Notes under the pieces: generated by a model
The model's database searches: none
Told to the model about the DNA's origin: nothing
What the model saw: only the letters and a program-made list of their open reading frames with translations
Shown here: positions 1-43,961 of the stretch, in pieces
Position numbering within the stretch: the stretch's first letter is position 1
Layout of the letters: each line of letters begins with the position of its first letter
Origin: a virus
Length of the DNA: 43,961 bases
Reading direction: 5' to 3' (one strand)
IMG/VR virus record: IMGVR_UViG_3300010355_000140
Translations under genes and position numbers: made by a program

Positions 1-1413
1 CATCTGATTGCCCACCCCATCGCCGGTCTGTTCGCCGGGATGGGGCTGGGCAAAACTGCTTCCACGCTGGCCGCGCTCGACCACCTGTTCGTGAATGGCA
101 TGAGCAAGGGTGCGCTTATCATCGCCCCGCTCCGCGTCTCTCTGTTCACATGGCATGACGAAGCCGCGCTCTGGTTCCCCTACATGAAGGTCGTCTCCCT
201 CCGCACCAAAGAAGGGCAGGCCGCATGGGATCGCGGTGAGGCGTGCATCTACACCCTCAACTACGAGTCCCTCTTCATCCCCCGGCGCAACCCCGATACT
301 GGTGAGGTCAAGGACCACGGCATCCTTGGGAAGCTGCTGAAAGGCAAACGAGCCAGCCAGCTACCCGTGGACGTGGTGGTCTGGGACGAACTCTCAAAAG
401 CAAAGAACCCCAGCTCGAAGCGCATCCGCGAGTTCCGCAAGCACCGCCGGAAGTTCGCCCGCCATTGGGGGCTGACCGGCACGCCGGTTTCTGAATCCCA
501 TCTCGACCTGTTCGGCCAGATTCGCCTGCTCGACGACGGAGCCACGTTCGGTCACACGCTGGGCAACTACCAGCTGCGCTATTTCCATGACGTGAACGAG
601 GAGCGTGCCCGCATCGCCCGCGCTCGCGGTGATGATCCGGTTTACCCCAAGTGGGAGGTCCGGCCTGAATGCGAGGGCATGATCGAGAAGGCCATCGAGC
701 CGATCGTCCTGACCCTCCGGTCGGAGGACTGGCTGAAAATCCCGCCGACGATCGTGGAGGACATCGACGTGGCGCTGCCCGGCAAGGTCCAGCCGCTCTA
801 CAAGAAGATGTCGAAAGACCTGCTGGCCATGATGGAGGACACGAAGGTGAAGGCGGTCAACCGCGCCGTCCTTTCCGGCAAGCTCCGGCAGATCGTCGGC
901 GGTGCCGTTTACTCGGAAGAGATCGACACCGGGGAAACCGGCGTGGTGACGGAACTCCACGATGCCAAAATTCACGCGCTCCGTGCCCTCTGGGAGCGCG
1001 AGGGCCGCGAGCCGATGATTGTGGCCATCCAATACAAGCACGAGCGTGAGCGCATCCTGCGTGCGTTTCCCGAGGCGGTGGAATTTCACTCCGACCGGCT
1101 GGCCGATTGGAACGCTGGGAAAATCCCCCTGCTGGTCGCTCACCCCAAGTCAATGAGCCATGGGCTGAACATGCAGAGCGGCGGCACCCGCATCTGCTGG
1201 TTCACCATGCCCTACTCACGGGACGACTACGAACAAACCAATGCCCGGCTGGCCCGGCAGGGGCAGAAGCACATCACCCGCGTCTTCCGTCTCCTCTCAC
1301 CCGGCACGATCGATGACGCGGTGGTCGCGGCGATCGAGAACAAGGGGGCCAATCAGGCTGGCTTCATGGAGCTGCTGGCACGCAACCTGCGCACGCTGCG
1401 CGAGGCAGCTTAA
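1..1413 (+). CDS. SNF2/Rad54-family helicase, 3' part (gene is split by the linearisation point; 5' part at 43793-43961)
   Basis: Frame-1 reading frame is open from base 1. Motifs seen: GLGKT Walker A, VVWDELS (DExx box), helicase-C motif LLVAHPKSMSHGLNMQ. nt 1-127 equal 43835-43961, so the ATG at 43793 is in frame. Confidence 0.85.
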   Translation, partial: HLIAHPIAGLFAGMGLGKTASTLAALDHLFVNGMSKGALIIAPLRVSLFTWHDEAALWFPYMKVVSLRTKEGQAAWDRGEACIYTLNYESLFIPRRNPDTGEVKDHGILGKLLKGKRASQLPVDVVVWDELSKAKNPSSKRIREFRKHRRKFARHWGLTGTPVSESHLDLFGQIRLLDDGATFGHTLGNYQLRYFHDVNEERARIARARGDDPVYPKWEVRPECEGMIEKAIEPIVLTLRSEDWLKIPPTIVEDIDVALPGKVQPLYKKMSKDLLAMMEDTKVKAVNRAVLSGKLRQIVGGAVYSEEIDTGETGVVTELHDAKIHALRALWEREGREPMIVAIQYKHERERILRAFPEAVEFHSDRLADWNAGKIPLLVAHPKSMSHGLNMQSGGTRICWFTMPYSRDDYEQTNARLARQGQKHITRVFRLLSPGTIDDAVVAAIENKGANQAGFMELLARNLRTLREAA

Positions 1414-1844
1414 TCCGTCTCGTCCGGCACGAGGACGTGCGGGCCACGCTTGAGCTTCGCTGTCAAGCGGAGAATCGCGGAGGTGGATTCTTTGGATGCC
1501 TGCTCCATCCGCTCCTCGCGGATCGCCGACATCCGGGTCGCTTCGATCTGGGCGACGGTGAACTCCTTCATGGTGGCTAGCTGCTGGGTGTTCAGCTCGG
1601 CAATGAGGGTCTGCAATGCGATCCGCTCCCTGTCACTGGCCAACCCTTTTTTGTAGAGAATCCAACCAAGAACCCCGGCGATCAAAAGGGCAATCAACGC
1701 GATGCCCATACGCTCATAGAGCTGGTTGCCAGCATTGATCTGTTCCGCCGATGGCAGATTTCCAATGATGCCATAAACGGTGGCGACCGTCCCGGTAGGT
1801 AGGGAAGCCAGAGAGAACAGGGTGAGGAACTCGCGCATGTTCAT
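1410..1844 (-). CDS. membrane protein, lysis-associated (holin or i-spanin-like)
   Basis: 144 aa. Two hydrophobic segments (LTLFSLASLPTGTVATVYGIIG; IALIALLIAGVLGWILY) followed by a ~75-aa charged helical tail. Last gene of the late arm, just downstream of the endolysin. Confidence 0.45.
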   Translation of the reverse strand: MNMREFLTLFSLASLPTGTVATVYGIIGNLPSAEQINAGNQLYERMGIALIALLIAGVLGWILYKKGLASDRERIALQTLIAELNTQQLATMKEFTVAQIEATRMSAIREERMEQASKESTSAILRLTAKLKRGPHVLVPDETD

Positions 1845-1884
1845 TGCTAGCTAACTACCACCGGGACGGTCAACTCTCAAACGA

Positions 1885-2454
1885 TCATTTTGTGAACTGG
1901 AAGTGCATCGCATCCCGGTTCCAGAATGCCCCCGCCGGGAGGAATCCATGGCGGGCGAACACCACCATCACGGACAGCGGCATGGTCGCGCCGGTCGGCC
2001 AGTGGGTGTGGTTGCCGTTGTTGTCCGGATCGAAGTCAAGGGCGGCACCGTAGGCGTGCAGGGACGGCACGGAGCCACCCCGGACGGAGCGGTTGTTGTA
2101 GCAGCCCGCGTAGCGTTTCAGGATGGCCCGGCCCTCCTCGAACGTGTTCAGCTCCACCAGCACACGGGTGAGCGGTTCAGCGATCTTGGCGTGGCACAGG
2201 ATGGTCTTCACCGCCTTGCCTTCATAGAGGACGACAACACCCTGCGGCACCGGCAGGTTGACCAGCTTCGACTCGTCCCCCGGATCACCGAAGAATTTGC
2301 GGAGCGAGGTCTGGTCGGACGCCGGGGCCGGGTGTTTCGCGGGCATGAACCCACGGAGATATTTCTGGGTTCCGAGGTTGGACTTGTTGCCCCAGAAACC
2401 GTCGTCGAGAACGCCTACGGTGCGCTGGGTTTTCTTGATTTCGTCCTTGGTCAT
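1885..2454 (-). CDS. endolysin: peptidoglycan-binding-like N-terminus + peptidase M15 (VanY / L-Ala-D-Glu peptidase type)
   Basis: 189 aa. N-terminal GVLDDGFWGNKS motif. Zn-site pattern SxHxxGxAxD (PSLHAYGAALDFD) and C-terminal DAMHFQF. Confidence 0.8.
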   Translation of the reverse strand: MTKDEIKKTQRTVGVLDDGFWGNKSNLGTQKYLRGFMPAKHPAPASDQTSLRKFFGDPGDESKLVNLPVPQGVVVLYEGKAVKTILCHAKIAEPLTRVLVELNTFEEGRAILKRYAGCYNNRSVRGGSVPSLHAYGAALDFDPDNNGNHTHWPTGATMPLSVMVVFARHGFLPAGAFWNRDAMHFQFTK

Positions 2455-2564
2455 TTGGTGACGTGGTTGGTGTGGTAGTATTTGATCGCGAGATCGGTGT
2501 AGAAGCGCCGGGCTTCCGGATCAACCTTGCGAACGGTGTTGCCCTTGGCGTCTGTCACAGTCAT
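2451..2564 (-). CDS. small hypothetical protein (37 aa), translationally coupled to the endolysin
   Basis: Below the ORF-track cutoff. ATG at 2564. Its TGA overlaps the endolysin ATG as ATGA (2451-2454). It fills an otherwise empty 141-nt gap. Product is hydrophilic (MTVTDAKGNTVRKVDPEARRFYTDLAIKYYHTNHVTK). Confidence 0.3.
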   Translation of the reverse strand: MTVTDAKGNTVRKVDPEARRFYTDLAIKYYHTNHVTK

Positions 2565-2595
2565 GCACGAAGGCAGGATCAGTGTGACAACCAAG

Positions 2596-3759
2596 CTAGC
2601 TAGGGGTATTATGTATTTTTTCATTGGTCAGTTGGAGATTTTTGAAAATGCGGGGGCGCTCCTCCACGGGAAGGCGCTCCCATCGGGCGAGCAACATGGC
2701 ATTGGTCTCGCGGGCCAGCGGGTATTTGCCGGTGTAGAACGCGGCGATGGCCAGTTCATCGAGCATTGCCCAATCGTAAACGTCACGACGGATGAAGAGC
2801 GGGTTGGGTGGCACGGGAATCTGAACCCCGATGCTGGCGTAGAGGAACGCCAGATTCCACATTCCCTTCGACCGGTAGTATTGGGCCAGCTCGTGCATCG
2901 ACTCTGCCCGGTATGGGCACGCTTGATAGGCACGGAGGAATGAGTCGATCGCCATGGCTTCATAATGATCGCGGGCTTCTTCGTTCGCATTGGGGTGGTT
3001 GGCGAAGCCGATGAAAATCCGACCGATCGAAAGGTAACAGTAGAACACCTCCTGATCCCAACCGCCTAATGCTGCCCGCTCCTCATAGGCATCGACCGCC
3101 AGATAAAGTTCGTTGGCATCACGGTAGCTCTGTGCCAAGTAGAACTGGTAGCGGCTGCGCATCTGGGGGTCGGTCTCGGTAGCCAACGCCTTCACCAGCA
3201 CGGCGGCATCATCCTGATACTTCCGGGGGTTCTGGTTGCGGGCGGAGTCCTGAATCTGGTCGAGGTGGAAGCCGGACGTGGTGCCGGTCGTGCCGCCTTT
3301 CCGATCCAAGAACTCATGGAGGACTCCCTTATACTGGTAGGGTGTCTGCCGGTTGCGGTAGATCAACGGGACCGTGTGGGCATGGATGCCGGTGTGGACC
3401 TCCACGTTGAAGAACTCTTGGGAGCCTAGCTGGCTACGGAACTCTTCCGGAGTGACGGATGGGACGAACACATTGTCCGCGTCCACCATGAAGCCATAGT
3501 CGAACTCCGGGAATCGTCTCGCCAAGTCCGCCATCACAAGGGAACGGTTGTGGGCGAAATCCTGCCACGTCGCATCGTAAACAAACATGGCTTGATCCAT
3601 GTCATTCTCTTCCGCCCATTTGAGGATCGTTTGGATCGTGCCGTCCGTTGAGCCGGTGTCGTGGATCAAGATGAAGTCCACATAGTCTTTCAAAGAATCG
3701 AGGCACCGCCGGATGACGTGTGCCTCGTTCTTAACGATCATTGTAAGTGCGATAGTCAT
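2596..3759 (-). CDS. family-2 glycosyltransferase (GT-A fold) with C-terminal TPR-like helical repeats
   Basis: 387 aa. N-terminus IALTMIVKNEAHVIRRCLDSLKDYVDFILIHDTGSTDGT is the classic GT2 opening. DxD-like VDAD is present. The C-terminal half is helical repeat-like (YLAQSYRDANELYLAVDAYEERA...). Confidence 0.8.
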   Translation of the reverse strand: MTIALTMIVKNEAHVIRRCLDSLKDYVDFILIHDTGSTDGTIQTILKWAEENDMDQAMFVYDATWQDFAHNRSLVMADLARRFPEFDYGFMVDADNVFVPSVTPEEFRSQLGSQEFFNVEVHTGIHAHTVPLIYRNRQTPYQYKGVLHEFLDRKGGTTGTTSGFHLDQIQDSARNQNPRKYQDDAAVLVKALATETDPQMRSRYQFYLAQSYRDANELYLAVDAYEERAALGGWDQEVFYCYLSIGRIFIGFANHPNANEEARDHYEAMAIDSFLRAYQACPYRAESMHELAQYYRSKGMWNLAFLYASIGVQIPVPPNPLFIRRDVYDWAMLDELAIAAFYTGKYPLARETNAMLLARWERLPVEERPRIFKNLQLTNEKIHNTPS

Positions 3760-3765
3760 CGCTGG

Positions 3766-4272
3766 CTAGAGGATCACCGAATGCTCCCCCTGTCTAGGAT
3801 ATTTCCCGGCGAAGCGTTCGCCGAAATCCCGCACCGCACCCAGATAGGTGTTGGCCAGTTTGAACCCCTGCTGCGCCATGATCGCATGGAACAGGTCGTT
3901 GCAGGTATCGATCTGGAGTGGCCAGTCCGCAACGCGGAGAAACTGGAAGCAGACATCATGGAACAGCGAACCCAGCCGGGTCGGCTCGAAGTCCGGGGTT
4001 CCCATCCACCGGCCAAGCAGCCACCACTTCGGCGAGCAGCCATTCCAAGCGTAGCCAGCCTTGATGGTGAGGACATCGTTTATGATGAATGCCCACTCCT
4101 TGCGGTTCACATCGCGGAGCGAAATCCATTTGTGGTGGAGCGCGAGCGCGGGGATACGCAGGGACACATCGGTGAGCAGCTTGAACCGGTAGGTTCCATG
4201 GGAATCGGGATCACTACCACGGAGTTCGCGGTAGTGAATCCCTTGGGCAAATTCAGGGAGTTTCAATTTCAT
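3766..4272 (-). CDS. hypothetical protein (weak DUF1353-like pattern)
   Basis: 168 aa. KAGYAWNGCSP ... LFHDVCFQF loosely resembles the DUF1353 pattern. Overlaps the upstream gene by 20 nt, so it is co-transcribed within the glycosyltransferase cassette. Confidence 0.45.
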   Translation of the reverse strand: MKLKLPEFAQGIHYRELRGSDPDSHGTYRFKLLTDVSLRIPALALHHKWISLRDVNRKEWAFIINDVLTIKAGYAWNGCSPKWWLLGRWMGTPDFEPTRLGSLFHDVCFQFLRVADWPLQIDTCNDLFHAIMAQQGFKLANTYLGAVRDFGERFAGKYPRQGEHSVIL

Positions 4273-5668
4273 GGAGCTTTGGCGCGTTACCTTCCCACGG
4301 GTCGCGAATCGACCGGTTCCGTTGGGCTGGTTTTTGTCCGCTGCGGGTTGATACCAGATCGTCCCGAGTGGTGAAAGCGTGATTCTCGCGGCAGTAGGTC
4401 TTGAGACCGCAGGCGTTGATCGCGTGCCAGAGGATGTGTTCGTAGCAGGTGCCGATCTGACGTGGCCCGACCGGACCTACCTGCTGGCTAGCCAGCTGGG
4501 CATAGGCATACTGGAGCCACGGGGTCTTGTCGAGCAGCGGCAGGTTGTAAACCACAGCCTGCGATCCGAAGAAATCCCGGACCTCCCACCAGCCATCGGG
4601 GCGTTCGATCGCGCTTTTGATGTCACCACCAAGCAGGATAGCTCCGCAGTCGTCGGGGAAGTCATCGAGCCGGAGCCACTTCTCATAGTTCTCCGGCACC
4701 ACCTCCGCGTCGTCCTCCAGCACGAGCATCGGCATGCGTGTCAGGTGGTCCATCTGGGTGGCCGCGAGATGGGAGAGTGAGCAGCCACGGATGGAATTGT
4801 TGGTGTCGCTCGCGTCCCAATCCGGGCAGATCGCTTCGAGGATGCGTGCGTTGCCGACCAGCTCCAACAGCTTCTTGGGGTATCGGTGGCGTGAAGCGGT
4901 GCGGTGGATGACGACGGCTTCCGGTGCAATGCCACGGGAGATGTCCCATGGGTTGATGAACTTCACGTTGGGGTATTGCTCGCGCATGGAGAAGTCCCAC
5001 ACCTCCCAGATTTTGTGATCGATACCACCAATCAGTTCCACCTTCTTGCCCAGCTTGGCGGCGATGATCGCGACGTGCAACCGGTCGGTGATGACCTTCC
5101 GGTATTTGTCGATGGTGGCAATGAACTGTGCAGCGGTCAGCCGGGTCTCTTCGGAGAATGGGTTGAAGGTAGTCACCTTCGCCATAGAGATGTCCGTGAC
5201 CTTCCGGTTGCCGGGACGCCAGTTGGTGCCGCTCTCACGGTCGGCACGCATCGCATAGAGCGTGTCAGCGACAGTGATGCCCCCCCATTCGGACAGGTCC
5301 AGCGAGAAAGCCAAGTCTTCGTGAAGCTCGGCGTTCAACCCATTCTCACGGGCGATCCGCAGCGACACCGCGCCACGGACGTAGATTTTGAGATTGGTAT
5401 ATCCCAGCTGTTTCAGCTTGCGGGCCGACTCGCCATCGAGCGAGCAAGGCAAAATGATGATCGGTGTGTCCTGATGCCAGCCACGGAGCGGTGCGCTGGT
5501 CTCGTTCCACCAATGACCCATGCCACCCCCTTTGAAGATGATGGGGGCGGCAGGGTCGTCGGGTGTATGGTTGGCAGCTTTGAGGATTGGCAGGGTAGCC
5601 AGTGCGATGGCTGAATCCCCGGCGTTGCCGGGGGCGGTGATGTATCGTTGATATGAGTCGATTTTCAT
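4253..5668 (-). CDS. two-domain enzyme: polysaccharide pyruvyl-transferase-like N-domain fused to a GT25-like glycosyltransferase C-domain
   Basis: 471 aa. N-domain has GNAGDSAI near the start and TDRLHVAIIAAKLGKKVELIGG..HKIW, the PS_pyruv_trans hallmarks. C-domain has GCSLSHLAA...MLVLEDDAEVVPENYEKWL, the GT25 (LgtB/Lic2B-type) pattern. It is the only gene here with a canonical SD (GGAGGgggtcATG). Confidence 0.65.
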   Translation of the reverse strand: MKIDSYQRYITAPGNAGDSAIALATLPILKAANHTPDDPAAPIIFKGGGMGHWWNETSAPLRGWHQDTPIIILPCSLDGESARKLKQLGYTNLKIYVRGAVSLRIARENGLNAELHEDLAFSLDLSEWGGITVADTLYAMRADRESGTNWRPGNRKVTDISMAKVTTFNPFSEETRLTAAQFIATIDKYRKVITDRLHVAIIAAKLGKKVELIGGIDHKIWEVWDFSMREQYPNVKFINPWDISRGIAPEAVVIHRTASRHRYPKKLLELVGNARILEAICPDWDASDTNNSIRGCSLSHLAATQMDHLTRMPMLVLEDDAEVVPENYEKWLRLDDFPDDCGAILLGGDIKSAIERPDGWWEVRDFFGSQAVVYNLPLLDKTPWLQYAYAQLASQQVGPVGPRQIGTCYEHILWHAINACGLKTYCRENHAFTTRDDLVSTRSGQKPAQRNRSIRDPWEGNAPKLHEIETP

Positions 5669-5702
5669 GACCCCCTCCGGATACCAGCCAGTGATGCAGT
5701 TG

Positions 5703-6488
5703 TCAAACAGGAGTTGATCCAGTCCAGCCAGTATCTTGGTCCGCGTTGGAGAGCTTCACCAGATAGAAGTTGGCATCTCCACCGTTCGGCACGCCGGAGC
5801 CGGTCGGACCTGTGGGGCCGGTCGGACCTGTGGGGCCGGGTGGTCCCAGCGGGCCGGTTGGACCCGTGGGTCCGGTAGCGCCGGTAGCGCCGGTAGCGCC
5901 GGTAGCGCCGGTAGCTCCAGCGCCAGTGGGGCCGGTCGGACCCGTGGGGCCGGTCGGTCCAGTTGGACCCGTGGGGCCGACAACGGTGTCCACAACAATG
6001 TTGCCGATGCGGATGATAAGCTCGTCGATCGTGATGACCTTCAACTGGTTTGTGATCTTGTCGAAGTAGAGGACCGAATCGTTGCGCGTAAGTGGCAGCG
6101 TTGATTCGGAATCCTCTGGTTCAAGGAAATCGAACGTGATGGCCCGGCCACCGAAATACGGGAAGTTGGCGGCGATCTCCTGAACGATGTGTGTCAGCTT
6201 GTTGAGTGCCGCCGTCACGTCCTCCGCTGCCGGGGTAGCGTTCACCGGGAACGCGATGATCTGCGTGCGCGGTGTGCGCCGGACCAAGACGATCTCGGTG
6301 CCGGGGTTGATGATTGTGTTCGTGCGGAAACCTTCGCCGGGGGTGATCGTGAAGTTGGTATAGTTGTCCCCATTCACAAAGAGAAAGATGTCTTGTGGAT
6401 TGGAATAACTGATTGAGATAGGGTAAGGGGTCACGGTGGACCCGTTACCATCATACCGTTGGCTGCATTGTTCATTGGTGACGGACAT
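5703..6488 (-). CDS. tail fibre: T7 gp17-type N-terminal adaptor + collagen-like (GPT/GAT) stalk + 29-aa C-terminus
   Basis: 261 aa. [17 protein letters not shown] ... [10 protein letters not shown] ... [19 protein letters not shown] matches the T7 tail-fibre N-domain pattern. Residues encoded by 5793-5978 are G-X-Y triplets. Confidence 0.8.
5793..5978 (-). repeat. collagen-like triplet repeat coding region (6x GPT, GA interruption, 5x [15 protein letters not shown], 4x GPT, GSG)
   Basis: 9-nt periodic repeats (ggtcggacc / ggtagcgcc on the + strand). Translation is read directly from the track. Confidence 0.95.
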
Positions 6489-6510
6489 GGTGGCAGAGTA
6501 GCTAGGTGTT

Positions 6511-9500
6511 TTATTTCAGCAAGTCTTTCGGGATTTTGGCTTCCTTCAACCCGGCGTTGATCCGATCCTCCGAGATTCCCAGCTGGCGGAACATTCCGAT
6601 CGTGGCGTCGAAATCCTTCTTGAGTTTTTCTTCGGCGACACCCATCCGTGCCTCTGCGGTGGCCAGTTCTTCCGGGCTGGCTTTCGCTTTCTGGCGCTTG
6701 GTAAGATATGAGTTGATCTCGCGCATGCGACCGGCGAACTCCACGAGATTATCATTGATGAACTCCGGGGAATCCGTGGCCTTGCGGATCATGCGGATAC
6801 CAGCCATGTAAAGCATGAAGTCGCCGACGTTGTGTTTGACACCACCATAGTCGATCGATCCTTCGACCGATTTCTTGGCACGTTCCCATTGGCGGACGAC
6901 ACCCGGCTTCATCATGTTGTTATAAGCATAGTTGGCCAGCTTGGTGGTGGCGACATCGGGAGTATCAACCTCCTCATTGTAGATCGCCCGGCCACCCTTC
7001 TGACGGTCATTGTTAGAGACCATGTCAGCCGCCGTCTTGGTGAAGATGTTCATATCCACCAGTGCTTCTTGCAGGACTTCCGAGACTTCGGCATCGTCCT
7101 TGCCGACCGCAGAGATGGCGTTGTAGAACAACCCATATGGGATGACATAGCTGGGATCGAAGTAGGCCAGCTCCTTGTCATCAGCTCGGGTAAAGAGCAT
7201 CTCCTTGTTCTCGTTCCACGGCTCCATGGCCGCTTCGAGTTTCTCGCGTTCTTCACGGCTCCAGCCGGTGAACAGTTGGGAAGCTGCGTTCGTCGCGGCG
7301 TAGAGCAGCATACCCGTGCCAGCGAGACCAGCAATCCGTTTGAACCCATTGGCCATGAGGACAGGGTTGCCGGATTTGAGTTCCCGGCCAGCGAGGATGA
7401 CGTTGTTCTTGATGCCACGGATCAGCTCGTAGTTGAACGAAACGAAGGTAGGGACAAAGAGACCATACTGGCTGGCTTGGCGAAGCAACTTGGGCACAAG
7501 GTCATAGTTCTGGGTTGTGGCCCGCACGTCTTCGACGGCACGGTCCCACGCCTCCTTCACGGTGTCGCCATCCTTGGCGGCTGCGAGATGCTTGTTGAAC
7601 TCCACCGCGAGCGCATGGCGTTTGAACCCGTTGTCGGAGACCTGATAGAGCTTGCCAGCCTTGTCCTTGAATGTGGCGAATTTCTCACCAGCTGTGGCTT
7701 CAACCGCTCCGGCGAAGTCGCGGTCATAGACCCCGGAGTTGAGGAGACCGGCGATCTGCATCTCGGTTTCCATCTGCTTCCATGTGAGCTGTTCCGCACC
7801 ACCGGCCTTGAGATATGCCTTGGCGTCGGTGTTGTAGAAGGTCTCTTGATCCCCGGTGGTATAGGTGGCTGATTTCGTCTGGTCACGGAGAATGCTGGTG
7901 CCGAATTTAAGGAACGCCTTGGCTCCGTCCAGCTTGCGGTTGAACAACCGGCCAGCGATGAACTCCTGCGACAACGCACCATAGTAGTTCACGGCATACG
8001 AGCCGGGGTTGAGGATGACCATGTTGAATTTGCCGAATGCGCTGACAGCCGCCACGCTGCGGGCGAAAACCTGTGGAAGCGTGAGGTCGGTCGGCGTGGA
8101 ACGGAACGCATCTTCGAGTGCTTCGGCCAGCTCGGGATACGTGTAGAAATCCTCGCCGAATCCACGGAACGCTTTTTCGATCCCCGTGGGTCCGTCGCCG
8201 ATGCGCTTGATGAAGTCACCACCCTTGGCACGTTTCGCGAGACCAGTCTTCACCAGCCAGCTAGCCATGTCCGCTTGAGCTGCATATCCCAGCGCCATGT
8301 CAGAGACCTTCTTGCCGGTGACGCGAAGCTCGGCGATCGGGTCCGTCACTTCACCCAGAAGGGCACGGATTTCAGGTGCCAACTCCTTCCGCTTGATAAG
8401 GCTGGTCACGTCAACACGACCGGCGGACGAGTTGCCCATGAGGAAATCCTCGGCCTTGCTCGGGTGCAGCATCTCCTTGATCGATTGCTCGGCTTCCGCT
8501 TTGGTCAGGCCGGTGGATTGCAGATACTTCATCGCATCATCATATACCTGCGGGTGATCCCGGCGCACAGTGGTCTCGTTCCAGTTGGCCTTCGGGTCAT
8601 GGACCTTGTAGTGGCGGAACATATAGCTACCGATGTTGTCACCCAACGTCTGGGCCAACGTCTTTTGCATGAATGGTTGGATGTCCTGCGAGAATTTATC
8701 GATGAAGTCACGACCAGCTTGTGCCGTTGGCTGGATTTCCGTGGGGAGATTGGCCATGGCTTTCGCATCACCATGGATCGCGGCCCGGATGTCACTGGTG
8801 AGGTTGTCGGCGTAGGATTGGCGGAGGGCCGGTGCCTGCTTCTTCACGAGCTTGGCGACCTCTTTCTCCAGCTGGAGAGCGTTGCGGCTGGCCATCTGTT
8901 CATACCCATGGCGCATCCGCTCGTATTTGACGCGGGTGGCGTCGAGCGTGCGGCCCGGCGTGCGGCGTTGGCCAAGGAACTTCTGGAGACCATAGCGGAG
9001 CTTGGCACCACGAGAGTAGCTGCCGGTGACAGGGTCATCGGCGCGGGGTGGCATCGCTTCACGGACAAGCAGCTGGTCCTCGTGGGAGACCATCCTAGCC
9101 AGTCCCAAAGTGGAGTGGCGAAGACTGTCCGGGTCCACGGTGACGGAGCTTTCTTTCACAGTGTTGGACTTCGGAGAAAGCGGCTTGTATCGCGGATCGA
9201 GCGTGCGTGCGACCTCGGCCACTTCCTCCGGTGTGCGTGCGTTGAATGACTTGCCGTTCTTGGAAACGGTGAAGGTGCCATCCTCCTTGATGGCGATCGT
9301 CGGACGTGAGGTGTTGTCCTGCGCCCATTGCATGCGTGCTTCCGGGGACGCGAAGTTGCCCGGCGTGCTGGCTTCATCCAGACCGAACTCCTCGCGCACA
9401 CGGCGCATGGCTTCATTGGCGAAGTCACCGTATGACAGGAAATCGAGACCCTGTTCAGGCACGACCACACCGGCAGCTTCGAGAATCTCGCCAGCTTGCT

Positions 9501-11739
9501 TCTGCGCCCACACACGGCGGTGGTTATCGTCCATGATAGCCACCTCGGCTGGGACATTGACACCCAACGCTGCGAGCTGTGCTTCCATCTCCAGCTGCAC
9601 CTTCGTCTCGGTATCAGCTTGGGACATTGGGAAGTCCGGCAGCGGAATGCCAGCTTCGCGGAGTTCGGCTTCCGACCGGAACGTGAAGCCCATGTCCTGA
9701 TAACGCTTCTGGAGGAAATCAGCGGCTTGGTAGGCATTCAACTTCTGGATGTCCGCGATCTCGCTGCGATCGAGACCAACCATGTAGAGCAGGGATTCAT
9801 CGTGCAGCACCTTGCGGAGTGTCTGCTGGTCCATCTTGATGCCAGCGGCGTGGCCACCCACACTGAGCAGAGCCAGCGGGGCCACGGTGAACATGATGCG
9901 CGGGGACTCACGGATCAGGTTGGTCAGCTCGCCGCCTTCTTTGGTGAGGTTGTCCCAGAGGTTGCCATCGGTAAACAGGTTCACATCCTGAACGTCCGCA
10001 CCCATGGAGTGGTAGAGCTGCTGGACAACGGGGGCGGCACCCTCCTGCCCCAACTCCTGCACGGTTTCATACGCGAAAACCTGACTCCATTGGCCGACCA
10101 GTGAGTTGGTGCCGGGCATGCGTGCGAAAAGCGTCTTCATCTGCGTTCGGGCGAGACCGGCGTAGATGCCGGACGCGAGCGCGATTGCCTCCTCCTCGTC
10201 GGCGGTCAGCTCGGCGGTGCCCTTCTGCTGGCGCATGTTGGTCCGGAGCTGTTCTTGACGGGCACCAAAAACCACCGGAAGCCCGATGGGGGTGGCCGAC
10301 ATCGCCATCTCGGGGATCATACCAGCTAGGTTGTAAACAAAACCCTTGGGGGAATACCAGTCGCCGTAATCGATCTTGGCGACCGACTCGCGCCAGTTGG
10401 AAAGCTGGCTACCATAGAGCGCCACACGTTGCGCGTGGGATGCCTGCTGCTTGAGGGTCTCGCGCTCCATGGGTGTAACCCGACGTTTGCCCACGCCGGG
10501 GTTCCAGCGGGACTCTTCATTGGCCACCAGTGGATTTCCGGAGCGCCGGGGGTCGATGCCGGACAGCTGGGTGGAAAGCTGGCCGATGTCACCGACCGGG
10601 ATATTGCTCCAGACGTAGAGCGGTGCCTCGCCTTCAACGAGCTTGACCACGTTGGACGACAAGCCAGCTGCGGCACCACGGGAGAAGCCACCGAACGTCT
10701 TGTCCAGCGAACGCTCCAATGAGTTGGCTACACCGTTCATGAAGCCGTCCACGTCGCGCCCATGGGCTTTCGCGGTCTCGGCCAGCATGGCGTTGACGAT
10801 CTCGAACTCCTCGGGCTTCAACTCCGAGAATGCCTGCACCATCTCGTCCGTGGTGGCGAAGGTGCCGTCATCGAAGCGGGTGCCCTTCTCCTTGTCCACG
10901 GAGCTATCCTGCATGGCGATTGTGTTGAAAGCCTTCCGGACGAGCGGACGGATTTTACCGGCGTTCTCTTCCATGCCTTGATAGACATTGTTGCGGATGG
11001 TGCGGATCATCGTCCGCTCCTGATCGGTGAGGTTGGTTTCACCAATGAGGGCGTCGAACGCCGCATCATCCTTGTCATCGGTCATGCCCATGAAGGAAGC
11101 GTGGGCATTGTCGCGGGCTGCGGTTTCAATCCGATCGCGGCGATCGAACTGGTTCACCTTGTCCAAACTCCAACGCTTCAATGCGCCGTAGGTCGGCTCG
11201 CTCTCACCCTCCTTGGCTCCGGTGATCTGGCGCACCAGTGGCTCCACCGCGCCGGATGCGATCTCACGGGCGGAGAACCCGAACAGCATCGACATCGACT
11301 TCTTGGTCAGGTATCGCTCGCGGCCAGCCTGCTTGTTGCCATAGGCGGTTTCATAGTTGCGCACGCGGCCCTCGTCACCTTGATCCTTGACGAATGCCTC
11401 GAACGTCGCGTCATCCGCCGTGAAGAGCGTGGCGATCGTGCGGGTGATGCGCTCGGTGTCTTCGGCGGCGGTGCGTGAGCGGGCTTCGGGCGCGAAGCTG
11501 AACGGGACTTCGCCACGGTTCACCTTGTAGCCACGGTAGGCCGCGAGGTTATCCTTGAGCTTGACCACTTCACCCTCCGTCTTCGCTCGGTCGAATGTGG
11601 GTGAAGGAGGTCCGACCTTCCCAGCTAGCTGGGCTTCGCGGGACTCCAGTGCGTCGAGGGTGGTGATCGCACGTTGATCGGCGACGATAGGATCAACCCC
11701 GATGTGGAAGGTGTCGAAAGTGAGAGGATCAAATTTCAT
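6511..11739 (-). CDS. large internal virion / DNA-ejection protein (T7 gp16 position), 1742 aa
   Basis: Giant ORF between the gp15-position gene and the tail fibre. Start is chosen at ATG 11739 (MKFDPL), 1 nt after the upstream TAA (11741-11743), rather than the track's 11832, which overlaps the upstream gene by 92 nt. No catalytic motif recognised. Confidence 0.6.
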
Positions 11740-11740
11740 G

Positions 11741-13342
11741 TTAGTCGGCTGGTGGAAGGAGTAGATCAAGGCGTTCGTTGAGGTTGCGCTGATCCGTGGA
11801 CCATTCCGGCAGAATGTCCGTAGGGGTGTCAATCACTTCGATCGTCTTCCCATTTTTCAGCGTCACTTTGCGGAGCTTGGGAGCGCGTTTGAACTCCTTC
11901 TCCTTCTCAACCTCGGCAGTATCATCAACTTCCTCCATGATCCGACCTTGGATTTTCCGCATGTATTCCGACGCACTCGTGGAGTCCGGTTCATGACCCT
12001 TGGCGATCTCGTCGTTCATCCACTCGTTCATGGCGTTCTGGAGCTTCTCGCGGAAGCGCACGGCATTGACCCCCTCGAACTGGCGGATTTCAGCCAGCTG
12101 GGCTTTGTTCTTCTCCGTCATATCCGGGTTGGCGTCCTGCGCCTTGCCGACGTTGACGTTGGCGAAGCCATTGGCGGTCTCCTTCACCATCGTTTCGATG
12201 TTGTCGGCGACGTTCTTGTATTTCTTGGCGCGGTCGCGGGATTCCGCTTCGGTGCCACCAGCTCCATCGGACCCCATGATGATCTGGAAACGCTGGGCCA
12301 GCTGGCCACGCAGCTCACCGGCACCGGGGCGCTTGCCCAAGGTGGCGAGGTTGGCGTTCATCTCACTATACCGGCGGGTATATTCATCACGGGTGATCTC
12401 ACCGTTTTTGAAGGCATCGAAGTCCGAACGGATTTTGTCACCCAGCAGGAACTTCTCGTCCGTGGGGATCGACGTGCGGCTGAAAAGGTTTTTCTTCGCG
12501 GCTTTCTTTTCCGAGTCCGTCATGTTGGGCGAGGAATCGACCAGCTCGTCGATAGCCTCCTGCGGCGTGTTCGGGTTGCGGTCGATCTCTTCCGTGAACA
12601 GGTCGAGTTCGGCGGTGGTCCGCTTGGCCCGCTCGGTCTCGGCGGCTTCACGGATTTTCGTTTTCTCGAAGTCCGTCCGGTCAGCCCACTTTCCACCGTC
12701 TTCGGTTGCTTTGATAGCAGCCATGGGGTCGTGCATGATCTCGGTCTGGGTGTCGAAGCTATCCCGGCTACGTGTGTTGCCAAGCTCATTGCCGTGGTGT
12801 TCAACCTCGTCAATGATGTTGTTGTCGTAGGCTTCATTGTTGAGCCGGTCCACCTCGTCAAAGTCACCACGGCGGCGGGCATTCTCCATGTCCGCCCGAT
12901 AGATGCCACTGGCTACCCTGCGGTTCTCCTTGAGTGCGCTGCCGGTGATGTTGATCGAGCTGCTGCCAGCGAACTCCATGAAGTGTGCATCGAGCTTCTC
13001 CATGACGACCGGTGCGAACTTCATGTCACCCATCTGGGTCTTGTAGGTAGCCAGCCGCTTCTCCCATTCAGGGAGCCACTGAGCAGGGTCGATGTTGTTT
13101 TCAACGATGTCCATCTGGAACTGCGCCTGCAACGCATCCATGGAGTGGACACCGCGCCGGTAGTCCGTCTGGTTGCGGATGTTCTGCGCTTCGCCAAGGT
13201 GCTTCTTGACCAGCTCCATCGAGCCACCGACCGCCTGCGCGATCTTGCCAGCGGATTCAGCACTCGCACGGAAAGCTCCAGAGGGGGCTTCCTCTCCGGA
13301 GTATCGTGGTGCAACAAGGATAGGGTTGGGGATGATGGCCAT
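11741..13342 (-). CDS. internal virion protein (T7 gp15 position)
   Basis: 533 aa, charged and helical. Assigned by synteny only. Confidence 0.5.
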   Translation of the reverse strand: MAIIPNPILVAPRYSGEEAPSGAFRASAESAGKIAQAVGGSMELVKKHLGEAQNIRNQTDYRRGVHSMDALQAQFQMDIVENNIDPAQWLPEWEKRLATYKTQMGDMKFAPVVMEKLDAHFMEFAGSSSINITGSALKENRRVASGIYRADMENARRRGDFDEVDRLNNEAYDNNIIDEVEHHGNELGNTRSRDSFDTQTEIMHDPMAAIKATEDGGKWADRTDFEKTKIREAAETERAKRTTAELDLFTEEIDRNPNTPQEAIDELVDSSPNMTDSEKKAAKKNLFSRTSIPTDEKFLLGDKIRSDFDAFKNGEITRDEYTRRYSEMNANLATLGKRPGAGELRGQLAQRFQIIMGSDGAGGTEAESRDRAKKYKNVADNIETMVKETANGFANVNVGKAQDANPDMTEKNKAQLAEIRQFEGVNAVRFREKLQNAMNEWMNDEIAKGHEPDSTSASEYMRKIQGRIMEEVDDTAEVEKEKEFKRAPKLRKVTLKNGKTIEVIDTPTDILPEWSTDQRNLNERLDLLLPPAD

Positions 13343-13344
13343 GG

Positions 13345-13857
13345 TCAGATACGTGGTGAGCTGCGGTAGATGGAGAAGGCTTCACTCGCGCCTTGGGCTG
13401 CGGATTTCCACATGTCGAGTGAAGCGTTGAAGTTGTTCTGGCCGATCTGGAGGTCGGTCGCCCATTGGGTCATCTTGCCTTGTTCGAGGTAACTCGAAAG
13501 CCGGTCAAGAGCCTGATTGGTTCCTTGGTCGATCTCGTCATCCAGACGGTTGCGGAAGGCACCAAAGACAGCCAGCTGGGTTCCGTTGTCGGCGAAGCCG
13601 GAGGCGGCTTGGGCGACACGGAGTTCAGCCAGCTTGCGGTCACGCATCTCCTTGCGGCGGAGCTGGTTTTCCTTGAGCGCGTTCCGCTCGTTCGTTGACT
13701 TTCGATCGAGCGCACGCTGCCGGGCATCCGCCTCGGCCTGCGCGGCTTCGTTGGCTGCGTCGGCCTGCGCGTCGGCGGCGTAGATCGACGTGGCGGTGGT
13801 GCCTACCGCGAGTGCGATGTAGGCGTAAGTAGCTAGGGTTCCGGATTCTACTGCCAT
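13345..13857 (-). CDS. internal virion protein with N-terminal hydrophobic segment (T7 gp13/14 position)
   Basis: 170 aa. YAYIALAVGTTATSIYAA hydrophobic stretch, then an Ala/Gln-rich helix. Assigned by synteny. Confidence 0.5.
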   Translation of the reverse strand: MAVESGTLATYAYIALAVGTTATSIYAADAQADAANEAAQAEADARQRALDRKSTNERNALKENQLRRKEMRDRKLAELRVAQAASGFADNGTQLAVFGAFRNRLDDEIDQGTNQALDRLSSYLEQGKMTQWATDLQIGQNNFNASLDMWKSAAQGASEAFSIYRSSPRI

Positions 13858-13863
13858 GGTGGC

Positions 13864-16695
13864 TTAGGGTGAACTTTTGGTTTTGGCACGGACCGCCAGA
13901 ATGGTCATCGGATAGGGGCCGGTTTGCCTCACCGAGATAGTTGGTTTCCGTTTCCATGTCGAGTTGATAGTGCATTGGGCGTCTCCCGACACCAGCGGGG
14001 CCGGGGAGGCGTCTTCGATCCTGTCAATCCCAATCTCCACCTTCGACCAGCTGGTAGCTACCTTGGGGGTCATGCTCATTTCCATGCCCAGCGAATTGCG
14101 GAAGCGGATGATGGCTTCCGTGACCGCGCCTTTCATGCCGATCACGCCGGATTCCAGTGGCATCGTCGTGATTAGCGAAGTGTAGGGGAGACCTACGATC
14201 GCGTTGTTCACAACCCGACCATTGTTGAGGACGATCTTGCCATCCGCGACAGTATAGGGGCCAAGGTCTTCACCGTCACCATAGACTTGGACCTGCATGC
14301 CTTCGAGGTGGCTGAGACCAAGGATGGTGTTGAACGTCTGTCCGATGGTGTTGACCTGCTGGACGAAGCTATCGAGGAACGTGAGGTTGGGCATGTCCAT
14401 GTCCTCCTCGCGGCGAAGCATGTCCGGGGTCATCCATTCGATGAACCGGCCATTGGAGCGTTCGACCACGGCGTAAAGGTCGTCGTCCTCCAGCCGACCG
14501 GTGCAGGTTGCGGCGGATTCGATGTATCCTTCGGTGATGAAGCGGGACCAGCCGACCACGTTCTGCGCACGTTCATACGTGAGGATCGCGATCTGGCCAC
14601 CGACCGTCAGGTAGAGCGTCGAGTCCGGCGCGTCCCCCGACTCCATCTGGACGACACCACCTCGGGTGATGTGGCTAGCCAGCTGGGTGAGGTCCACATT
14701 GGTGTATCCACCATACTCCACGGAGCCACCGACTAGTTCCTGAATCTTCCGTCCTTTCGACTGGAGGAACAGCACGTTGTTCTGGATCGGCACACCGGGA
14801 ATACCCTCGGCCACACCATGCCGGATGTTCCGGTTGTTGGCGTTGTTCTCCGGTGTGACGGACATGCCGTTCGGCGAGCTGATCGCCCAGATACCGGACG
14901 TGGTGCCGACCAGCAGCGAAAGGTGGCTGACCAGCCAGAGGACCGATTCGTATTCCGTCGCGTCGGTCTCGAAGCTCATGCCATCATCAGCCAGCGTGCC
15001 TTGGGTGAAGTCGAACGGTTTCCGCGTGCGGCTTGCCCATACTGTCTGGGTGCGGGCTTTCGATCCACCGAACCAGAGACGTTTCTGGTGGAAGGTGCAG
15101 GTCTTGGCGTAACCGTTCTTCGGATTGAACGCATCCTCATACCATTCGGTCGTGGCACCAGCGGACTCGAATTTCCGTTCCACCTGCCCTTGGACTTGGG
15201 TGGGGGTCGAATAGGTGTCGATCCGGAAGATGCCATAGGTGGTGACGGACAACGTGGTGAAATTGATCTTGGTGTCCATCCGGTTGTCGTCGAGGTCGAG
15301 CATGATGACACGCATCTGCGCGTTGGCGTCGAGGGTCTCGCTATCTTGGACAAGGAAATTCTTGTCGTTGTTCGACTGGCAGGTCTTGATTGGATTCCAA
15401 GTCACACCGTTGTCGTAGCTACGTTCGATCACGAACGTGCCCCGCCATGTGCCGGAGGTCTCGAAGCTCCACGCTCCACGGACCGCACGCGCCGGGACGA
15501 CGATCGCCCCTTGGTCGAAGTGCTGGGGATACTGGTCAGGATCAGTGAGACCCGGATCATAGTCACCACCCACGCCGTTGTAGGCCGAATAGGTGCGCCA
15601 GAACTCGCGGTTGCCGACCGGAATCAGACCGGCATACTTGCCGACGTTCCGGAGGAAGTTCGAGTCCTTGCGGATGACCTTGCCGATCGGGTAGTTGCCG
15701 GTGGTCGGGTTGAACGTGGGGATGCTTCCGAGCGATCCGAGTTCGGTTTCCGGTGTGGTGCGGTATGGCTCCTCGGGCCGGATGTTAGCCAGCCGGAGCC
15801 GGGTGCCAACCCATGCAGAGGAGAAGATGGGCGCACTGGCATTGATGTAGCCGAACGCATTCAGCGCCGTGACCGTAGGGGTCAGGGAAACCGGGTTCTC
15901 GGTCTCATAGACCTCCCACACACGCTCCTGCCATGGGAACGGGGTGATGACCCATGTGTCGTTCGGGTTGCGGAGAATCGTGTGCGTCTCCACGTCGCCA
16001 TGGGTGACAATGATGCGGTCGATCCGCTGCGCGAAATGCAGCGCCATGATCTGGTCCTCGGTCCATGGGGTGGTGTATTCCTGCACCAGAGCGAACGTCG
16101 GGTCGATCGTGACACCGATGGCTGGCTGGGTGGACAGGAAGTTGCGCCATGAGAGGACTTCCCAAGGATAGTCCACCTGCTGGTTGGCGAAGTAGAACTC
16201 CACGTTGACACCACCACGGCGCACGACGATCACCCAGACGGTGCCGTTGTGGCTGACTTGGATCGCGTGCGAGCTGGCACCGAACGATCCGCCGCCACCC
16301 GTGGACCAAGCTAGCTTGCCGTTGATCTGGTTGGCTTGGATAACGTCGAGGTTGGCGATCGATCCCTGTGTGATGCCCGCCATGGTGAGCTTCGCGGTGG
16401 CGGGGTTGTTGATGAGCAGCTTGCCGTTGCGGATCACACGCATCTTGAGGTGTGAGAACTCCATGGTATAGCCTTGCTCGGCGGAGAACCGAAAACCCTT
16501 GAGACGGGACTTGCGGTTCTGGTCATAGACTGGTGCCACCTTGCGGAAACCGGCACGGCGGGTCACACCGCCGACGCGGAGGACACGCACATTTTCAGCG
16601 GTCTCCAAGCCCATCTGGACTTTCTGGAGGTCGATACGACCGGCCATGTCATCGGACATTTCACCGGCATTAAGTGAGAATTTGGTCAGGTCCAT
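13864..16695 (-). CDS. tail tubular protein B (gp12-like nozzle)
   Basis: 943 aa. N-terminus ...LRVGGVTRRAGFRKV resembles podovirus gp12 openings. Sits directly after the tubular A gene (tgatttATG junction). Confidence 0.75.
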   Translation of the reverse strand: MDLTKFSLNAGEMSDDMAGRIDLQKVQMGLETAENVRVLRVGGVTRRAGFRKVAPVYDQNRKSRLKGFRFSAEQGYTMEFSHLKMRVIRNGKLLINNPATAKLTMAGITQGSIANLDVIQANQINGKLAWSTGGGGSFGASSHAIQVSHNGTVWVIVVRRGGVNVEFYFANQQVDYPWEVLSWRNFLSTQPAIGVTIDPTFALVQEYTTPWTEDQIMALHFAQRIDRIIVTHGDVETHTILRNPNDTWVITPFPWQERVWEVYETENPVSLTPTVTALNAFGYINASAPIFSSAWVGTRLRLANIRPEEPYRTTPETELGSLGSIPTFNPTTGNYPIGKVIRKDSNFLRNVGKYAGLIPVGNREFWRTYSAYNGVGGDYDPGLTDPDQYPQHFDQGAIVVPARAVRGAWSFETSGTWRGTFVIERSYDNGVTWNPIKTCQSNNDKNFLVQDSETLDANAQMRVIMLDLDDNRMDTKINFTTLSVTTYGIFRIDTYSTPTQVQGQVERKFESAGATTEWYEDAFNPKNGYAKTCTFHQKRLWFGGSKARTQTVWASRTRKPFDFTQGTLADDGMSFETDATEYESVLWLVSHLSLLVGTTSGIWAISSPNGMSVTPENNANNRNIRHGVAEGIPGVPIQNNVLFLQSKGRKIQELVGGSVEYGGYTNVDLTQLASHITRGGVVQMESGDAPDSTLYLTVGGQIAILTYERAQNVVGWSRFITEGYIESAATCTGRLEDDDLYAVVERSNGRFIEWMTPDMLRREEDMDMPNLTFLDSFVQQVNTIGQTFNTILGLSHLEGMQVQVYGDGEDLGPYTVADGKIVLNNGRVVNNAIVGLPYTSLITTMPLESGVIGMKGAVTEAIIRFRNSLGMEMSMTPKVATSWSKVEIGIDRIEDASPAPLVSGDAQCTINSTWKRKPTISVRQTGPYPMTILAVRAKTKSSP

Positions 16696-16698
16696 AAA

Positions 16699-17382
16699 TC
16701 AAGGGGTGTGTCCGTAAGGGTCGCGTGCGTAGCCAGCGCCGGACCGGCGCGAGCGGAGGGATGGGGAGCCAGCCAGACGGGTTCCTTGGTCGCGGAAACC
16801 ATTTTCGCCGGAGTTGTCTTGAACGGAGTCATAGAACTGCGCGTTGGGCAGATCGTTCCGTTCATAGATTTCCAACATGCGTGCGGCCATGGCCGGGTTG
16901 TCGGCGAGGGCACCAGCGATGTAGTGGGCCATCAGACGGGCGACGGCAGCTTGGAAGTGGGGGGTCCACTTCGCCGGGTCTTGGTTGTCGAAGATATACT
17001 CCAGACCGATGTATTCATCATTGGACCAGATTTCACCGGACATGATCTGGAAGTGATCGATCTGACCAGTATAGGGTGGGTCAATGCCATCGACCGGCGG
17101 ACCGCCACGGTGGAGCTTCATCGTGCGGATATGATCCTCCGGCAAGTAGTGGGAGAACCGGAACGGGCCGAACAGGACGGCAGCGGGGTTGCGGGTGAGG
17201 ATGGCCGCTTTCTTGGCGAAGCTCCAGCGGTGCGCGGCGAGCGTCACCTTGCGGGCTTGGTCATAGAACTCGGCGCAAAGACGGACGAGCGCATTGGATT
17301 CTTGGGCGGCTTGGTCCAGCTGGGTGATGCGCCGGTCGCCGATGTGGGCAAGGGCGGTGTTGCAGATTTGAACAGGGTCCAT
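16699..17382 (-). CDS. tail tubular protein A (gp11-like adaptor)
   Basis: 227 aa. N-terminus ICNTALAHIGDRRITQLD...AHRWSFAKK fits the gp11-family pattern. Synteny supports the call. Confidence 0.7.
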   Translation of the reverse strand: MDPVQICNTALAHIGDRRITQLDQAAQESNALVRLCAEFYDQARKVTLAAHRWSFAKKAAILTRNPAAVLFGPFRFSHYLPEDHIRTMKLHRGGPPVDGIDPPYTGQIDHFQIMSGEIWSNDEYIGLEYIFDNQDPAKWTPHFQAAVARLMAHYIAGALADNPAMAARMLEIYERNDLPNAQFYDSVQDNSGENGFRDQGTRLAGSPSLRSRRSGAGYARDPYGHTP

Positions 17383-17401
17383 GTTGGTGGCTAGCTAAAT
17401 G

Positions 17402-17434
17402 AAAAAGGACAGGGAAAGCAAGCTCTCCCTGTCC
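17402..17434 (-). terminator. intrinsic terminator after the capsid/162-aa gene unit
   Basis: On the minus strand: ggacaggga-gagcttgctt-tccctgtcc followed by tttttcattt (9-bp stem plus T-tract). Confidence 0.75.
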
Positions 17435-17465
17435 TCCCGACTATCAACGATACATCCAATGAAAC

Positions 17466-17954
17466 TTACTCGGCGCGGACACCAACGATGTTGAATCCGA
17501 TGGTTCCGGATGGGAGAGCGCCACCAGCCTGCTCCAAGAACAGGTAGCGACGTTTCCGGGACGCCGGAATAAATTGAGGGATTTGGTTCTGCGGGAACGT
17601 CGGAGCATTACCGGAGCTGCGGGTGAATGTGCCGATGTCATACGACTCATACTCCGAGCCGGTCGATCCGGTTGGGTCCGTGGTCACATAGATGTTGTGG
17701 GTGGTGCCATTGAAGTGGCCACCAACAACATTGAAAAGACCGGGAATGAGAGCGACACCAGACGGGATTTCGTCGAGGATGATCCTGTCACCAGTAGTTC
17801 CAGCCGGGGTTTGACCGGTGCCGTTACCAACGATGACGAGGGCATGCTGGAAGTGGAGTTTGCCACTGACGCCATGAGCATCAGGGAGAATTTTACCGGC
17901 ATTACCGGCAGCGAGTTCCTTGAGGTATTGGGTGTTGGACTTGGTAAGAGCCAT
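17466..17954 (-). CDS. hypothetical virion protein (candidate capsid decoration / minor capsid protein)
   Basis: 162 aa, Gly/Thr-rich and beta-like. Co-transcribed with the capsid gene between two terminators. Its leader contains aaacagaaaatcaataccATG. Confidence 0.45.
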   Translation of the reverse strand: MALTKSNTQYLKELAAGNAGKILPDAHGVSGKLHFQHALVIVGNGTGQTPAGTTGDRIILDEIPSGVALIPGLFNVVGGHFNGTTHNIYVTTDPTGSTGSEYESYDIGTFTRSSGNAPTFPQNQIPQFIPASRKRRYLFLEQAGGALPSGTIGFNIVGVRAE

Positions 17955-18019
17955 GGTATTGATTTTCTGTTTGGGGTTCAGGGAGGGCGGCTGGGGTTAG
18001 CCAGCCGCCCCGGTGAGGG

Positions 18020-18982
18020 TTAGACCGACTCGTCGGCCTTGATGATGACGACACCCTTCTCTTCGAGGCGGGTAGCGCCAGCGGTGAACTTGAACCGGAT
18101 ACGGTCGCCACCGGTGTCGCGGTCGCGCCACACGTCGGTCTCGGCCTTTTTCCAGTCGCCAAGGACGACCTTCGACTTGAGCCACATCGGGATGTCTTGG
18201 ATGTTGCCGGTCTTGCGTTCCTTGAGTCCGGTGGTGACGAGCAGCTTGACACCGAAGAAGGTTTCCAAGATGCCGGTGTCGAAGGGTTTGCCGCCAGTGA
18301 ACGAACGGAAGTCCGAGCTGGTGACAATGGCTTCGTTCCACAGGTTGAGGAGCGACTTCGGCGAAGCAGCGAGGCAGAGCTGGTCGGGACCGTCGAGGAC
18401 GGAATCCTGACCCCACGCATCGTTCTCCATGAAGATGCGGACACCTTCACGAATCTTGCGGGCGGTCAGACCGGTGTTGGCACCAGTGATGTTGACGGCG
18501 ACGATCTGGCTGGATGGGAGAGCGATGGTGGACATCGCTTCTTCCGCACCGGCACCGATGGTAGCGGTGTCGAGCATACCAGCGAAGATGATGTCTTCCA
18601 TCTTGCGCTCACCGGCTTCCATCAGACGCTTCGCGGCCTGCGGCATCGGAACGCCAAGGCGGTCGAGCTTCCAGCCGTCGTCTTCGTCGAATTTGACCTT
18701 CTGGTTGAAGGATTTTGGGAACATGAACCGACGAGCGGTAGGCAGTTCGATGGCTGGCTTGTTCTCGTGACGAGCGGTTTTCTCTTCGAGTTCAAGTTCA
18801 CCATACTGCTCAACCGTGTGATAGCGACCGGAGGCGGTGCCGTCGTAGGTGATGTAGGGCTTGAGGGCGTTGTGCTTCTTCGAAAGAAGAGCGTTCCATT
18901 GTTCGCCGTAGGAAATACGTGCGTGTTCGTGCGGGGTCATTGGGGTGTTGGGGTAAATTTGGGGTTGAAGAATTAACTCCAT
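18020..18982 (-). CDS. major capsid protein
   Basis: About 320 aa, at the T7 gp10 position after the scaffold gene and bracketed by terminators. Start is set at ATG 18982 (MELILQPQ). The track's 19021 start is a TTG and is an alternative. Confidence 0.7.
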   Translation of the reverse strand: MELILQPQIYPNTPMTPHEHARISYGEQWNALLSKKHNALKPYITYDGTASGRYHTVEQYGELELEEKTARHENKPAIELPTARRFMFPKSFNQKVKFDEDDGWKLDRLGVPMPQAAKRLMEAGERKMEDIIFAGMLDTATIGAGAEEAMSTIALPSSQIVAVNITGANTGLTARKIREGVRIFMENDAWGQDSVLDGPDQLCLAASPKSLLNLWNEAIVTSSDFRSFTGGKPFDTGILETFFGVKLLVTTGLKERKTGNIQDIPMWLKSKVVLGDWKKAETDVWRDRDTGGDRIRFKFTAGATRLEEKGVVIIKADESV

Positions 18983-19133
18983 CCTAGCTGGTTCCGGTTG
19001 ACTCCCTTGCGGGTTTGCCAACCCTACCTTTCGGAAGGGTCGCCACTGTCATTGAGTCCGGAACGGTTTCCCAACAGCACGTAAGCTGGCTAATGTGTTG
19101 TCACAAGTTAGCCAGTCTGGCAACAGGAAAATG

Positions 19134-19172
19134 AAAAATAAAAACCCCCGCCGGGAAAGGGACCGGCGGGGG
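19134..19172 (-). terminator. intrinsic terminator between scaffold and capsid genes
   Basis: Minus strand: cccccgccgg-tccctttc-ccggcggggg (10-bp GC stem) followed by tttttattttt. Confidence 0.85.
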
Positions 19173-19201
19173 TTAGGGTGCGGGGCAGCGTTGCGGGGAA
19201 A

Positions 19202-20125
19202 TCAGCGTTGGGCGGACTCCGAAATCAGGCGGTTATACTCGGCCTGCGCATGCGCGTGCTGCGCATGGGAGGCGTCATAGAATGCCGCATGGAGCGGGTG
19301 TTTGTCATCACTGAGGATGTTCCGTGCCAGCTGGAGTTTGCCCTCGGCGGTCTGTCCCTCCGGGGAGAGGTTGAGTTCCTTGAGGGTGCCGGGTGAAATC
19401 TTCTCGTGAATCTTGGACAGGGAAACCACCAGCGTGGGGTTGCTGATAAGGTCGTCCTTGGTAAGATTCAACCCAAGCAGGTCGTGGGCCGCTTGGGCGT
19501 TCGAGACGGTGCGATCGAAGTTGGCATCGCCAACCGCTTTCTTGATCTCGGCCTTGGAGGTTTCGATCCGGGTGAAGTCAGCGGTCTTGAATGCCGCAGC
19601 TTCCTTGCCAGCCTGCTCGATCTGGAACGCCACCATCTTCGACATGACCGCAGGGTCGATGCCGTTCTGGATGCCATACTGAGCAGCTTGTTCAAGCAGC
19701 TCTTTCGGCAGGACGACTCCCTCGGGGAGAGACTTTTCATCCGGCAGACCCAGCTTGCCAAGGTAGCCAGCGGTGTCCTTCGGAATCTCCACGGTGCCGC
19801 CCTTCTTGAGCGTGTCGTTCTCCTGCGTGAGCCGGTTGATGGTAGCCGTCGCTTCGTTCGCGGATTTCACCATGTCCGGGAAATTCTTGAACGTGAGGTT
19901 TTTCGCCTCGTCGCCGAAGTTGGATTGCCAGCCATCGGCGAACGTATAGTCGGCTCCCATGAAGGAAGCGCCGGTCGCACCGGTAGCGCCAGTGGCTCCG
20001 GTTGCGCCGGGAGCTGGACCAGTGGCTCCGGTTGCGCCGGGAGCTGGACCAGTGGCACCGCCGCCGGGTTCAGGCTCGGGTGAACGGAGGACGTTGAGGA
20101 AGTGGTTGAAACGATTGGGGTTCAT
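19202..20125 (-). CDS. putative scaffolding protein with N-terminal GAT/GPAP triplet-like tract
   Basis: 307 aa, helical and acidic, lying between portal and capsid. The N-terminus [34 protein letters not shown] is encoded by a 30-nt tandem duplication. Confidence 0.55.
   Translation of the reverse strand: MNPNRFNHFLNVLRSPEPEPGGGATGPAPGATGATGPAPGATGATGATGATGASFMGADYTFADGWQSNFGDEAKNLTFKNFPDMVKSANEATATINRLTQENDTLKKGGTVEIPKDTAGYLGKLGLPDEKSLPEGVVLPKELLEQAAQYGIQNGIDPAVMSKMVAFQIEQAGKEAAAFKTADFTRIETSKAEIKKAVGDANFDRTVSNAQAAHDLLGLNLTKDDLISNPTLVVSLSKIHEKISPGTLKELNLSPEGQTAEGKLQLARNILSDDKHPLHAAFYDASHAQHAHAQAEYNRLISESAQR
19990..20061. repeat. 30-nt tandem repeat (2.4 copies) ccagtggctccggttgcgccgggagctgga
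   Basis: Perfect copies at 19990-20019 and 20020-20049, with a partial third copy. In frame (GATGPAPGAT). Confidence 0.9.
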
Positions 20126-20153
20126 TGGATGTATCTGGTCGGTATAGCCGGGG

Positions 20154-20726
20154 TTAGTTCACTCCCTTCAAGCGACCGGCATATCGCTTGCGGAAAATTT
20201 CAGGGTCCATGTGTTCGCGGGCGTGTTCGACGAACGCAGGGGTCAGGTCGCCAAGGTTGCCGTCCTGCTCCGGGTAGCCAGTCAGATCGACCGCATCGGC
20301 AAAGCGTTCCGGCAGGCGCTCGGTGGTGAGGGTGTGTTCGCGGAGCTTCCGGTTCTCGTCATTGAGACGGGCGTTCTCACGCTGGACTTCACCCAGCTCG
20401 TGGCGGAGGTCGGCGATGATCTGCTTGTCGGACTTCTTGGTCTCCTTCACCTCGGGGACAACTGGCTCGGTCACGACCGGCTCGGTCACGACTGGCTCGG
20501 TCACGACTGGCTCGGTGATGGTTTCCTCGGGCGGAGCTTCGTCCTTGGAATTGGTGCCGGTCAGGATGCGTTGAACTTCGGTCTCCACGCTGCCGGAGTA
20601 TTTCTGGAACTCGTCCTTCGTGTAGAAGGTAGCTTCCTGAACGGGGTCAAAGGTTGCGATCACAACGTCTTCCCGGAGGATTTCGTAGATGTCGCCATTT
20701 CGTTTGTTCGAGTATTTCGATGCCAT
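20154..20726 (-). CDS. hypothetical protein with 4x PVVTE repeat and coiled-coil
   Basis: 190 aa. TEPVVTEPVVTEPVVTEPVVPE, then DKQIIADLRHELGEVQRENARLNDENRKLRE. Confidence 0.6.
   Translation of the reverse strand: MASKYSNKRNGDIYEILREDVVIATFDPVQEATFYTKDEFQKYSGSVETEVQRILTGTNSKDEAPPEETITEPVVTEPVVTEPVVTEPVVPEVKETKKSDKQIIADLRHELGEVQRENARLNDENRKLREHTLTTERLPERFADAVDLTGYPEQDGNLGDLTPAFVEHAREHMDPEIFRKRYAGRLKGVN
20461..20520. repeat. 15-nt tandem repeat x4 (ac[ct]ggctcggtcacg)
   Basis: Read directly. Encodes the PVVTE repeats. Confidence 0.9.
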
Positions 20727-20735
20727 GGTGCTGTT

Positions 20736-20978
20736 TTAATGGTGGAATTTAGCCAGCCAGTCAACCACTTGTTTGTGGCCATCCCGTGTCGCAGCCATGA
20801 TGACACAGTTGTCAGCTGGGTTACTAGCCAGTTCTTCGGCACGGAAAGATGGCTGGTCAGCCTCCCACGCCTCGCGGAGTGCGAGAAGGGCATCCTCCCG
20901 GACCACGGGGTCCGGGCTGAAAATCCTCATGATCCGCGCCCGGAAATCGGCGTTCTTGCGTTTCTGGTCAGTGGTCAT
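20736..20978 (-). CDS. hypothetical protein (80 aa)
   Basis: Its ATG overlaps the portal TGA as ATGA (20975-20978), indicating translational coupling. Confidence 0.5.
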   Translation of the reverse strand: MTTDQKRKNADFRARIMRIFSPDPVVREDALLALREAWEADQPSFRAEELASNPADNCVIMAATRDGHKQVVDWLAKFHH

Positions 20979-22636
20979 TGGCCGGGCATGAGTTTATTCT
21001 GGATCGATGGCGGGAGCTTGGTCGCAAGGTCCGCTGCCGCATACTGCTGCTGCTGCTGGGCGGCTGCGTTCGCGGCTGCGACCTTGTTCTTGAGAATCTC
21101 GGCCACCTGTTCCTTCGTGCGGAGGAATGGTCCCTTGAAGCCGAACGTGCGGGCCAGCTCGCGGGTGTGGACGGCAAGGTCGAACTCGTCGAGGACATCG
21201 CGGTCGTATTGCGCGATGTTGGCCAGACGGGTGAGGAACATGTCGGAGTTCTCCACCACCTTGCGTTGAAGCACACGGGACAGGTTGGTCTGGAAGCTCA
21301 CCAGCGGGTCCGGCACGGTCTGACCGTCCGGGGAATCGCGGATCAGCTGGGCAGGCGGTGGCGGGAAGATACCGGCGCGGAGGCAGATGCCGAACACGCG
21401 GCGTCCCAGCATCGGGTTCTGGTCCGCCTCGAAGCGGGCGTTGACACCGACAAAGAGCATCTCCGACTGGTTCTGGATCGCACGCACCTCTTCGGCGGTC
21501 ATCTCCTTTTCGACGCGGGCGAGGTCGGCCCACATGCCGTGATAGAAGAGCTTCCGAATCTGGTTCTGCTTGTCGGCGATGCGGTCCTTGCCCAACGGGT
21601 AGTTGCCGCCGGTCAGCCACTCGCGGACGCCACCGTTGGTGGTAGCCAGACCACCGGCACGCACGAGCGTCTTCGCGCCGGGGCGCATGTCGATCTCGCC
21701 GACCATGCCTGCCTCGGCAAGCACACGCGGGTTGACTTGAAGGTCGAGCAGGAGGTCGAGCTGTTCCTGCATGAAGTTGGCTTGGGCGATGGCTGGCATC
21801 GCCTTGCGGACCGGGGACACACCCCACACGCTGCCGTCGAGACCTTTCTGGAACCGCGAGACCATACCGATGAACTCATACTGGCCGGTTTCTTCGATGC
21901 AGTTCTGGTCTTCTTCGCAGAGGTAGCATTCCATGTATGGCATGTTGGTGCTGTCCATGTAGCCGGGCGTGCGCTCCTCGCGTGGCTTGACGATGTGCCA
22001 GATGGTGAACTTCTTCGTGGAGCGTTCCTGCGCGTTGGCCAGAGCCTTGTTGACATTGCTGCCGAATTTGCCCTTGGGGAACTGCTTGATGAGCTGGGCG
22101 GCGGTCGCTTGGAACTTGATGCGGATCGCATCGGCCACACCATCCAAGTCTTCGTTGAACGTGTAGCTGCCGATCGGGTGATGGCGGAAACGGAAAGGGG
22201 CGAGCCGGTTGCCGGTCTCATAGCAGAGAAGCATCCCGGTGCCGACCGTGGCGCGGTCGTTGTTGACCTGCGCCATGAGGGTGGCGAAGTTGGATTGGTT
22301 CACCAGCTTCATCGCACGGTAGCTGCACTCGGCATACCATTCGATGACCTGTTCGTCGCGGTCGAACTCGAACGTCGGTGTCCAGATGAGGAACTGCTGG
22401 CCAGCTGGGGTCAGCTGGGCAGTCATCATGTTGGCGAGACCTTCGGCGCTTTCGATGACGGTCGTGTCATGAATGCGCACCATGTCATCAGCCGGGATAC
22501 CGATCGCGGTCCGCGTGATGTAGGCGTTCTGCGGATCGACGACTTCCTTGATGGATTGCCACCACGAGTCCCAAGGGGCACGGGCGGACTGCTCCTGTTT
22601 GCAGAGGTCGAGTTCTTCCTTGACGTTGACAGGCAT
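20975..22636 (-). CDS. portal (head-tail connector) protein
   Basis: 553 aa, close to the T7 gp8 size, between the terminase and scaffold genes. The 556-aa ORF on the opposite strand is a GC shadow. Confidence 0.75.
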   Translation of the reverse strand: MPVNVKEELDLCKQEQSARAPWDSWWQSIKEVVDPQNAYITRTAIGIPADDMVRIHDTTVIESAEGLANMMTAQLTPAGQQFLIWTPTFEFDRDEQVIEWYAECSYRAMKLVNQSNFATLMAQVNNDRATVGTGMLLCYETGNRLAPFRFRHHPIGSYTFNEDLDGVADAIRIKFQATAAQLIKQFPKGKFGSNVNKALANAQERSTKKFTIWHIVKPREERTPGYMDSTNMPYMECYLCEEDQNCIEETGQYEFIGMVSRFQKGLDGSVWGVSPVRKAMPAIAQANFMQEQLDLLLDLQVNPRVLAEAGMVGEIDMRPGAKTLVRAGGLATTNGGVREWLTGGNYPLGKDRIADKQNQIRKLFYHGMWADLARVEKEMTAEEVRAIQNQSEMLFVGVNARFEADQNPMLGRRVFGICLRAGIFPPPPAQLIRDSPDGQTVPDPLVSFQTNLSRVLQRKVVENSDMFLTRLANIAQYDRDVLDEFDLAVHTRELARTFGFKGPFLRTKEQVAEILKNKVAAANAAAQQQQQYAAADLATKLPPSIQNKLMPGQ

Positions 22637-22644
22637 GATGTTGG

Positions 22645-22839
22645 TTAGCCTACGGTTTGGTTGCCACTTCCACCGACACCGGAGATGTCGGTCGGATTGG
22701 AGCGGCGGAACGCGGAGTAGTAGCCAGCGCCGTTGCGACGGCGGAGTTCTGTCTCGCGCTTCGCCTGCTCGTCGGTGGAGGAGGACGTGGTAGCCGGATC
22801 AGGTGTCGGCTCTTTCGGTGTCTTTGGCTTTGATCCCAT
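22645..22839 (-). CDS. small hypothetical protein (64 aa, basic, low complexity)
   Basis: ORF ends 9 nt before the portal ATG and overlaps the upstream gene by 41 nt. Confidence 0.35.
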   Translation of the reverse strand: MGSKPKTPKEPTPDPATTSSSTDEQAKRETELRRRNGAGYYSAFRRSNPTDISGVGGSGNQTVG

Positions 22840-23233
22840 GGCGGTGGAGGAATGCTTTTTTCATTTTCTCGAAGTCATACACCTTCTTCTCCGGTCTCGC
22901 GTCCCGTTGCCAGATCAGCTTGGGTAGCTGGGGCAGGTCGGGTGTCAGCAGATAGAAGAATTTGGCGGTGTCTCCGGCGGCGTAAATGATGTGCCACGCA
23001 TCGTGGCTAGCTGTCAATCCGTTTTCCGGGTCGAGGTCCGCGAACACGTTCAGCAGCTCCACCGGGTAGCCGGAGAAAACGGGCCGGGCGAGGATGCAGG
23101 CGTGGGCATCCGCATGGAAGCAGCCATATCGGCTGCACACCTCGATCGCCTGCCAGAGCCACGTCTTCGGCTCCACGTCCTTGTAGAAGTCGATGAACTC
23201 GCCGAACGGGGAGGGTTGCCATTCAGCGAGCAT
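22799..23233 (-). CDS. hypothetical protein (144 aa)
   Basis: ORF in the late-arm orientation. Overlaps the upstream stop by 11 nt. Confidence 0.55.
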   Translation of the reverse strand: MLAEWQPSPFGEFIDFYKDVEPKTWLWQAIEVCSRYGCFHADAHACILARPVFSGYPVELLNVFADLDPENGLTASHDAWHIIYAAGDTAKFFYLLTPDLPQLPKLIWQRDARPEKKVYDFEKMKKAFLHRHGIKAKDTERADT

Positions 23234-23609
23234 TGTTGTCGATCAGGGATTGGGTTAGGGCGGCTTCCTCGTTGGCCAGCGCCATGTAGGCGGCACCGTC
23301 GAGCAGGTCGTCAATGTCAAATGCATAGTGCGATCTGGCTAGCTTGAGGACTGCCATGAACTTCCACCCATCCTCCACCGTGAGCTGGTGCTGGAACAGG
23401 TGGTTGAATGCACTCACGCACCGCTGCATGGTGCGCTCGCCATTCGGTTGGTCACGTCGCTTGCCCCGTTCCTCGATCAGCTCCGCGCTCCTTTTCAGGA
23501 GTTGGGGTGCCGTGGGGCGCTCGCCCAAAGGCTCGCTGGTATTCGATGGTGGCGATGCTGGCAGTAACGGAATCCTCGAAGACGAGGCGCTCGGGTGTTG
23601 AGGTGTCAT
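23223..23609 (-). CDS. hypothetical protein (128 aa; conserved phage small helical protein, DUF6378-like pattern)
   Basis: C-terminal half ...DGWKFMAVLKLARSHYAFDIDDLLDGAAYMAL resembles that family's K-x-x-R ... D-x-x-D-x-x-x-Y pattern. Confidence 0.5.
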   Translation of the reverse strand: MTPQHPSASSSRIPLLPASPPSNTSEPLGERPTAPQLLKRSAELIEERGKRRDQPNGERTMQRCVSAFNHLFQHQLTVEDGWKFMAVLKLARSHYAFDIDDLLDGAAYMALANEEAALTQSLIDNNAR

Positions 23610-23648
23610 TGGTCGGTGGGGTTGGGAAAATCCATACTCGTGAGAAGA

Positions 23649-25265
23649 TCATCGGTAGCGTTGGCGGAAGTGGTTGGAACCAGCCAGTTTAGTCCTTGGC
23701 TGGACATCGTCATCGTCGAAGATGCCATCGTTGGCAAGGGCTTTCCCCAACGAGCGCGAGATCATGCCACGGCTCCATGCCTCGGCGAACGTGCGCAGCG
23801 CATCGGCACCGTGGGAGTAGTCATCGTGAACCGGCTCCATCGACCGCATCGCGCCGGTCTGCTGCTCGGCTTGGTGGTAGTTGTCCATGCACTCACGGAA
23901 CGATGGGAAAATCTTGTTGCCCCGCTGGCTCTTCCGCTCGATCGCGGTCTTGTCGAACCAGAGATATGGGAACACCCCGCGCACGTAGTTGATGCCGGTC
24001 CACGTCGCGGGAATCTTCGGCACCACCTGAACGTGGCGGAAGCCCATGCCCATGAAGCAGTCGGCCAATGCGCGGCCCGTCTCCAGACTCGTGCGGTTGC
24101 CGTCGTGCGGCAGCAGCAGGCGCACGTCGTCCACACGGTTGTCGGCCATCCACTTCTTGATGACGTTGCCGTAGTGGTCGAACAGCTCCCTATGGGAAAC
24201 GTAGTAGTTCAGGATGCGAAGCTCCTTGCCGACCGGCTGGATGAACACCAGCGGCCAGCTGTCATCCTTCCCGATGTCCATCGACACATAGACCGGCAGA
24301 CCGGGTTCGATCGGGATGCTCGTGATACGCCGCTCCGACAACGCACGCGCCATCTCGGTCTCATAGATCACCCCGTCCATGGGGGACAGGAAGCACTCCT
24401 CAAGAACTGACGGGTATTCGCCGAACCGGTTGTTCCCCAGCGGCCACGCCTCCTCCTGATACCACCGCATCTGCGCTTCGGTCAGGATGATGCCATGCTT
24501 GTCGGCAAGGTCCATGAAGTAGTCCATGCACTCACGCCGGATCGGCGAGGGGGACTCCACCTGATAGGTCTTGTCCGTGTGCCATGGGAAGAACATGACC
24601 CGCCAGCTGCGGGGGTGCTTATGCTCGTCCAGCGTGGTGAGCGCCTCTTCGGTGTATTTCCAGAGGTGGCCGTTCTTGCCGCCCTTCCAAGTCGTCTCCA
24701 CGAGGATGACCCCTTTCCGTGCCGCTTGGATCGCACCCGTCTGGATTTCCTCCGACCGGCGCGGGTCCATGCACTGAATCCAACCCCACTCGGATACGTG
24801 CAGAAAGTTACAGTTTCCTCCCCGGTAGCCGGTCCCGGCGTAGATCGCACTTGGCGTGTCTTTTCCTGCATGAAATTTCAGGAGGTCTTCGTTGTCCTTG
24901 TCGATCACCAGATCATCGATCATGAACTGCGGCAGCTTCTCCAGAGAGACCTTGATGATGTTGGAGAGCTTCTTCGACGCCTCGGCCTGATTTCGATCGA
25001 CGATTCCCATCTCGAAGCCGGGCGAGGTGAGCGCCATGTCGGTCCCAAGGATGTCGATGCCGGTGGACATCCCTCGCCGCCGGGCTTTCGGGATGATGAT
25101 CCGCTGGTGGCCTTGGTTGATGACCGCATCAAACACCGCTTCCTGCTCCGGGAAGGGGGTGAATGGGATGATTTGGCCGGTGTCCTCTGATTTGATGTGG
25201 TAGAGGTGCCTGAGACGCCACCACGGGTCACTGAGGCGCTTGAGGAGTTCCTGTTGCTCGGTCAT
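23649..25265 (-). CDS. terL: terminase large subunit
   Basis: 538 aa. IIIPKARRRGMST is the terminase Walker-A variant (KARQxGxST type). The C-terminal half is nuclease-like. Position is upstream of the portal. Confidence 0.9.
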   Translation of the reverse strand: MTEQQELLKRLSDPWWRLRHLYHIKSEDTGQIIPFTPFPEQEAVFDAVINQGHQRIIIPKARRRGMSTGIDILGTDMALTSPGFEMGIVDRNQAEASKKLSNIIKVSLEKLPQFMIDDLVIDKDNEDLLKFHAGKDTPSAIYAGTGYRGGNCNFLHVSEWGWIQCMDPRRSEEIQTGAIQAARKGVILVETTWKGGKNGHLWKYTEEALTTLDEHKHPRSWRVMFFPWHTDKTYQVESPSPIRRECMDYFMDLADKHGIILTEAQMRWYQEEAWPLGNNRFGEYPSVLEECFLSPMDGVIYETEMARALSERRITSIPIEPGLPVYVSMDIGKDDSWPLVFIQPVGKELRILNYYVSHRELFDHYGNVIKKWMADNRVDDVRLLLPHDGNRTSLETGRALADCFMGMGFRHVQVVPKIPATWTGINYVRGVFPYLWFDKTAIERKSQRGNKIFPSFRECMDNYHQAEQQTGAMRSMEPVHDDYSHGADALRTFAEAWSRGMISRSLGKALANDGIFDDDDVQPRTKLAGSNHFRQRYR

Positions 25266-25544
25266 GGCTGGCTCTATGGGGGTGGTGGGGGGTCGATTTC
25301 AAGGCAAAACGGTGTTTTGGGGGCGGATTTCGCCGCAAAAATGAAGTTTTCTTGTGATAACTATATGGATTTTAGACAGTTAGAACGGGGGCGGGGTTGC
25401 GATAGTGATGGAATCACGTCCCGCTATATGGGGCCGGAACTTTTTTGAGACCGAAAATACCGATTTTTCTGGTGAGCTAACTAATTCAAGCTCAATGACT
25501 TAGCTATCTAGCTTGGCCCTCAATCGTAGCACGCAATGACCCCC

Positions 25545-25580
25545 ATTTAAACACTGATCGGGATAGATTACTTGTTACAA
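25545..25580 (-). promoter_or_regulatory. CTATCC-nn-ATCAGT box upstream of terL (possible late promoter or regulator site)
   Basis: Minus strand reads ttgtaacaagtaatCTATCCcgATCAGTgtttaaat. It shares the spacer box of the plus-strand promoters but lacks a correctly spaced TTGAC. Confidence 0.3.
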
Positions 25581-25670
25581 TAAAGAATAATCCGTAGTTG
25601 GTCGCACTGATTTGCAATGAGTTATGAATGCGGGCGTGTAATCGGCCCCTTGTTGAGACTGGCTAGCCGG

Positions 25671-26186
25671 TCAGAAAACGTCATCCTCTGTGACTACAAC
25701 TACCTCAACCTCAGTAGCTTGGATGGCTTGCATCCCCCCAATAGCGGCACCCAAAGCGCGTTGGATGGCCGGAGTATCCACAACCCGGCCCCGCACTTGC
25801 TCCATTTCCCGGAGCTGGGCGAGGGGGGAAATGGTATGCTTCACCTCTCCAGTTAGCTCCAGCTTGTCGCCATAAGTCTTTGGAAACCATTTGGCCAGCA
25901 ACTTGAGGATGGTCTCAATCTGCAACCGGCGTTGCATGACTTCAACCATCGTCGTGGCGGGTAGTTTGGCCAGCTCAAGGCAGTCATGGGCTAGCTTGTC
26001 GGCCCCGGCCATTCGCGCGTCCGCGATCCTTTGCGCCAGTGCGGGGTCCGCATCACGCCACCGGTAAATTGCCGTTACCTCCGGCATGCCATAATCACGG
26101 CAAATCACGGCCAAGGGGTCGCCATCGGCCAGACGCGGCAAAACTTGCGCTAAAACAGCTTCTTTGTCGTAAACAGGGGTTCCCAT
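25671..26186 (-). CDS. terS: terminase small subunit (HTH type) ending in VTEDDVF
   Basis: 171 aa. LADGDPLAVICRDYGMPEVTAIYRWRDADPALAQRIADARMAGADKLAHDCLELA fits the common TerS N-terminal HTH pattern. It is the first gene of the late arm. Confidence 0.7.
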   Translation of the reverse strand: MGTPVYDKEAVLAQVLPRLADGDPLAVICRDYGMPEVTAIYRWRDADPALAQRIADARMAGADKLAHDCLELAKLPATTMVEVMQRRLQIETILKLLAKWFPKTYGDKLELTGEVKHTISPLAQLREMEQVRGRVVDTPAIQRALGAAIGGMQAIQATEVEVVVVTEDDVF

Positions 26187-26273
26187 AAGTGCTGGCCAGC
26201 TTGCCAGCCAGCCAAACGCCGCGCAAGCAATCTTTCCCGTGCAAACCCGCCCGGATCATGGAAAAATCAAGTT

Positions 26274-26592
26274 TAGGGCATTCTCTAAAATTGCCTGCCC
26301 TTAGAGCCGTAAAGGCTAGGGCATTCTAAAAATGGAATGCCCTAGGAATGCCCTCTCATAACTCATTGATTTGCATACCCCTTAGAAAACATTAGGGCAG
26401 TAAATATAAAAATCTGAAAATTATAACATGAAGCAATTATTTCAACGTGTTTCGCCTCTCATGTCATACGTATTATGATTTTTCGAGATTTACTGCCCTA
26501 ATGCCCTAAACAGCTTTCAAGCTATTCAATATAAGCTAGTTACAGAGAGGGCATTCCTAAAATGAGAATGCCCTAGAATGCCCTAATGCCCT
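26274..26592. repeat. array of 11 AATGCCCT / AGGGCATT repeats, two palindromes and a 14-nt long-range inverted repeat around an AT-rich core
   Basis: Copies are at 26274-83, 26317-26, 26335-44, 26346-55, 26393-400 (variant), 26492-500 (variant), 26500-08, 26548-56, 26566-74, 26576-84 and 26585-92. The inverted repeat is ttagggcagtaaat 26392-26405 / atttactgccctaa 26488-26501. Confidence 0.9.
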
Positions 26593-26653
26593 GCGTTCAA
26601 ATTTGAGCATGAAAAATAAATTCCGCATTTTTCACTAAAAGCTAATTTGCCGA

Positions 26654-26682
26654 TTGACGCCAGCTATCCCCCTCAGTATATA
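26654..26682 (+). promoter_or_regulatory. promoter P1 (TTGACg-17-TATATA) with CTATCC..CTCAGT spacer box
   Basis: ttgacgccagCTATCCccCTCAGTATATA. First promoter of the plus arm. Confidence 0.7.
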
Positions 26683-26727
26683 CCGACCAGTGCTAGCACG
26701 AAGCTAGCCGCCAGAAAACAAACCAAA

Positions 26728-27891
26728 ATGAACAATAACGACATCCTCAAGCAGTATATCAGGGAACGCAAGCAATCCGGCGATACGTTCTTCACAACCA
26801 TTAGCGGCGTTGACATTGCCAACGCAAACCGCGACCAGCTGGCGCAATGGCTGGATGATGGTGGATTTGATGCACAAGCCATCATCACCGCATTCCGTGC
26901 CAACCAACCGGCCCCCGTGCCAACCAACCGGCCCCCGCTTCCGGACGGCTCCAAGCGCATGAGTGAGCGGCGGACGCCAGCCACTCCGGCACAATCCAAG
27001 CCAGAAGCGATGAACGCATTGCAAGCGGCACTGGCTGCATTGCTGCCAACGCAAGAGCCAGCCAGCGTCGCACTGACTCCGGAGGACCGCCAAGCCATCA
27101 TTGACGAGATCAAAGCAGAGATGGCACCGACCACCACCGTGGAGATTGTCGAAGTGGACGGGACACGCCGCGACCTTGGCCAGCAACACAAATGCTTCCC
27201 TACCCTGCTTGCGCTGGCCAGCCAGCGAATCGATTGTTTCCTTGTCGGCCCGGCTGGATCATTCAAGACCACGGCGGCGGAAGAGGTAGCCAAGGCTCTT
27301 AACCTCCAATTCTCCGCTATCAGCGTTTGCCAACAAACCACCGCCGTTGCACTCCTTGGCTACCTTAACGCCATGGGGGAATATGTCACCACCGAGTTCC
27401 GGAAACGCTATGAGGGCGGCGGAGTGTTCCTACTGGACGAGATGGACAATGGAAATGCCAACGTGCTGGCCGTTCTCAATTCGGCGCTGGCTAACAGCTC
27501 TTGCGCCTTCCCCGATGGCATGATTGCGAAGCACAAGGATTTTGTTCTTATCTCTTCCGGCAATACCTACGGGACCGGCGCGAACGCTCAATTTATCGGA
27601 CGTTGCCAACTGGACGCCGCCACCCTTGACCGCTTCGCCATGCTCGAATGGCCATACGACGAAGGAATGGAAATGGCGCTTTCCGGCAATCCTAGCTGGT
27701 GCCGCCGGGTGCAAGCCATCCGTGACGCTGCCGGTCGTCTCAATTCCAAGCTGGTCGTTTCTCCGCGTGCCACCTTCAAAGGGGCCAAGCTGTTGGCGGC
27801 TGGCATGGGTCAACGTGAAGTTGAGCAAATGCTGATTTTCAAGGGTATGGCTGACGCTGAAAAATCGAAAATCCTTTCCAACCTCCGCTAA
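26728..27891 (+). CDS. AAA+ ATPase, MoxR/CobS-like (AAA_5), with Pro-rich N-terminal extension
   Basis: Start is set at ATG 26728 (MNNNDILK), downstream of P1 and preceded by ccagaaaacaaaccaaa. The track's TTG at 26647 lies upstream of the promoter. Walker A FLVGPAGSFKTTAAEEV, Walker B VFLLDEMDNGN. Confidence 0.65.
   Translation: MNNNDILKQYIRERKQSGDTFFTTISGVDIANANRDQLAQWLDDGGFDAQAIITAFRANQPAPVPTNRPPLPDGSKRMSERRTPATPAQSKPEAMNALQAALAALLPTQEPASVALTPEDRQAIIDEIKAEMAPTTTVEIVEVDGTRRDLGQQHKCFPTLLALASQRIDCFLVGPAGSFKTTAAEEVAKALNLQFSAISVCQQTTAVALLGYLNAMGEYVTTEFRKRYEGGGVFLLDEMDNGNANVLAVLNSALANSSCAFPDGMIAKHKDFVLISSGNTYGTGANAQFIGRCQLDAATLDRFAMLEWPYDEGMEMALSGNPSWCRRVQAIRDAAGRLNSKLVVSPRATFKGAKLLAAGMGQREVEQMLIFKGMADAEKSKILSNLR
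26895..26937. repeat. perfect 20-nt tandem duplication inside the AAA+ gene (period not divisible by 3)
   Basis: gtgccaaccaaccggccccc at 26897-26916 and 26917-26936, translated in two frames (ANQPAP / PTNRPP). Confidence 0.9.
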
Positions 27892-28691
27892 TGAAATACA
27901 CACAAAGCATTTTCCGGAACGTGTCGGATTTTATGGCTATGGTCCGCCAGCCAGCACAAGTCATGGGAACAAGCGTGGACGCATCCCGTGACTCATGGGG
28001 CGGTGGATCGATGGCCAATGCGCTGGCAATGGTTGACACTGGCTGGAGTGGACGCCCGGACCTTGGCGCAATGGCCAAGGCCATGGCCATCCAAGGGAAT
28101 GCGCCCGCGCATTCCACCCGGCACGCTGTTTCCGGCGCGTTCATCGATATGGGCGAATATCTTTCCGGGATGCCGGAGTGTATGATCGATTTCATCGAAG
28201 AACCCGCCCCCCGGATCATAAAGCTAGGCGTAAACCTTGTGGCATCCGGCGCGAATAATCCGGAAGCGTTCAAACGCCGGGGCGCGGTCGTGCTGGCGGT
28301 TGTCGAATCGCTGCAAGCGGCTGGCTATGGCGTCGAAGTAACGGTGTATATGCTGGCCAGCGCCTCCGGCACATCATGGGTCAACTTGGATGCGTTCATT
28401 TTGAAGCGTGCGGACCAACCGCTGGACATGGATTCATTGGCTTTCTGGACGTGCCACCCATCGGCATTCCGGCGAATCTGGTTTGCCCTTTGCGAGCGCA
28501 AGTCATCCGACTTCCGGAGCGCGTTCGGGGTATATCGCCAAGGTGGCTACGGGATGCCAGCCACACTCCGGAACGTGCCACAAGCCAAAGAAGAGCTGGC
28601 CCTAGACCTTGAAATCGATATTGTGCCGCAGAGCATGGATGACGCGAAAAAACTTTATGAGAAAATCATGGAGCCATTCATCAACGAATAA
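27891..28691 (+). CDS. partner of the AAA+ ATPase; possible degenerate VWA-like domain
   Basis: 266 aa. Its ATG overlaps the upstream TAA (TAATG). IIKLGVNLVASGANNPEAFKRRGAVVLAVVESLQAAGYGVEV looks like a VWA beta-alpha core without a clean DxSxS MIDAS motif. Confidence 0.4.
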   Translation: MKYTQSIFRNVSDFMAMVRQPAQVMGTSVDASRDSWGGGSMANALAMVDTGWSGRPDLGAMAKAMAIQGNAPAHSTRHAVSGAFIDMGEYLSGMPECMIDFIEEPAPRIIKLGVNLVASGANNPEAFKRRGAVVLAVVESLQAAGYGVEVTVYMLASASGTSWVNLDAFILKRADQPLDMDSLAFWTCHPSAFRRIWFALCERKSSDFRSAFGVYRQGGYGMPATLRNVPQAKEELALDLEIDIVPQSMDDAKKLYEKIMEPFINE

Positions 28692-28718
28692 TTGACAAGC
28701 TATCCGGGCTAGTATATC
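28692..28718 (+). promoter_or_regulatory. promoter P2
   Basis: TAAttgacaagCTATCCggGCTAGTATATC. The -35 abuts the upstream stop codon. Confidence 0.65.
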
Positions 28719-28777
28719 TAGCCCGGAGACTAATGCAGCCTTGCCGGTCCCAAGCCCGGAGAAAATGCAGAGGGGTC
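28704..28777 (+). promoter_or_regulatory. AATGCAG composite element, copy A
   Basis: Hairpin ccgggctag/ctagcccgg. Box1 aatgcag at 28732-38. ccggtcccaagcccgg at 28744-59. Box2 aatgcag at 28764-70. ggggtc at 28772-77 pairs with ggtccc at 28746-51. Confidence 0.7.
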
Positions 28778-28799
28778 AGAAAACAAAACAGAAAACAAA

Positions 28800-29546
28800 A
28801 TGAACAATCGCGAACTCTCCCACCTCTGGGCCAATCAATCCCGCAAATCCGCCATCGGTTCAAACTTCTTCTTTGAAGGCGCAACCCTATATAGCTACGG
28901 CTATCATTTCAAAGTCGCACAACTCAAGACTTTGGAAGGCGGCGAACGCATCGCCCTTTTCAACCCTGACACATACTCCCAATCCACCACGCGGCACCAA
29001 TCGCTTGCGCGGGCCGCTGTCCATTGCGAGCTTTACTACCTCCCGTCCGATCGCTGGGAACACGTCAACACACCGGGCGAATTGGAACGCGAGCGGGCCA
29101 AGTATGAAGAGGACCGCCGGGTTGCCATTGAACGCGCCGACCGCGACCGGAAGGAACGCCAGAAAGCACTCCGCGCCCGCCGCAAGCTCGAAAAGCTGGG
29201 TGTGGAGAAACAGGTTGAAGAGTGGAAAGCCGGGCGCGTTTCCTATATCCCCGGCGTGCATTCCATTCCGGTCAAACTCCGCGTGAATGGTGACAAGGTG
29301 GAAACGTCATATTCCGCCAGTGTGCCCGTCGCCATGGCCAAGCGGGCATGGCCGCGCATCCTCAAGGCAGCGGCCACCCCCGGCCCCGTGGGCGCGGTCA
29401 TGCTCGATGCTCCGGACTTTGCATGGGGGGATTACAAGGGCATGAAACTAGAACGGACGGACGCCGGGGATGTGCTAGTTGTCGGTTGCCACCGGATCGA
29501 TTATTCCGAGGTCCGGTATATCGCCGACCAGCTCCAGTTGATCTAA
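28800..29546 (+). CDS. hypothetical protein (248 aa), central Arg/Glu-rich helix
   Basis: ATG is preceded by cagaaaacaaaacagaaaacaaa. No motif recognised. Confidence 0.65.
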   Translation: MNNRELSHLWANQSRKSAIGSNFFFEGATLYSYGYHFKVAQLKTLEGGERIALFNPDTYSQSTTRHQSLARAAVHCELYYLPSDRWEHVNTPGELERERAKYEEDRRVAIERADRDRKERQKALRARRKLEKLGVEKQVEEWKAGRVSYIPGVHSIPVKLRVNGDKVETSYSASVPVAMAKRAWPRILKAAATPGPVGAVMLDAPDFAWGDYKGMKLERTDAGDVLVVGCHRIDYSEVRYIADQLQLI

Positions 29547-29564
29547 TTTCATTGGTTCGCCGGC

Positions 29565-29662
29565 CCCTAGCCTAGCTAGGGTGCCCGGCTCTGGCAATGC
29601 AGCTCTCTCCCGCCATAATGGCGGGGCGGACCGGTCCCAAGCCCGGACAAATGCAGAGGGCC
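29565..29662 (+). promoter_or_regulatory. AATGCAG composite element, copy B
   Basis: Hairpin ccctagc/gctaggg at 29565-81. Box1 at 29596-602. Hairpin cccgcca/tggcggg at 29609-25. ccggtcccaagcccgg at 29631-46. Box2 at 29650-56. Confidence 0.7.
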
Positions 29663-29671
29663 AGAAAACAA

Positions 29672-29977
29672 ATGAAAACTTGGAACTACCATTACAAATC
29701 CGCCGCGCAAGCCCGTAAGGAAAACCCCGGCACCGATGGCGGGGGCGCGGATGGCTTCATTTATGAAGGCCACGGCATTGGAAAGAAAATCATTGCATTC
29801 CTGCCCCACCACCGCGACCCGGCGGAAGATGTGGAACGCGAGAAAATCGCCAAACTGTTAGCCGCCGCGCCGGAGCTACTCAACAAATTGACGGAGCTGG
29901 GCATTGCGCTAGAATATACTGAGCAAAGCCATCTTTGTGCCGACATCGAAACCCTAATCCAGAAAATCACCCAATGA
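29672..29977 (+). CDS. hypothetical protein (101 aa)
   Basis: Start is set at ATG 29672 (MKTWNYHY) after ccagaaaacaa. The track's 29597 start lies inside element B. Confidence 0.55.
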   Translation: MKTWNYHYKSAAQARKENPGTDGGGADGFIYEGHGIGKKIIAFLPHHRDPAEDVEREKIAKLLAAAPELLNKLTELGIALEYTEQSHLCADIETLIQKITQ

Positions 29978-30225
29978 ACGCTAACACGCACCCCGCCTAC
30001 CTGTTGAACGTCACGCACCGAAACGCCATGAAATGGCACCGGACGCAAATCAAGCTAGCTATCCTGACCGGAGATTGGCTTTACCTCCCATGGATGATCC
30101 AAGCGTGCCGCCGTGACCGGCGCGGGATCATCCGCCAGATGCGCGAGGCATGGGCGGACTACGCCCGGCGCGAGCTGGCTGTTCTGGGTAGCTCGCGACT
30201 CATTGCAGCCATCAGGTTCTACTGA
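29974..30225 (+). CDS. hypothetical protein (83 aa, basic)
   Basis: ATGA overlap with the upstream stop at 29974-29977. Confidence 0.5.
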   Translation: MNANTHPAYLLNVTHRNAMKWHRTQIKLAILTGDWLYLPWMIQACRRDRRGIIRQMREAWADYARRELAVLGSSRLIAAIRFY

Positions 30226-30243
30226 AAACCACCTGACCCATCA

Positions 30244-30274
30244 CCGGCCCGGAAATTTTCCGGGCCGGTTTTTT
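30244..30274 (+). terminator. intrinsic terminator
   Basis: ccggcccgg-aaatttt-ccgggccgg followed by tttttt. Confidence 0.85.
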
Positions 30275-30275
30275 A

Positions 30276-30303
30276 TTGACTGGATATACTAACCGGGTAT
30301 TTT
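30276..30303 (+). promoter_or_regulatory. promoter P3
   Basis: ttgactggATATACtaACCGGGTATTTT. The -10 ends 9 nt before ATG 30313, which implies a very short leader or none. Confidence 0.6.
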
Positions 30304-30312
30304 CGTGCGATT

Positions 30313-31296
30313 ATGGGAGGTAAACACAACCGTAACAACAAGGTTCGGCAACGCGCCCAGCAATCGATCCGAAAACATGAAGCCATGAAAAATCCATTTA
30401 AGAAAAAGGAGAAGCTACCCATCAGGGTGGATAAAATAGCTGATTGGGAACTCCCGGAGATGCCGCCGTGGGAGGTGGAAATGTTGAAGGCGGAGGCAGC
30501 GAAAGCACGGCAAGACCTCATCATGCGTGAGGACCAGCAGCGTCCGCAGCACCGTCTCCTCACCGAGCGCGAGTTCACAGAGCTTCGCTTCGACCTGCTC
30601 CGCAGGGGCCGGGATGGCTTGAACACTTTCTCACACGCCGAGCATCGCATCAGCGCGAAGATCGACCCCCATGAACTGTTCAGCATCGTGAACATCTATC
30701 CGCCGCATGAAGCACGGGACAGGGTGAACCATTTGATCCACCGCGTCAACCGGGTGGAACTACGCCCGGTGATGATGCCAGCCAGTCTGTTCGAGCGGGA
30801 GATGACGCGTGAGATGGAACAGTGGATGCGTGAAGCCGATCAGGAGGTCATGCGCCAGCTTCTCAAGAGCGGCATGTTTCCGCGTCCCGGCGAACACCCG
30901 CCGCTCCGGGATGACGTGCGCGAGAAGATCGACAACATGTTCCCCAAGGTTTCATTCAAAATGGAGCCACCACCAGAACTGGTCAGGCTGCAAAAGCGGA
31001 TGACCGAGCTGGATGCCAAAGGGCATTTCAAAGGCCGGAACTGCCGGACCAATTTCTTCGTGGGCGACAAGCTGCGGGCGATCGACCATAAGGTCATCCG
31101 GGGCCACTTCCGCGAGTGGGGCTATCCGGGCAAGGTTTTCGAGCTTTGCTATCATTCCGTGACCCCCGTGGAAATCTTCCCCGCCGAGCTGGAAGGTGCC
31201 GATGGGATGCAGATGGTCGTCCTTGAATTGAATCTTGACATCGGTGCGGTCGTCCTACCGGGCTACCTTTTCGAGCTGCATCCGGACGACGCTTGA
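30313..31296 (+). CDS. hypothetical protein (327 aa), very basic N-terminus
   Basis: Long ORF in the arm's orientation. No motif recognised. Confidence 0.65.
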   Translation: MGGKHNRNNKVRQRAQQSIRKHEAMKNPFKKKEKLPIRVDKIADWELPEMPPWEVEMLKAEAAKARQDLIMREDQQRPQHRLLTEREFTELRFDLLRRGRDGLNTFSHAEHRISAKIDPHELFSIVNIYPPHEARDRVNHLIHRVNRVELRPVMMPASLFEREMTREMEQWMREADQEVMRQLLKSGMFPRPGEHPPLRDDVREKIDNMFPKVSFKMEPPPELVRLQKRMTELDAKGHFKGRNCRTNFFVGDKLRAIDHKVIRGHFREWGYPGKVFELCYHSVTPVEIFPAELEGADGMQMVVLELNLDIGAVVLPGYLFELHPDDA

Positions 31297-31335
31297 CCAG
31301 CCCGCCCGCTTCTGCCATCCCTGACACCCCGACCG

Positions 31336-33690
31336 ATGGACATCCTGCAATTTCTCCCATCCGAACTCCGCGCTGCCGCCAGCAAGCTACCACCAGACAA
31401 GGCTCACACCGTCCTGACCCTCCCGCCCGAGGGCGAGGGCCACAATGCCGGTCTGGTCCGCGTGGCGGCGATCTGCTACCGCATGGGGGTGTCTTTCGAG
31501 GACACGCTGGCACACCTCAACGAAATCTACGCCTCTGACCGGCTGGATTACCGCACGGCACCGCGCCGGGCTGTCCAGCGGATTTGGGAGCGCAACGGGG
31601 AGATGCCCGAGGCGGGCGAGGAAGACACCATCCCGGACCATCAGGAGGAGTTCCTGCTGCGGTTCCGGCGCACGCCAGCCAGCCAGCTCATCGAGATGTC
31701 GCCGGAGTCGGTGAAGCAACGCCCCACGGCCATCGTCCGCCAGCTGTTCAAGCCTGAGCAGATCGTCAACGTCCAGTTCGGCAAATTCGAGGCGGGCACA
31801 CTGTTCAAGGTGGCTGACCTGCCCGATGACCTCCGCGAGTATAAGTTCCTCAACCCCTCCCACTTCAAGAAGGTGGAAGGCGTGCCCAACCCGCTCGACG
31901 GGGATAAGATCGCGACACGCTGCAATGCCAACGTGAAGGAGCGGCCCTACCTCGTCCTCGAAATGGACAGCAAGGATGATTCCAAGATCGAGCGGTTCAC
32001 GACGTTCGCCATGGAGCTTTCCAAGTTCGCGCCCATGGTGATGGCCGTGGACACGGGCAACAAATCGATCCACTTCTGGTTCGACGCACGCGACGAGGAC
32101 AAGGACCGCGTGCAGGCAATTTTCAAGCTGGCTGTTCTCCATGGGGCGGACAAGCAGATGGGTGTTAAATCCCAGATCGCACGGATGCCGAACGTGAGCG
32201 CATCCGATGAAGGCCGGGCCGCACAGCGTGTCCTCTACTTCGATCCCGAGGGCACCAACTATCCGGACAATGGCTGGGACGTGGCTGGCTTCGAGAAGTT
32301 CATCAAGCAAGCCCGGCAGCTCGAATACTACTATGACGGTAGTAGCGGGAAGTATTACGCGCAGAGCAACTCCGAAGCATGGATCGCGCTGGGCCGCACG
32401 TCCCTCACCAACCAGCTGGCCGGGCAAGGCTTCCGCGTCATGAAGCTGGAGGGTGAGGTTCTTTCGCCGGTTGAGATCACGATCAATGCGATCGAAATGG
32501 ACAAGTCGATCGAAGCGGCCATGAAAGGCGCGAGCGGTCGCCACGCTGGCTACTATGAGGAGAACGGCTTCCGGCTCTTGGTCATGAAGTCGCCGACGTT
32601 CATCAAAGCCCGCAAGGGCAAGTGGAAGACGATCGATGGGTTTCTCCGACACCTTCTTGACCACACACCCGAGCAATACGATGTCTTCATGGGTTGGCTG
32701 GCCAGCTCCGCCAAAGACCTCCGCAACGGTGGACGCCGCCGGGCACTGTTCTCGCCCGCGCAGTTCATGCACATCACCGGCCCGGCGGACTCCGGCAAAT
32801 CCCTCCTTCTGAAATTCATCCTGCCTGCGATTTTCGGCGGGCGCTCCGCTGACTGTGACGCACTGTTCGAGGACAAGGGAGCCAGTTTCAACTCCGACAT
32901 GTTCCAGAGTGAGCTGCTCTATCTGGATGACTCCGATGTGCTGCAAACGGACCACAAGTTCCGCGCCAAGTTCGGCGAGCGGATCAAATCATTCACCGTG
33001 GGAGCCGGTGGTAGCTACCACCAGAAATTTGGTGATAAGGTGCCGGTCGCCCCATGGTGGCGGTTCATCCGCCTCATGAACGAGGAGCCGCAGACCATCG
33101 CCACGCTGCCACCGCTGGAGGATGGCGTTGCCGACAAGATCATCATCCTGCGGGGCCAGAAGATGGACGGCGGGCCGATCGACAAGAGCAAGCCCGGCTG
33201 GTTCGAGCCGGTGCGTGAAGCGATTGAAAGCGAGCTGCCCGCGTTCCTCCACCATCTGTTGGAGGAATACCGCATCCCCGCCCACATCCAAGACCCGTCG
33301 AAGCGGTATGCCGTGAAGAGCTACCACAACGCCGACATCCTCACGCTGCTCGCCGAGGATAGCCCGGAGAGCTACCTTCACCACAAGATTTCCACCGATG
33401 CCTACAACCGTCTGTTCGTCGGTCTGGACGAGGATCAGCCGGAGCCATGGGAAGGCACCGCCAACGAGCTTTACACCCTTCTTTCGGAGACGGGCACCCG
33501 GAACGCGCAGGAACGATTCCGGAAGACATGCCCGTCTCCGAAGGTCTTGGCCAGCCAGCTACGTGCTGCGGCCAAAGCCCATCCTGACCAGTTTGTCTAT
33601 TCCGCGCCGAAGAAGAAAAACGGCGTGTATTTCTGGACAGTCAACCCTCCCGGTGTAACCCCAATCGTAACAGAAGATGACATCTTTTAA
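31336..33690 (+). CDS. bifunctional primase-polymerase (AEP) / SF3 (D5-like) helicase ending in VTEDDIF
   Basis: 784 aa. AEP-like motifs YLVLEMDSKD, TGNKSIHFWF and KSQIARMPN. Walker A ITGPADSGKS, Walker B LLYLDDSD. Confidence 0.8.
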   Translation: MDILQFLPSELRAAASKLPPDKAHTVLTLPPEGEGHNAGLVRVAAICYRMGVSFEDTLAHLNEIYASDRLDYRTAPRRAVQRIWERNGEMPEAGEEDTIPDHQEEFLLRFRRTPASQLIEMSPESVKQRPTAIVRQLFKPEQIVNVQFGKFEAGTLFKVADLPDDLREYKFLNPSHFKKVEGVPNPLDGDKIATRCNANVKERPYLVLEMDSKDDSKIERFTTFAMELSKFAPMVMAVDTGNKSIHFWFDARDEDKDRVQAIFKLAVLHGADKQMGVKSQIARMPNVSASDEGRAAQRVLYFDPEGTNYPDNGWDVAGFEKFIKQARQLEYYYDGSSGKYYAQSNSEAWIALGRTSLTNQLAGQGFRVMKLEGEVLSPVEITINAIEMDKSIEAAMKGASGRHAGYYEENGFRLLVMKSPTFIKARKGKWKTIDGFLRHLLDHTPEQYDVFMGWLASSAKDLRNGGRRRALFSPAQFMHITGPADSGKSLLLKFILPAIFGGRSADCDALFEDKGASFNSDMFQSELLYLDDSDVLQTDHKFRAKFGERIKSFTVGAGGSYHQKFGDKVPVAPWWRFIRLMNEEPQTIATLPPLEDGVADKIIILRGQKMDGGPIDKSKPGWFEPVREAIESELPAFLHHLLEEYRIPAHIQDPSKRYAVKSYHNADILTLLAEDSPESYLHHKISTDAYNRLFVGLDEDQPEPWEGTANELYTLLSETGTRNAQERFRKTCPSPKVLASQLRAAAKAHPDQFVYSAPKKKNGVYFWTVNPPGVTPIVTEDDIF

Positions 33691-33934
33691 TCCACGGCTC
33701 TGCTGCATCTGTGGCATCCGTCTCACCAACACAAACAAGCAGGCCACTGTCTGCTCCTACGCCTGCCGCATGGCACGCGACAACAACATCACACGGGAAC
33801 GGGCCATCCGTCTCTTTGGTGAGTATGAACACACCCAGAATGCCCGCCCCGAGCGTTACCGGAAAACGACCGGCAAGACCGGTTCCGTCACGATCGGCAA
33901 CATGAGCATCACCGGGAGGGTCCGCTATGATTGA
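33677..33934 (+). CDS. small zinc-ribbon protein (85 aa)
   Basis: CCICG...CSYAC cysteine pairs. 14-nt overlap with the primase stop. Confidence 0.5.
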   Translation: MTSFNPRLCCICGIRLTNTNKQATVCSYACRMARDNNITRERAIRLFGEYEHTQNARPERYRKTTGKTGSVTIGNMSITGRVRYD

Positions 33935-34118
33935 TAGCCGGTTCAAGTTGAACGAAGCGGACCTAAAGGCCGCATTCGATGCCGGGGTCCAGTATGCCAA
34001 AGACCCAGCCCGGTCAGCTAGCTTCAAGCACTGGCTAGCTGTTCAGGAATGCTACGCCGGGTTCGAGCTGTCGAAGGAAGCTCTCACGAAAGAAGTTTCT
34101 GAATCGGATATTTTCTGA
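33927..34118 (+). CDS. hypothetical protein (63 aa) ending in SESDIF
   Basis: 8-nt overlap with the upstream gene. Acidic C-terminal tip ending in Phe. Confidence 0.5.
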   Translation: MIDSRFKLNEADLKAAFDAGVQYAKDPARSASFKHWLAVQECYAGFELSKEALTKEVSESDIF

Positions 34119-34146
34119 TTGACGGGTATATCCTAACCAGTAAATT
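34119..34146 (+). promoter_or_regulatory. promoter P4
   Basis: TGAttgacgggTATATCCtaACCAGTAAATT. The -10 ends 7 nt before ATG 34154, the geometry expected for a leaderless mRNA. Confidence 0.6.
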
Positions 34147-34153
34147 TCCCGTC

Positions 34154-34663
34154 ATGCCAAAGTTACATTACGTCAAATCCGCACAAAAAGACAACTCCGT
34201 CGTGAAGAAGGGGCAACCCTACTGGTGGGCGAAGTTCAAAACCGGCCCATACACTTCACTGAAAAAGATGTGGGCCACGCGGCCCCGCCCGAGCCAGATG
34301 ACAATGTCGGTCTATTGGGGTCCAGTGTATGCGGTGCAGGAACACTTCGAGGACAGCACCATCGGCGACCTCGACGACATGCAGCCGCTCATCGACGATC
34401 TAGTCCAACAGGTGCAGGAAATTCTCGACGAAACGCAGGAGAAATTCGACAACATGCCCGAAGGACTCCAACAAGGTGACACTGGCCAGACGCTTGAGGA
34501 ACGCATCGGCAATCTTGAGCAGGTCGTTTCCGATCTCGAAAGCATCAACATCCCGGAGGATTCCGACTATGATGTGGACACCGATGGTGAGAAAGAGGAC
34601 TGGCTGGAAAGCCAGATCGATGACTTCCGCGCCGAGGTTGAAAACGCGCTCGCCAATTTCTAA
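34154..34663 (+). CDS. hypothetical acidic protein (169 aa)
   Basis: ORF directly downstream of P4. The C-terminal half is strongly acidic. Confidence 0.6.
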   Translation: MPKLHYVKSAQKDNSVVKKGQPYWWAKFKTGPYTSLKKMWATRPRPSQMTMSVYWGPVYAVQEHFEDSTIGDLDDMQPLIDDLVQQVQEILDETQEKFDNMPEGLQQGDTGQTLEERIGNLEQVVSDLESINIPEDSDYDVDTDGEKEDWLESQIDDFRAEVENALANF

Positions 34664-34691
34664 CTCTCCCAACAAACCAAAAATAGAAAAC

Positions 34692-35069
34692 ATGAACATC
34701 AATGTGACCATCCCCGCCCTCGACCGCCTCGTGGATTTCCTCGAAAAAGCGATCGGAGAAAAACTGCCCGGTTTCACCCCCGGCGCACCAGCCGCAGCTG
34801 AACCAAAGCCGAAGGGCAAAGGCAAAGCCGCACCGGCTGAAACTCCAGCTCCCGAAGCCGAACCCGAGAAGGCACCCGAAGGGCCGACCCTCAAGGAAGT
34901 CGAAGAAGCAGCCCGTGGCTACATCGCCAAGACCAGCCCGGCGGCGATCCGCAAACTGCTCGACGACAACGGCTTCAAAGGCAAGAAACTCGGTGAAGTC
35001 GATGCCAAGGAATATCCGAAGCTCCTCGAAGTCATCAGCAAGGCCACCGCAGAAGCCGACGTGATCTAA
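34692..35069 (+). CDS. hypothetical protein (125 aa) with Pro/Ala/Lys linker
   Basis: Start is set at ATG 34692 (MNINVT) after ccaacaaaccaaaaatagaaaac. The track's 34476 start overlaps the previous gene. Confidence 0.55.
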   Translation: MNINVTIPALDRLVDFLEKAIGEKLPGFTPGAPAAAEPKPKGKGKAAPAETPAPEAEPEKAPEGPTLKEVEEAARGYIAKTSPAAIRKLLDDNGFKGKKLGEVDAKEYPKLLEVISKATAEADVI

Positions 35070-35183
35070 CACCTTCCTACCTAGGACGGACGGAACTAAT
35101 GAAGTTCGGTGTTTATAGTAGCTACCATCACTCAAGTCATAGTCACTGAGAAAACTGCTACCTCTGGTTCCGTTCGAGACTCA

Positions 35184-35214
35184 CCCGCCATTCCGAAAGG
35201 GATGGCGGGTTTCT
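35184..35214 (+). terminator. intrinsic terminator (GAAA-tetraloop hairpin)
   Basis: cccgccattcc-gaaa-gggatggcggg followed by tttct. The T-tract is short. Confidence 0.6.
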
Positions 35215-35221
35215 AGGTGCC

Positions 35222-35446
35222 ATGGGTTCACGTCCACTCAACATACCTGACCCGCCGCCACCTACGCCTGTTATATGGGAGCTGGAGCGCAAGGAACTCA
35301 TATTCATGACCCCGAAGGGGCCGGTCCCCATTCAATGCCCCAGCTGTGGAGCGCCAATGGTGTCCGCGTTCGTGTGCGACTACTGTGGCACCAAGTTTTT
35401 CAACCAATATGACAACACCAGCAGACGCCAACCACCCGCACTATGA
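35222..35446 (+). CDS. small zinc-ribbon protein (74 aa)
   Basis: CPSCG...CDYCG motif. Confidence 0.5.
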   Translation: MGSRPLNIPDPPPPTPVIWELERKELIFMTPKGPVPIQCPSCGAPMVSAFVCDYCGTKFFNQYDNTSRRQPPAL

Positions 35447-36725
35447 GTGGGGCGCTTCCTCCGCCAAGCAATGGCGCGGGTGCCCCGGCTCAGTAAACCT
35501 CGTCATTCAGAAGAAAGCCGAGGGTGTGATCCCCAAAGACACCAGCACGCGCTTCTCCGACGAAGGCACGCAAGCCCATGATTGGGCCGACAAATGCCTG
35601 ACCGGAAAGATCAAGCGGGCTGATATACCAGCCGAGTTCCTCGAACATCTCGGTGGCTACCTCGACCTAGCTGGCGAGCTGGCCATGGAGAACGGAGGGC
35701 AGGTCTTCAACGAGCAACAGGTCAAACTTTTCTACTCGAAGAAGCCGGAGGATTGGGACACCAATCCGATCTATTTTGTTGAAGACATACGCAATGGTGG
35801 AATGATTCCACCGGGCGAGTGGAAACAAGCAACCGGCACACTCGACTACGCGGTGGTGAGCAACGATCGCGTTGACATCCTCGACCTGAAATACGGTGCG
35901 GGTGTGTTCGTGGATGCCAGTGAGAATGACCAGCTGGCTATCTATGCCCTCTCCCTGATGAAGCAGTTCGAGGAAGCATTCGAGTTCACCGATGACACGA
36001 TCGTCCGGTGCAACATCTATCAGCCGCGCCACCGTGACTTCGACGGCGTTGCTTCATGGGAATGCACCTACCGTGAACTCAAGGACTATGGCATTGACAT
36101 CGAGCGCGACTACAAGGCCAGCAAGGCGGCGTCGATCCATGACCTCAAGCCATCGAAAGATGCCTGCCAGTTCTGTGATGCCCGCCGTGGCTGCACGGTG
36201 CGGGTAGCCAGCTTGTTCGAGGACATCCCGGACGAAGCCAACCCTATCAGCTCCAAGTTCGATCCGTCGAAGCTGGAAGCCGAGGGTGTGACCGATCTGG
36301 TGCGCCTCCGCGTGTTCGAGAAGGGCAAGGAAATCGCCAAGTGGTTCGCCGATGTCAACGAAGACTCGCTCGCCATGATCGAGCGCGGTGTGCCGATCAC
36401 CGGTCTGAAATCCGTGGACGGTGGCAAGGGCAACCGCTCATGGGGCAATGAAACTGATGCCGCGAAACTCCTTCGTGAGCTGCCAGCCGAGGTGAAGTTC
36501 CTCCCGCGCCGTCTGATCTCCCCGGCGCAGGCCGAAGCCGCACTCAAGAAAGCCGGTCTGCCATTTGAAAAGCAGTCCACGAAGTTCAAGAACCGGTGGA
36601 AGCAGATCATCAAGCAGGCCGAGGGCAAGCCTTCTCTGGCGCTGGAAAGCGACAAGAAACCGGCCCGTGTTTCCGCCCCGGAAAAGTTCGATGACGAAAC
36701 AATTACGGAAGATGACGTTTTTTAA
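35409..36725 (+). CDS. PD-(D/E)XK / Cas4-like exonuclease (DUF2800-like) ending in ITEDDVF
   Basis: WGASSAKQWRGCPGS near the N-terminus. LDLKYGAGV core. C-terminal Cys cluster DACQFCDARRGC. Start ATG 35409 is preferred; 35346 is an alternative. Confidence 0.7.
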   Translation: MTTPADANHPHYEWGASSAKQWRGCPGSVNLVIQKKAEGVIPKDTSTRFSDEGTQAHDWADKCLTGKIKRADIPAEFLEHLGGYLDLAGELAMENGGQVFNEQQVKLFYSKKPEDWDTNPIYFVEDIRNGGMIPPGEWKQATGTLDYAVVSNDRVDILDLKYGAGVFVDASENDQLAIYALSLMKQFEEAFEFTDDTIVRCNIYQPRHRDFDGVASWECTYRELKDYGIDIERDYKASKAASIHDLKPSKDACQFCDARRGCTVRVASLFEDIPDEANPISSKFDPSKLEAEGVTDLVRLRVFEKGKEIAKWFADVNEDSLAMIERGVPITGLKSVDGGKGNRSWGNETDAAKLLRELPAEVKFLPRRLISPAQAEAALKKAGLPFEKQSTKFKNRWKQIIKQAEGKPSLALESDKKPARVSAPEKFDDETITEDDVF

Positions 36726-36752
36726 TTGACGAACTATCCTCACCAGTATAAT
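36726..36752 (+). promoter_or_regulatory. promoter P5 (best match: TTGACG ... TATAAT)
   Basis: TAAttgacgaaCTATCCtcACCAGTATAAT. The spacer is only 15 nt. Confidence 0.65.
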
Positions 36753-36802
36753 TCTCCCAACGTCCACGACGGACATCCAAACAAACCAAAACAGAAAACA
36801 AG

Positions 36803-37492
36803 ATGAACAAAGCAAAATTCGACGCCGCCCTCCAGCCACTCCTTCAACCTATCTCCGAGTTGCTCGCGGAGCATGGTGTGGATTCCGGCACTCTCAGTTT
36901 CAAAGTCAGCCCGCTCGATGTGGGCTGGGAAGTCAAAGCGGTGGGAGGTGGCAAGCCACGCCTGTCCACGGAAGAGTTCGAGAAGAAGGTCCGCAGCTCC
37001 CCGCTGGGTGCCGCCCTCACGAGTCTCTTTGGTGCCGACATCGTCAACGCAGCGTTCGCCGACATGCGCGGTGAGAAAGAAGCTGCTGATGTCGAACCCA
37101 ACGCCGCCCAGCTCAAGTGGGGTGTTGAAAACCTCGAACGTATCAACGCCGTCGCTCCGCACCCGTTCACGGCGGAGGATGTGGGTGAAATGGTCAAGGT
37201 CTTCATCAACGAAGCCCCACCCAAAGACCTCCACGGGTATGACGAGGTCGTTCGCTTCCGCGAGGAACTCGCCGAGCTGGCTGGTGTTCGCACCATCCCA
37301 ACCTCGAAGATGGTGGACTACGTCACGGCCAACGCTGCCCGCATCTCGAAAGCCAGTGGCATCCCGGCGGCTGATGTGGTCGCCGAGGCATACCGGATCG
37401 CGGAGGAACTCCTGAACGATCGCGAGCCTTGCGGGTGTGGCAAACCTGATTGCTTCGACACGTTCGCCAAGGAACTCCGCGCCATCAAATAG
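36803..37492 (+). CDS. hypothetical protein (229 aa)
   Basis: ATG is preceded by aaaccaaaacagaaaacaag. No motif recognised. Confidence 0.6.
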   Translation: MNKAKFDAALQPLLQPISELLAEHGVDSGTLSFKVSPLDVGWEVKAVGGGKPRLSTEEFEKKVRSSPLGAALTSLFGADIVNAAFADMRGEKEAADVEPNAAQLKWGVENLERINAVAPHPFTAEDVGEMVKVFINEAPPKDLHGYDEVVRFREELAELAGVRTIPTSKMVDYVTANAARISKASGIPAADVVAEAYRIAEELLNDREPCGCGKPDCFDTFAKELRAIK

Positions 37493-37494
37493 CC

Positions 37495-37563
37495 AAGCCC
37501 TTCGGGGCAATGCGACCTAGCCAGTAGCTAGCCGGTCCCAAGTCCGGATGAACGCAGAGGGAC
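37495..37563 (+). promoter_or_regulatory. AATGCAG composite element, copy C (variant boxes aatgcga / aacgcag)
   Basis: Hairpin gccc-ttcg-gggc at 37497-508. Box1 at 37509-15. Hairpin ctagc/gctag at 37517-31. ccggtcccaagtccgg at 37532-47. Box2 at 37551-57. gggac pairs with gtccc. Confidence 0.65.
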
Positions 37564-37582
37564 AACCCAACATACCAACATA

Positions 37583-37960
37583 ATGAAAACAATCATCGCC
37601 GCCAATTACTTCAACCGTAAAGACAAAGACAATCGCTGGCTCACCCGTCCTTTCGATGTCGAAGAGCCGGAGGAAAAGGACTGCCAACTCCACGCCGGGC
37701 TTATCATCGGCAAGGCGCACGCCATCACCAGCCCGGAGTTCGAGGAGGGCTTCGGTTGCTCCGTGGTTCTGGAAACCGAGGACTCCACCGCCGAACTGGC
37801 CAAGGACTTCGACATCACCAGTTTCAAGGCAGCTGGCTACGTCCAGCTGAAATTCGATGGTTATGCCTTCTGCCCGGTGAAAACCTTGCTCAAAGTGGAA
37901 CACTTCGACGGCATCATTCTCTTGCCGAACGGTGAGATGTGGGGCAAGATTTCGGAGTAA
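37583..37960 (+). CDS. hypothetical protein (125 aa)
   Basis: ORF follows element C and an A/C-rich leader. Confidence 0.55.
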   Translation: MKTIIAANYFNRKDKDNRWLTRPFDVEEPEEKDCQLHAGLIIGKAHAITSPEFEEGFGCSVVLETEDSTAELAKDFDITSFKAAGYVQLKFDGYAFCPVKTLLKVEHFDGIILLPNGEMWGKISE

Positions 37961-38040
37961 GCCCTCCGGGGCTAATGCAGCCCGGCTACTAGCGTTCTAG
38001 TAGCTGGCCGGTCACAAGCCCGGATGAATGCAGAGTGGCC
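37961..38040 (+). promoter_or_regulatory. AATGCAG composite element, copy D
   Basis: Hairpin gccc-tccg-gggc at 37961-72. Box1 at 37974-80. 11-bp hairpin at 37982-38007. ccggtcacaagcccgg at 38008-23. Box2 at 38027-33. gtggcc at 38035-40 pairs with ggtcac at 38010-15. Confidence 0.7.
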
Positions 38041-38056
38041 CAAACCAGAAAACACA

Positions 38057-38692
38057 ATGGAACTCAAGGTAAAAAACGCACGCTTGTCCTTCGCCAACAT
38101 TCGCAAACCCTATACTCCCAAGACGGGGGATGCGAAGTATCGCTGCAATCTCATTTGCGACGAGAACACGAAGGTCGAGATCAAGAAGGAAGACGGCACG
38201 AAGATCACCGTCCCGCATCACCGCATGCAGGAGATCATCGATAAAATCCTCAAGGACAAATGGGGCAAGCTGCCCGGCAAGTTGGAGAACTATCTCTACA
38301 ACCGCGCCGACACGCAGGTTGGCCCACGCGGTCCGATGCTCAACACGGACGGCGAATACTACGAGGGCTACGACAAGGACACCATGTTCTTCGCTGCCGG
38401 TGCCAAGGTCGCGGATCGCCCCGAGGGCATCCTTATCATCGACCAGAAGCGCGAGCCGTTGCCAGCCAGCTCCGGCCACCCTGTCAGCGGTGACTATGTG
38501 AACGCGATCATCAACGCGTTCGCCTACGAATACGAAGGCAAGAAGGGTGTGTCCGCCTCGCTCGACGCGATCCAGTTCCTCCGCAAAGGGAAACCGTTCG
38601 GTGCCACCCGCGCCACGGCGGATTCCTTCGACGAGGAAGAGCTGGAGGACGAAGAAGAGGAAGAAGCCGATGACGGCGGTGGCATCTTCTGA
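38057..38692 (+). CDS. ssDNA-binding protein (DUF2815-like) with acidic tail ...EEEEADDGGGIF
   Basis: Start is set at ATG 38057 (MELKVKNARLSF) after ccagaaaacaca. The track's 38024 ATG lies inside box 2 of element D. Position is between the nuclease and the polymerase. The C-terminal tip is SSB-like. Confidence 0.65.
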   Translation: MELKVKNARLSFANIRKPYTPKTGDAKYRCNLICDENTKVEIKKEDGTKITVPHHRMQEIIDKILKDKWGKLPGKLENYLYNRADTQVGPRGPMLNTDGEYYEGYDKDTMFFAAGAKVADRPEGILIIDQKREPLPASSGHPVSGDYVNAIINAFAYEYEGKKGVSASLDAIQFLRKGKPFGATRATADSFDEEELEDEEEEEADDGGGIF

Positions 38693-38717
38693 TAGCTATC
38701 CTAGCTAGTTTGACTCA

Positions 38718-38750
38718 CCCCTTGGTCCCTCGCTGGGCCAAGGGGTTTTT
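38718..38750 (+). terminator. intrinsic terminator after the SSB gene
   Basis: ccccttgg(t)ccc-tcgct-gggccaagggg followed by ttttt. Confidence 0.8.
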
Positions 38751-38757
38751 GGGCGCA

Positions 38758-39240
38758 ATGAAAACGACACATCGCATACATCCAGCAGGGGACAGCTTCG
38801 GCTCGTTCATCATCCTTATCCTTGTGATCCTCGTCATCTCCGCGATCGGCGGCTGCATGTGGGGGATGCCCAAGTATCGCATCTACTCCCAGACCCTTCG
38901 TGGCGAAGCCATGCTGCGTGAAGCGGAGTGGACCAAGAAAGTCATGGTGGAGGAAGCACGCGCCAAGGAGGACGCCGCCACCATGATCGCCAAGGCTCGC
39001 GTCACGCAGGCCGACGCGGAAGGGCAGGCGGAAGTCGTGCGGGCCACCGCCACGGCGAAAGCCAACGGCATCATTGGTGAATCGCTCAAGGGCAATGAAG
39101 CCTACCTCCGCTACCTCTGGATCATGGGACTCCATGATGGCAAGGGTGAGCGCATCTACATCCCCACCGAGGCTGGCTTGCCAATCCTCGAAGCTGGCAA
39201 GGCCGGTCACGTCGCACTGGAGCAACCCGCTGCCAAGTAA
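38758..39240 (+). CDS. membrane-anchored protein with SPFH/band-7-like C-terminal helical region
   Basis: Start is set at ATG 38758, after the terminator. TM segment FIILILVILVISAIGGCMW, then an Ala/Glu-rich helix (AKARVTQADAEGQAEVVRATATAKANGIIGESL) and ...YLWIMGL...IYIPTE. Confidence 0.4.
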   Translation: MKTTHRIHPAGDSFGSFIILILVILVISAIGGCMWGMPKYRIYSQTLRGEAMLREAEWTKKVMVEEARAKEDAATMIAKARVTQADAEGQAEVVRATATAKANGIIGESLKGNEAYLRYLWIMGLHDGKGERIYIPTEAGLPILEAGKAGHVALEQPAAK

Positions 39241-39243
39241 TCC

Positions 39244-39828
39244 GTGACCATCAAGTTCCCCCACGCCTACCTGTTCCGCGATGTCTCTCCGTCCACACTG
39301 GCACGGAAGAAGGCGGAAGGTGTTTGCCGTCACTACGGCTGCACCAATCAGGCTAGGCGTGGGGGTTCCGATTGTGAGACGTGCAAGTCCCGCAAGTCCC
39401 GGCTAGCTAACCCTGTCCGGTATGCTTTCAACATGCTCAAGGTATCAGCCGCCAAGCGGCACATTCCTTTCGAGCTTACCTATGAGGAGTTCACCGAGTT
39501 CTCCATAAAAACCGGTTACGTCGAACGCATGGGCCGAGGTCCAGCCGACCTCACCGTTGACCGCATCCGGTCCAGTGAGGGTTATAGAATCGACAACATC
39601 CGTGCCCTCACCTACGAGGACAACGTGGCGAAGAGACTGGAGGGTATGGAATACCCGTTCGATCCTATCGCCAAACTCATTCACGATTTCAAGGGCACGC
39701 CGGACATCAACTGGCGTGCGTTCCGTTCACAAGCTGGAGAGGTTTATGACTTGATTACCCGACTCCAAGGGTATGAAGTTGCACCCGAGATTGCACCCGA
39801 CGAAGACGATGACACCAACCCCTTCTGA
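39244..39828 (+). CDS. HNH-family endonuclease with N-terminal Cys4 finger, ending in DEDDDTNPF
   Basis: GTG start. CRHYGC...CETC finger. LTVDRIRSSEGYRIDNIRALTYEDN is an HNH_3-type motif. Confidence 0.6.
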   Translation: MTIKFPHAYLFRDVSPSTLARKKAEGVCRHYGCTNQARRGGSDCETCKSRKSRLANPVRYAFNMLKVSAAKRHIPFELTYEEFTEFSIKTGYVERMGRGPADLTVDRIRSSEGYRIDNIRALTYEDNVAKRLEGMEYPFDPIAKLIHDFKGTPDINWRAFRSQAGEVYDLITRLQGYEVAPEIAPDEDDDTNPF

Positions 39829-42091
39829 CATCTACCACATCGATTACGAAACCTATTCGGGTGCGGACATCTCCGATGTCGGTGCGTTCAAATACATCGA
39901 GCATCCTGATTCCGAAATCCTTATCATGGCTATCGCCAAGAATGACGAGGAGCCGGTCGTGTGGGATGCGTTGGATAGAGGTATCGATGCGATCCTCATG
40001 CTCCACGAGGCGATCGAATCCGGTGCGGAAATCTGGGCGCACAACGCTCAGTTCGAGATGGCTGTCAGCAACCAGCTGATCCAAAACACATTCAACTTCG
40101 CGCCCCCGGCCACCGAGCAATGGCATTGCACCGCCGCTCTCTGCCGCTTGGCCGCGATCCCCATGTCACTGGCTGGTGCCGGATCATTCCTCAACACACA
40201 TGTCCAGAAGGACACCGAGGGCGACCGGCTCATCAAGAAATTCTGCTGCCCGCAGAAGCCCACGAAAAAAGACCCGCGCACACGCATCTATCCGAAGGAT
40301 GATCCGGAAGACTTCCGCCGGTTCGTTAGCTACTGCGTGGATGACGTTCGCACCGAGCAGGCGATCTACCGGCAGATCAAACCAATCGACCAGCCCAACC
40401 CCGGCCACAAGGGCTACCGTGCCGATGCACGTATGAATCTCCGGGGCATCCCGGTCAACGTCGATGCGCTCAAGAAAGCCACCGCGCTGATCGAGGAATA
40501 CGAGGCGCGTCTGGTGCCGCAGTTCCGGGCGCAAACCGCAAGCGCGGACACCATCACCCTGCCGATCACCAGCCAGCGCAAGGCACCGAAGGTCGTCTCA
40601 CTGGAGGAGGGCTTCAACCCCACACAGACGGAGATGCTCAAGGCATGGCTCAAGCAGCGTGGCTATACCGACGACAACCTCCAAGCGGCGACCGTGGAAT
40701 GGTGGCTGACCGAGGGCAAGGGCTTGCTCACCAAGCAGGCTTACGCCGTGCTGACCACGTTCAGCCAGATCAACTTCGCCGCCGTGAAGAAAATCCCGGC
40801 GATGCTCCGCATGGCGATGGAGGACGGCTACGTGCGCGGTGCGCTCATGGTCTATGGCGCGGAGCGCACACACCGCTGGACCGGCAAGGGAATCCAGCCG
40901 CAGAATTTCGCCCGGCCCACGATCAAGTTCACCGAGCTGGCGTATGAGTGCATCTGCAACGGTGCCACGATCGAGGAGATCGAGGCGCTGTTCGGCCCGC
41001 TCTATCAGGTATTGGCTAGCTGCATCCGCCACTTCATCCAGCCGCACGACGGCATGGTGTTGCAGGCCGACTACTCCGCGATCGAAGCCCGCGTTGCCCC
41101 ATGGTTGGTGAACGCCGAAGCCAAGCTGGATATGTTCCGCCGCAAGGAGCCGATCTATGAAATGCAGGCAGGCCGGATTTTCCACAAACGATATAGCGAT
41201 GTGGATAAAGATGAACGGTTCTTGGGCAAGCAGGCGGAGCTGGGCTGCACCTACAACATGGGCAGGCCGAAGTTCCGAAGCACCTGCGAATCCTATGGCT
41301 TCACCCCGTCCGCCAAGATGATCGAGGACTACAAGCCACGTCACAAGGCGTTCGTGAAAGCCGCGATCGACAAGGTCAAGAACGACATGGCCAAGAAGTT
41401 CGAGGCGAAAGGGGTAGCTATCCCAGCTAAGTATAACACCGACGAGTTCTACCAGAAGCGGACCATGGAGGCGAACAAGTGGCCGACGCTGGACCCGCAG
41501 ACGGAGGAGGAGTGGAGCCACTTCACCTTCGACGATCTGGCCGACCGCGCCGTCACCGCATGGCGTGAAGCCAACCCCACCATCGTGAAGTCATGGAGGC
41601 AGCTGGACGTTGCCGCCAAGTCGGCGATCGAGAATCCGGGCGAGACGTTCACCGTGGGCAAGCTGGCTTTCTGCATGAAGGAAACGCTGGGGTATCCCTG
41701 CCTGTTCATGAAGCTGCCGTCCGGGCATTTCCTCTGCTACCCGAGGGCGACCGTCGAACAGAACACCGCCAAGGGCTGGGGCACGCACATCCGTTTCTGG
41801 GGTGTTGTCCCGAACTCCGGCGGCACATGGGGCTGGTGTTCCACCTACGGCGGCAAGCTGCTGGAGAACGCCACGCAGGCCACCGCAGGGGATGTGATGC
41901 GCGAGGGCATGTATGCCGCAGAAAGCGCGGGCTACCAGCCATTCATGTTGGTTCACGACGAAATGCTTACGCTGCAACTGGCTGGCCAGACCCATGAGGA
42001 ACTCTGCCGCCTGCTCTGCACCATGCCCGGCTGGGCCAAAGGACTTCCGCTGGATGCGGAGGGATCGACGATACCTTTCTACAAAAAGTAA
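39809..42091 (+). CDS. family-A DNA polymerase with 3'-5' exonuclease domain
   Basis: ExoI IDYETYS, ExoII AHNAQFE, motif A DYSAIEARV, motif B KQAELGCTYNMG, motif C MLVHDEM. Start ATG 39809 overlaps the HNH gene by 20 nt. Confidence 0.9.
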   Translation: MTPTPSDIYHIDYETYSGADISDVGAFKYIEHPDSEILIMAIAKNDEEPVVWDALDRGIDAILMLHEAIESGAEIWAHNAQFEMAVSNQLIQNTFNFAPPATEQWHCTAALCRLAAIPMSLAGAGSFLNTHVQKDTEGDRLIKKFCCPQKPTKKDPRTRIYPKDDPEDFRRFVSYCVDDVRTEQAIYRQIKPIDQPNPGHKGYRADARMNLRGIPVNVDALKKATALIEEYEARLVPQFRAQTASADTITLPITSQRKAPKVVSLEEGFNPTQTEMLKAWLKQRGYTDDNLQAATVEWWLTEGKGLLTKQAYAVLTTFSQINFAAVKKIPAMLRMAMEDGYVRGALMVYGAERTHRWTGKGIQPQNFARPTIKFTELAYECICNGATIEEIEALFGPLYQVLASCIRHFIQPHDGMVLQADYSAIEARVAPWLVNAEAKLDMFRRKEPIYEMQAGRIFHKRYSDVDKDERFLGKQAELGCTYNMGRPKFRSTCESYGFTPSAKMIEDYKPRHKAFVKAAIDKVKNDMAKKFEAKGVAIPAKYNTDEFYQKRTMEANKWPTLDPQTEEEWSHFTFDDLADRAVTAWREANPTIVKSWRQLDVAAKSAIENPGETFTVGKLAFCMKETLGYPCLFMKLPSGHFLCYPRATVEQNTAKGWGTHIRFWGVVPNSGGTWGWCSTYGGKLLENATQATAGDVMREGMYAAESAGYQPFMLVHDEMLTLQLAGQTHEELCRLLCTMPGWAKGLPLDAEGSTIPFYKK

Positions 42092-42118
42092 TTGACGATC
42101 TATCCCAACCAGTTAATT
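42092..42118 (+). promoter_or_regulatory. promoter P6
   Basis: TAAttgacgatCTATCCcaACCAGTTAATT. Confidence 0.6.
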
Positions 42119-42270
42119 CTTCTCACGCATCCGCCGCAATGTATGCACTCCATGGAGGACCAACCGATGACCCCCGGTTCGACCGAAGTGGCCCCTGTCA
42201 GGGGACTAATACCGGTTCGCCGCAGTCGAATCGTCAAACCAACCGGGGGAACTGCCTAACAATTTTCCAA

Positions 42271-42603
42271 ATGAAAGCAACACCACTACCAGCAAACATC
42301 CGCATCTTCTCCGACGTGACGAAGGTGAGCCGCACCAACATCATCCAGCTCAAGGCCGATGGCGTTCTCAATCCTGATGACACCGTCATCTCGTGGGCAC
42401 GCCTCTCCCCCAAGCTGGTGGCCCGTGAAATCACGGAGGTCCAAGCCAAGCAGCTGATCCTTCTGGAGCTGTCGAAAGACAAGGCGGTCCGCGAGGACAT
42501 CGTCACCCGGCTGGTCAACTACCTTAGCTACTCGGTCCGTGAATCCACACTGGCCAAGATCGCTGAGTTCCGCAAGCCAGCGAAGAAGGCCAAGAAGAAG
42601 TGA
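42271..42603 (+). CDS. small putative DNA-binding protein (HTH-like, Lys-rich tail)
   Basis: Start is set at ATG 42271 (MKATPLPANI). DVTKVSRTNIIQLKADGVL is HTH-like. The C-terminus is KPAKKAKKK. The track's 42139 start adds 44 aa of low-complexity sequence. Confidence 0.5.
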   Translation: MKATPLPANIRIFSDVTKVSRTNIIQLKADGVLNPDDTVISWARLSPKLVAREITEVQAKQLILLELSKDKAVREDIVTRLVNYLSYSVRESTLAKIAEFRKPAKKAKKK

Positions 42604-42688
42604 AACCCAAACCCAAGATCGCCGGACCAGACGGCAAGCGCCGGGAGATCGGTGCCTTGCTGTCTGCTACGGCAGGTCTAGTAAAACT

Positions 42689-43024
42689 ATGGGAGCCGAA
42701 AGCCAAATCGAAAAAGCCTTAGTGAAGTATGCCAAAGCGAACGGAATTTATACTCGGAAGTTTACAAGTCCCTCCCACGCTGGTGTGCCTGATCGCATTT
42801 TTTGCTTTAGTGGTGTCACTTTGTTTCTGGAGATCAAGGCACCGGGCAACCGCCCGACCCCACTCCAGACCGACGAGATCGAAATCTTGAGCAAGCACGG
42901 GATGGCCGCTACTTGGTGCGACACCCTCACCAGTGGCAAGGAGTTCCTCGACTCATTGAAGGGTGACTCATTCAGCCAGCTACTCATGGAGTGCTGGGAA
43001 CAGAACGCCCGTCTTGCAGCATGA
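42689..43024 (+). CDS. VRR-NUC domain nuclease
   Basis: Start is set at ATG 42689. GVPDRIF...LFLEIKAPGNRPTPLQ...L..HG is the VRR-NUC signature. Confidence 0.75.
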   Translation: MGAESQIEKALVKYAKANGIYTRKFTSPSHAGVPDRIFCFSGVTLFLEIKAPGNRPTPLQTDEIEILSKHGMAATWCDTLTSGKEFLDSLKGDSFSQLLMECWEQNARLAA

Positions 43025-43650
43025 CAATCAAACCACCACCTTCCCATTACCAGCCTAACCTGCTGGACGTGTTGCCGGACAAACCGCTCACCAAGAACGG
43101 TGAAGCCCGGACCCGATATGGGCAGGTGGTGGAGTCGATCGTCACCCGGATGCTCGGACTGACTGACATCCCGAACTCCGGCACCCATGACGTGGTGTTC
43201 GATGCGTTCCACCACGGCAGCGGTAGCTACTGTGAAATCAAATCCCTCCGCTGGAACAACAAGCTGCCGATCTATGAGTGGCGGCGGATCAAGGATCGCG
43301 ACTGCGGTGCCAACCCCGTCTATGTGATTGCGGTCCATCACACAACCAATCAGCCCACACTGGCCAAGGTGTGGGAGCGTATGGCCGAAACTTTGCAGAC
43401 CATCTACATCGTGCCCCATTGGGTTATCGATCTGGAGGCACGCCGCCAACCTCTCCGCCAGCTCGTGCAGGAGGAGAAGAACACCCGCATGGGTTACAAG
43501 CGGAAGGGCTACTGCGACGGCTACCGCAACATTCCTTTCCAAGCAATCAGCCACGGTGGCTATGTCCAACGGTTCGCATCCGGCGAGCTTCATGGATTAT
43601 CGCTCCGGGCTGACGTGAATTTCCACCCCTCAATCCAACCATGGCTATGA
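43021..43650 (+). CDS. hypothetical protein with PD-(D/E)XK-like motif
   Basis: ATGA overlap with the VRR-NUC stop. VVESIV ... HDVVFDAF ... YCEIKS fits E...D...ExK. Confidence 0.45.
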   Translation: MTIKPPPSHYQPNLLDVLPDKPLTKNGEARTRYGQVVESIVTRMLGLTDIPNSGTHDVVFDAFHHGSGSYCEIKSLRWNNKLPIYEWRRIKDRDCGANPVYVIAVHHTTNQPTLAKVWERMAETLQTIYIVPHWVIDLEARRQPLRQLVQEEKNTRMGYKRKGYCDGYRNIPFQAISHGGYVQRFASGELHGLSLRADVNFHPSIQPWL

Positions 43651-43811
43651 TGACAATGACATTACCACCCGAAGCGATGGCTAGCTATGAGCCATGGTTC
43701 ATCGAGCAGCAAATCCTTTTGATGGAAGCGGCAGCAGATTGGCACGGTTGGAAGTGGACAAGGTTCTTCGATCATCTTACACAGTCCGAGACATGGGTTT
43801 TCAGCCGCTAA
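43641..43811 (+). CDS. small hypothetical protein (56 aa)
   Basis: Below the track cutoff. Its ATG overlaps the upstream TGA (atggctatga), and its 3' end overlaps the SNF2 ATG by 19 nt. It fills the gap. Confidence 0.35.
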   Translation: MAMMTMTLPPEAMASYEPWFIEQQILLMEAAADWHGWKWTRFFDHLTQSETWVFSR

Positions 43812-43961
43812 CACACCAAGCACTCGCGATCGATCATCTGATTGCCCACCCCATCGCCGGTCTGTTCGCCGGGATGGGGCTGGGCAAAACTGCTTCCACG
43901 CTGGCCGCGCTCGACCACCTGTTCGTGAATGGCATGAGCAAGGGTGCGCTTATCATCGCCC
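43793..43961 (+). CDS. SNF2 helicase, 5' part (continues at nt 128 of the window after removing the 127-nt overlap)
   Basis: The ATG at 43793 gives MGFQPLTHQALAIDHLIAHPIAGLFAGMGLGKT..., in frame with the ORF at 1-1413. Confidence 0.8.
   Translation, partial: MGFQPLTHQALAIDHLIAHPIAGLFAGMGLGKTASTLAALDHLFVNGMSKGALIIA
43835..43961. repeat. 127-nt terminal overlap identical to nt 1-127 (circular assembly signature)
   Basis: Direct comparison of both ends. Identical over all 127 nt. Confidence 0.95.

Follow-up and report, generated by a model that had tools for sequence, protein, structure and literature searches.

BclA of Bacillus anthracis forms a surface filament whose collagen-like (GPT)n stalk carries abundant O-glycans on Thr; the glycan is rhamnose/anthrose-based, with no pyruvate that we know of. 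To our knowledge, SgtA of Clostridioides difficile is the only enzyme known to glycosylate Thr-rich collagen stalks. SgtA is cytoplasmic, and its acceptor is the Y-position Thr of G-X-T repeats; in vitro, it modifies the GPT repeats of BclA3 with beta-O-GlcNAc on Thr, and no extending enzyme could be identified (PMC7157674). Other enzymes that combine a GT-A domain with helical repeats, Listeria GmaR and Bacillus SunS/ThuS, differ in substrate, which is flagellin for GmaR and the sublancin peptide for SunS, the latter making an S-linkage. Among phages, mycobacteriophages encode glycosyltransferases that decorate structural proteins of the same phage, and the glycans shield the virion (Freeman et al. 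2023, via PMC12619734). As summarized in that citing article, the modified sites are C-termini of the capsid and tail-tube subunits rather than a collagen-like fiber, and neither an SgtA-like enzyme nor a pyruvyltransferase appears. Mimivirus encodes collagen-like proteins together with glycosyltransferases for them (L230, R699, and R655), and R655 is a GLT25D-like candidate collagen glycosyltransferase (PMC9546862). Finally, in the WbbY-WbbZ system of the Klebsiella O1b antigen, the pyruvyltransferase caps a sugar added by the glycosyltransferase, and phage-encoded copies exist (PMC10629545).

The phage locus analyzed here resembles the SgtA/BclA3 pair in having a GT-A/GT2 enzyme of ~360-390 aa with a TPR-like domain, homologous over both parts, and a GPT/GAT collagen-like gene nearby. 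It differs in that the putative substrate is a phage tail fiber, not a spore-surface (exosporium) protein, and in that the enzyme is accompanied by a GT25-like::pyruvyltransferase fusion. The analogy to BclA drawn in a first-pass annotation of this DNA was right in spirit, although SgtA/BclA3 is the closer characterized precedent.

Results

The window, a 43,961-nucleotide stretch of viral DNA (IMG/VR record IMGVR_UViG_3300010355_000140), represents the complete genome of a T7-like phage and has a terminal overlap of 127 nt. All four ORFs of the first-pass annotation were found again on the minus strand, and its description of a tightly packed block held on re-measurement: the gaps separating the genes for the tail fiber, the fusion protein, a 168-aa protein, and the GT2 enzyme are 34, -20, and 6 nt, with the start of the 168-aa gene overlapping the fusion stop by 20 nt. 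The reported lack of a terminator agrees with our scan, which nevertheless carries no information on this point, as sites resembling terminators or promoters are as frequent as in shuffled sequence. The endolysin gene, which had been placed directly after the GT2 gene, is separated from it by a gene for a spanin-like 57-aa lipoprotein with a hydrophobic N-terminus and an LPSC lipobox (2451-2624, minus strand). The lysis cassette begins with this lipoprotein, which lies outside the glycan system, and the late operon ends with the endolysin (Peptidase_M15_4; 1885-2454, minus strand; PF13539, E = 3.3e-7; phrog_17001, E = 1.5e-20). The glycan cassette is packed between the fiber and lysis genes.

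In a gene order like that of T7, the gene for the 261-aa fiber, the candidate glycosylation substrate (5703-6488, minus strand), comes directly after that for the internal virion protein of 1773 aa. The fiber starts with a tail-attachment domain (aa 1 to ~165; aa 10-105 match the tail fiber family phrog_2710, E = 9e-5), which is followed by a collagen-like stalk and, at the C-terminus, by a tail of 29 aa, with no globular domain at the distal end. The collagen-like tract (aa 171-232; 5793-5978, minus strand) bears out the annotated 62 residues of G-X-Y repeats with Thr-filled Y positions: it begins with six GPT triplets, continues through GA and five GAT triplets, ends in GSG, and comprises 20 G-X-Y triplets, 12 of them GPT, with Thr at 17 of the 20 Y positions. 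The two-residue GA, absent from the earlier description, is the single break in register. The Pfam Collagen model (PF01391) scores barely above threshold (27.9 versus 27.2 bits). The tract is far beyond chance. In a second sample's assembly, it is one GAT triplet shorter. In the genome region examined, no other G-X-T tract is regular or as long, and the fiber itself showed no second obvious acceptor rich in Ser or Thr.

The 387-aa product of the GT2 gene (2596-3759, minus strand) is an SgtA-like predicted protein O-glycosyltransferase with an N-terminal GT2/GT-A domain (motifs DTGSTD and DAD) and a C-terminal TPR-like helical domain. The GT2 assignment was upheld (PF00535, 26.2 bits versus a threshold of 23.3; phrog_13126, E = 8e-25), and the catalytic motifs are invariant across relatives. 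SgtA, taken from locus L198, where its gene adjoins bclA3, aligns across both domains (hhalign 99.6%, E = 1.5e-23, 296 columns; BLASTP E = 1e-17), with ~24% identity over the profile alignment. The enzyme also matches SunS (TIGR04195), and its best solved-structure matches, GmaR (22ao, E = 3e-7) and ThuS/SunS (7msk/7msp), cover only the N-terminal 100-120 residues. As for the TPR label, Pfam TPR is sub-threshold (E = 0.036), and the label is supported instead by homology to SgtA, SunS, and GmaR. These closest characterized relatives are all protein or peptide glycosyltransferases, and the suggestion that the TPR domain may serve as the substrate-recognition module fits with them.

The 471-aa fusion protein (4253-5668, minus strand) joins a pyruvyltransferase half to a GT-A half. 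The N-terminal domain (aa 1 to ~245; 4934-5668, minus strand) is assigned as a WbbZ/Pvg1p-type ketal pyruvyltransferase (PF04230, E = 2.2e-14), and it is closest to WbbZ in sequence, fold, and motifs (6X1L, E = 1.3e-9, Foldseek 8e-12; Pvg1p, Foldseek 7e-6). Its motifs N15-x-G17-D18, R98-xxx-S102, and H207 are complete and are those defined for WbbZ (PMC10629545). The C-terminal domain (aa ~250-471; 4253-4921, minus strand) is GT25-like at the level of fold and motifs: its RGCSLSH and LVLEDDA (DxD) motifs are invariant, a Foldseek search of its AF2 model (pLDDT 85.6) against viral models (BFVD) returned almost exclusively GT25-annotated proteins from giant viruses, and profile A2 of its family matches Mimivirus R655 (9CRZ, E = 1.6e-4). 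It also aligns with the GT25 domain of P0076 (hhalign 80%, E = 1.5e-5). The GT25 model itself (PF01755) was not reached by the fusion, and 5 of 10 relatives match it with E = 0.022 at best. Across relatives, all pyruvyltransferase motifs and the DxD are invariant, and either domain can come first (L007 is among the examples); judged from these motifs and domain orders, the fusion appears to be active, with its two functions coupled. A related cassette of a pyruvyltransferase and a glycosyltransferase, in L203, adjoins the gene for a Ser/Pro-rich tail protein. Of the three glycan-building activities annotated for this block, profile searches found the pyruvyltransferase and GT2 families, and the third stands only as a GT25-like fold.

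The third protein of the block is DUF1353-like (168 aa; 3766-4272, minus strand; phrog_1158, E = 7.8e-12), and its homolog P0165 carries PF07087. Its AF2 model (pLDDT 92.9) had no PDB neighbor, and homologous genes lie directly upstream of the endolysin in the unrelated phages L202, L203, and L007. Rather than a glycan enzyme, it is probably a component of the tail or of the lysis module.

Genes for GT2-TPR enzymes are linked to collagen-like genes in both bacteria and viruses. Among 80 bacterial species loci, a collagen-like ORF lies within 10 kb in 51 and within 2 kb in 42, and Thr occupies at least 70% of the collagen Y positions in 39. Viral loci have a collagen-like ORF in 41/80 cases, at a distance of at most 300 nt in 37/80, mostly as the next same-strand gene, and these collagen-bearing neighbors are tail-fiber-like proteins. 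In both sets, the collagen-like product is usually rich in Thr. The phage gene studied here is unlike most of these viral relatives, and unlike sgtA, in lying two genes from its collagen-like partner rather than adjacent to it. The density of collagen regions drops ~8-fold from <4 kb to 6-10 kb away from the GT2-TPR gene, and the linkage is kept after clustering at 70% identity (31/51 bacterial and 9/17 viral clusters). In Luteolibacter, the likely host lineage, a secreted collagen-like protein with GAT/GPT repeats is encoded two genes away from a 45%-identical glycosyltransferase. By comparison, among 24 viral loci picked by the GT25-like domain, a set that is not a random-genome background, a collagen-like ORF was present in 1.

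Discussion

On balance, homology and gene linkage lead us to favor a system in which the fiber is glycosylated by an SgtA-like initiator and the glycan is extended by the fusion with a hexose and a pyruvate cap. The cassette would then be expressed late, work in the cytoplasm, and O-glycosylate the tail fiber of the phage itself. The GT2-TPR enzyme would place the first sugar on the Y-position Thr of the GPT/GAT repeats, drawing on a UDP-sugar from the host, of which UDP-GlcNAc, the donor for SgtA and GmaR, is the most likely, while its TPR-like helical domain would grip the repeat peptide. The GT25-like domain of the fusion would next attach a hexose, and the WbbZ-type domain would use phosphoenolpyruvate to form a ketal pyruvate on the terminal sugar, giving an anionic glycan coat on the collagen stalk. 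We infer from the same evidence the fiber as acceptor, the sugars used, the order of steps, and the extension of the SgtA-like product by the fusion. Such a coat would plausibly shield or stabilize the fiber, or act as a functional surface, as the fiber is without a globular receptor-binding domain. This chemistry would be unlike that of Mimivirus, which is hydroxylysine-linked and needs a lysyl hydroxylase; the phage tract offers Thr, not Lys, and no hydroxylase was seen in the phage.

The proposal in the first-pass annotation that the Thr-rich stalk is a substrate gains strong independent support from the SgtA homology and from the family linkage to (G-X-T)n genes. The acceptor of the fusion is the weak link, because relatives of the fusion also follow non-collagen fibers. 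In L001, L002, and L004, the homologous gene is embedded between fiber-like genes and follows either a charged, Thr-poor collagen fiber (L004) or collagen-free fibers (L001 and L002). These loci, together with 13 viral contigs, share the N-domain of the fiber but lack the G-X-T tract, and none has a GT2-TPR gene, which counts in favor of the stalk as acceptor of the SgtA-like enzyme; since the synteny of this fiber lineage is inherited, they are not independent events. Because fusion homologs occur there without a GT2-TPR gene, the fusion does not need the SgtA-like product and may be an independent two-step unit with a different acceptor, such as the conserved fiber N-domain or another tail protein, with the SgtA-like enzyme alone acting on the G-X-T tract. 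The presence of the fusion's domains in only 1 of 160 GT2-TPR loci agrees with such a division of labor. We nevertheless regard it as rather unlikely, as natural SgtA-like::GT25 fusions (P0076 and P0080) and the co-occurrence of GT25-like and GT2-TPR genes in other phages (L019 and L025) show that GT25-type domains partner this initiator, the genes in the window are packed translationally in one block, and the fiber is without another obvious Ser/Thr-rich acceptor.

It is somewhat less probable still that the host envelope is the target, with the fusion, perhaps joined by the GT2 enzyme, capping LPS, CPS, or other lipid-linked glycans with a pyruvylated sugar, either to mask receptors against superinfecting phages or to keep progeny from being caught on debris. 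Lipid-linked glycans are indeed the acceptors of the nearest characterized relatives of the fusion. For the pyruvyltransferase domain, the closest relative with a solved structure is WbbZ, which caps the O1 antigen of Klebsiella, and a phage-borne wbbYZ pair is active on host O antigen (PMC10629545). For the transferase domain, these relatives are bacterial GT25 enzymes, which build LOS (Pfam description). The fusion is also not tied to collagen fibers, and homologs occur in an apparent prophage of an Akkermansiaceae genome. WbbY and WbbZ are encoded by separate genes and their acceptor is lipid-linked O-polysaccharide, whereas the phage activities are fused, in a late structural operon, beside a predicted protein O-glycosyltransferase. 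However, no integrase or lysogeny module was found among the ORFs scanned in the complete genome, and a cassette placed among late structural and lysis genes would have little time for receptor remodeling. The three cassette proteins lack TM segments, and membrane partners such as a flippase, a polymerase, Wzx/Wzy, or Gtr-type proteins were not found. Moreover, the relatives of the GT2 enzyme are protein or peptide transferases, and the family tracks collagen-like genes, not polysaccharide loci.

Protein targets other than the adjoining fiber, such as capsid or tail-tube subunits, the 307-aa protein at 19202-20125, or collagen-like proteins on the host surface, appear improbable. Mycobacteriophage glycosylation does hit capsid and tail-tube C-termini, as summarized in the citing article (PMC12619734), and collagen-like proteins of the G-X-T type occur in the presumed host lineage. 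The GAT/GPA-rich tract at the N-terminus of the 307-aa protein (aa 21-54; minus strand) is real, as annotated, but short and irregular, with at most five consecutive triplets. Its gene lies between the portal and major capsid genes, and no family assignment was obtained for it; at this scaffold position, the protein may be absent from the virion, making its role as a second substrate speculative. Within the genome region examined, the one regular G-X-T tract, which is also the longest, belongs to the fiber, and in viral relatives the glycosyltransferase adjoins collagen-bearing fiber genes. It is very improbable that the fusion or the GT2-TPR protein is instead a non-catalytic virion component, a receptor-binding or fiber-assembly factor replacing the missing distal domain, for although only 29 residues follow the collagen tract, no further fiber or RBP gene comes after the fiber in ORF order, and the fusion gene lies among fiber genes in L001, L002, and L004, the catalytic motifs of all three domains are invariant, the fusion has no PHROG structural-protein match, and cellular GT2-TPR homologs are ordinary cytoplasmic enzymes.

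A collagen-like fibre and an SgtA-like glycosyltransferase

The 261-aa tail fibre (5703-6488, minus strand) begins with an N-terminal domain common to other podophage fibres, probably trimeric to judge from tail-fibre homology, and continues into a collagen-like tract of 62 residues. This tract comprises 20 triplets, 12 of them GPT and 5 GAT, with one GA register break; Thr occupies 17 of the 20 Y positions, and the match to PF01391 lies just over threshold. As only 29 residues follow the tract (window 5703-5792), the fibre is without a globular distal domain, and no further fibre or receptor-binding gene comes after it. A relative of the fibre at locus L004 likewise has a short Cys-rich terminal tail. 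The tract is polymorphic in length between samples (window 5793-5978), as the same phage from another sample (L218, 2190-2966) encodes a 258-aa fibre with four GAT triplets instead of five, with no other difference from the window in the fibre or in the fusion protein.

The first-pass annotation described three minus-strand genes packed behind the fibre, with spacings of 34, -20, and 6 nt, and all four ORFs and these spacings were recovered. They encode the pyruvyltransferase::GT25-like fusion (471 aa, 4253-5668), a small protein (168 aa, 3766-4272), and the 387-aa GT2-TPR enzyme (2596-3759), the last separated from the endolysin by a gene for a 57-aa lipoprotein. Promoter and terminator counts in a scan were the same as in shuffled sequences, and co-transcription is thereby neither supported nor refuted.

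The GT2-TPR enzyme carries most of the weight in our interpretation. Its GT2 domain was borne out by PF00535 (26.2 bits against a cut-off of 23.3), and the motifs D34-T-G-S-x-D39 and D93-A-D95 do not vary among 18 relatives and align with DTGSTD and DADD of SgtA from Clostridioides difficile. SgtA combines GT-A and TPR domains in 358 aa, its gene directly precedes bclA3, and in vitro it transfers beta-O-GlcNAc onto Thr residues within GPT repeats (PMC7157674). With the SgtA sequence taken from a metagenome contig, located via the published cloning primer, BLASTP aligned the first ~100 residues of the two enzymes (E 1e-17, 39 % over 102 aa), and hhalign with the family profile extended the homology to 296 columns, including the helical domain (probability 99.6 %, E 1.5e-23). 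This alignment reaches query residue ~330 and SgtA residue ~309, and RxxFY, GWxE, and PRAE are found in both. The TPR-like repeats noted earlier therefore stand as a helical domain with homology to its SgtA counterpart, although not as a Pfam TPR domain, for which the match is sub-threshold (TPR_12, E 0.036). Among solved structures, the best matches are the flagellin O-GlcNAc transferase GmaR of Listeria and the peptide S-glycosyltransferases ThuS and SunS, all of which have helical repeat domains.

With a GT2 domain, a TPR-like domain, homology to SgtA, and linkage to a (G-X-T)n gene, the enzyme has the features of an SgtA-like protein and is predicted to be a Thr O-glycosyltransferase of G-X-T repeats that, like SgtA, would use UDP-GlcNAc to form a beta-linkage. 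The fibre gene lies 1.9 kb upstream of the GT2-TPR gene in the same gene block. The earlier proposal that the phage glycosylates its own fibre thus divides into two parts of unequal strength: the sequence evidence strongly suggests that GT2-TPR targets the G-X-T stalk of the fibre, and it argues moderately for a pyruvylated glycan being built upon that stalk. The mechanism proposed for the first step is that of SgtA and BclA3.

In several relatives (proteins P0076, P0080, P0071, P0081, P0060, and P0130), GT2-TPR is fused to GT25 (PF01755), FkbM methyltransferase, Anp1-like, or GT9 domains. Such fusions suggest that a single initiating step is followed by differing glycan elaboration, and they fit an initiating enzyme whose product is elaborated afterwards.

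Linkage of the GT2-TPR family to collagen-like genes

The GT2-TPR family numbers more than 4,000 proteins, found at no fewer than 563 genomic and 578 viral places. Linkage was counted in 80 bacterial and 80 viral loci, using all six-frame ORFs and scoring those with at least 8 consecutive G-X-Y triplets. A collagen-like ORF was present in 51/80 bacterial and 41/80 viral loci, many of the loci scored negative being short contigs; it lay within 2 kb of the glycosyltransferase gene in 42 of the bacterial loci and within 300 nt in 37 of the viral ones. Thr filled at least 70 % of Y positions in 39 bacterial and 10 viral loci, and the link was retained in 31 of 51 bacterial and 9 of 17 viral clusters at 70 % identity. 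Collagen regions are ~8x denser less than 4 kb from the glycosyltransferase gene than at 6-10 kb, with a sharp peak at 1-2 kb in the viral loci. The bacterial loci cover Alpha- and Gammaproteobacteria, Acidobacteria, Actinobacteria, Planctomycetes, and Verrucomicrobia, and the link is therefore not merely inherited synteny.

Among the viral loci, the collagen-bearing ORF is downstream of the glycosyltransferase gene in 35, nearly always on the same strand, and is typically ~1,050-1,170 aa in length. The collagen-bearing viral neighbours scanned match tail-fibre families, in part outside the collagen tract; most of their PHROG matches fall in the low-complexity tract, and outside it phrog_8763, 8469, 4591, and 9116 support the assignment as tail fibres.

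As a check, the first-pass annotation had put forward the co-occurrence of collagen fibres with GT25-like and pyruvyltransferase genes, and this did not materialize: a collagen ORF is present in only 1/24 viral GT25-like loci. The collagen association belongs to the GT2-TPR enzyme and not to the fusion. The lineage of the fibre itself offers a narrower comparison. The same fibre N-domain without a G-X-T tract occurs at 16 loci (L001, L002, L004, and 13 viral contigs), and the GT2-TPR gene is found in 0/16 of these, whereas the window has both the tract and the enzyme. A close relative, L030, has the same order of fusion, small protein, GT2-TPR, and lysis genes on a contig that ends before the fibre. 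This pattern fits the proposed glycosylation of the fibre but represents a single evolutionary event.

Some of the bacterial tracts run to hundreds of triplets. In Mesorhizobium and Bradyrhizobium (L056, L063, L064, L066, L075, and others), the glycosyltransferase neighbours reach up to ~600 G-X-Y triplets with 96-100 % Thr at Y, and no description of these giant collagen-like proteins of rhizobia was found in the literature searched. In Luteolibacter, the gene for a 45 %-identical glycosyltransferase and that for a secreted collagen-like protein of 570 aa with GAT/GPT triplets lie two genes apart, and an FkbM methyltransferase is encoded there as well. The locus in Luteolibacter pohnpeiensis (L031/L032, 8006-13957) also holds two paralogous PEP-CTERM proteins, and the 570-aa protein combines ~60 GAT/GPT triplets with a C-terminal region resembling sulfatase-modifying factor.

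A pyruvyltransferase fused to a GT25-like domain

The N-terminal half of the fusion is a predicted ketal pyruvyltransferase, which would cap a terminal sugar in a PEP-dependent manner. This part of the first-pass annotation was upheld by PF04230 (54.5 bits against a threshold of 25.3, E 2.2e-14) together with a two-Rossmann fold. The half matches Klebsiella WbbZ (6X1L) in sequence (E 1.3e-9), and Foldseek with a model of pLDDT 85.6 returned the same protein (6x1l, E 8e-12, TM 0.72 normalised to the target) and yeast Pvg1p (5ax7, E 7e-6). Kelly and co-workers define this enzyme class by NxGD, Rxxx(S/T), and His motifs, which in WbbZ are N29xG31D32, R121, and H226, and WbbZ caps terminal beta-Gal with pyruvate from PEP (PMC10629545). 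Aligned with WbbZ, the fusion shows these motifs as N15-A-G-D18, R98-GAV-S102, and H207, and its relatives conserve them.

The C-terminal half is a GT-A domain in which RGCSLSH (R294-G-C-S-L-S-H300) and LVLEDDA (L317-E-D-D320) are invariant. The AF2 model, motifs, and profile together give it the GT-A fold, the DxD, and the GC-x-LSH...LEDD core of GT25. Its family profile matches Mimivirus R655 (9CRZ) over these motifs (E 1.6e-4), R655 being a GLT25D-like candidate collagen glycosyltransferase (PMC9546862), and hhalign against the PF01755-positive domain of P0076, one of the GT2-TPR fusion proteins, gave 80 % (E 1.5e-5). The best fold matches among viral models in BFVD are nearly all annotated as GT25. 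When the whole fusion was compared with the PDB by Foldseek, the pyruvyltransferase half dominated, and the GT-A matches to LH3 and PBCV-1 A64R were weak. PF01755 itself gave no match to the fusion even at E up to 10, and matched 5 of 10 relatives with a best E of 0.022. The earlier reading thus holds at the level of fold and motif but not as Pfam GT25 membership, and because the latter was not reached we name the domain GT25-like by fold rather than filing it as GT25 proper; it is a predicted inverting beta-hexosyltransferase. Pyruvyltransferase and GT25-like domains are fused in both orders (e.g. viral locus L007), which argues for consecutive action, with a sugar being added and then pyruvylated.

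Stand-alone GT25-like genes of ~220 aa are also present in a set of viral contigs (L015-L029), where they stand after a conserved block of ~315, 95, 127, and 135 aa and before genes of ~270-425 aa. In two of these (L019 and L025), an SgtA-like glycosyltransferase is encoded ~7 kb downstream of the GT25-like gene.

The small protein encoded between the fusion and the GT2-TPR enzyme (3766-4272) is DUF1353-like. Its AF2 model (pLDDT 93) has no neighbour in a PDB structure search (best E 0.15), and the PHROG label of tail assembly chaperone was not substantiated. In phages that are otherwise unrelated (L202, 10001-10516; L203, 8964-9461; L007, 10383-10703), homologues immediately precede the endolysin, a position that argues against a dedicated role in glycan synthesis, and the homology, structure, and gene-position data gave no sign of this protein in glycan chemistry.

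Virion or host as the site of modification

The second part of the proposal, a pyruvylated glycan on the stalk, depends on the acceptor of the fusion. In L004 the homologue of the fusion comes after a collagen fibre that is charged and poor in Thr, and in L001 and L002 after YadA-like, non-collagen fibres, in each case amid fibre-like genes and without a GT2-TPR gene, and GT2-TPR loci almost never hold the domains of the fusion. The fusion is therefore independent of the SgtA-like product, and in this phage it may either extend that product or act on another acceptor. A siphophage-like locus (L203, 3232-8230) encodes a 441-aa tail-module protein with a ~70-residue Ser/Pro-rich tract, then a 945-aa methyltransferase::pyruvyltransferase of the same subfamily (E 5e-52 to our own domain model), and then a GT7C-like glycosyltransferase. 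We take these genes for a second candidate cassette for virion glycosylation, differently composed, and they hint that such cassettes may generally serve virion proteins with tracts prone to O-glycosylation.

The less probable alternative, that the cassette modifies host glycans rather than the fibre, draws on the biology of WbbZ, for which one phage carries a wbbYZ pair acting on the O antigen of its host (PMC10629545). Serotype-converting cassettes of the Gtr/WbbYZ type, however, belong to temperate phages, are expressed from the prophage, and work with membrane partners or a lipid-linked acceptor. The window departs from this type: membrane-like segments are absent from all three cassette proteins, no integrase was found among the scanned ORFs of the complete genome, and the cassette lies, by gene position, within the late structural and lysis block. 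The genome is complete at about 43,834 bp, as bases 1-127 are an exact copy of 43835-43961, as in a circular-assembly overlap, and the same phage was independently assembled in other samples. A T7-like late block occupies the minus strand between about 25.3 and 1.4 kb. It starts with the terminase large subunit, the small subunit (25671-26186) lying just upstream, and continues through the portal (20975-22636), two proteins at the scaffold position, the major capsid protein (18020-19021), tail tubular proteins A (16699-17382) and B (13864-16695), and internal virion proteins including a 1773-aa giant (6511-11832), to end with the fibre, the cassette, and the lysis cassette. The replication genes (DNA polymerase, a gp2.5-like SSB, and an exonuclease) are on the plus strand. 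Lysogenic conversion is accordingly down-weighted for want of an integrase, and glycosylation of the fibre is the reading we prefer.

The host lineage is likely Verrucomicrobiota, the phylum in which the cassette proteins have their nearest cellular homologues (an Akkermansiaceae MAG and Luteolibacter). A near-identity DNA search of window 1-12000 against 50,697 GenBank phages and a tblastn search with the fusion both returned zero matches, so there is no catalogued relative usable for annotation transfer. One of the scaffold-position proteins (307 aa, 19202-20125) gave no family match; its N-terminus is a Thr-rich pseudo-collagen that is too irregular for a triple helix. Elsewhere, an early gene (26647-27891) matches phrog_249 ('porphyrin biosynthesis'/ATPase, E 4e-46), and a 219-aa ORF (42991-43650) has a weak match to the PliI lysozyme inhibitor (E 8e-4).

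Precedents and implications

Virion self-glycosylation appears in the searchable literature only for capsid and tail-tube proteins of mycobacteriophages, as summarised in PMC12619734. Mimivirus provides a precedent for a virus glycosylating its own collagen-like proteins, although the chemistry differs. In a search of open-access papers and preprints, no publication tied a glycosyltransferase to tail fibres of the collagen-like kind; within that literature such fibres are common and their modification is unexplored. A much broader reading, which we regard as improbable at present, is that SgtA-like GT2-TPR enzymes constitute a general and previously unrecognised system for glycosylating collagen repeats in several phyla of bacteria and in phage lineages numbering in the hundreds, and that in phages like this one a pyruvate-capped O-glycan on the stalk is the functional surface of a fibre without a protein receptor-binding domain, the phage-made glycan mediating host recognition or evasion. 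Should the cassette itself act on the fibre as proposed, whether or not this broader reading holds, it would be the first tail-fibre glycosylation system and the first phage-made pyruvylated protein-linked glycan found in the literature searched. The SgtA/BclA3 mechanism would become a broad class of one enzyme family acting with (G-X-T)n proteins, covering Alpha- and Gammaproteobacteria, Acidobacteria, Actinobacteria, Planctomycetes, Verrucomicrobia, and many uncultured phages, with relevance to phage-host recognition, to the shielding of therapeutic phages from immunity and defence, and to engineered glycosylated collagen-like biomaterials.

The only cultured GenBank phage with a full-length member of the GT2-TPR family is the Tunturiibacter jumbo phage Tunturi_5 (PP885688.1, 28905-38126; L201), in which the SgtA-like gp35 is annotated as a 'beta-1,4-glycosyltransferase' and a tail fibre gene with GPT/GAT tracts, gp29 (27 triplets, 16 Thr), is 3.7 kb away. 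Four paralogous proteins of ~285 aa (gp30-33) are encoded between gp29 and gp35, and this phage is a possible experimental model.

Follow-up and report, generated by a model that had tools for sequence, protein, structure and literature searches.

Genes and features of the locus

The window analysed here is the whole stretch of 43,961 nt available for this virus (IMG/VR record IMGVR_UViG_3300010355_000140). The source phage is an uncultivated marine podophage with a genome of ~44 kb. Within the window lie four repeated intergenic elements (copies A to D) that, as judged from the sequence, are twister self-cleaving ribozymes of type P1 (Rfam RF03160). Pattern and covariance-model scans agree with the preliminary description of this DNA in finding exactly four copies, all on the + strand and each placed between co-directional genes, right behind a stop codon and before the next ATG.

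Copies A and B bracket “gene X” (28800..29546, +), which encodes a 248-aa protein of phrog_7247 with unknown function. A sigma-70-like promoter read from the sequence (TTGACG-17-TATATA; 26654..26682, +) probably starts the transcript carrying these two ribozymes, and a strong intrinsic terminator (a 12-bp stem followed by TTTTTATT; 30243..30269, +) probably ends this transcription unit. Copies C and D bracket a gene for a 125-aa ORFan (37583..37960, +), for which no homologue but itself was found among 5.8 billion protein clusters. Directly downstream of copy D is the gene for a Gp2.5/Enc34-type ssDNA-binding protein (SSB; 38057..38692, +; phrog_112, 4.9e-32; PF10991, 7e-26). The A/C-rich leader that had been counted as part of the element does not belong to it; such leaders, without a Shine-Dalgarno sequence, precede nearly all genes in this genome. 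The 3′ strand of the ribozyme overlaps a recurrent leader motif, CAGAAAAC, in copies A and B.

Identification of the elements as type-P1 twisters

Exact matches to the core CCGGTCCCAAGCCCGGA lie at 28744 and 29631, and single-mismatch matches at 37532 and 38008, all four on the + strand. A 30-nt composite pattern allowing ≤3 mismatches had three matches in the window against none in 100 shuffles, and copy A was missed solely because its linker is one base longer. When our own covariance model (R1) was run over every position of both strands, only the four copies were recovered (60–66 bits), the next-best score in the window being 11.5 bits. The Rfam model RF03160 matched all four copies over its full length (47–59 bits; whole-window E-values of 2e-7 to 6e-11), and no family other than twister-P1 was matched in a Rfam scan of the whole window at E ≤ 1. 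No RF03160 match in the window reached the gathering score of 67.2 bits, which is an annotation cut-off and not a structural criterion, and a standard scan therefore misses all four copies (53.9, 54.2, 47.1, and 59.3 bits for A to D). Sequence, structure, and covariation establish membership in the twister family, and the intergenic placement on the sense strand is likewise established; the window copies are new members of an already known ribozyme family.

The motif AATGCAG had been reported to occur in excess. On its own it is not enriched across the window (10 matches versus 6.3 expected, with 10 of 100 shuffles reaching 10), and what stands is its clustering, with six exact and two variant boxes falling within the four spacers.

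Two other identities were considered for the elements and rejected. One was a sigma-70 promoter or two-site operator (8 promoter-like sites against 7.7 in shuffles, a single 9/12 match in copy B, and boxes whose variation is complementary rather than identical), and the other was a T7-type RNase III site (longest continuous stems: P0 of copy A, 10 bp; P0 of copy B, 13 bp and imperfect; P3 of copy D, 11 bp).

Secondary structure and copy-specific features

Each of the twin AATGCAG boxes supplies one strand of helix P2, UGCA being self-complementary, along with conserved loop bases. Of the two hairpins of the element, the first is P0 and the second P3, both of them optional stems, and CCGGTCCCAAGCCCGG is P4 with its loop L4. 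The distances between the boxes are 32, 54, 42, and 53 nt, as previously given; they depend on how long the optional P3 hairpin is, and their closeness to whole helical turns has no meaning. The covarying helix noted earlier corresponds to pseudoknot T1, but the register given for it was only half correct: of GGTCCC:GGG(R)CC, the CCC:GGG pairing is T1, the “GG” is part of P4 and L4, and the “(R)CC” comes from the 3′ strand of P1.

All four copies have P2, P4, T1, and T2 and are preceded by P0, P3 is found in three copies, and P1 is limited to A, B, and D. The 4-bp P2, which joins the segment after the cleavage-site AA with the segment before GAGGG, is UGCA/UGCA in A, B, and D and UGCG/CGCA in C, while P4 is CCG/CGG throughout. 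The L4 loop GUCCCAAGCC is exact in A and B and carries C to U in copy C and C to A in copy D, both compensated in the pseudoknot partner. Accordingly, T1 (CCC of L4 with GGG of GAGGG) reads CCC:GGG except in D, where a compensated C:G to A:U change gives CAC:GUG, and T2 (GC after the P2 5′ strand with GC of the L4 AAGC) reads GC:GC in A, B, and D and AC:GU in C, with A:U in place of G:C. The predicted cleavage-site A, the second A, and the GAG(G/U)G guanine after the P2 3′ strand are kept in 4/4 copies. At the cleavage site, copies A and D have U^AA, whereas B and C have C^AA (U being usual); the base 5′ of the scissile bond of twisters has been described as “less conserved” (PMC5408937).

P1 comprises 3 bp in A (GAC/GUC), 4 bp in B (CUGG/CCAG), and 4 bp in D (GGGC/GCCC). 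In copy C the corresponding segments, GGGG and ACAA, cannot pair; here the P0 hairpin has the N-1 base as its last nucleotide. Although P1 is conserved phylogenetically, it is dispensable for cleavage, a “mini-twister” having a near wild-type rate (PMC5408937), and because of this experimental dispensability copy C was classed as a P1-less variant rather than excluded. Among twisters, the optional stems P0, P3, and P5 are found in 21%, 78%, and 1%, respectively (PMC6154101). Energy-only folding recovers P0, P2, P3, and P4 wherever present, as well as P1 of A, B, and D, with P0 replacing P1 in the centroid fold of D.

Copy A (28727..28778, +) lacks P3 and matches positions 1–68 of the 68 in RF03160 (whole-window E-value 1.9e-9; R1 59.8 bits). 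Its pairings are P1 28728-28730/28775-28777, P2 28734-28737/28766-28769, P4 28744-28746/28757-28759, T1 28749-28751/28772-28774, and T2 28738-28739/28754-28755, with predicted cleavage at 28731|28732 between U28731 and A28732. The abutting P0 (28704..28726, +; CCGGGCUAG-UAUAU-CUAGCCCGG) is a 10-bp hairpin in the minimum free energy (MFE) fold, which also recovers P1, P2, and P4, and it would form the 3′-terminal structure of the upstream mRNA once cleaved. A promoter-like stretch, TTGACA..TATATC (28693-28719), overlaps this hairpin.

Copy B (29591..29664, +; full-length match, E-value 1.6e-9; R1 63.4 bits) has a long P3 with a CCCGCC-AUAAU-GGCGGG core, P1 at 29591-29594/29661-29664, and predicted cleavage at 29595|29596 (C29595/A29596). 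It follows a CTAG-rich P0 with an imperfect 13-bp stem (29559..29589, +), and its MFE fold recovers P0, P1, P2, P3, and P4.

The P1-less copy C (37504..37565, +; full-length match with the P1 pairs marked non-canonical, E-value 1.8e-7; R1 59.9 bits) has P3 CUAGC-CAGUA-GCUAG and predicted cleavage at 37508|37509 (C37508/A37509). Its P0 (37497..37508, +), seen both in the sequence and in the MFE fold along with P2, P3, and P4, is GCCC-UUCG-GGGC with a UUCG tetraloop, and the last base of this hairpin, C37508, is the nucleotide 5′ of the predicted scissile bond.

Copy D (37969..38041, +; full-length match, E-value 5.6e-11; R1 66.5 bits) has an 11-bp P3 and predicted cleavage at 37973|37974 (U37973/A37974). 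Its P0, read from the sequence, is GCCC-UCCG-GGGC (37961..37972, +); P0 and P1 are mutually exclusive because the 3′ arm of P0 (37969-37972) is also the 5′ strand of P1, and the MFE fold shows P1 while the centroid shows P0. Identical copies of twister D are present in three independent assemblies (L176-L178).

Covariation and viral homologues

Three compensatory changes occur within the window, in P2 and T2 of copy C and in T1 of copy D. The last of these, GGTCAC with GAGTG, had already been noticed and is real. A comparison with homologues, as proposed in the preliminary description, covered 64 distinct sequences from 70 viral loci and the window. The pairing is preserved in this set: double changes occur in 17 of 20 pairs, both pseudoknots included, and 95% of cells are paired overall. 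The observed covariation values were matched in none of 500 shuffles, and sliding the partner columns lowered pairing to 29–50%. In P2, 99.6% of cells are paired and all four pairs show double changes, with variants such as TCGA/TCGA, TCAT/ATGA, TACA/TGTA, and TGTG/CACA. In T1, 99.5% of cells are paired, the middle pair being A:U in 10/64 and the outer pair U:A in 2/64. The earlier proposals that the element acts at the RNA level and that it has a covarying long-range pairing were right. All cells of T2 are paired, and the position altered to a compensated A:U in copy C is G:C in 63/64 homologues. Compensatory changes in this genome maintain all the helices and the two pseudoknots, so that selection is acting on the fold in this phage.

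The viral homologues occupy similar positions, with the upstream ORF ending within 200 nt in 69/81 cases and the downstream start lying within 100 nt in 76/81, and nearly all members have a P0-type hairpin adjoining or overlapping P1. At least two twister copies are present at 33 of the 70 loci, including closely spaced pairs 0.3–0.8 kb apart (e.g., L014, L019, L044, L057, and L042). Phages that differ widely in host and base composition carry the core, which precedes unrelated genes (Mu-like transposase, Gam, and small ORFs); across the 70 loci, no protein-coding similarity to the window was detected save one marginal match.

Relatives and hammerhead ribozymes

Twisters are absent from close relatives at ~60% protein identity, also upstream of their SSB genes, and the recovered parts of close relatives with a 57–68% identical DNA polymerase or SSB contain no ribozyme at all, which indicates that the function is dispensable for this type of phage. 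In the relatives, the exonuclease gene adjoins the SSB gene, where the window has two extra genes and copies C and D. The relatives L182 (four copies) and L181 (one copy) carry type-I hammerhead ribozymes at the equivalent junctions of this operon, and one of these hammerheads lies directly 3′ of the DUF7192 gene, the junction at which the window has twister A. Moreover, homologues of gene X in another phage clade have a hammerhead ribozyme directly after them. A whole-window search found no hammerhead in the window itself. The presence of hammerheads at equivalent junctions argues that self-cleavage as such is the selected property.

Potential role in early mRNA

The twister ribozymes are likely to split the polycistronic early mRNA for its processing, insulation, and stabilization. 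We infer that the window copies cleave in vivo and, by analogy, that these three effects may be their purpose. The elements would be transcribed within the polycistronic early and replication mRNAs of the podophage, where each copy would fold to a double-pseudoknot twister core and cleave itself at the bond that joins the N-1 base (U or C) to the conserved A of (U/C)^AAUGC. The upstream message would be left ending in the P0 hairpin with a 2′,3′-cyclic phosphate, and the downstream message would start with a 5′-hydroxyl on the compact ribozyme fold, 8–22 nt before the next start codon. If so, the operon would be divided at four fixed points, the genes at 28800-29546 and 37583-37960 would each be freed as a monocistronic RNA, the SSB and other messages would be uncoupled from upstream sequence, and stability and translation could differ piece by piece. 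An association of twisters with phages and polycistronic processing has been proposed earlier (PMC6765202). Against this explanation stand the sub-gathering scores, the absence of P1 in copy C, the competition of P0 and P1 in copy D, the C at N-1 in copies B and C, and the lack of any ribozyme in the recovered parts of close relatives.

It is also conceivable, although unlikely, that the twisters are genuine but are not there to split the operon for stability or insulation. In favour of this reading are their absence from all relatives at about 60% protein identity, their location in variable, accessory parts of the genome such as the extra genes between exonuclease and SSB, the bracketing of a single gene by each pair (one an ORFan), and the recurrence of short-spaced pairs in other phages, while the selection on the fold in this genome speaks against it. 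The twisters could then be nearly neutral, hitch-hiking module boundaries brought with accessory genes by recombination. Alternatively, the chemistry of the ends (5′-OH and 2′,3′-cyclic phosphate) could be what matters, through removal of the triphosphate, RtcB-type ligation or circularization of the excised one-gene RNAs, or escape from a host nuclease or sensor. However, the excised RNAs have no obvious complementarity at their ends by which these could be held in place for ligation, and in a cleaved twister the 5′-OH reportedly lies buried within the fold (PMC8782182). The hammerhead replacement in relatives fits any cleavage-dependent role and therefore does not separate these possibilities.

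That the hairpins are host endoribonuclease sites of the RNase III or RNase E type in a catalytically inert RNA is very improbable. Intergenic hairpins right after stop codons do resemble T7 processing sites, but conservation falls on the twister core, with its two pseudoknots and invariant loop bases, and not on a long duplex, and this core is shared by phages of very different hosts and base composition. RNase III requires about two helical turns of duplex, for which the P0 stems (4–13 bp) and P2 and P4 (3–4 bp) are too short. The direct repetition of the AATGCAG boxes at variable spacing, the promoter-like stretch over P0 of copy A, and a weak 9/12 promoter-like match inside copy B would suit half-sites of a DNA-level two-site operator or a factor-dependent middle promoter, both raised previously, yet we give this hardly any credence: the boxes pair with each other as P2 and co-vary as a Watson-Crick helix (TGCG/CGCA in copy C; TCAT/ATGA and TGTG/CACA in homologues) instead of being identical half-sites, every copy is on the sense strand, otherwise unrelated phages share the motif, and about as many promoter-like matches occur in the region as in shuffles (8 versus 7.7). 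An RNA operator for a translational repressor, for example in SSB autoregulation as with T4 gp32, is equally far-fetched. Copy D does lie 16 nt upstream of the SSB start codon, and the overlap of the ribozyme with the leader motif in A and B would be compatible with repression, but three of the four copies precede other genes. Both the SSB operator and the phage-factor promoter are unsupported because the motif precedes unrelated genes in the 70 loci (among them transposase, Gam, and unrelated small genes) and is absent upstream of the SSB genes of all relatives. Among the three roles first proposed, an mRNA-processing site comparable to those of RNase III in T7 came nearest, except that no nuclease is needed because the element is a known self-cleaving ribozyme; overall, the initial interpretation is partly supported.

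Comparison with known systems

The element order of the window copies is that of type-P1 twisters (RF03160; Roth et al., 2014; Oryza sativa Osa-1-4, PDB 4OJI), namely P1, N^A, P2, (P3), P4 with its loop, an A-rich linker, P2′, GAGGG, and P1′. Both pseudoknots, the invariant loop bases, and the optional P0 and P3 are likewise shared. The core CCGGUCCCAAGCCCGGA is identical in every letter to that of Osa-1-4. The window copies differ in their scores below the gathering level, in a P1 of only 3–4 bp or none, in the strand shared by P0 and P1 in D, in the T2 A:U pair in C, and in the C at N-1 in B and C.

In its mode of action, the twister element is probably comparable to the RNase III sites of T7 early mRNA, which also lie between the cistrons of a polycistronic phage transcript and leave the upstream message with a 3′ hairpin. 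It is not a member of that class: the T7 sites are irregular duplexes of ~20 bp cut by a host protein to give 3′-OH and 5′-phosphate ends, whereas cleavage in the window is predicted to be protein-free and to give a 2′,3′-cyclic phosphate and a 5′-OH. In RiboJ-type insulators, a self-cleaving ribozyme just upstream of a coding sequence standardizes the 5′ end, and in Tornado cassettes an RNA flanked by two twisters is excised with 5′-OH and cyclic-phosphate ends and ligated by RtcB. These engineered devices have a layout similar to that of the window, but the excised ends here show no obvious complementarity.

The hammerheads of phage and prophage operons, including the RAGATH-1 hammerhead (RF03152), share the chemistry and the intergenic sense-strand sites in early operons. 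Their fold is unrelated to that of twister, being a three-way junction with a CUGAUGA and GAAA core. As the hammerhead is cut near the 3′ end of the motif, its body stays on the upstream RNA, whereas that of a type-P1 twister stays on the downstream RNA.

Identity and anatomy of the four elements

The four intergenic elements on the plus strand of the window, copies A (28727–28778), B (29591–29664), C (37504–37565), and D (37969–38041), are newly found members of a known ribozyme class, the twister, which threshold-based annotation had missed. Their core is that of the rice Osa-1-4 twister. In an Rfam scan with E-value thresholds, all four matched the type-P1 twister family (RF03160) over its full length (positions 1–68 of 68), with scores of 53.9 (A), 54.2 (B), 47.1 (C), and 59.3 bits (D) and whole-window E-values from 1.8e-7 to 5.6e-11, and no other family appeared in the window at E ≤ 1. 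Rfam at gathering thresholds returned no match in the window because every copy scores below the gathering score of 67.2 bits. A covariance model (R1) trained on the four copies and 19 diverse viral sequences, run unfiltered on both strands of the window, recovered only these copies at 60–66 bits, and the next best match scored 11.5 bits. The elements lie on the sense strand between cistrons and have every structural hallmark of active twisters; cleavage is predicted. The twister identity is in itself not novel, as twisters and their link to phage genes have been known since 2014.

From 5′ to 3′, an element consists of a P0 hairpin, the P1 5′ strand (3–4 nt), the N-1 base, the cut, AA, the P2 5′ strand (UGCA), GC (pseudoknot T2), a P3 hairpin, P4 (CCG), the P4 loop L4 (G-U-CCC-AA-GC-C, with CCC in pseudoknot T1 and GC in T2), CGG, an A-rich linker, the P2 3′ strand (UGCA), G-A-GGG (GGG being the T1 partner), and the P1 3′ strand. 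The N-1 base is U in A and D and C in B and C. P0 corresponds to the sequence-variable hairpin of the preliminary description and P3, absent from copy A, to its optional second hairpin. Twisters have essential stems P1, P2, and P4, two pseudoknots, and approximately ten invariant bases in L1 and L4, and are cut 5′ of a conserved A; the optional stems P0, P3, and P5 occur in 21%, 78%, and 1% of twisters, and P1 is conserved yet dispensable for catalysis (PMC5408937, PMC6154101). Energy-only folding, which uses no family knowledge, gave P0, P2, P3, and P4 in the copies having them and P1 in A, B, and D.

Individual copies have their own peculiarities. In copy A, P1 is just 3 bp and P0 overlaps a promoter-like stretch (TTGACA AGCTATCC ... 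TATATC, 15-nt spacer, 28693–28719). Copy C is a twister that naturally lacks P1 and has P0 in its place; the last base of its GCCC-UUCG-GGGC tetraloop hairpin is the N-1 base. In copy D, GGGC (37969–37972) closes either P0 (UCCG loop) or P1, and the minimum free energy fold has P1 whereas the centroid has P0 instead. Copies C and D look like a local duplication because they have P0 (identical in 11 of 12 nt) and the linker AUGAA in common; they recur identically in three independent assemblies and are therefore not assembly artefacts. Copies A and B have CAGAAAACAAA after P1 in common. In-frame ATG codons at 29597 (box 1 of copy B) and 38024 (just before box 2 of copy D) give N-terminally extended downstream ORFs of 126 aa and 222 aa, respectively, and could mislead gene callers.

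Sequence patterns and covariation

The sequence of the four copies is as the preliminary description gave it, with each copy located after the stop codon of one gene and before the ATG of the next, co-directional one and with box spacings of 32, 54, 42, and 53 nt in A to D. The 17-nt core CCGGTCCCAAGCCCGGA is exact at 28744 and 29631 and has one change each at 37532 and 38008, all on the plus strand, with no further site in the window. A 30-nt composite pattern gave three matches at ≤3 mismatches compared to none in 100 shuffles, copy A differing from it solely by a 1-nt longer linker. Across the window, AATGCAG alone is not enriched (10 matches against 6.3 expected); the non-random feature is the pairing of boxes inside the four spacers. 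The twin boxes resemble direct repeats solely because UGCA is self-complementary and A's and a G flank each strand. The helix drawn between GGTCCC and GGG(R)CC contains the true T1 (CCC:GGG) but also took in two P4/L4 bases and the beginning of P1's 3′ strand, and the varying partner of its T is consequently an artefact of register. The A/C-rich leader counted as part of the element is found throughout the genome, and thus belongs to the genome at large rather than to the element.

The copies themselves contain compensated changes: P2 is UGCG/CGCA and T2 is A:U (GCGACC with AAGU) in copy C, and T1 is CAC/GUG in copy D. The sequences of P0, P1, and P3 vary from copy to copy with pairing kept. 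An exact-core scan of IMG/VR identified 85 loci, the majority with the same architecture, and further P2 variants among them (TCGA/TCGA, TCAT/ATGA, TACA/TGTA, and TGTG/CACA); a model search of these loci gave 109 matches, of which 64 are distinct. With both pseudoknots written into the alignment, 95.2% of cells are paired and both sides change in 17 of 20 pairs, although seeding the set on the exact core and fitting the alignment to the model both somewhat favour the structure, and most of the T1 and P4 variation comes from second copies found by the model. None of 500 shuffles reached the observed covariation, and sliding the partner columns by 1–3 positions reduced pairing to 29–50%.

Genome setting

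The window amounts essentially to an entire genome of the podophage type; contigs carrying the same proteins reach 43,966 bp at most. Samples containing the phage include SRR5007219, ERZ761564, and ERZ27257431. The structural arm (terminase, portal, capsid, and tail genes) is on the minus strand, and the plus arm encodes an AAA/CobS-like ATPase, DUF7192, primase-helicase, exonuclease, Gp2.5/Enc34-type SSB, family-A DNA polymerase, and SNF2 helicase. Neither a phage RNA polymerase nor a tRNA was found in the window. The element region had no megablast or blastn match among 50,697 phage records and therefore has no annotated relative among them.

Ribozymes A and B belong to a unit that probably starts at a promoter (TTGACG-17-TATATA, 26654–26682) and ends at a strong terminator (30243–30269), and ribozymes C and D are found downstream of this unit, between the exonuclease and SSB genes. 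Almost all genes lack a Shine-Dalgarno sequence, and leaders are A/C-rich throughout. The leader motif CAGAAAAC occurs seven times compared to 1.6 expected, with plus-strand sites in the window at 26712, 28777, 28789, 29662, 36792, and 38046; five copies are 2–8 nt before start codons, and in twisters A and B the motif overlaps the P1 3′ strand.

Relatives and other ribozyme-bearing viruses

Relatives of the window phage, with DNA polymerases 57–62% and SSBs 57–68% identical, come largely from marine (TARA) metagenomes; a related-locus search with the SSB protein alone gave no match. No twister was found at syntenic sites in 50 DNA-polymerase loci, in nine SSB contigs by motif search (L179–L187, of which L185–L187 were screened by the hammerhead motif search only), in L179–L184 by R1, or in relatives by Rfam. 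In the relatives the exonuclease gene adjoins the SSB gene, and the window has C and D inserted between them along with two further genes, one of 229 aa and one of 125 aa (37583–37960, +). In a check for travel with twisters, the 125-aa gene, bracketed by C and D, proved to be an ORFan.

Two relatives, L182 and L181, have type-I hammerheads. The core was first read in L182 intergenic DNA and then sought by a pattern scan with helix checks, which placed four hammerheads on the plus strand of L182 (about 1156–1209, 2114–2169, 2832–2887, and 3632–3685) and one on that of L181 (2679–2738), each between co-directional early genes. The second of L182 is directly 3′ of the DUF7192 gene, just as twister A is in the window. 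All five sequences share an invariant CUGAUGA/GAAA/UH core, and covariation affects 8 of the 17 pairs in helices I–III. The same operon junctions hold twisters in the window, hammerheads in L182 and L181, and nothing in others. Type II and III hammerhead regex matches in distant loci were spurious and in coding regions. The marine relative L181 also has an abiF RNA motif (RF03085; 15766–15802, −; 43 bits against a gathering score of 37). All five hammerheads went unreported by Rfam, on L182 even at E ≤ 10, and copies A–D are below the gathering score; routine virome annotation therefore under-counts such ribozymes.

Hammerheads also accompany gene X (28800–29546, +, 248 aa, phrog_7247), the gene bracketed by A and B, which has no sequence match in Pfam, NCBIfam, or PDB. 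Its homologues occur in an unrelated, AT-rich (33% GC) phage clade (L086–L122), where a type-I hammerhead follows the gene in 37 of 40 loci (e.g., L094 3932–3997, L095 2618–2680, and L108 6877–6980), with its start 0–6 nt ahead of the stop-codon end and a conserved 75-aa gene approximately 13 nt after it. One of these hammerheads gave a weak match to RAGATH-1-hammerhead (29.7 bits). A ribozyme stands beside gene X only in this clade (hammerhead) and in the window (twister), and homologues in L188–L194 and gut contigs of 90–150 kb (L198–L261) have neither ribozyme; the linkage is consequently suggestive rather than general.

The window phage is unrelated to the 70 viral loci with twisters, among which 42 window proteins yielded a single marginal tblastn match. 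The twisters of these loci are nearly always between co-directional ORFs with a P0-type hairpin before them, are followed by genes for Mu-like transposase, Gam, or small unknown early proteins, and are present in at least two copies in 33 of the 70 loci; counts of ORFs spanning a twister were left out, being unreliable in GC-rich DNA. Exact-core contigs also include other topologies (L017, L045, L067, and L080; L006, L015, L031, and L043), some permuted, in which a loop caps P1 (GAGGG-hairpin-UAAUGCGC...), and some P5-like, in which a long insertion separates P4 from the P2 3′ strand.

Possible role of cleavage

The elements had been read as DNA operators or promoters, as a translational operator for SSB, or as RNase III sites. 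The first two readings are contradicted by boxes that vary complementarily and not identically, by the strand specificity of the element, and by its spread across unrelated phages and genes; a box spacing near whole helical turns carries no meaning here. The helices are short and the core is pseudoknotted, which contradicts RNase III sites; functionally, splitting of the operon by twisters would resemble T7 RNase III processing. The preliminary description is partly supported, being right in placing the element at the RNA level, in one true covarying pairing, and in processing as the category; its promoter and SSB-operator readings are rejected.

The remaining serious alternatives differ over the purpose of the cut, not over the identity of the element. 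The role of twister and hammerhead ribozymes in bacteria and phages is a long-open question (PMC6765202, PMC5408937), and processing of polycistronic transcripts, possibly in phages, has already been suggested (PMC6765202). In the present case, twisters and hammerheads, two unrelated folds with the same chemistry, occupy equivalent junctions, which points to cleavage itself as the selected function. Twisters A–D would self-cleave during or soon after transcription, leaving upstream RNA with the P0 hairpin at its end and a 2′,3′-cyclic phosphate. Such an end is poorly accepted by 3′ exonucleases and poly(A) polymerase. The downstream RNA would start with a 5′-OH buried in the compact ribozyme fold, probably a poor substrate for 5′-monophosphate-dependent decay pathways. 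The operon would thereby be split into independently stable and translatable pieces, as with synthetic ribozyme insulators, and the genes at 28800–29546 and 37583–37960 would be freed as monocistronic RNAs. More speculatively, since the P1 3′ strand overlaps the positioned CAGAAAAC in A and B, cleavage could free this motif. Besides processing and stability, the cut may serve end chemistry or ligation, or the ribozymes may be near-neutral hitch-hikers with accessory genes.

It is also conceivable, albeit unlikely, that small self-cleaving ribozymes are interchangeable, portable “expression insulators” for accessory early genes in the window phage clade. Such a role fits the same junctions having twisters, hammerheads, or nothing, and phrog_7247 being followed by a twister in the window and a hammerhead in the unrelated AT-rich clade. 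The cut would then release the P1 3′ strand overlapping CAGAAAAC in A and B, and downstream translation, lacking Shine-Dalgarno sequences, would be switched on only thereafter. In a more remote variant, an RtcB-type enzyme would ligate the two excised one-gene RNAs into circular mRNAs.

Regardless of the role, the window offers a compact natural case, with four twisters in one 44-kb phage forming two pairs that each bracket a single gene, and each with a hairpin placed to cap the upstream RNA in a system without Shine-Dalgarno sequences. Its value lies in the gene-bracketing pairs, the replacement of P1 by P0, and a series of twister, hammerhead, or no ribozyme across the window phage and its relatives, which together make phage ribozyme function approachable; the series is a ready comparative test of stability, insulation, or translation roles.

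Other motifs in the window

Sigma-70-like promoters were identified at 26654–26682, 28693–28719, 30276–30303, and 34119–34146. The first is ahead of the first plus-arm gene, for which the real start is probably ATG 26728, not TTG 26647, and two of them stop just 8–10 nt short of ATG 30313 and ATG 34154, an arrangement suggestive of leaderless mRNAs. The words AATGCCCT/AGGGCATT have ten copies in the window compared to 1.5 expected, nine of them clustered in both orientations at 26275–26592, in the AT-rich divergent region between the arms, and resemble the iterons or operators found at origins or control regions. CTAGCTA occurs 14 times in the window compared to 0.5 expected, mostly at gene junctions on both arms (e.g., 1847, 2596, 6499, 17391, 29572, 37525, 38701, and 43681), and some copies fall within the P0 of twister B and the P3 of twister C. 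In the L181 and L182 hammerheads, the helix II loops consist of the same GCTAGCTA word, and CTAGCTA may be a clade-specific palindromic junction motif.

Follow-up and report, generated by a model that had tools for sequence, protein, structure and literature searches.

The C terminus of bacterial SSB, DDDIPF in the form conserved among proteobacteria, combines an acidic run with a hydrophobic, Phe-terminated free C-terminus that is read by a pocket. The beta-clamp motif (QL[SD]LF, with QADMF as another example) and the eukaryotic PIP box are portable peptides by which a single platform recruits polymerases, nucleases, methyltransferases, and ligases. In phage T7, the gp2.5 tail and the gp4 tail peptide DTDF bind a front basic patch of the polymerase (PMC12339929). 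In phage T4, the C-termini of gp43, gp55, and gp33 that bind the clamp, gp45, are carried on divergent flexible linkers and are interchangeable, and this one hub couples replication to another process (PMC2988020).

The stretch of DNA analysed here, referred to as the window (43,961 nucleotides), is a complete circular phage genome of 43.8 kb, the ends of the window overlapping by 127 bp and one ORF running across the junction. An acidic tail with a hydrophobic tip is common to several of its DNA-handling proteins, unexpectedly including the small terminase. The small terminase, the prim-pol/helicase, and the DUF2800 exonuclease end in near-identical heptapeptides (VTEDDVF, VTEDDIF, and ITEDDVF, respectively), and two further carriers, a 63-aa protein and the gp2.5-type SSB, end in SESDIF and DDGGGIF. 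The relevant features are as follows.

25671..26186, minus strand: small terminase subunit, 171 aa, tip carrier (Pfam Sf6_terminase, 5.9e-24; phrog_1482, 8e-24)
25674..25694, minus strand: small terminase tip VTEDDVF (codons GTC ACA GAG GAT GAC GTT TTC; protein ends ..VVVVTEDDVF)
26647-27891: AAA_5 ATPase encoded by the phage
31336..33690, plus strand: prim-pol/SF3 helicase, 784 aa, tip carrier (Pfam DUF5906)
33667..33687, plus strand: helicase tip VTEDDIF (ORF ends ..PIVTEDDIF)
33927..34118, plus strand: 63-aa protein, no assigned family, tip carrier ending ..EVSESDIF (tip 34098-34115)
34154..34663, plus strand: 169-aa protein, doubtful carrier, ending ..ENALANF (phrog_4068, 2e-13)
35346..36725, plus strand: DUF2800 / PD-(D/E)XK exonuclease, probable start 35409 (Pfam DUF2800, 6e-52; phrog_69 exonuclease, 2e-68)
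36702-36722, plus strand: exonuclease tip ITEDDVF (ORF ends ..TITEDDVF)
38024..38692, plus strand: T7 gp2.5-type ssDNA-binding/annealing protein, database start 38057 (Pfam Enc34_ssDNA-bd; phrog_112)
38666-38689, plus strand: tip of the SSB tail ..EEEEEADDGGGIF (ends ..EEADDGGGIF)
39244..39828, plus strand: HNH-like endonuclease, second-class tip ..DEDDDTNPF at 39799-39825 (PHROG endonuclease families only)
39809..42091, plus strand: family A DNA polymerase, without tip, ending ..PFYKK (Pfam DNA_pol_A; phrog_17)
40..1413, plus strand: 3' part of the SNF2-family helicase, without tip (gene start near 43694, spanning the circular junction)

The original prediction had described such tips on five proteins of the replication arm, namely the helicase, the 63-aa protein, the nuclease, the SSB, and the HNH endonuclease. 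All five C-termini are present at, or a few bases from, the positions given; the coordinates are correct for the first three, but the eight SSB residues occupy 38666-38689 rather than 38669-38689, and the nine residues quoted for the HNH protein, although present as written, occupy 39799-39825. The annotations also hold (DUF2800 and Enc34_ssDNA-bd by Pfam, prim-pol folds for the helicase), that of the HNH protein coming from PHROG families only. A sixth carrier, the Sf6-type small terminase, had been missed, and because of this carrier the tip code is not confined to the replication arm. The claim of peptide-level conservation, as opposed to a repeated DNA cassette, is borne out: the last 21 nt of the terminase, helicase, and nuclease genes have a pairwise identity of 16/21, and because the tip codons differ at synonymous sites (GAG/GAA, GTC/GTA/ATT, TTC/TTT), conservation is at the level of the peptide. 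In the AlphaFold2 model of the helicase (mean pLDDT 85), for which Foldseek finds the prim-pol helicases NrS-1, MPXV E5, vaccinia D5, and ASFV PrimPol, tail residues 771-784 have pLDDT values of 65 to 49; the SSB model, which matches 4klk, Enc34 SSB (5odl), and T7 gp2.5 (1je5), has a core pLDDT of about 95 and a tail below 50. Since tail pLDDT is below 50-65 while the rest of the models is confident, the tails are predicted to be flexible. The 63-aa protein has no family match in Pfam and PHROG searches; in one relative (L021), a 58-aa ORF in the equivalent place right after the helicase ends in EVTEDDCF, the tip of that genome.

The survey of related phages that had been proposed gave a strongly positive result. 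Among 80 helicase homologues (39-70% identity), the last position is hydrophobic in 96%, position -1 is hydrophobic or Cys in 95%, and position -2 is acidic in 86%, while the linker before the tip varies; all 30 SSB homologues end in acidic plus hydrophobic residues, and tip-like ends are found in 10 of the 14 closest small terminase representatives. Across 17 related genomes, the tips of the helicase, nuclease, and SSB, and of the terminase where found, change together. The genome-specific tips of these relatives are CF, CI, CL, EPCF, DFM, HPLL, DWA, and ML, EDCF being the commonest, as illustrated below.

L032: terminase EQEPCF, helicase EDEPCF, nuclease GEEPCF, SSB DDDVCF
L030: terminase not found, helicase DLLDFM, nuclease ADEDFM, SSB TTEDFM
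L031: terminase not found, helicase EVEHPLL, nuclease EDEHPLL, SSB GASDLL
L009: terminase not found, helicase DSSWA, nuclease DEDWA, SSB EEDWG
L019: terminase not found, helicase ALEML, nuclease LEGML, SSB TELGL
L002: terminase not found, helicase DEDCI, nuclease EGDCI, SSB DDDSI
L010: terminase DDDCF, helicase EEDCF, nuclease EDDCF, SSB EATCF

Small terminase orthologues likewise end in TVDDCF (L001), TDDDCF (L010), TEDDCY (L028), and EQEPCF (L032), in each case the tip of their own genome. In a permutation test on 17 non-redundant genomes, in which identical positions were counted in the last two residues, helicase and nuclease share 24 positions against 8.5 expected and helicase and SSB share 20 against 6.6 (both p<=5e-5); co-variation still holds when all CF genomes are removed (16 versus 4.3 expected). 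Nuclease and helicase agree in both of their last two residues in 10 of the 17 genomes (1.7 expected), and tip identity amounts to 61 within the same genome but 35 with the nearest-neighbour genome; L013 and L014 differ in their tips despite 89% helicase identity. It should be noted that SSB tips often match the others only chemically (GGGIF in the window; DENF in L021, L022, and L028). The motif is portable between unrelated folds, being found also on an N6/N4 methylase (L024), a Mom-like enzyme (L003), HNH nucleases (L010, L025), and an AAA+ ATPase (L032), and in L032 on 6 of 26 independently called genes. In the cultured Bordetella phage BPP-1, the terminase, methylase, nuclease, and SSB have the common tip DLV and the primase has none; Pseudoalteromonas phage AL also carries the tip code. 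Xfas53 and APSE-1 possess this gene module as well, with homologues of the polymerase, SSB, and nuclease, but no tip is common to these proteins there. The motif, its extreme C-terminal position, its conservation, and its concerted change are directly seen, and the tip code is a trait of a whole phage family and not a quirk of one small genome.

The HNH tip behaves differently. Four of five HNH orthologues end in ..PF whatever the tip of their genome, including DENCPF, NYTPF, and NEDPF in genomes with the common tips LF/LM, FM, and LL, and the fifth (L009/L011), ending in ..ELWEDD, fits neither pattern. The HNH tip is a separate class that does not co-vary with the others. The idea of a peptide-level docking code common to several proteins gains from its conservation in the 80 helicase, 30 SSB, and closest terminase homologues and from co-variation within genomes, but three parts of the earlier interpretation fall away: the inclusion of the HNH protein, the restriction to the replication arm (contradicted by the small terminase here and by the methylase, Mom-like enzyme, HNH nucleases, and AAA+ ATPase of relatives), and the supposed peculiarity of a single genome. 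The receptor suggested there, the polymerase or the OB fold of the SSB, stays a candidate.

The phage resembles T7 in its SSB, which is of the same fold family, and in the pairing of an SSB and a helicase whose acidic tails finish in an aromatic or hydrophobic residue, together with a family A polymerase that has no such tail. However, T7 has two carriers, whereas here there are five plus one of the second class, and up to six in relatives; the small terminase and exonuclease carry tips here, and modification enzymes, HNH nucleases, and an ATPase do so in relatives. The helicase of the window is an AEP prim-pol/SF3 (D5-like) enzyme not homologous to gp4, the tips finish in two hydrophobic residues, or in Cys and a hydrophobic one, as opposed to Asp-Phe, and polymerase binding has been seen in T7, whereas the receptor here is only a candidate. 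With T4 gp45 there is a likeness of topology, many plugs for one socket, but sequence similarity between the two systems is absent, the T4 clients are a polymerase and transcription factors in place of terminase, nuclease, SSB, and helicase, and family searches recognised no clamp or clamp-loader gene in the window. The tips closest to DDDIPF are that of the HNH protein and the ..DPF endings of some helicases; bacteria use one nearly invariant tip for many receptors, whereas the phage tips diversify between relatives and presumably serve one receptor. As with the clamp motif and PIP box, a nuclease and a methylase are among the clients, but the window tips miss that consensus, those motifs are not bound to the extreme C-terminus, and their platforms are rings, of which none was found here.

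We infer that the tips dock, and where: very probably they constitute a C-terminal docking motif, specific to each genome, that fits a single receptor common to all carriers. In this motif a flexible and variable linker would lead into two to four acidic residues, two hydrophobic residues would form the free C-terminus, and every carrier would plug into the same pocket, a basic rim around a hydrophobic hole that would read the terminal residues and the free carboxylate. The plugs of the window would be the small terminase, prim-pol/helicase, DUF2800 exonuclease, gp2.5-type SSB, and 63-aa protein, supplemented in relatives by DNA-modifying enzymes, nucleases, and the AAA+ ATPase. The receptor would gather enzymes of replication, recombination, DNA modification, and packaging initiation onto replicating phage DNA, where they might act as a toolbelt or through competitive hand-over. 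With one socket for all plugs, any alteration of it would force every plug of a genome to follow, and such joint change would give each lineage its own tip: EDD[IV]F here, and DCF, DCI, DCL, EPCF, DFM, HPLL, DWA, or ML elsewhere.

By analogy with T7, the receptor may be a replisome protein that the phage itself encodes, with the family A polymerase as the likeliest candidate, a statement that as a whole we hold at slightly less than even confidence; the specific identification with the polymerase is tentative. Among the orthologues examined, no polymerase, SNF2 helicase, or large terminase carries a tip, and the twelve commonest four-residue endings of the polymerase (106 of 120 homologues) are all basic and ..YKK-like, none being a tip. 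The SNF2 helicase is a further conserved candidate receptor. Several observations weigh against this main reading. L030 and L031 have strongly co-varying tips, yet their polymerase belongs to phrog_1252, not phrog_17. The stretch from motif B to the DDLADRAV segment, the only segment examined, is hypervariable (42-109 aa; net charge -4 to +13) and not consistently basic. The lack of a shared tip in Xfas53 and APSE-1 and the often only chemical likeness of the SSB tips also count against it, and since the BPP-1 primase has no tip while other carriers do, helicase-polymerase coupling is not the whole story. To our knowledge, there is no precedent for a terminase or methylase docking on a polymerase.

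The phage's gp2.5-type SSB could instead provide the socket, in the form of its ssDNA-binding groove, with the acidic, hydrophobic-ended tails mimicking ssDNA; carriers would hold free SSB, load it (exonuclease with annealing protein, a natural interaction pair, as in Exo/Beta), or evict it from ssDNA on which they have to act. Wherever the SSB region of a tip-code genome was recovered, such an SSB is present, also in L030 and L031 with their different polymerase, in BPP-1, and in AL. In T7, tail and ssDNA are rivals for the OB groove, and in the Enc34 crystal the tail is described in a neighbour's groove (PMC5686142 and reference 14 there); AlphaFold2 is reported to put the gp2.5 tail in the groove (PMC12339929). 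However, for the window SSB (30-sequence alignment) AlphaFold2 left the tail unplaced, with pLDDT <50 at residues 205-211 and no confident docking on its own OB fold. SSB tips match the other tips least well, shared tips are missing from Xfas53 and APSE-1 although their SSB belongs to this family, and a tip on a terminase or methylase is not obviously explained. We regard this receptor as unlikely.

A host protein, such as the beta sliding clamp or some other conserved hub of replication, is quite unlikely to be the socket. Tip differences would then mirror different hosts, the diversity of which is suggested by a G+C content of 38 to 58% among related genomes, and co-variation within genomes would be equally expected if all tips fit one host pocket. 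The window has no recognised clamp gene, phage Mu reportedly enlists the host clamp, which counts in favour, and the tips of one clade (LADLF, LGDLF, VNDMM, IEDML) recall the loose end of clamp-binding motifs; T4 places clamp-binding C-termini on unrelated proteins (PMC2988020). Nevertheless, the Gln and the second Leu of the clamp motif are missing from TEDD[IV]F and from the commonest tip, EDCF, the DWA/DWG, EHPLL, and EPCF endings are far from that motif, and the strict C-terminal position suggests that the carboxylate is recognised, something clamps do not need. Tips differ even between relatives as close as L013 and L014, whereas conservation of the clamp pocket is high, and the DLV tips of BPP-1 are unlike the SSB tail DDDIPF.

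It is very improbable that the tip is a degradation or remodelling tag, read by host ClpXP/Lon or a phage AAA ATPase, that times the removal of early and middle proteins. Tagging at the C-terminus is an established principle, a single reader would also produce co-variation, and the phage has the AAA_5 ATPase, but the C-terminal degrons known from bacteria have a non-polar or basic character and these tips are acidic, SSB and terminase are needed late, and the AAA+ protein of L032 itself carries the tip; in the closest homologous system, T7 gp2.5, the tail serves binding, not turnover (PMC12339929). Equally improbable is autoinhibition with no common partner, each acidic tail folding back on its own DNA-binding surface as a DNA mimic and the likeness of the tails amounting to common chemistry alone. 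All carriers bind or cut DNA, and T7 gp2.5 and T4 gp32 gain DNA affinity once the acidic tail is removed (PMC5686142), but this reading is disfavoured by co-variation, and it cannot account for either the near-identical heptapeptides of the window or the idiosyncratic endings (EPCF, EHPLL, DFM, DWA) that change together on unrelated folds of one genome.

Chance, composition bias, a repeated DNA cassette, or Shine-Dalgarno-like purine runs at gene ends have a negligible probability and were rejected: codons for acidic residues are purine-rich and GAT GAC is common to three tips, but the tips differ synonymously, no ribosome-binding site overlaps them (the downstream gap to the next gene is 78 nt for the nuclease and about 400 nt for the terminase), the pattern occurs in none of the other-frame ORFs, and it is kept and co-varies across genomes of 38-58% G+C. 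A terminal Phe is found in 7 of about 50 genes versus 5 of 340 other-frame ORFs (Fisher p=8e-4, with 6/49 in the greedy gene set), and only five ORFs of >=40 aa in the window, all real genes, end in [IV]F after at least two acidic residues; the same scan of phage T7 flags only gp2.5 (EDGDF) and gp4 (NDTDF). The 169-aa protein, for which no orthologues were found in the relatives' loci, has a very acidic C-terminal half and a terminal Phe but no acidic residue at position -2; NF endings comparable to its ..ANF are known among the SSBs of relatives.

The original prediction was of a short acidic tip ending in Phe at the C termini of five replication-arm proteins. All five of the quoted C termini are present in the window, and the coordinates assigned to them are correct for the prim-pol/helicase, the 63-aa protein, and the nuclease but fall short of the quoted residues by a few bases in the SSB and the HNH endonuclease. 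Three of these proteins are what they had been taken to be. The nuclease matches DUF2800 in Pfam (6e-52); the SSB belongs to Enc34_ssDNA-bd (Pfam) and phrog_112, and its AlphaFold2 model (core pLDDT ∼95) matches the structures of DUF2815, the Enc34 SSB, and T7 gp2.5, with Foldseek probability 1.0 for the latter two; and the model of the helicase (mean pLDDT 85) matches the prim-pol/helicases of NrS-1, poxviruses (D5/E5), and ASFV. The carrier tails are flexible in the SSB and helicase models, with pLDDT below 50–65, the value for the SSB tail, ..EEEEEADDGGGIF, being <50. A sixth carrier had been overlooked:

25671-26186, minus strand: Sf6-type small terminase (Pfam 5.9e-24), ending VVVVTEDDVF

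This protein is arguably the most surprising carrier of the tip, and its last six residues are identical with those of the exonuclease. The DNA encoding the TEDD[VI]F tip of the terminase, helicase, and nuclease is identical at 16 of 21 positions, with synonymous changes among the differences; conservation is therefore at the peptide level, as had been claimed, and reflects selection on the peptide. Seven of ∼50 genes in the window end in Phe, as compared with 5 of 340 out-of-frame ORFs, and in an ORF scan of the window the pattern of an acidic run followed by [IV]F occurs in real genes only; the same filter applied to T7 returns exactly gp2.5 and gp4. The tip pattern in the window is not a product of chance. 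In its 12–15-residue form the tip peptide is GVTPIVTEDDIF. A 169-aa acidic protein ending in ANF is an ambiguous carrier, and a 125-aa protein (34692-35069) with a tip-like end, AEADVI, was rejected as a carrier because the ends of its orthologues are unlike the tips of their genomes. The latter protein, which has no family match, is encoded between the helicase and the nuclease, is conserved (orthologues in relatives include L021 7048-7497 and L010 8320-8694), and consists of an N-terminal helix, a linker rich in Pro, Ala, Lys, and Glu, and a C-terminal domain.

The first and last 127 bases of the window (1-127 and 43835-43961) are identical and constitute an assembly overlap. The sequence thus represents an entire circular genome, 43,834 bp in length, with a G+C content of ∼58%. 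The gene for an SNF2-family helicase spans the circular junction, starting near 43694 and ending at 1413. The minus strand from ∼1.4 to 26.2 kb encodes the large terminase, the small terminase, and presumably the structural proteins; the plus strand from 26.6 kb encodes an AAA_5 ATPase, a DUF7192 protein, the prim-pol/helicase, the DUF2800 exonuclease, and the gp2.5-type SSB and, further on, an HNH-like nuclease, a family A polymerase, VRR-NUC, and SNF2. The AAA_5 ATPase (MoxR/CobS-like, phrog_249) and the DUF7192 protein that follows it, at 26647-28691, head this arm, and the pair is also present in one relative (L022) and in a further contig, P0002.

No close relative was found among 50,697 GenBank phage records by megablast with the replication arm or tblastn with the helicase, and relatives were therefore drawn from metagenomes; the best DUF2800 match among the GenBank phages is Bordetella phage BPP-1, with 30% identity. 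The metagenomes contain 81 homologues of the helicase (39–70% identity), many of them on contigs of 40–44 kb. In the tip profile of these proteins (n = 80, two truncated sequences having been dropped and the tip of the window added), 96% have a hydrophobic last residue, at position 0 (F 44, L 10, M 10, I 7, W 4), 95% have a hydrophobic residue or Cys at position −1 (C 35, L 26, M 8), and 86% have an acidic residue at position −2; the 5–25 residues ahead of the tip vary freely. An acidic run with a hydrophobic end is found in all 30 SSB homologues, and tip-like ends are found in 20 of 150 representatives of the small terminase, including 10 of the 14 closest. The tails, whose persistence in related phages had been proposed as a test, are thus kept in the helicase, the SSB, and the closest terminases. 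Among 120 homologues of the polymerase, the twelve commonest four-residue endings account for 106, and all are basic, of the ..YKK type.

In 30-odd loci around helicase homologues, which were fetched and in which orthologues were mapped, the tips agree within a genome and differ between genomes.

C-terminal tips in the window and in nine relatives (L numbers are handles for loci or genomes of relatives), in the order terminase; helicase; nuclease; SSB.
Window: TEDDVF; TEDDIF; TEDDVF; GGGIF
L010: DDDCF; EEDCF; EDDCF; EATCF
L032: EQEPCF; EDEPCF; GEEPCF; DDDVCF
L028: TEDDCY; STEDCY; PEDCF; DENF
L002: not found; DEDCI; EGDCI; DDDSI
L014: no tip; PEDCL; EDDCL; DDSI
L030: not found; DLLDFM; ADEDFM; TTEDFM
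L031: not found; EVEHPLL; EDEHPLL; GASDLL
L009: not found; DSSWA; DEDWA; EEDWG
L019: not found; ALEML; LEGML; TELGL

Across 17 non-redundant genomes, the last two residues of the helicase and the nuclease are identical at 24 positions (8.5 expected), with an exact dipeptide match in 10 genomes (1.7 expected, p ≤ 5e-5), and those of the helicase and the SSB are identical at 20 positions (6.6 expected). The agreement persists when all CF genomes are removed. In a control for relatedness based on the last three residues, identity is 61 within the same genome versus 35 with the partner protein of the nearest-neighbor genome. The exceptions are the nuclease of L008, which ends in DTVD, the degenerate L029, and the L013-L016 clade, in which the terminase is without a tip. 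Also among the exceptions, four helicases have a composite tail, ..DDCMDPF or ..EDSLDPF:

L012, 3584-5938: helicase with composite tail
L013, 5635-7986: helicase with composite tail
L015, 9983-12337: helicase with composite tail
L016, 10004-12382: helicase with composite tail

The composite tail resembles the family tip (DDC-hydrophobic) followed by an ending of the ..DPF class; the nucleases of this clade retain a plain EDCL or CDCI tip.

The HNH protein, which the original prediction placed among the bearers of the shared tip, does not follow the tips of its genomes. Its orthologues end in DENCPF, NYTPF, and NEDPF in genomes with the common tips LF/LM, FM, and LL, and a ..PF ending is found in 4 of 5 HNH-like orthologues, that of the window included, whatever the common tip; the orthologue in L009/L011 ends in ELWEDD. 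These endings are located as follows, with a further example in L031:

39799-39825, plus strand: tip of the HNH-like protein of the window, ending in DDDTNPF
L024, 14609-15283: gene for HNH-like protein ending in ..PF
L030, 13582-14166: gene for HNH-like protein ending in ..PF

Because the HNH-like ends ignore the genome tip, ..PF represents a second, non-co-varying tip class. In chemical terms this class comes nearest to DDDIPF, the bacterial SSB tip, which no other tip of the window resembles; its partner may be a different one, possibly from the host, such as a host SSB-binding protein.

A scan of every ORF in the relatives for the dipeptide of its own genome after acidic residues adds enzymes of DNA modification and others to the carriers.

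Further carriers of the genome tip in relatives.
L024: N6/N4 DNA methylase, ending ..PLGDLF
L003: Mom-like DNA-modification protein, ending ..ITEDDCF
L010: HNH endonuclease of another family, ending ..ITENDCF
L025: HNH endonuclease of another family, ending ..SIEDMM
L032: AAA+ ATPase, ending ..NTDDCF
L021: 58-aa protein directly after the helicase, positioned like the 63-aa protein of the window, ending ..VTEDDCF; one example of several small carriers without assigned function

In L032, 6 of 26 independently called genes end in acidic residues and CF. An apparent methylase tip in L028 (..KPSPIITEEDCY) was not counted, as its reading frame is +1 relative to that of the methylase gene, the end of which it overlaps. 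The stretch (L028 13180-13359) runs across the final ∼60 codons of this C5 DNA methylase gene, which in its own frame ends in ..TLADHH at 13343, and holds a perfect tip of its own genome; a frameshift adding the tip to the methylase, an indel introduced in assembly, or coincidence could account for it.

The cultured phage BPP-1 (L034) has five proteins with a common [DG]L[VI] C terminus, namely the terminase small subunit, Bbp26 (..PAAGLV), the Bpm methylase (..GVADLI), the DUF2800 exonuclease, Bbp38 (..TVEDLV), the SSB, Bbp40 (..AAADLV), and Bbp45 (..PAGGLV), the carriers being encoded at 25734-26318, 29758-30513, 34130-35386, 35559-36107, and 39043-39249. Its polymerase, SNF2 helicase, large terminase, and primase are without the tip; Bbp41 ends in DDFEAV and Bbp44 in DDFEVVA. 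In Pseudoalteromonas phage AL the set of carriers is T7-like and consists of primase (..EDYF), p53 (..SGDF), and SSB (..EDDF). Judged from these C termini, the tip phenomenon extends beyond the phage family of the window. No comparable tips were found in Xfas53 and APSE-1, which carry the same DUF2800/SSB/PolA module, and the tip code is therefore lineage-specific rather than an automatic property of the module.

In T7, suppressors of a tip mutation mapped to gene 5. Both gp2.5 and gp4 bind the T7 polymerase through their tails, at its front basic patch, and a DTDF peptide is bound in PDB 6P7E (PMC12339929). Docking of the tips to one pocket would follow the logic of T7. The window shares with T7 a gp2.5-type SSB with a flexible acidic tail and a helicase tail (VTEDDIF) of the same kind as the SSB tail (DDGGGIF), the two co-varying across the 17 genomes, but its helicase is not a gp4 homologue. 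Whereas T7 itself has two carriers, SSB and helicase, the window adds the terminase, the exonuclease, and the 63-aa protein, and the relatives add the methylase, the Mom-like enzyme, HNH nucleases, and the AAA+ ATPase. The T4-type clamp-binding epitope, as defined in PMC2988020, similarly places a hydrophobic and acidic C terminus on a variable linker in unrelated proteins, but no clamp is recognized among the replication-arm proteins of the window. In the bacterial SSB-Ct hub, one conserved tip on the SSB serves many partners, whereas in these phages many proteins bear the tip, which differs from one related phage to another. The tip system would work like the T7 tails and T4 clamp epitopes but is a full member of neither class; its clients extend well beyond the replisome, and its tips diversify quickly and in concert.

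The motif is at the free C terminus on a flexible, variable linker, is conserved at the peptide level, is portable between unrelated folds, and changes in concert within genomes. We infer that all carriers bind one receptor pocket, which would read the carboxylate and the two hydrophobic residues at the end of the chain together with the acidic residues before them, so that a change in the pocket would lead all tips of the genome to change together. Precedent tentatively favors the family A polymerase as candidate receptor, as it is always present, never carries the tip, and is accompanied in the window by a gp2.5 homologue. However, the code is intact and strongly co-varying in two relatives whose polymerase, at the position of the phrog_17 polymerase of the window, belongs to another PHROG:

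L030, 15263-17266: phrog_1252 polymerase
L031, 18224-20218: phrog_1252 polymerase

The absence of the tip from the BPP-1 primase is also unfavorable. Between its motif B and a conserved DDLADRAV segment, the polymerase has a hypervariable insertion (42–109 aa, net charge −4 to +13 among relatives); it is Lys-rich in the window (∼41300-41570, residues ∼500-575), but no constant basic patch was found in this one variable insertion. As regards the T7 gp5 front basic patch, the polymerase profile matches only the Pol I motif A/B region, with T7 gp5 absent among the 60 matches listed. Tip class is confounded with phylogeny in the comparison with polymerase columns at ∼20 paired genomes.

The groove of the SSB is the second candidate and could accommodate tails in the manner known for T7 and Enc34 (PMC5686142); all tip-code genomes for which the SSB region was recovered encode the SSB. 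The AlphaFold2 model, with a confident core and the tail unplaced, is uninformative to weakly negative on this point. A host hub such as the β clamp ranks third. The β-clamp-binding motif QL[SD]LF opens with Gln (position 1) and Leu (position 2) ahead of [SD]-L-F, and the tips of one clade (LADLF, LGDLF, and IEDML) are loosely similar, but those of the window (T-E-D-D-[IV]-F) and DWA, HPLL, and EPCF are not, and the CF-clade family profile has E/D/S/T rather than Q/L at the corresponding positions. Moreover, the strict C-terminal position argues for recognition of the carboxylate and against the β clamp. No clamp or clamp-loader family was found among 20 replication-arm proteins by Pfam, PHROGs, and NCBIfam, several small ORFs being without a family, and no PDZ or TPR-like reader among the window proteins searched. 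The SNF2 helicase or the large terminase is a further possible receptor; in P22-type small terminases, C-terminal tails contact the large terminase.

A single hub of this kind would concentrate the helicase, SSB, recombination exonuclease, DNA-modifying enzymes, and the recognition subunit of the terminase on replicating DNA or, alternatively, might pass the carriers on by competition. That the tips constitute a private, rapidly co-evolving C-terminal “address code,” by which one non-clamp, phage-encoded hub recruits enzymes of replication, recombination, modification, and packaging initiation and lineage-specific tips keep the network orthogonal, is a speculative proposal that we regard as improbable. 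The address code would couple replication physically to methylation and terminase loading, and its orthogonal tips (CF, CI, DFM, HPLL, DWA, etc.) would prevent cross-talk with co-infecting relatives, forming an incompatibility barrier between phage lineages that could be read directly from sequence; alternatively, the tips might allow escape from host defenses able to detect phage SSB-type tails. If one socket receives all the tips, membership of a DNA-transaction “factory,” the client list of the hub, would be readable from protein C termini alone, even for small proteins without assigned function such as the 63-aa protein. That the carriers include the small terminase and DNA-modifying enzymes suggests that replication is directly coupled to the initiation of packaging and to DNA modification, a coupling which to our knowledge is known only indirectly, in T4. 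No description of such a tip code was found in the searchable literature (covering DUF2800/DUF2815, the combination of acidic tails and terminase, and shared C-terminal motifs), although this does not prove its absence. Because the tips switch in concert between related phages, they offer a natural experiment on how motif and receptor co-evolve and a possible source of orthogonal recruitment tags, and the idea is directly testable in BPP-1, a cultivable phage in which the phenomenon also occurs.

Several relatives also encode a protein with the Pfam domain dGTP_diPhyd_N (PF18909), absent from the window:

L024, 13318-13767: PF18909 protein
L026, 6996-7451: PF18909 protein
L027, 7541-8029: PF18909 protein
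L030, 1035-1775: PF18909 protein

This family assignment hints at manipulation of nucleotide pools or modified bases in part of the phage family.
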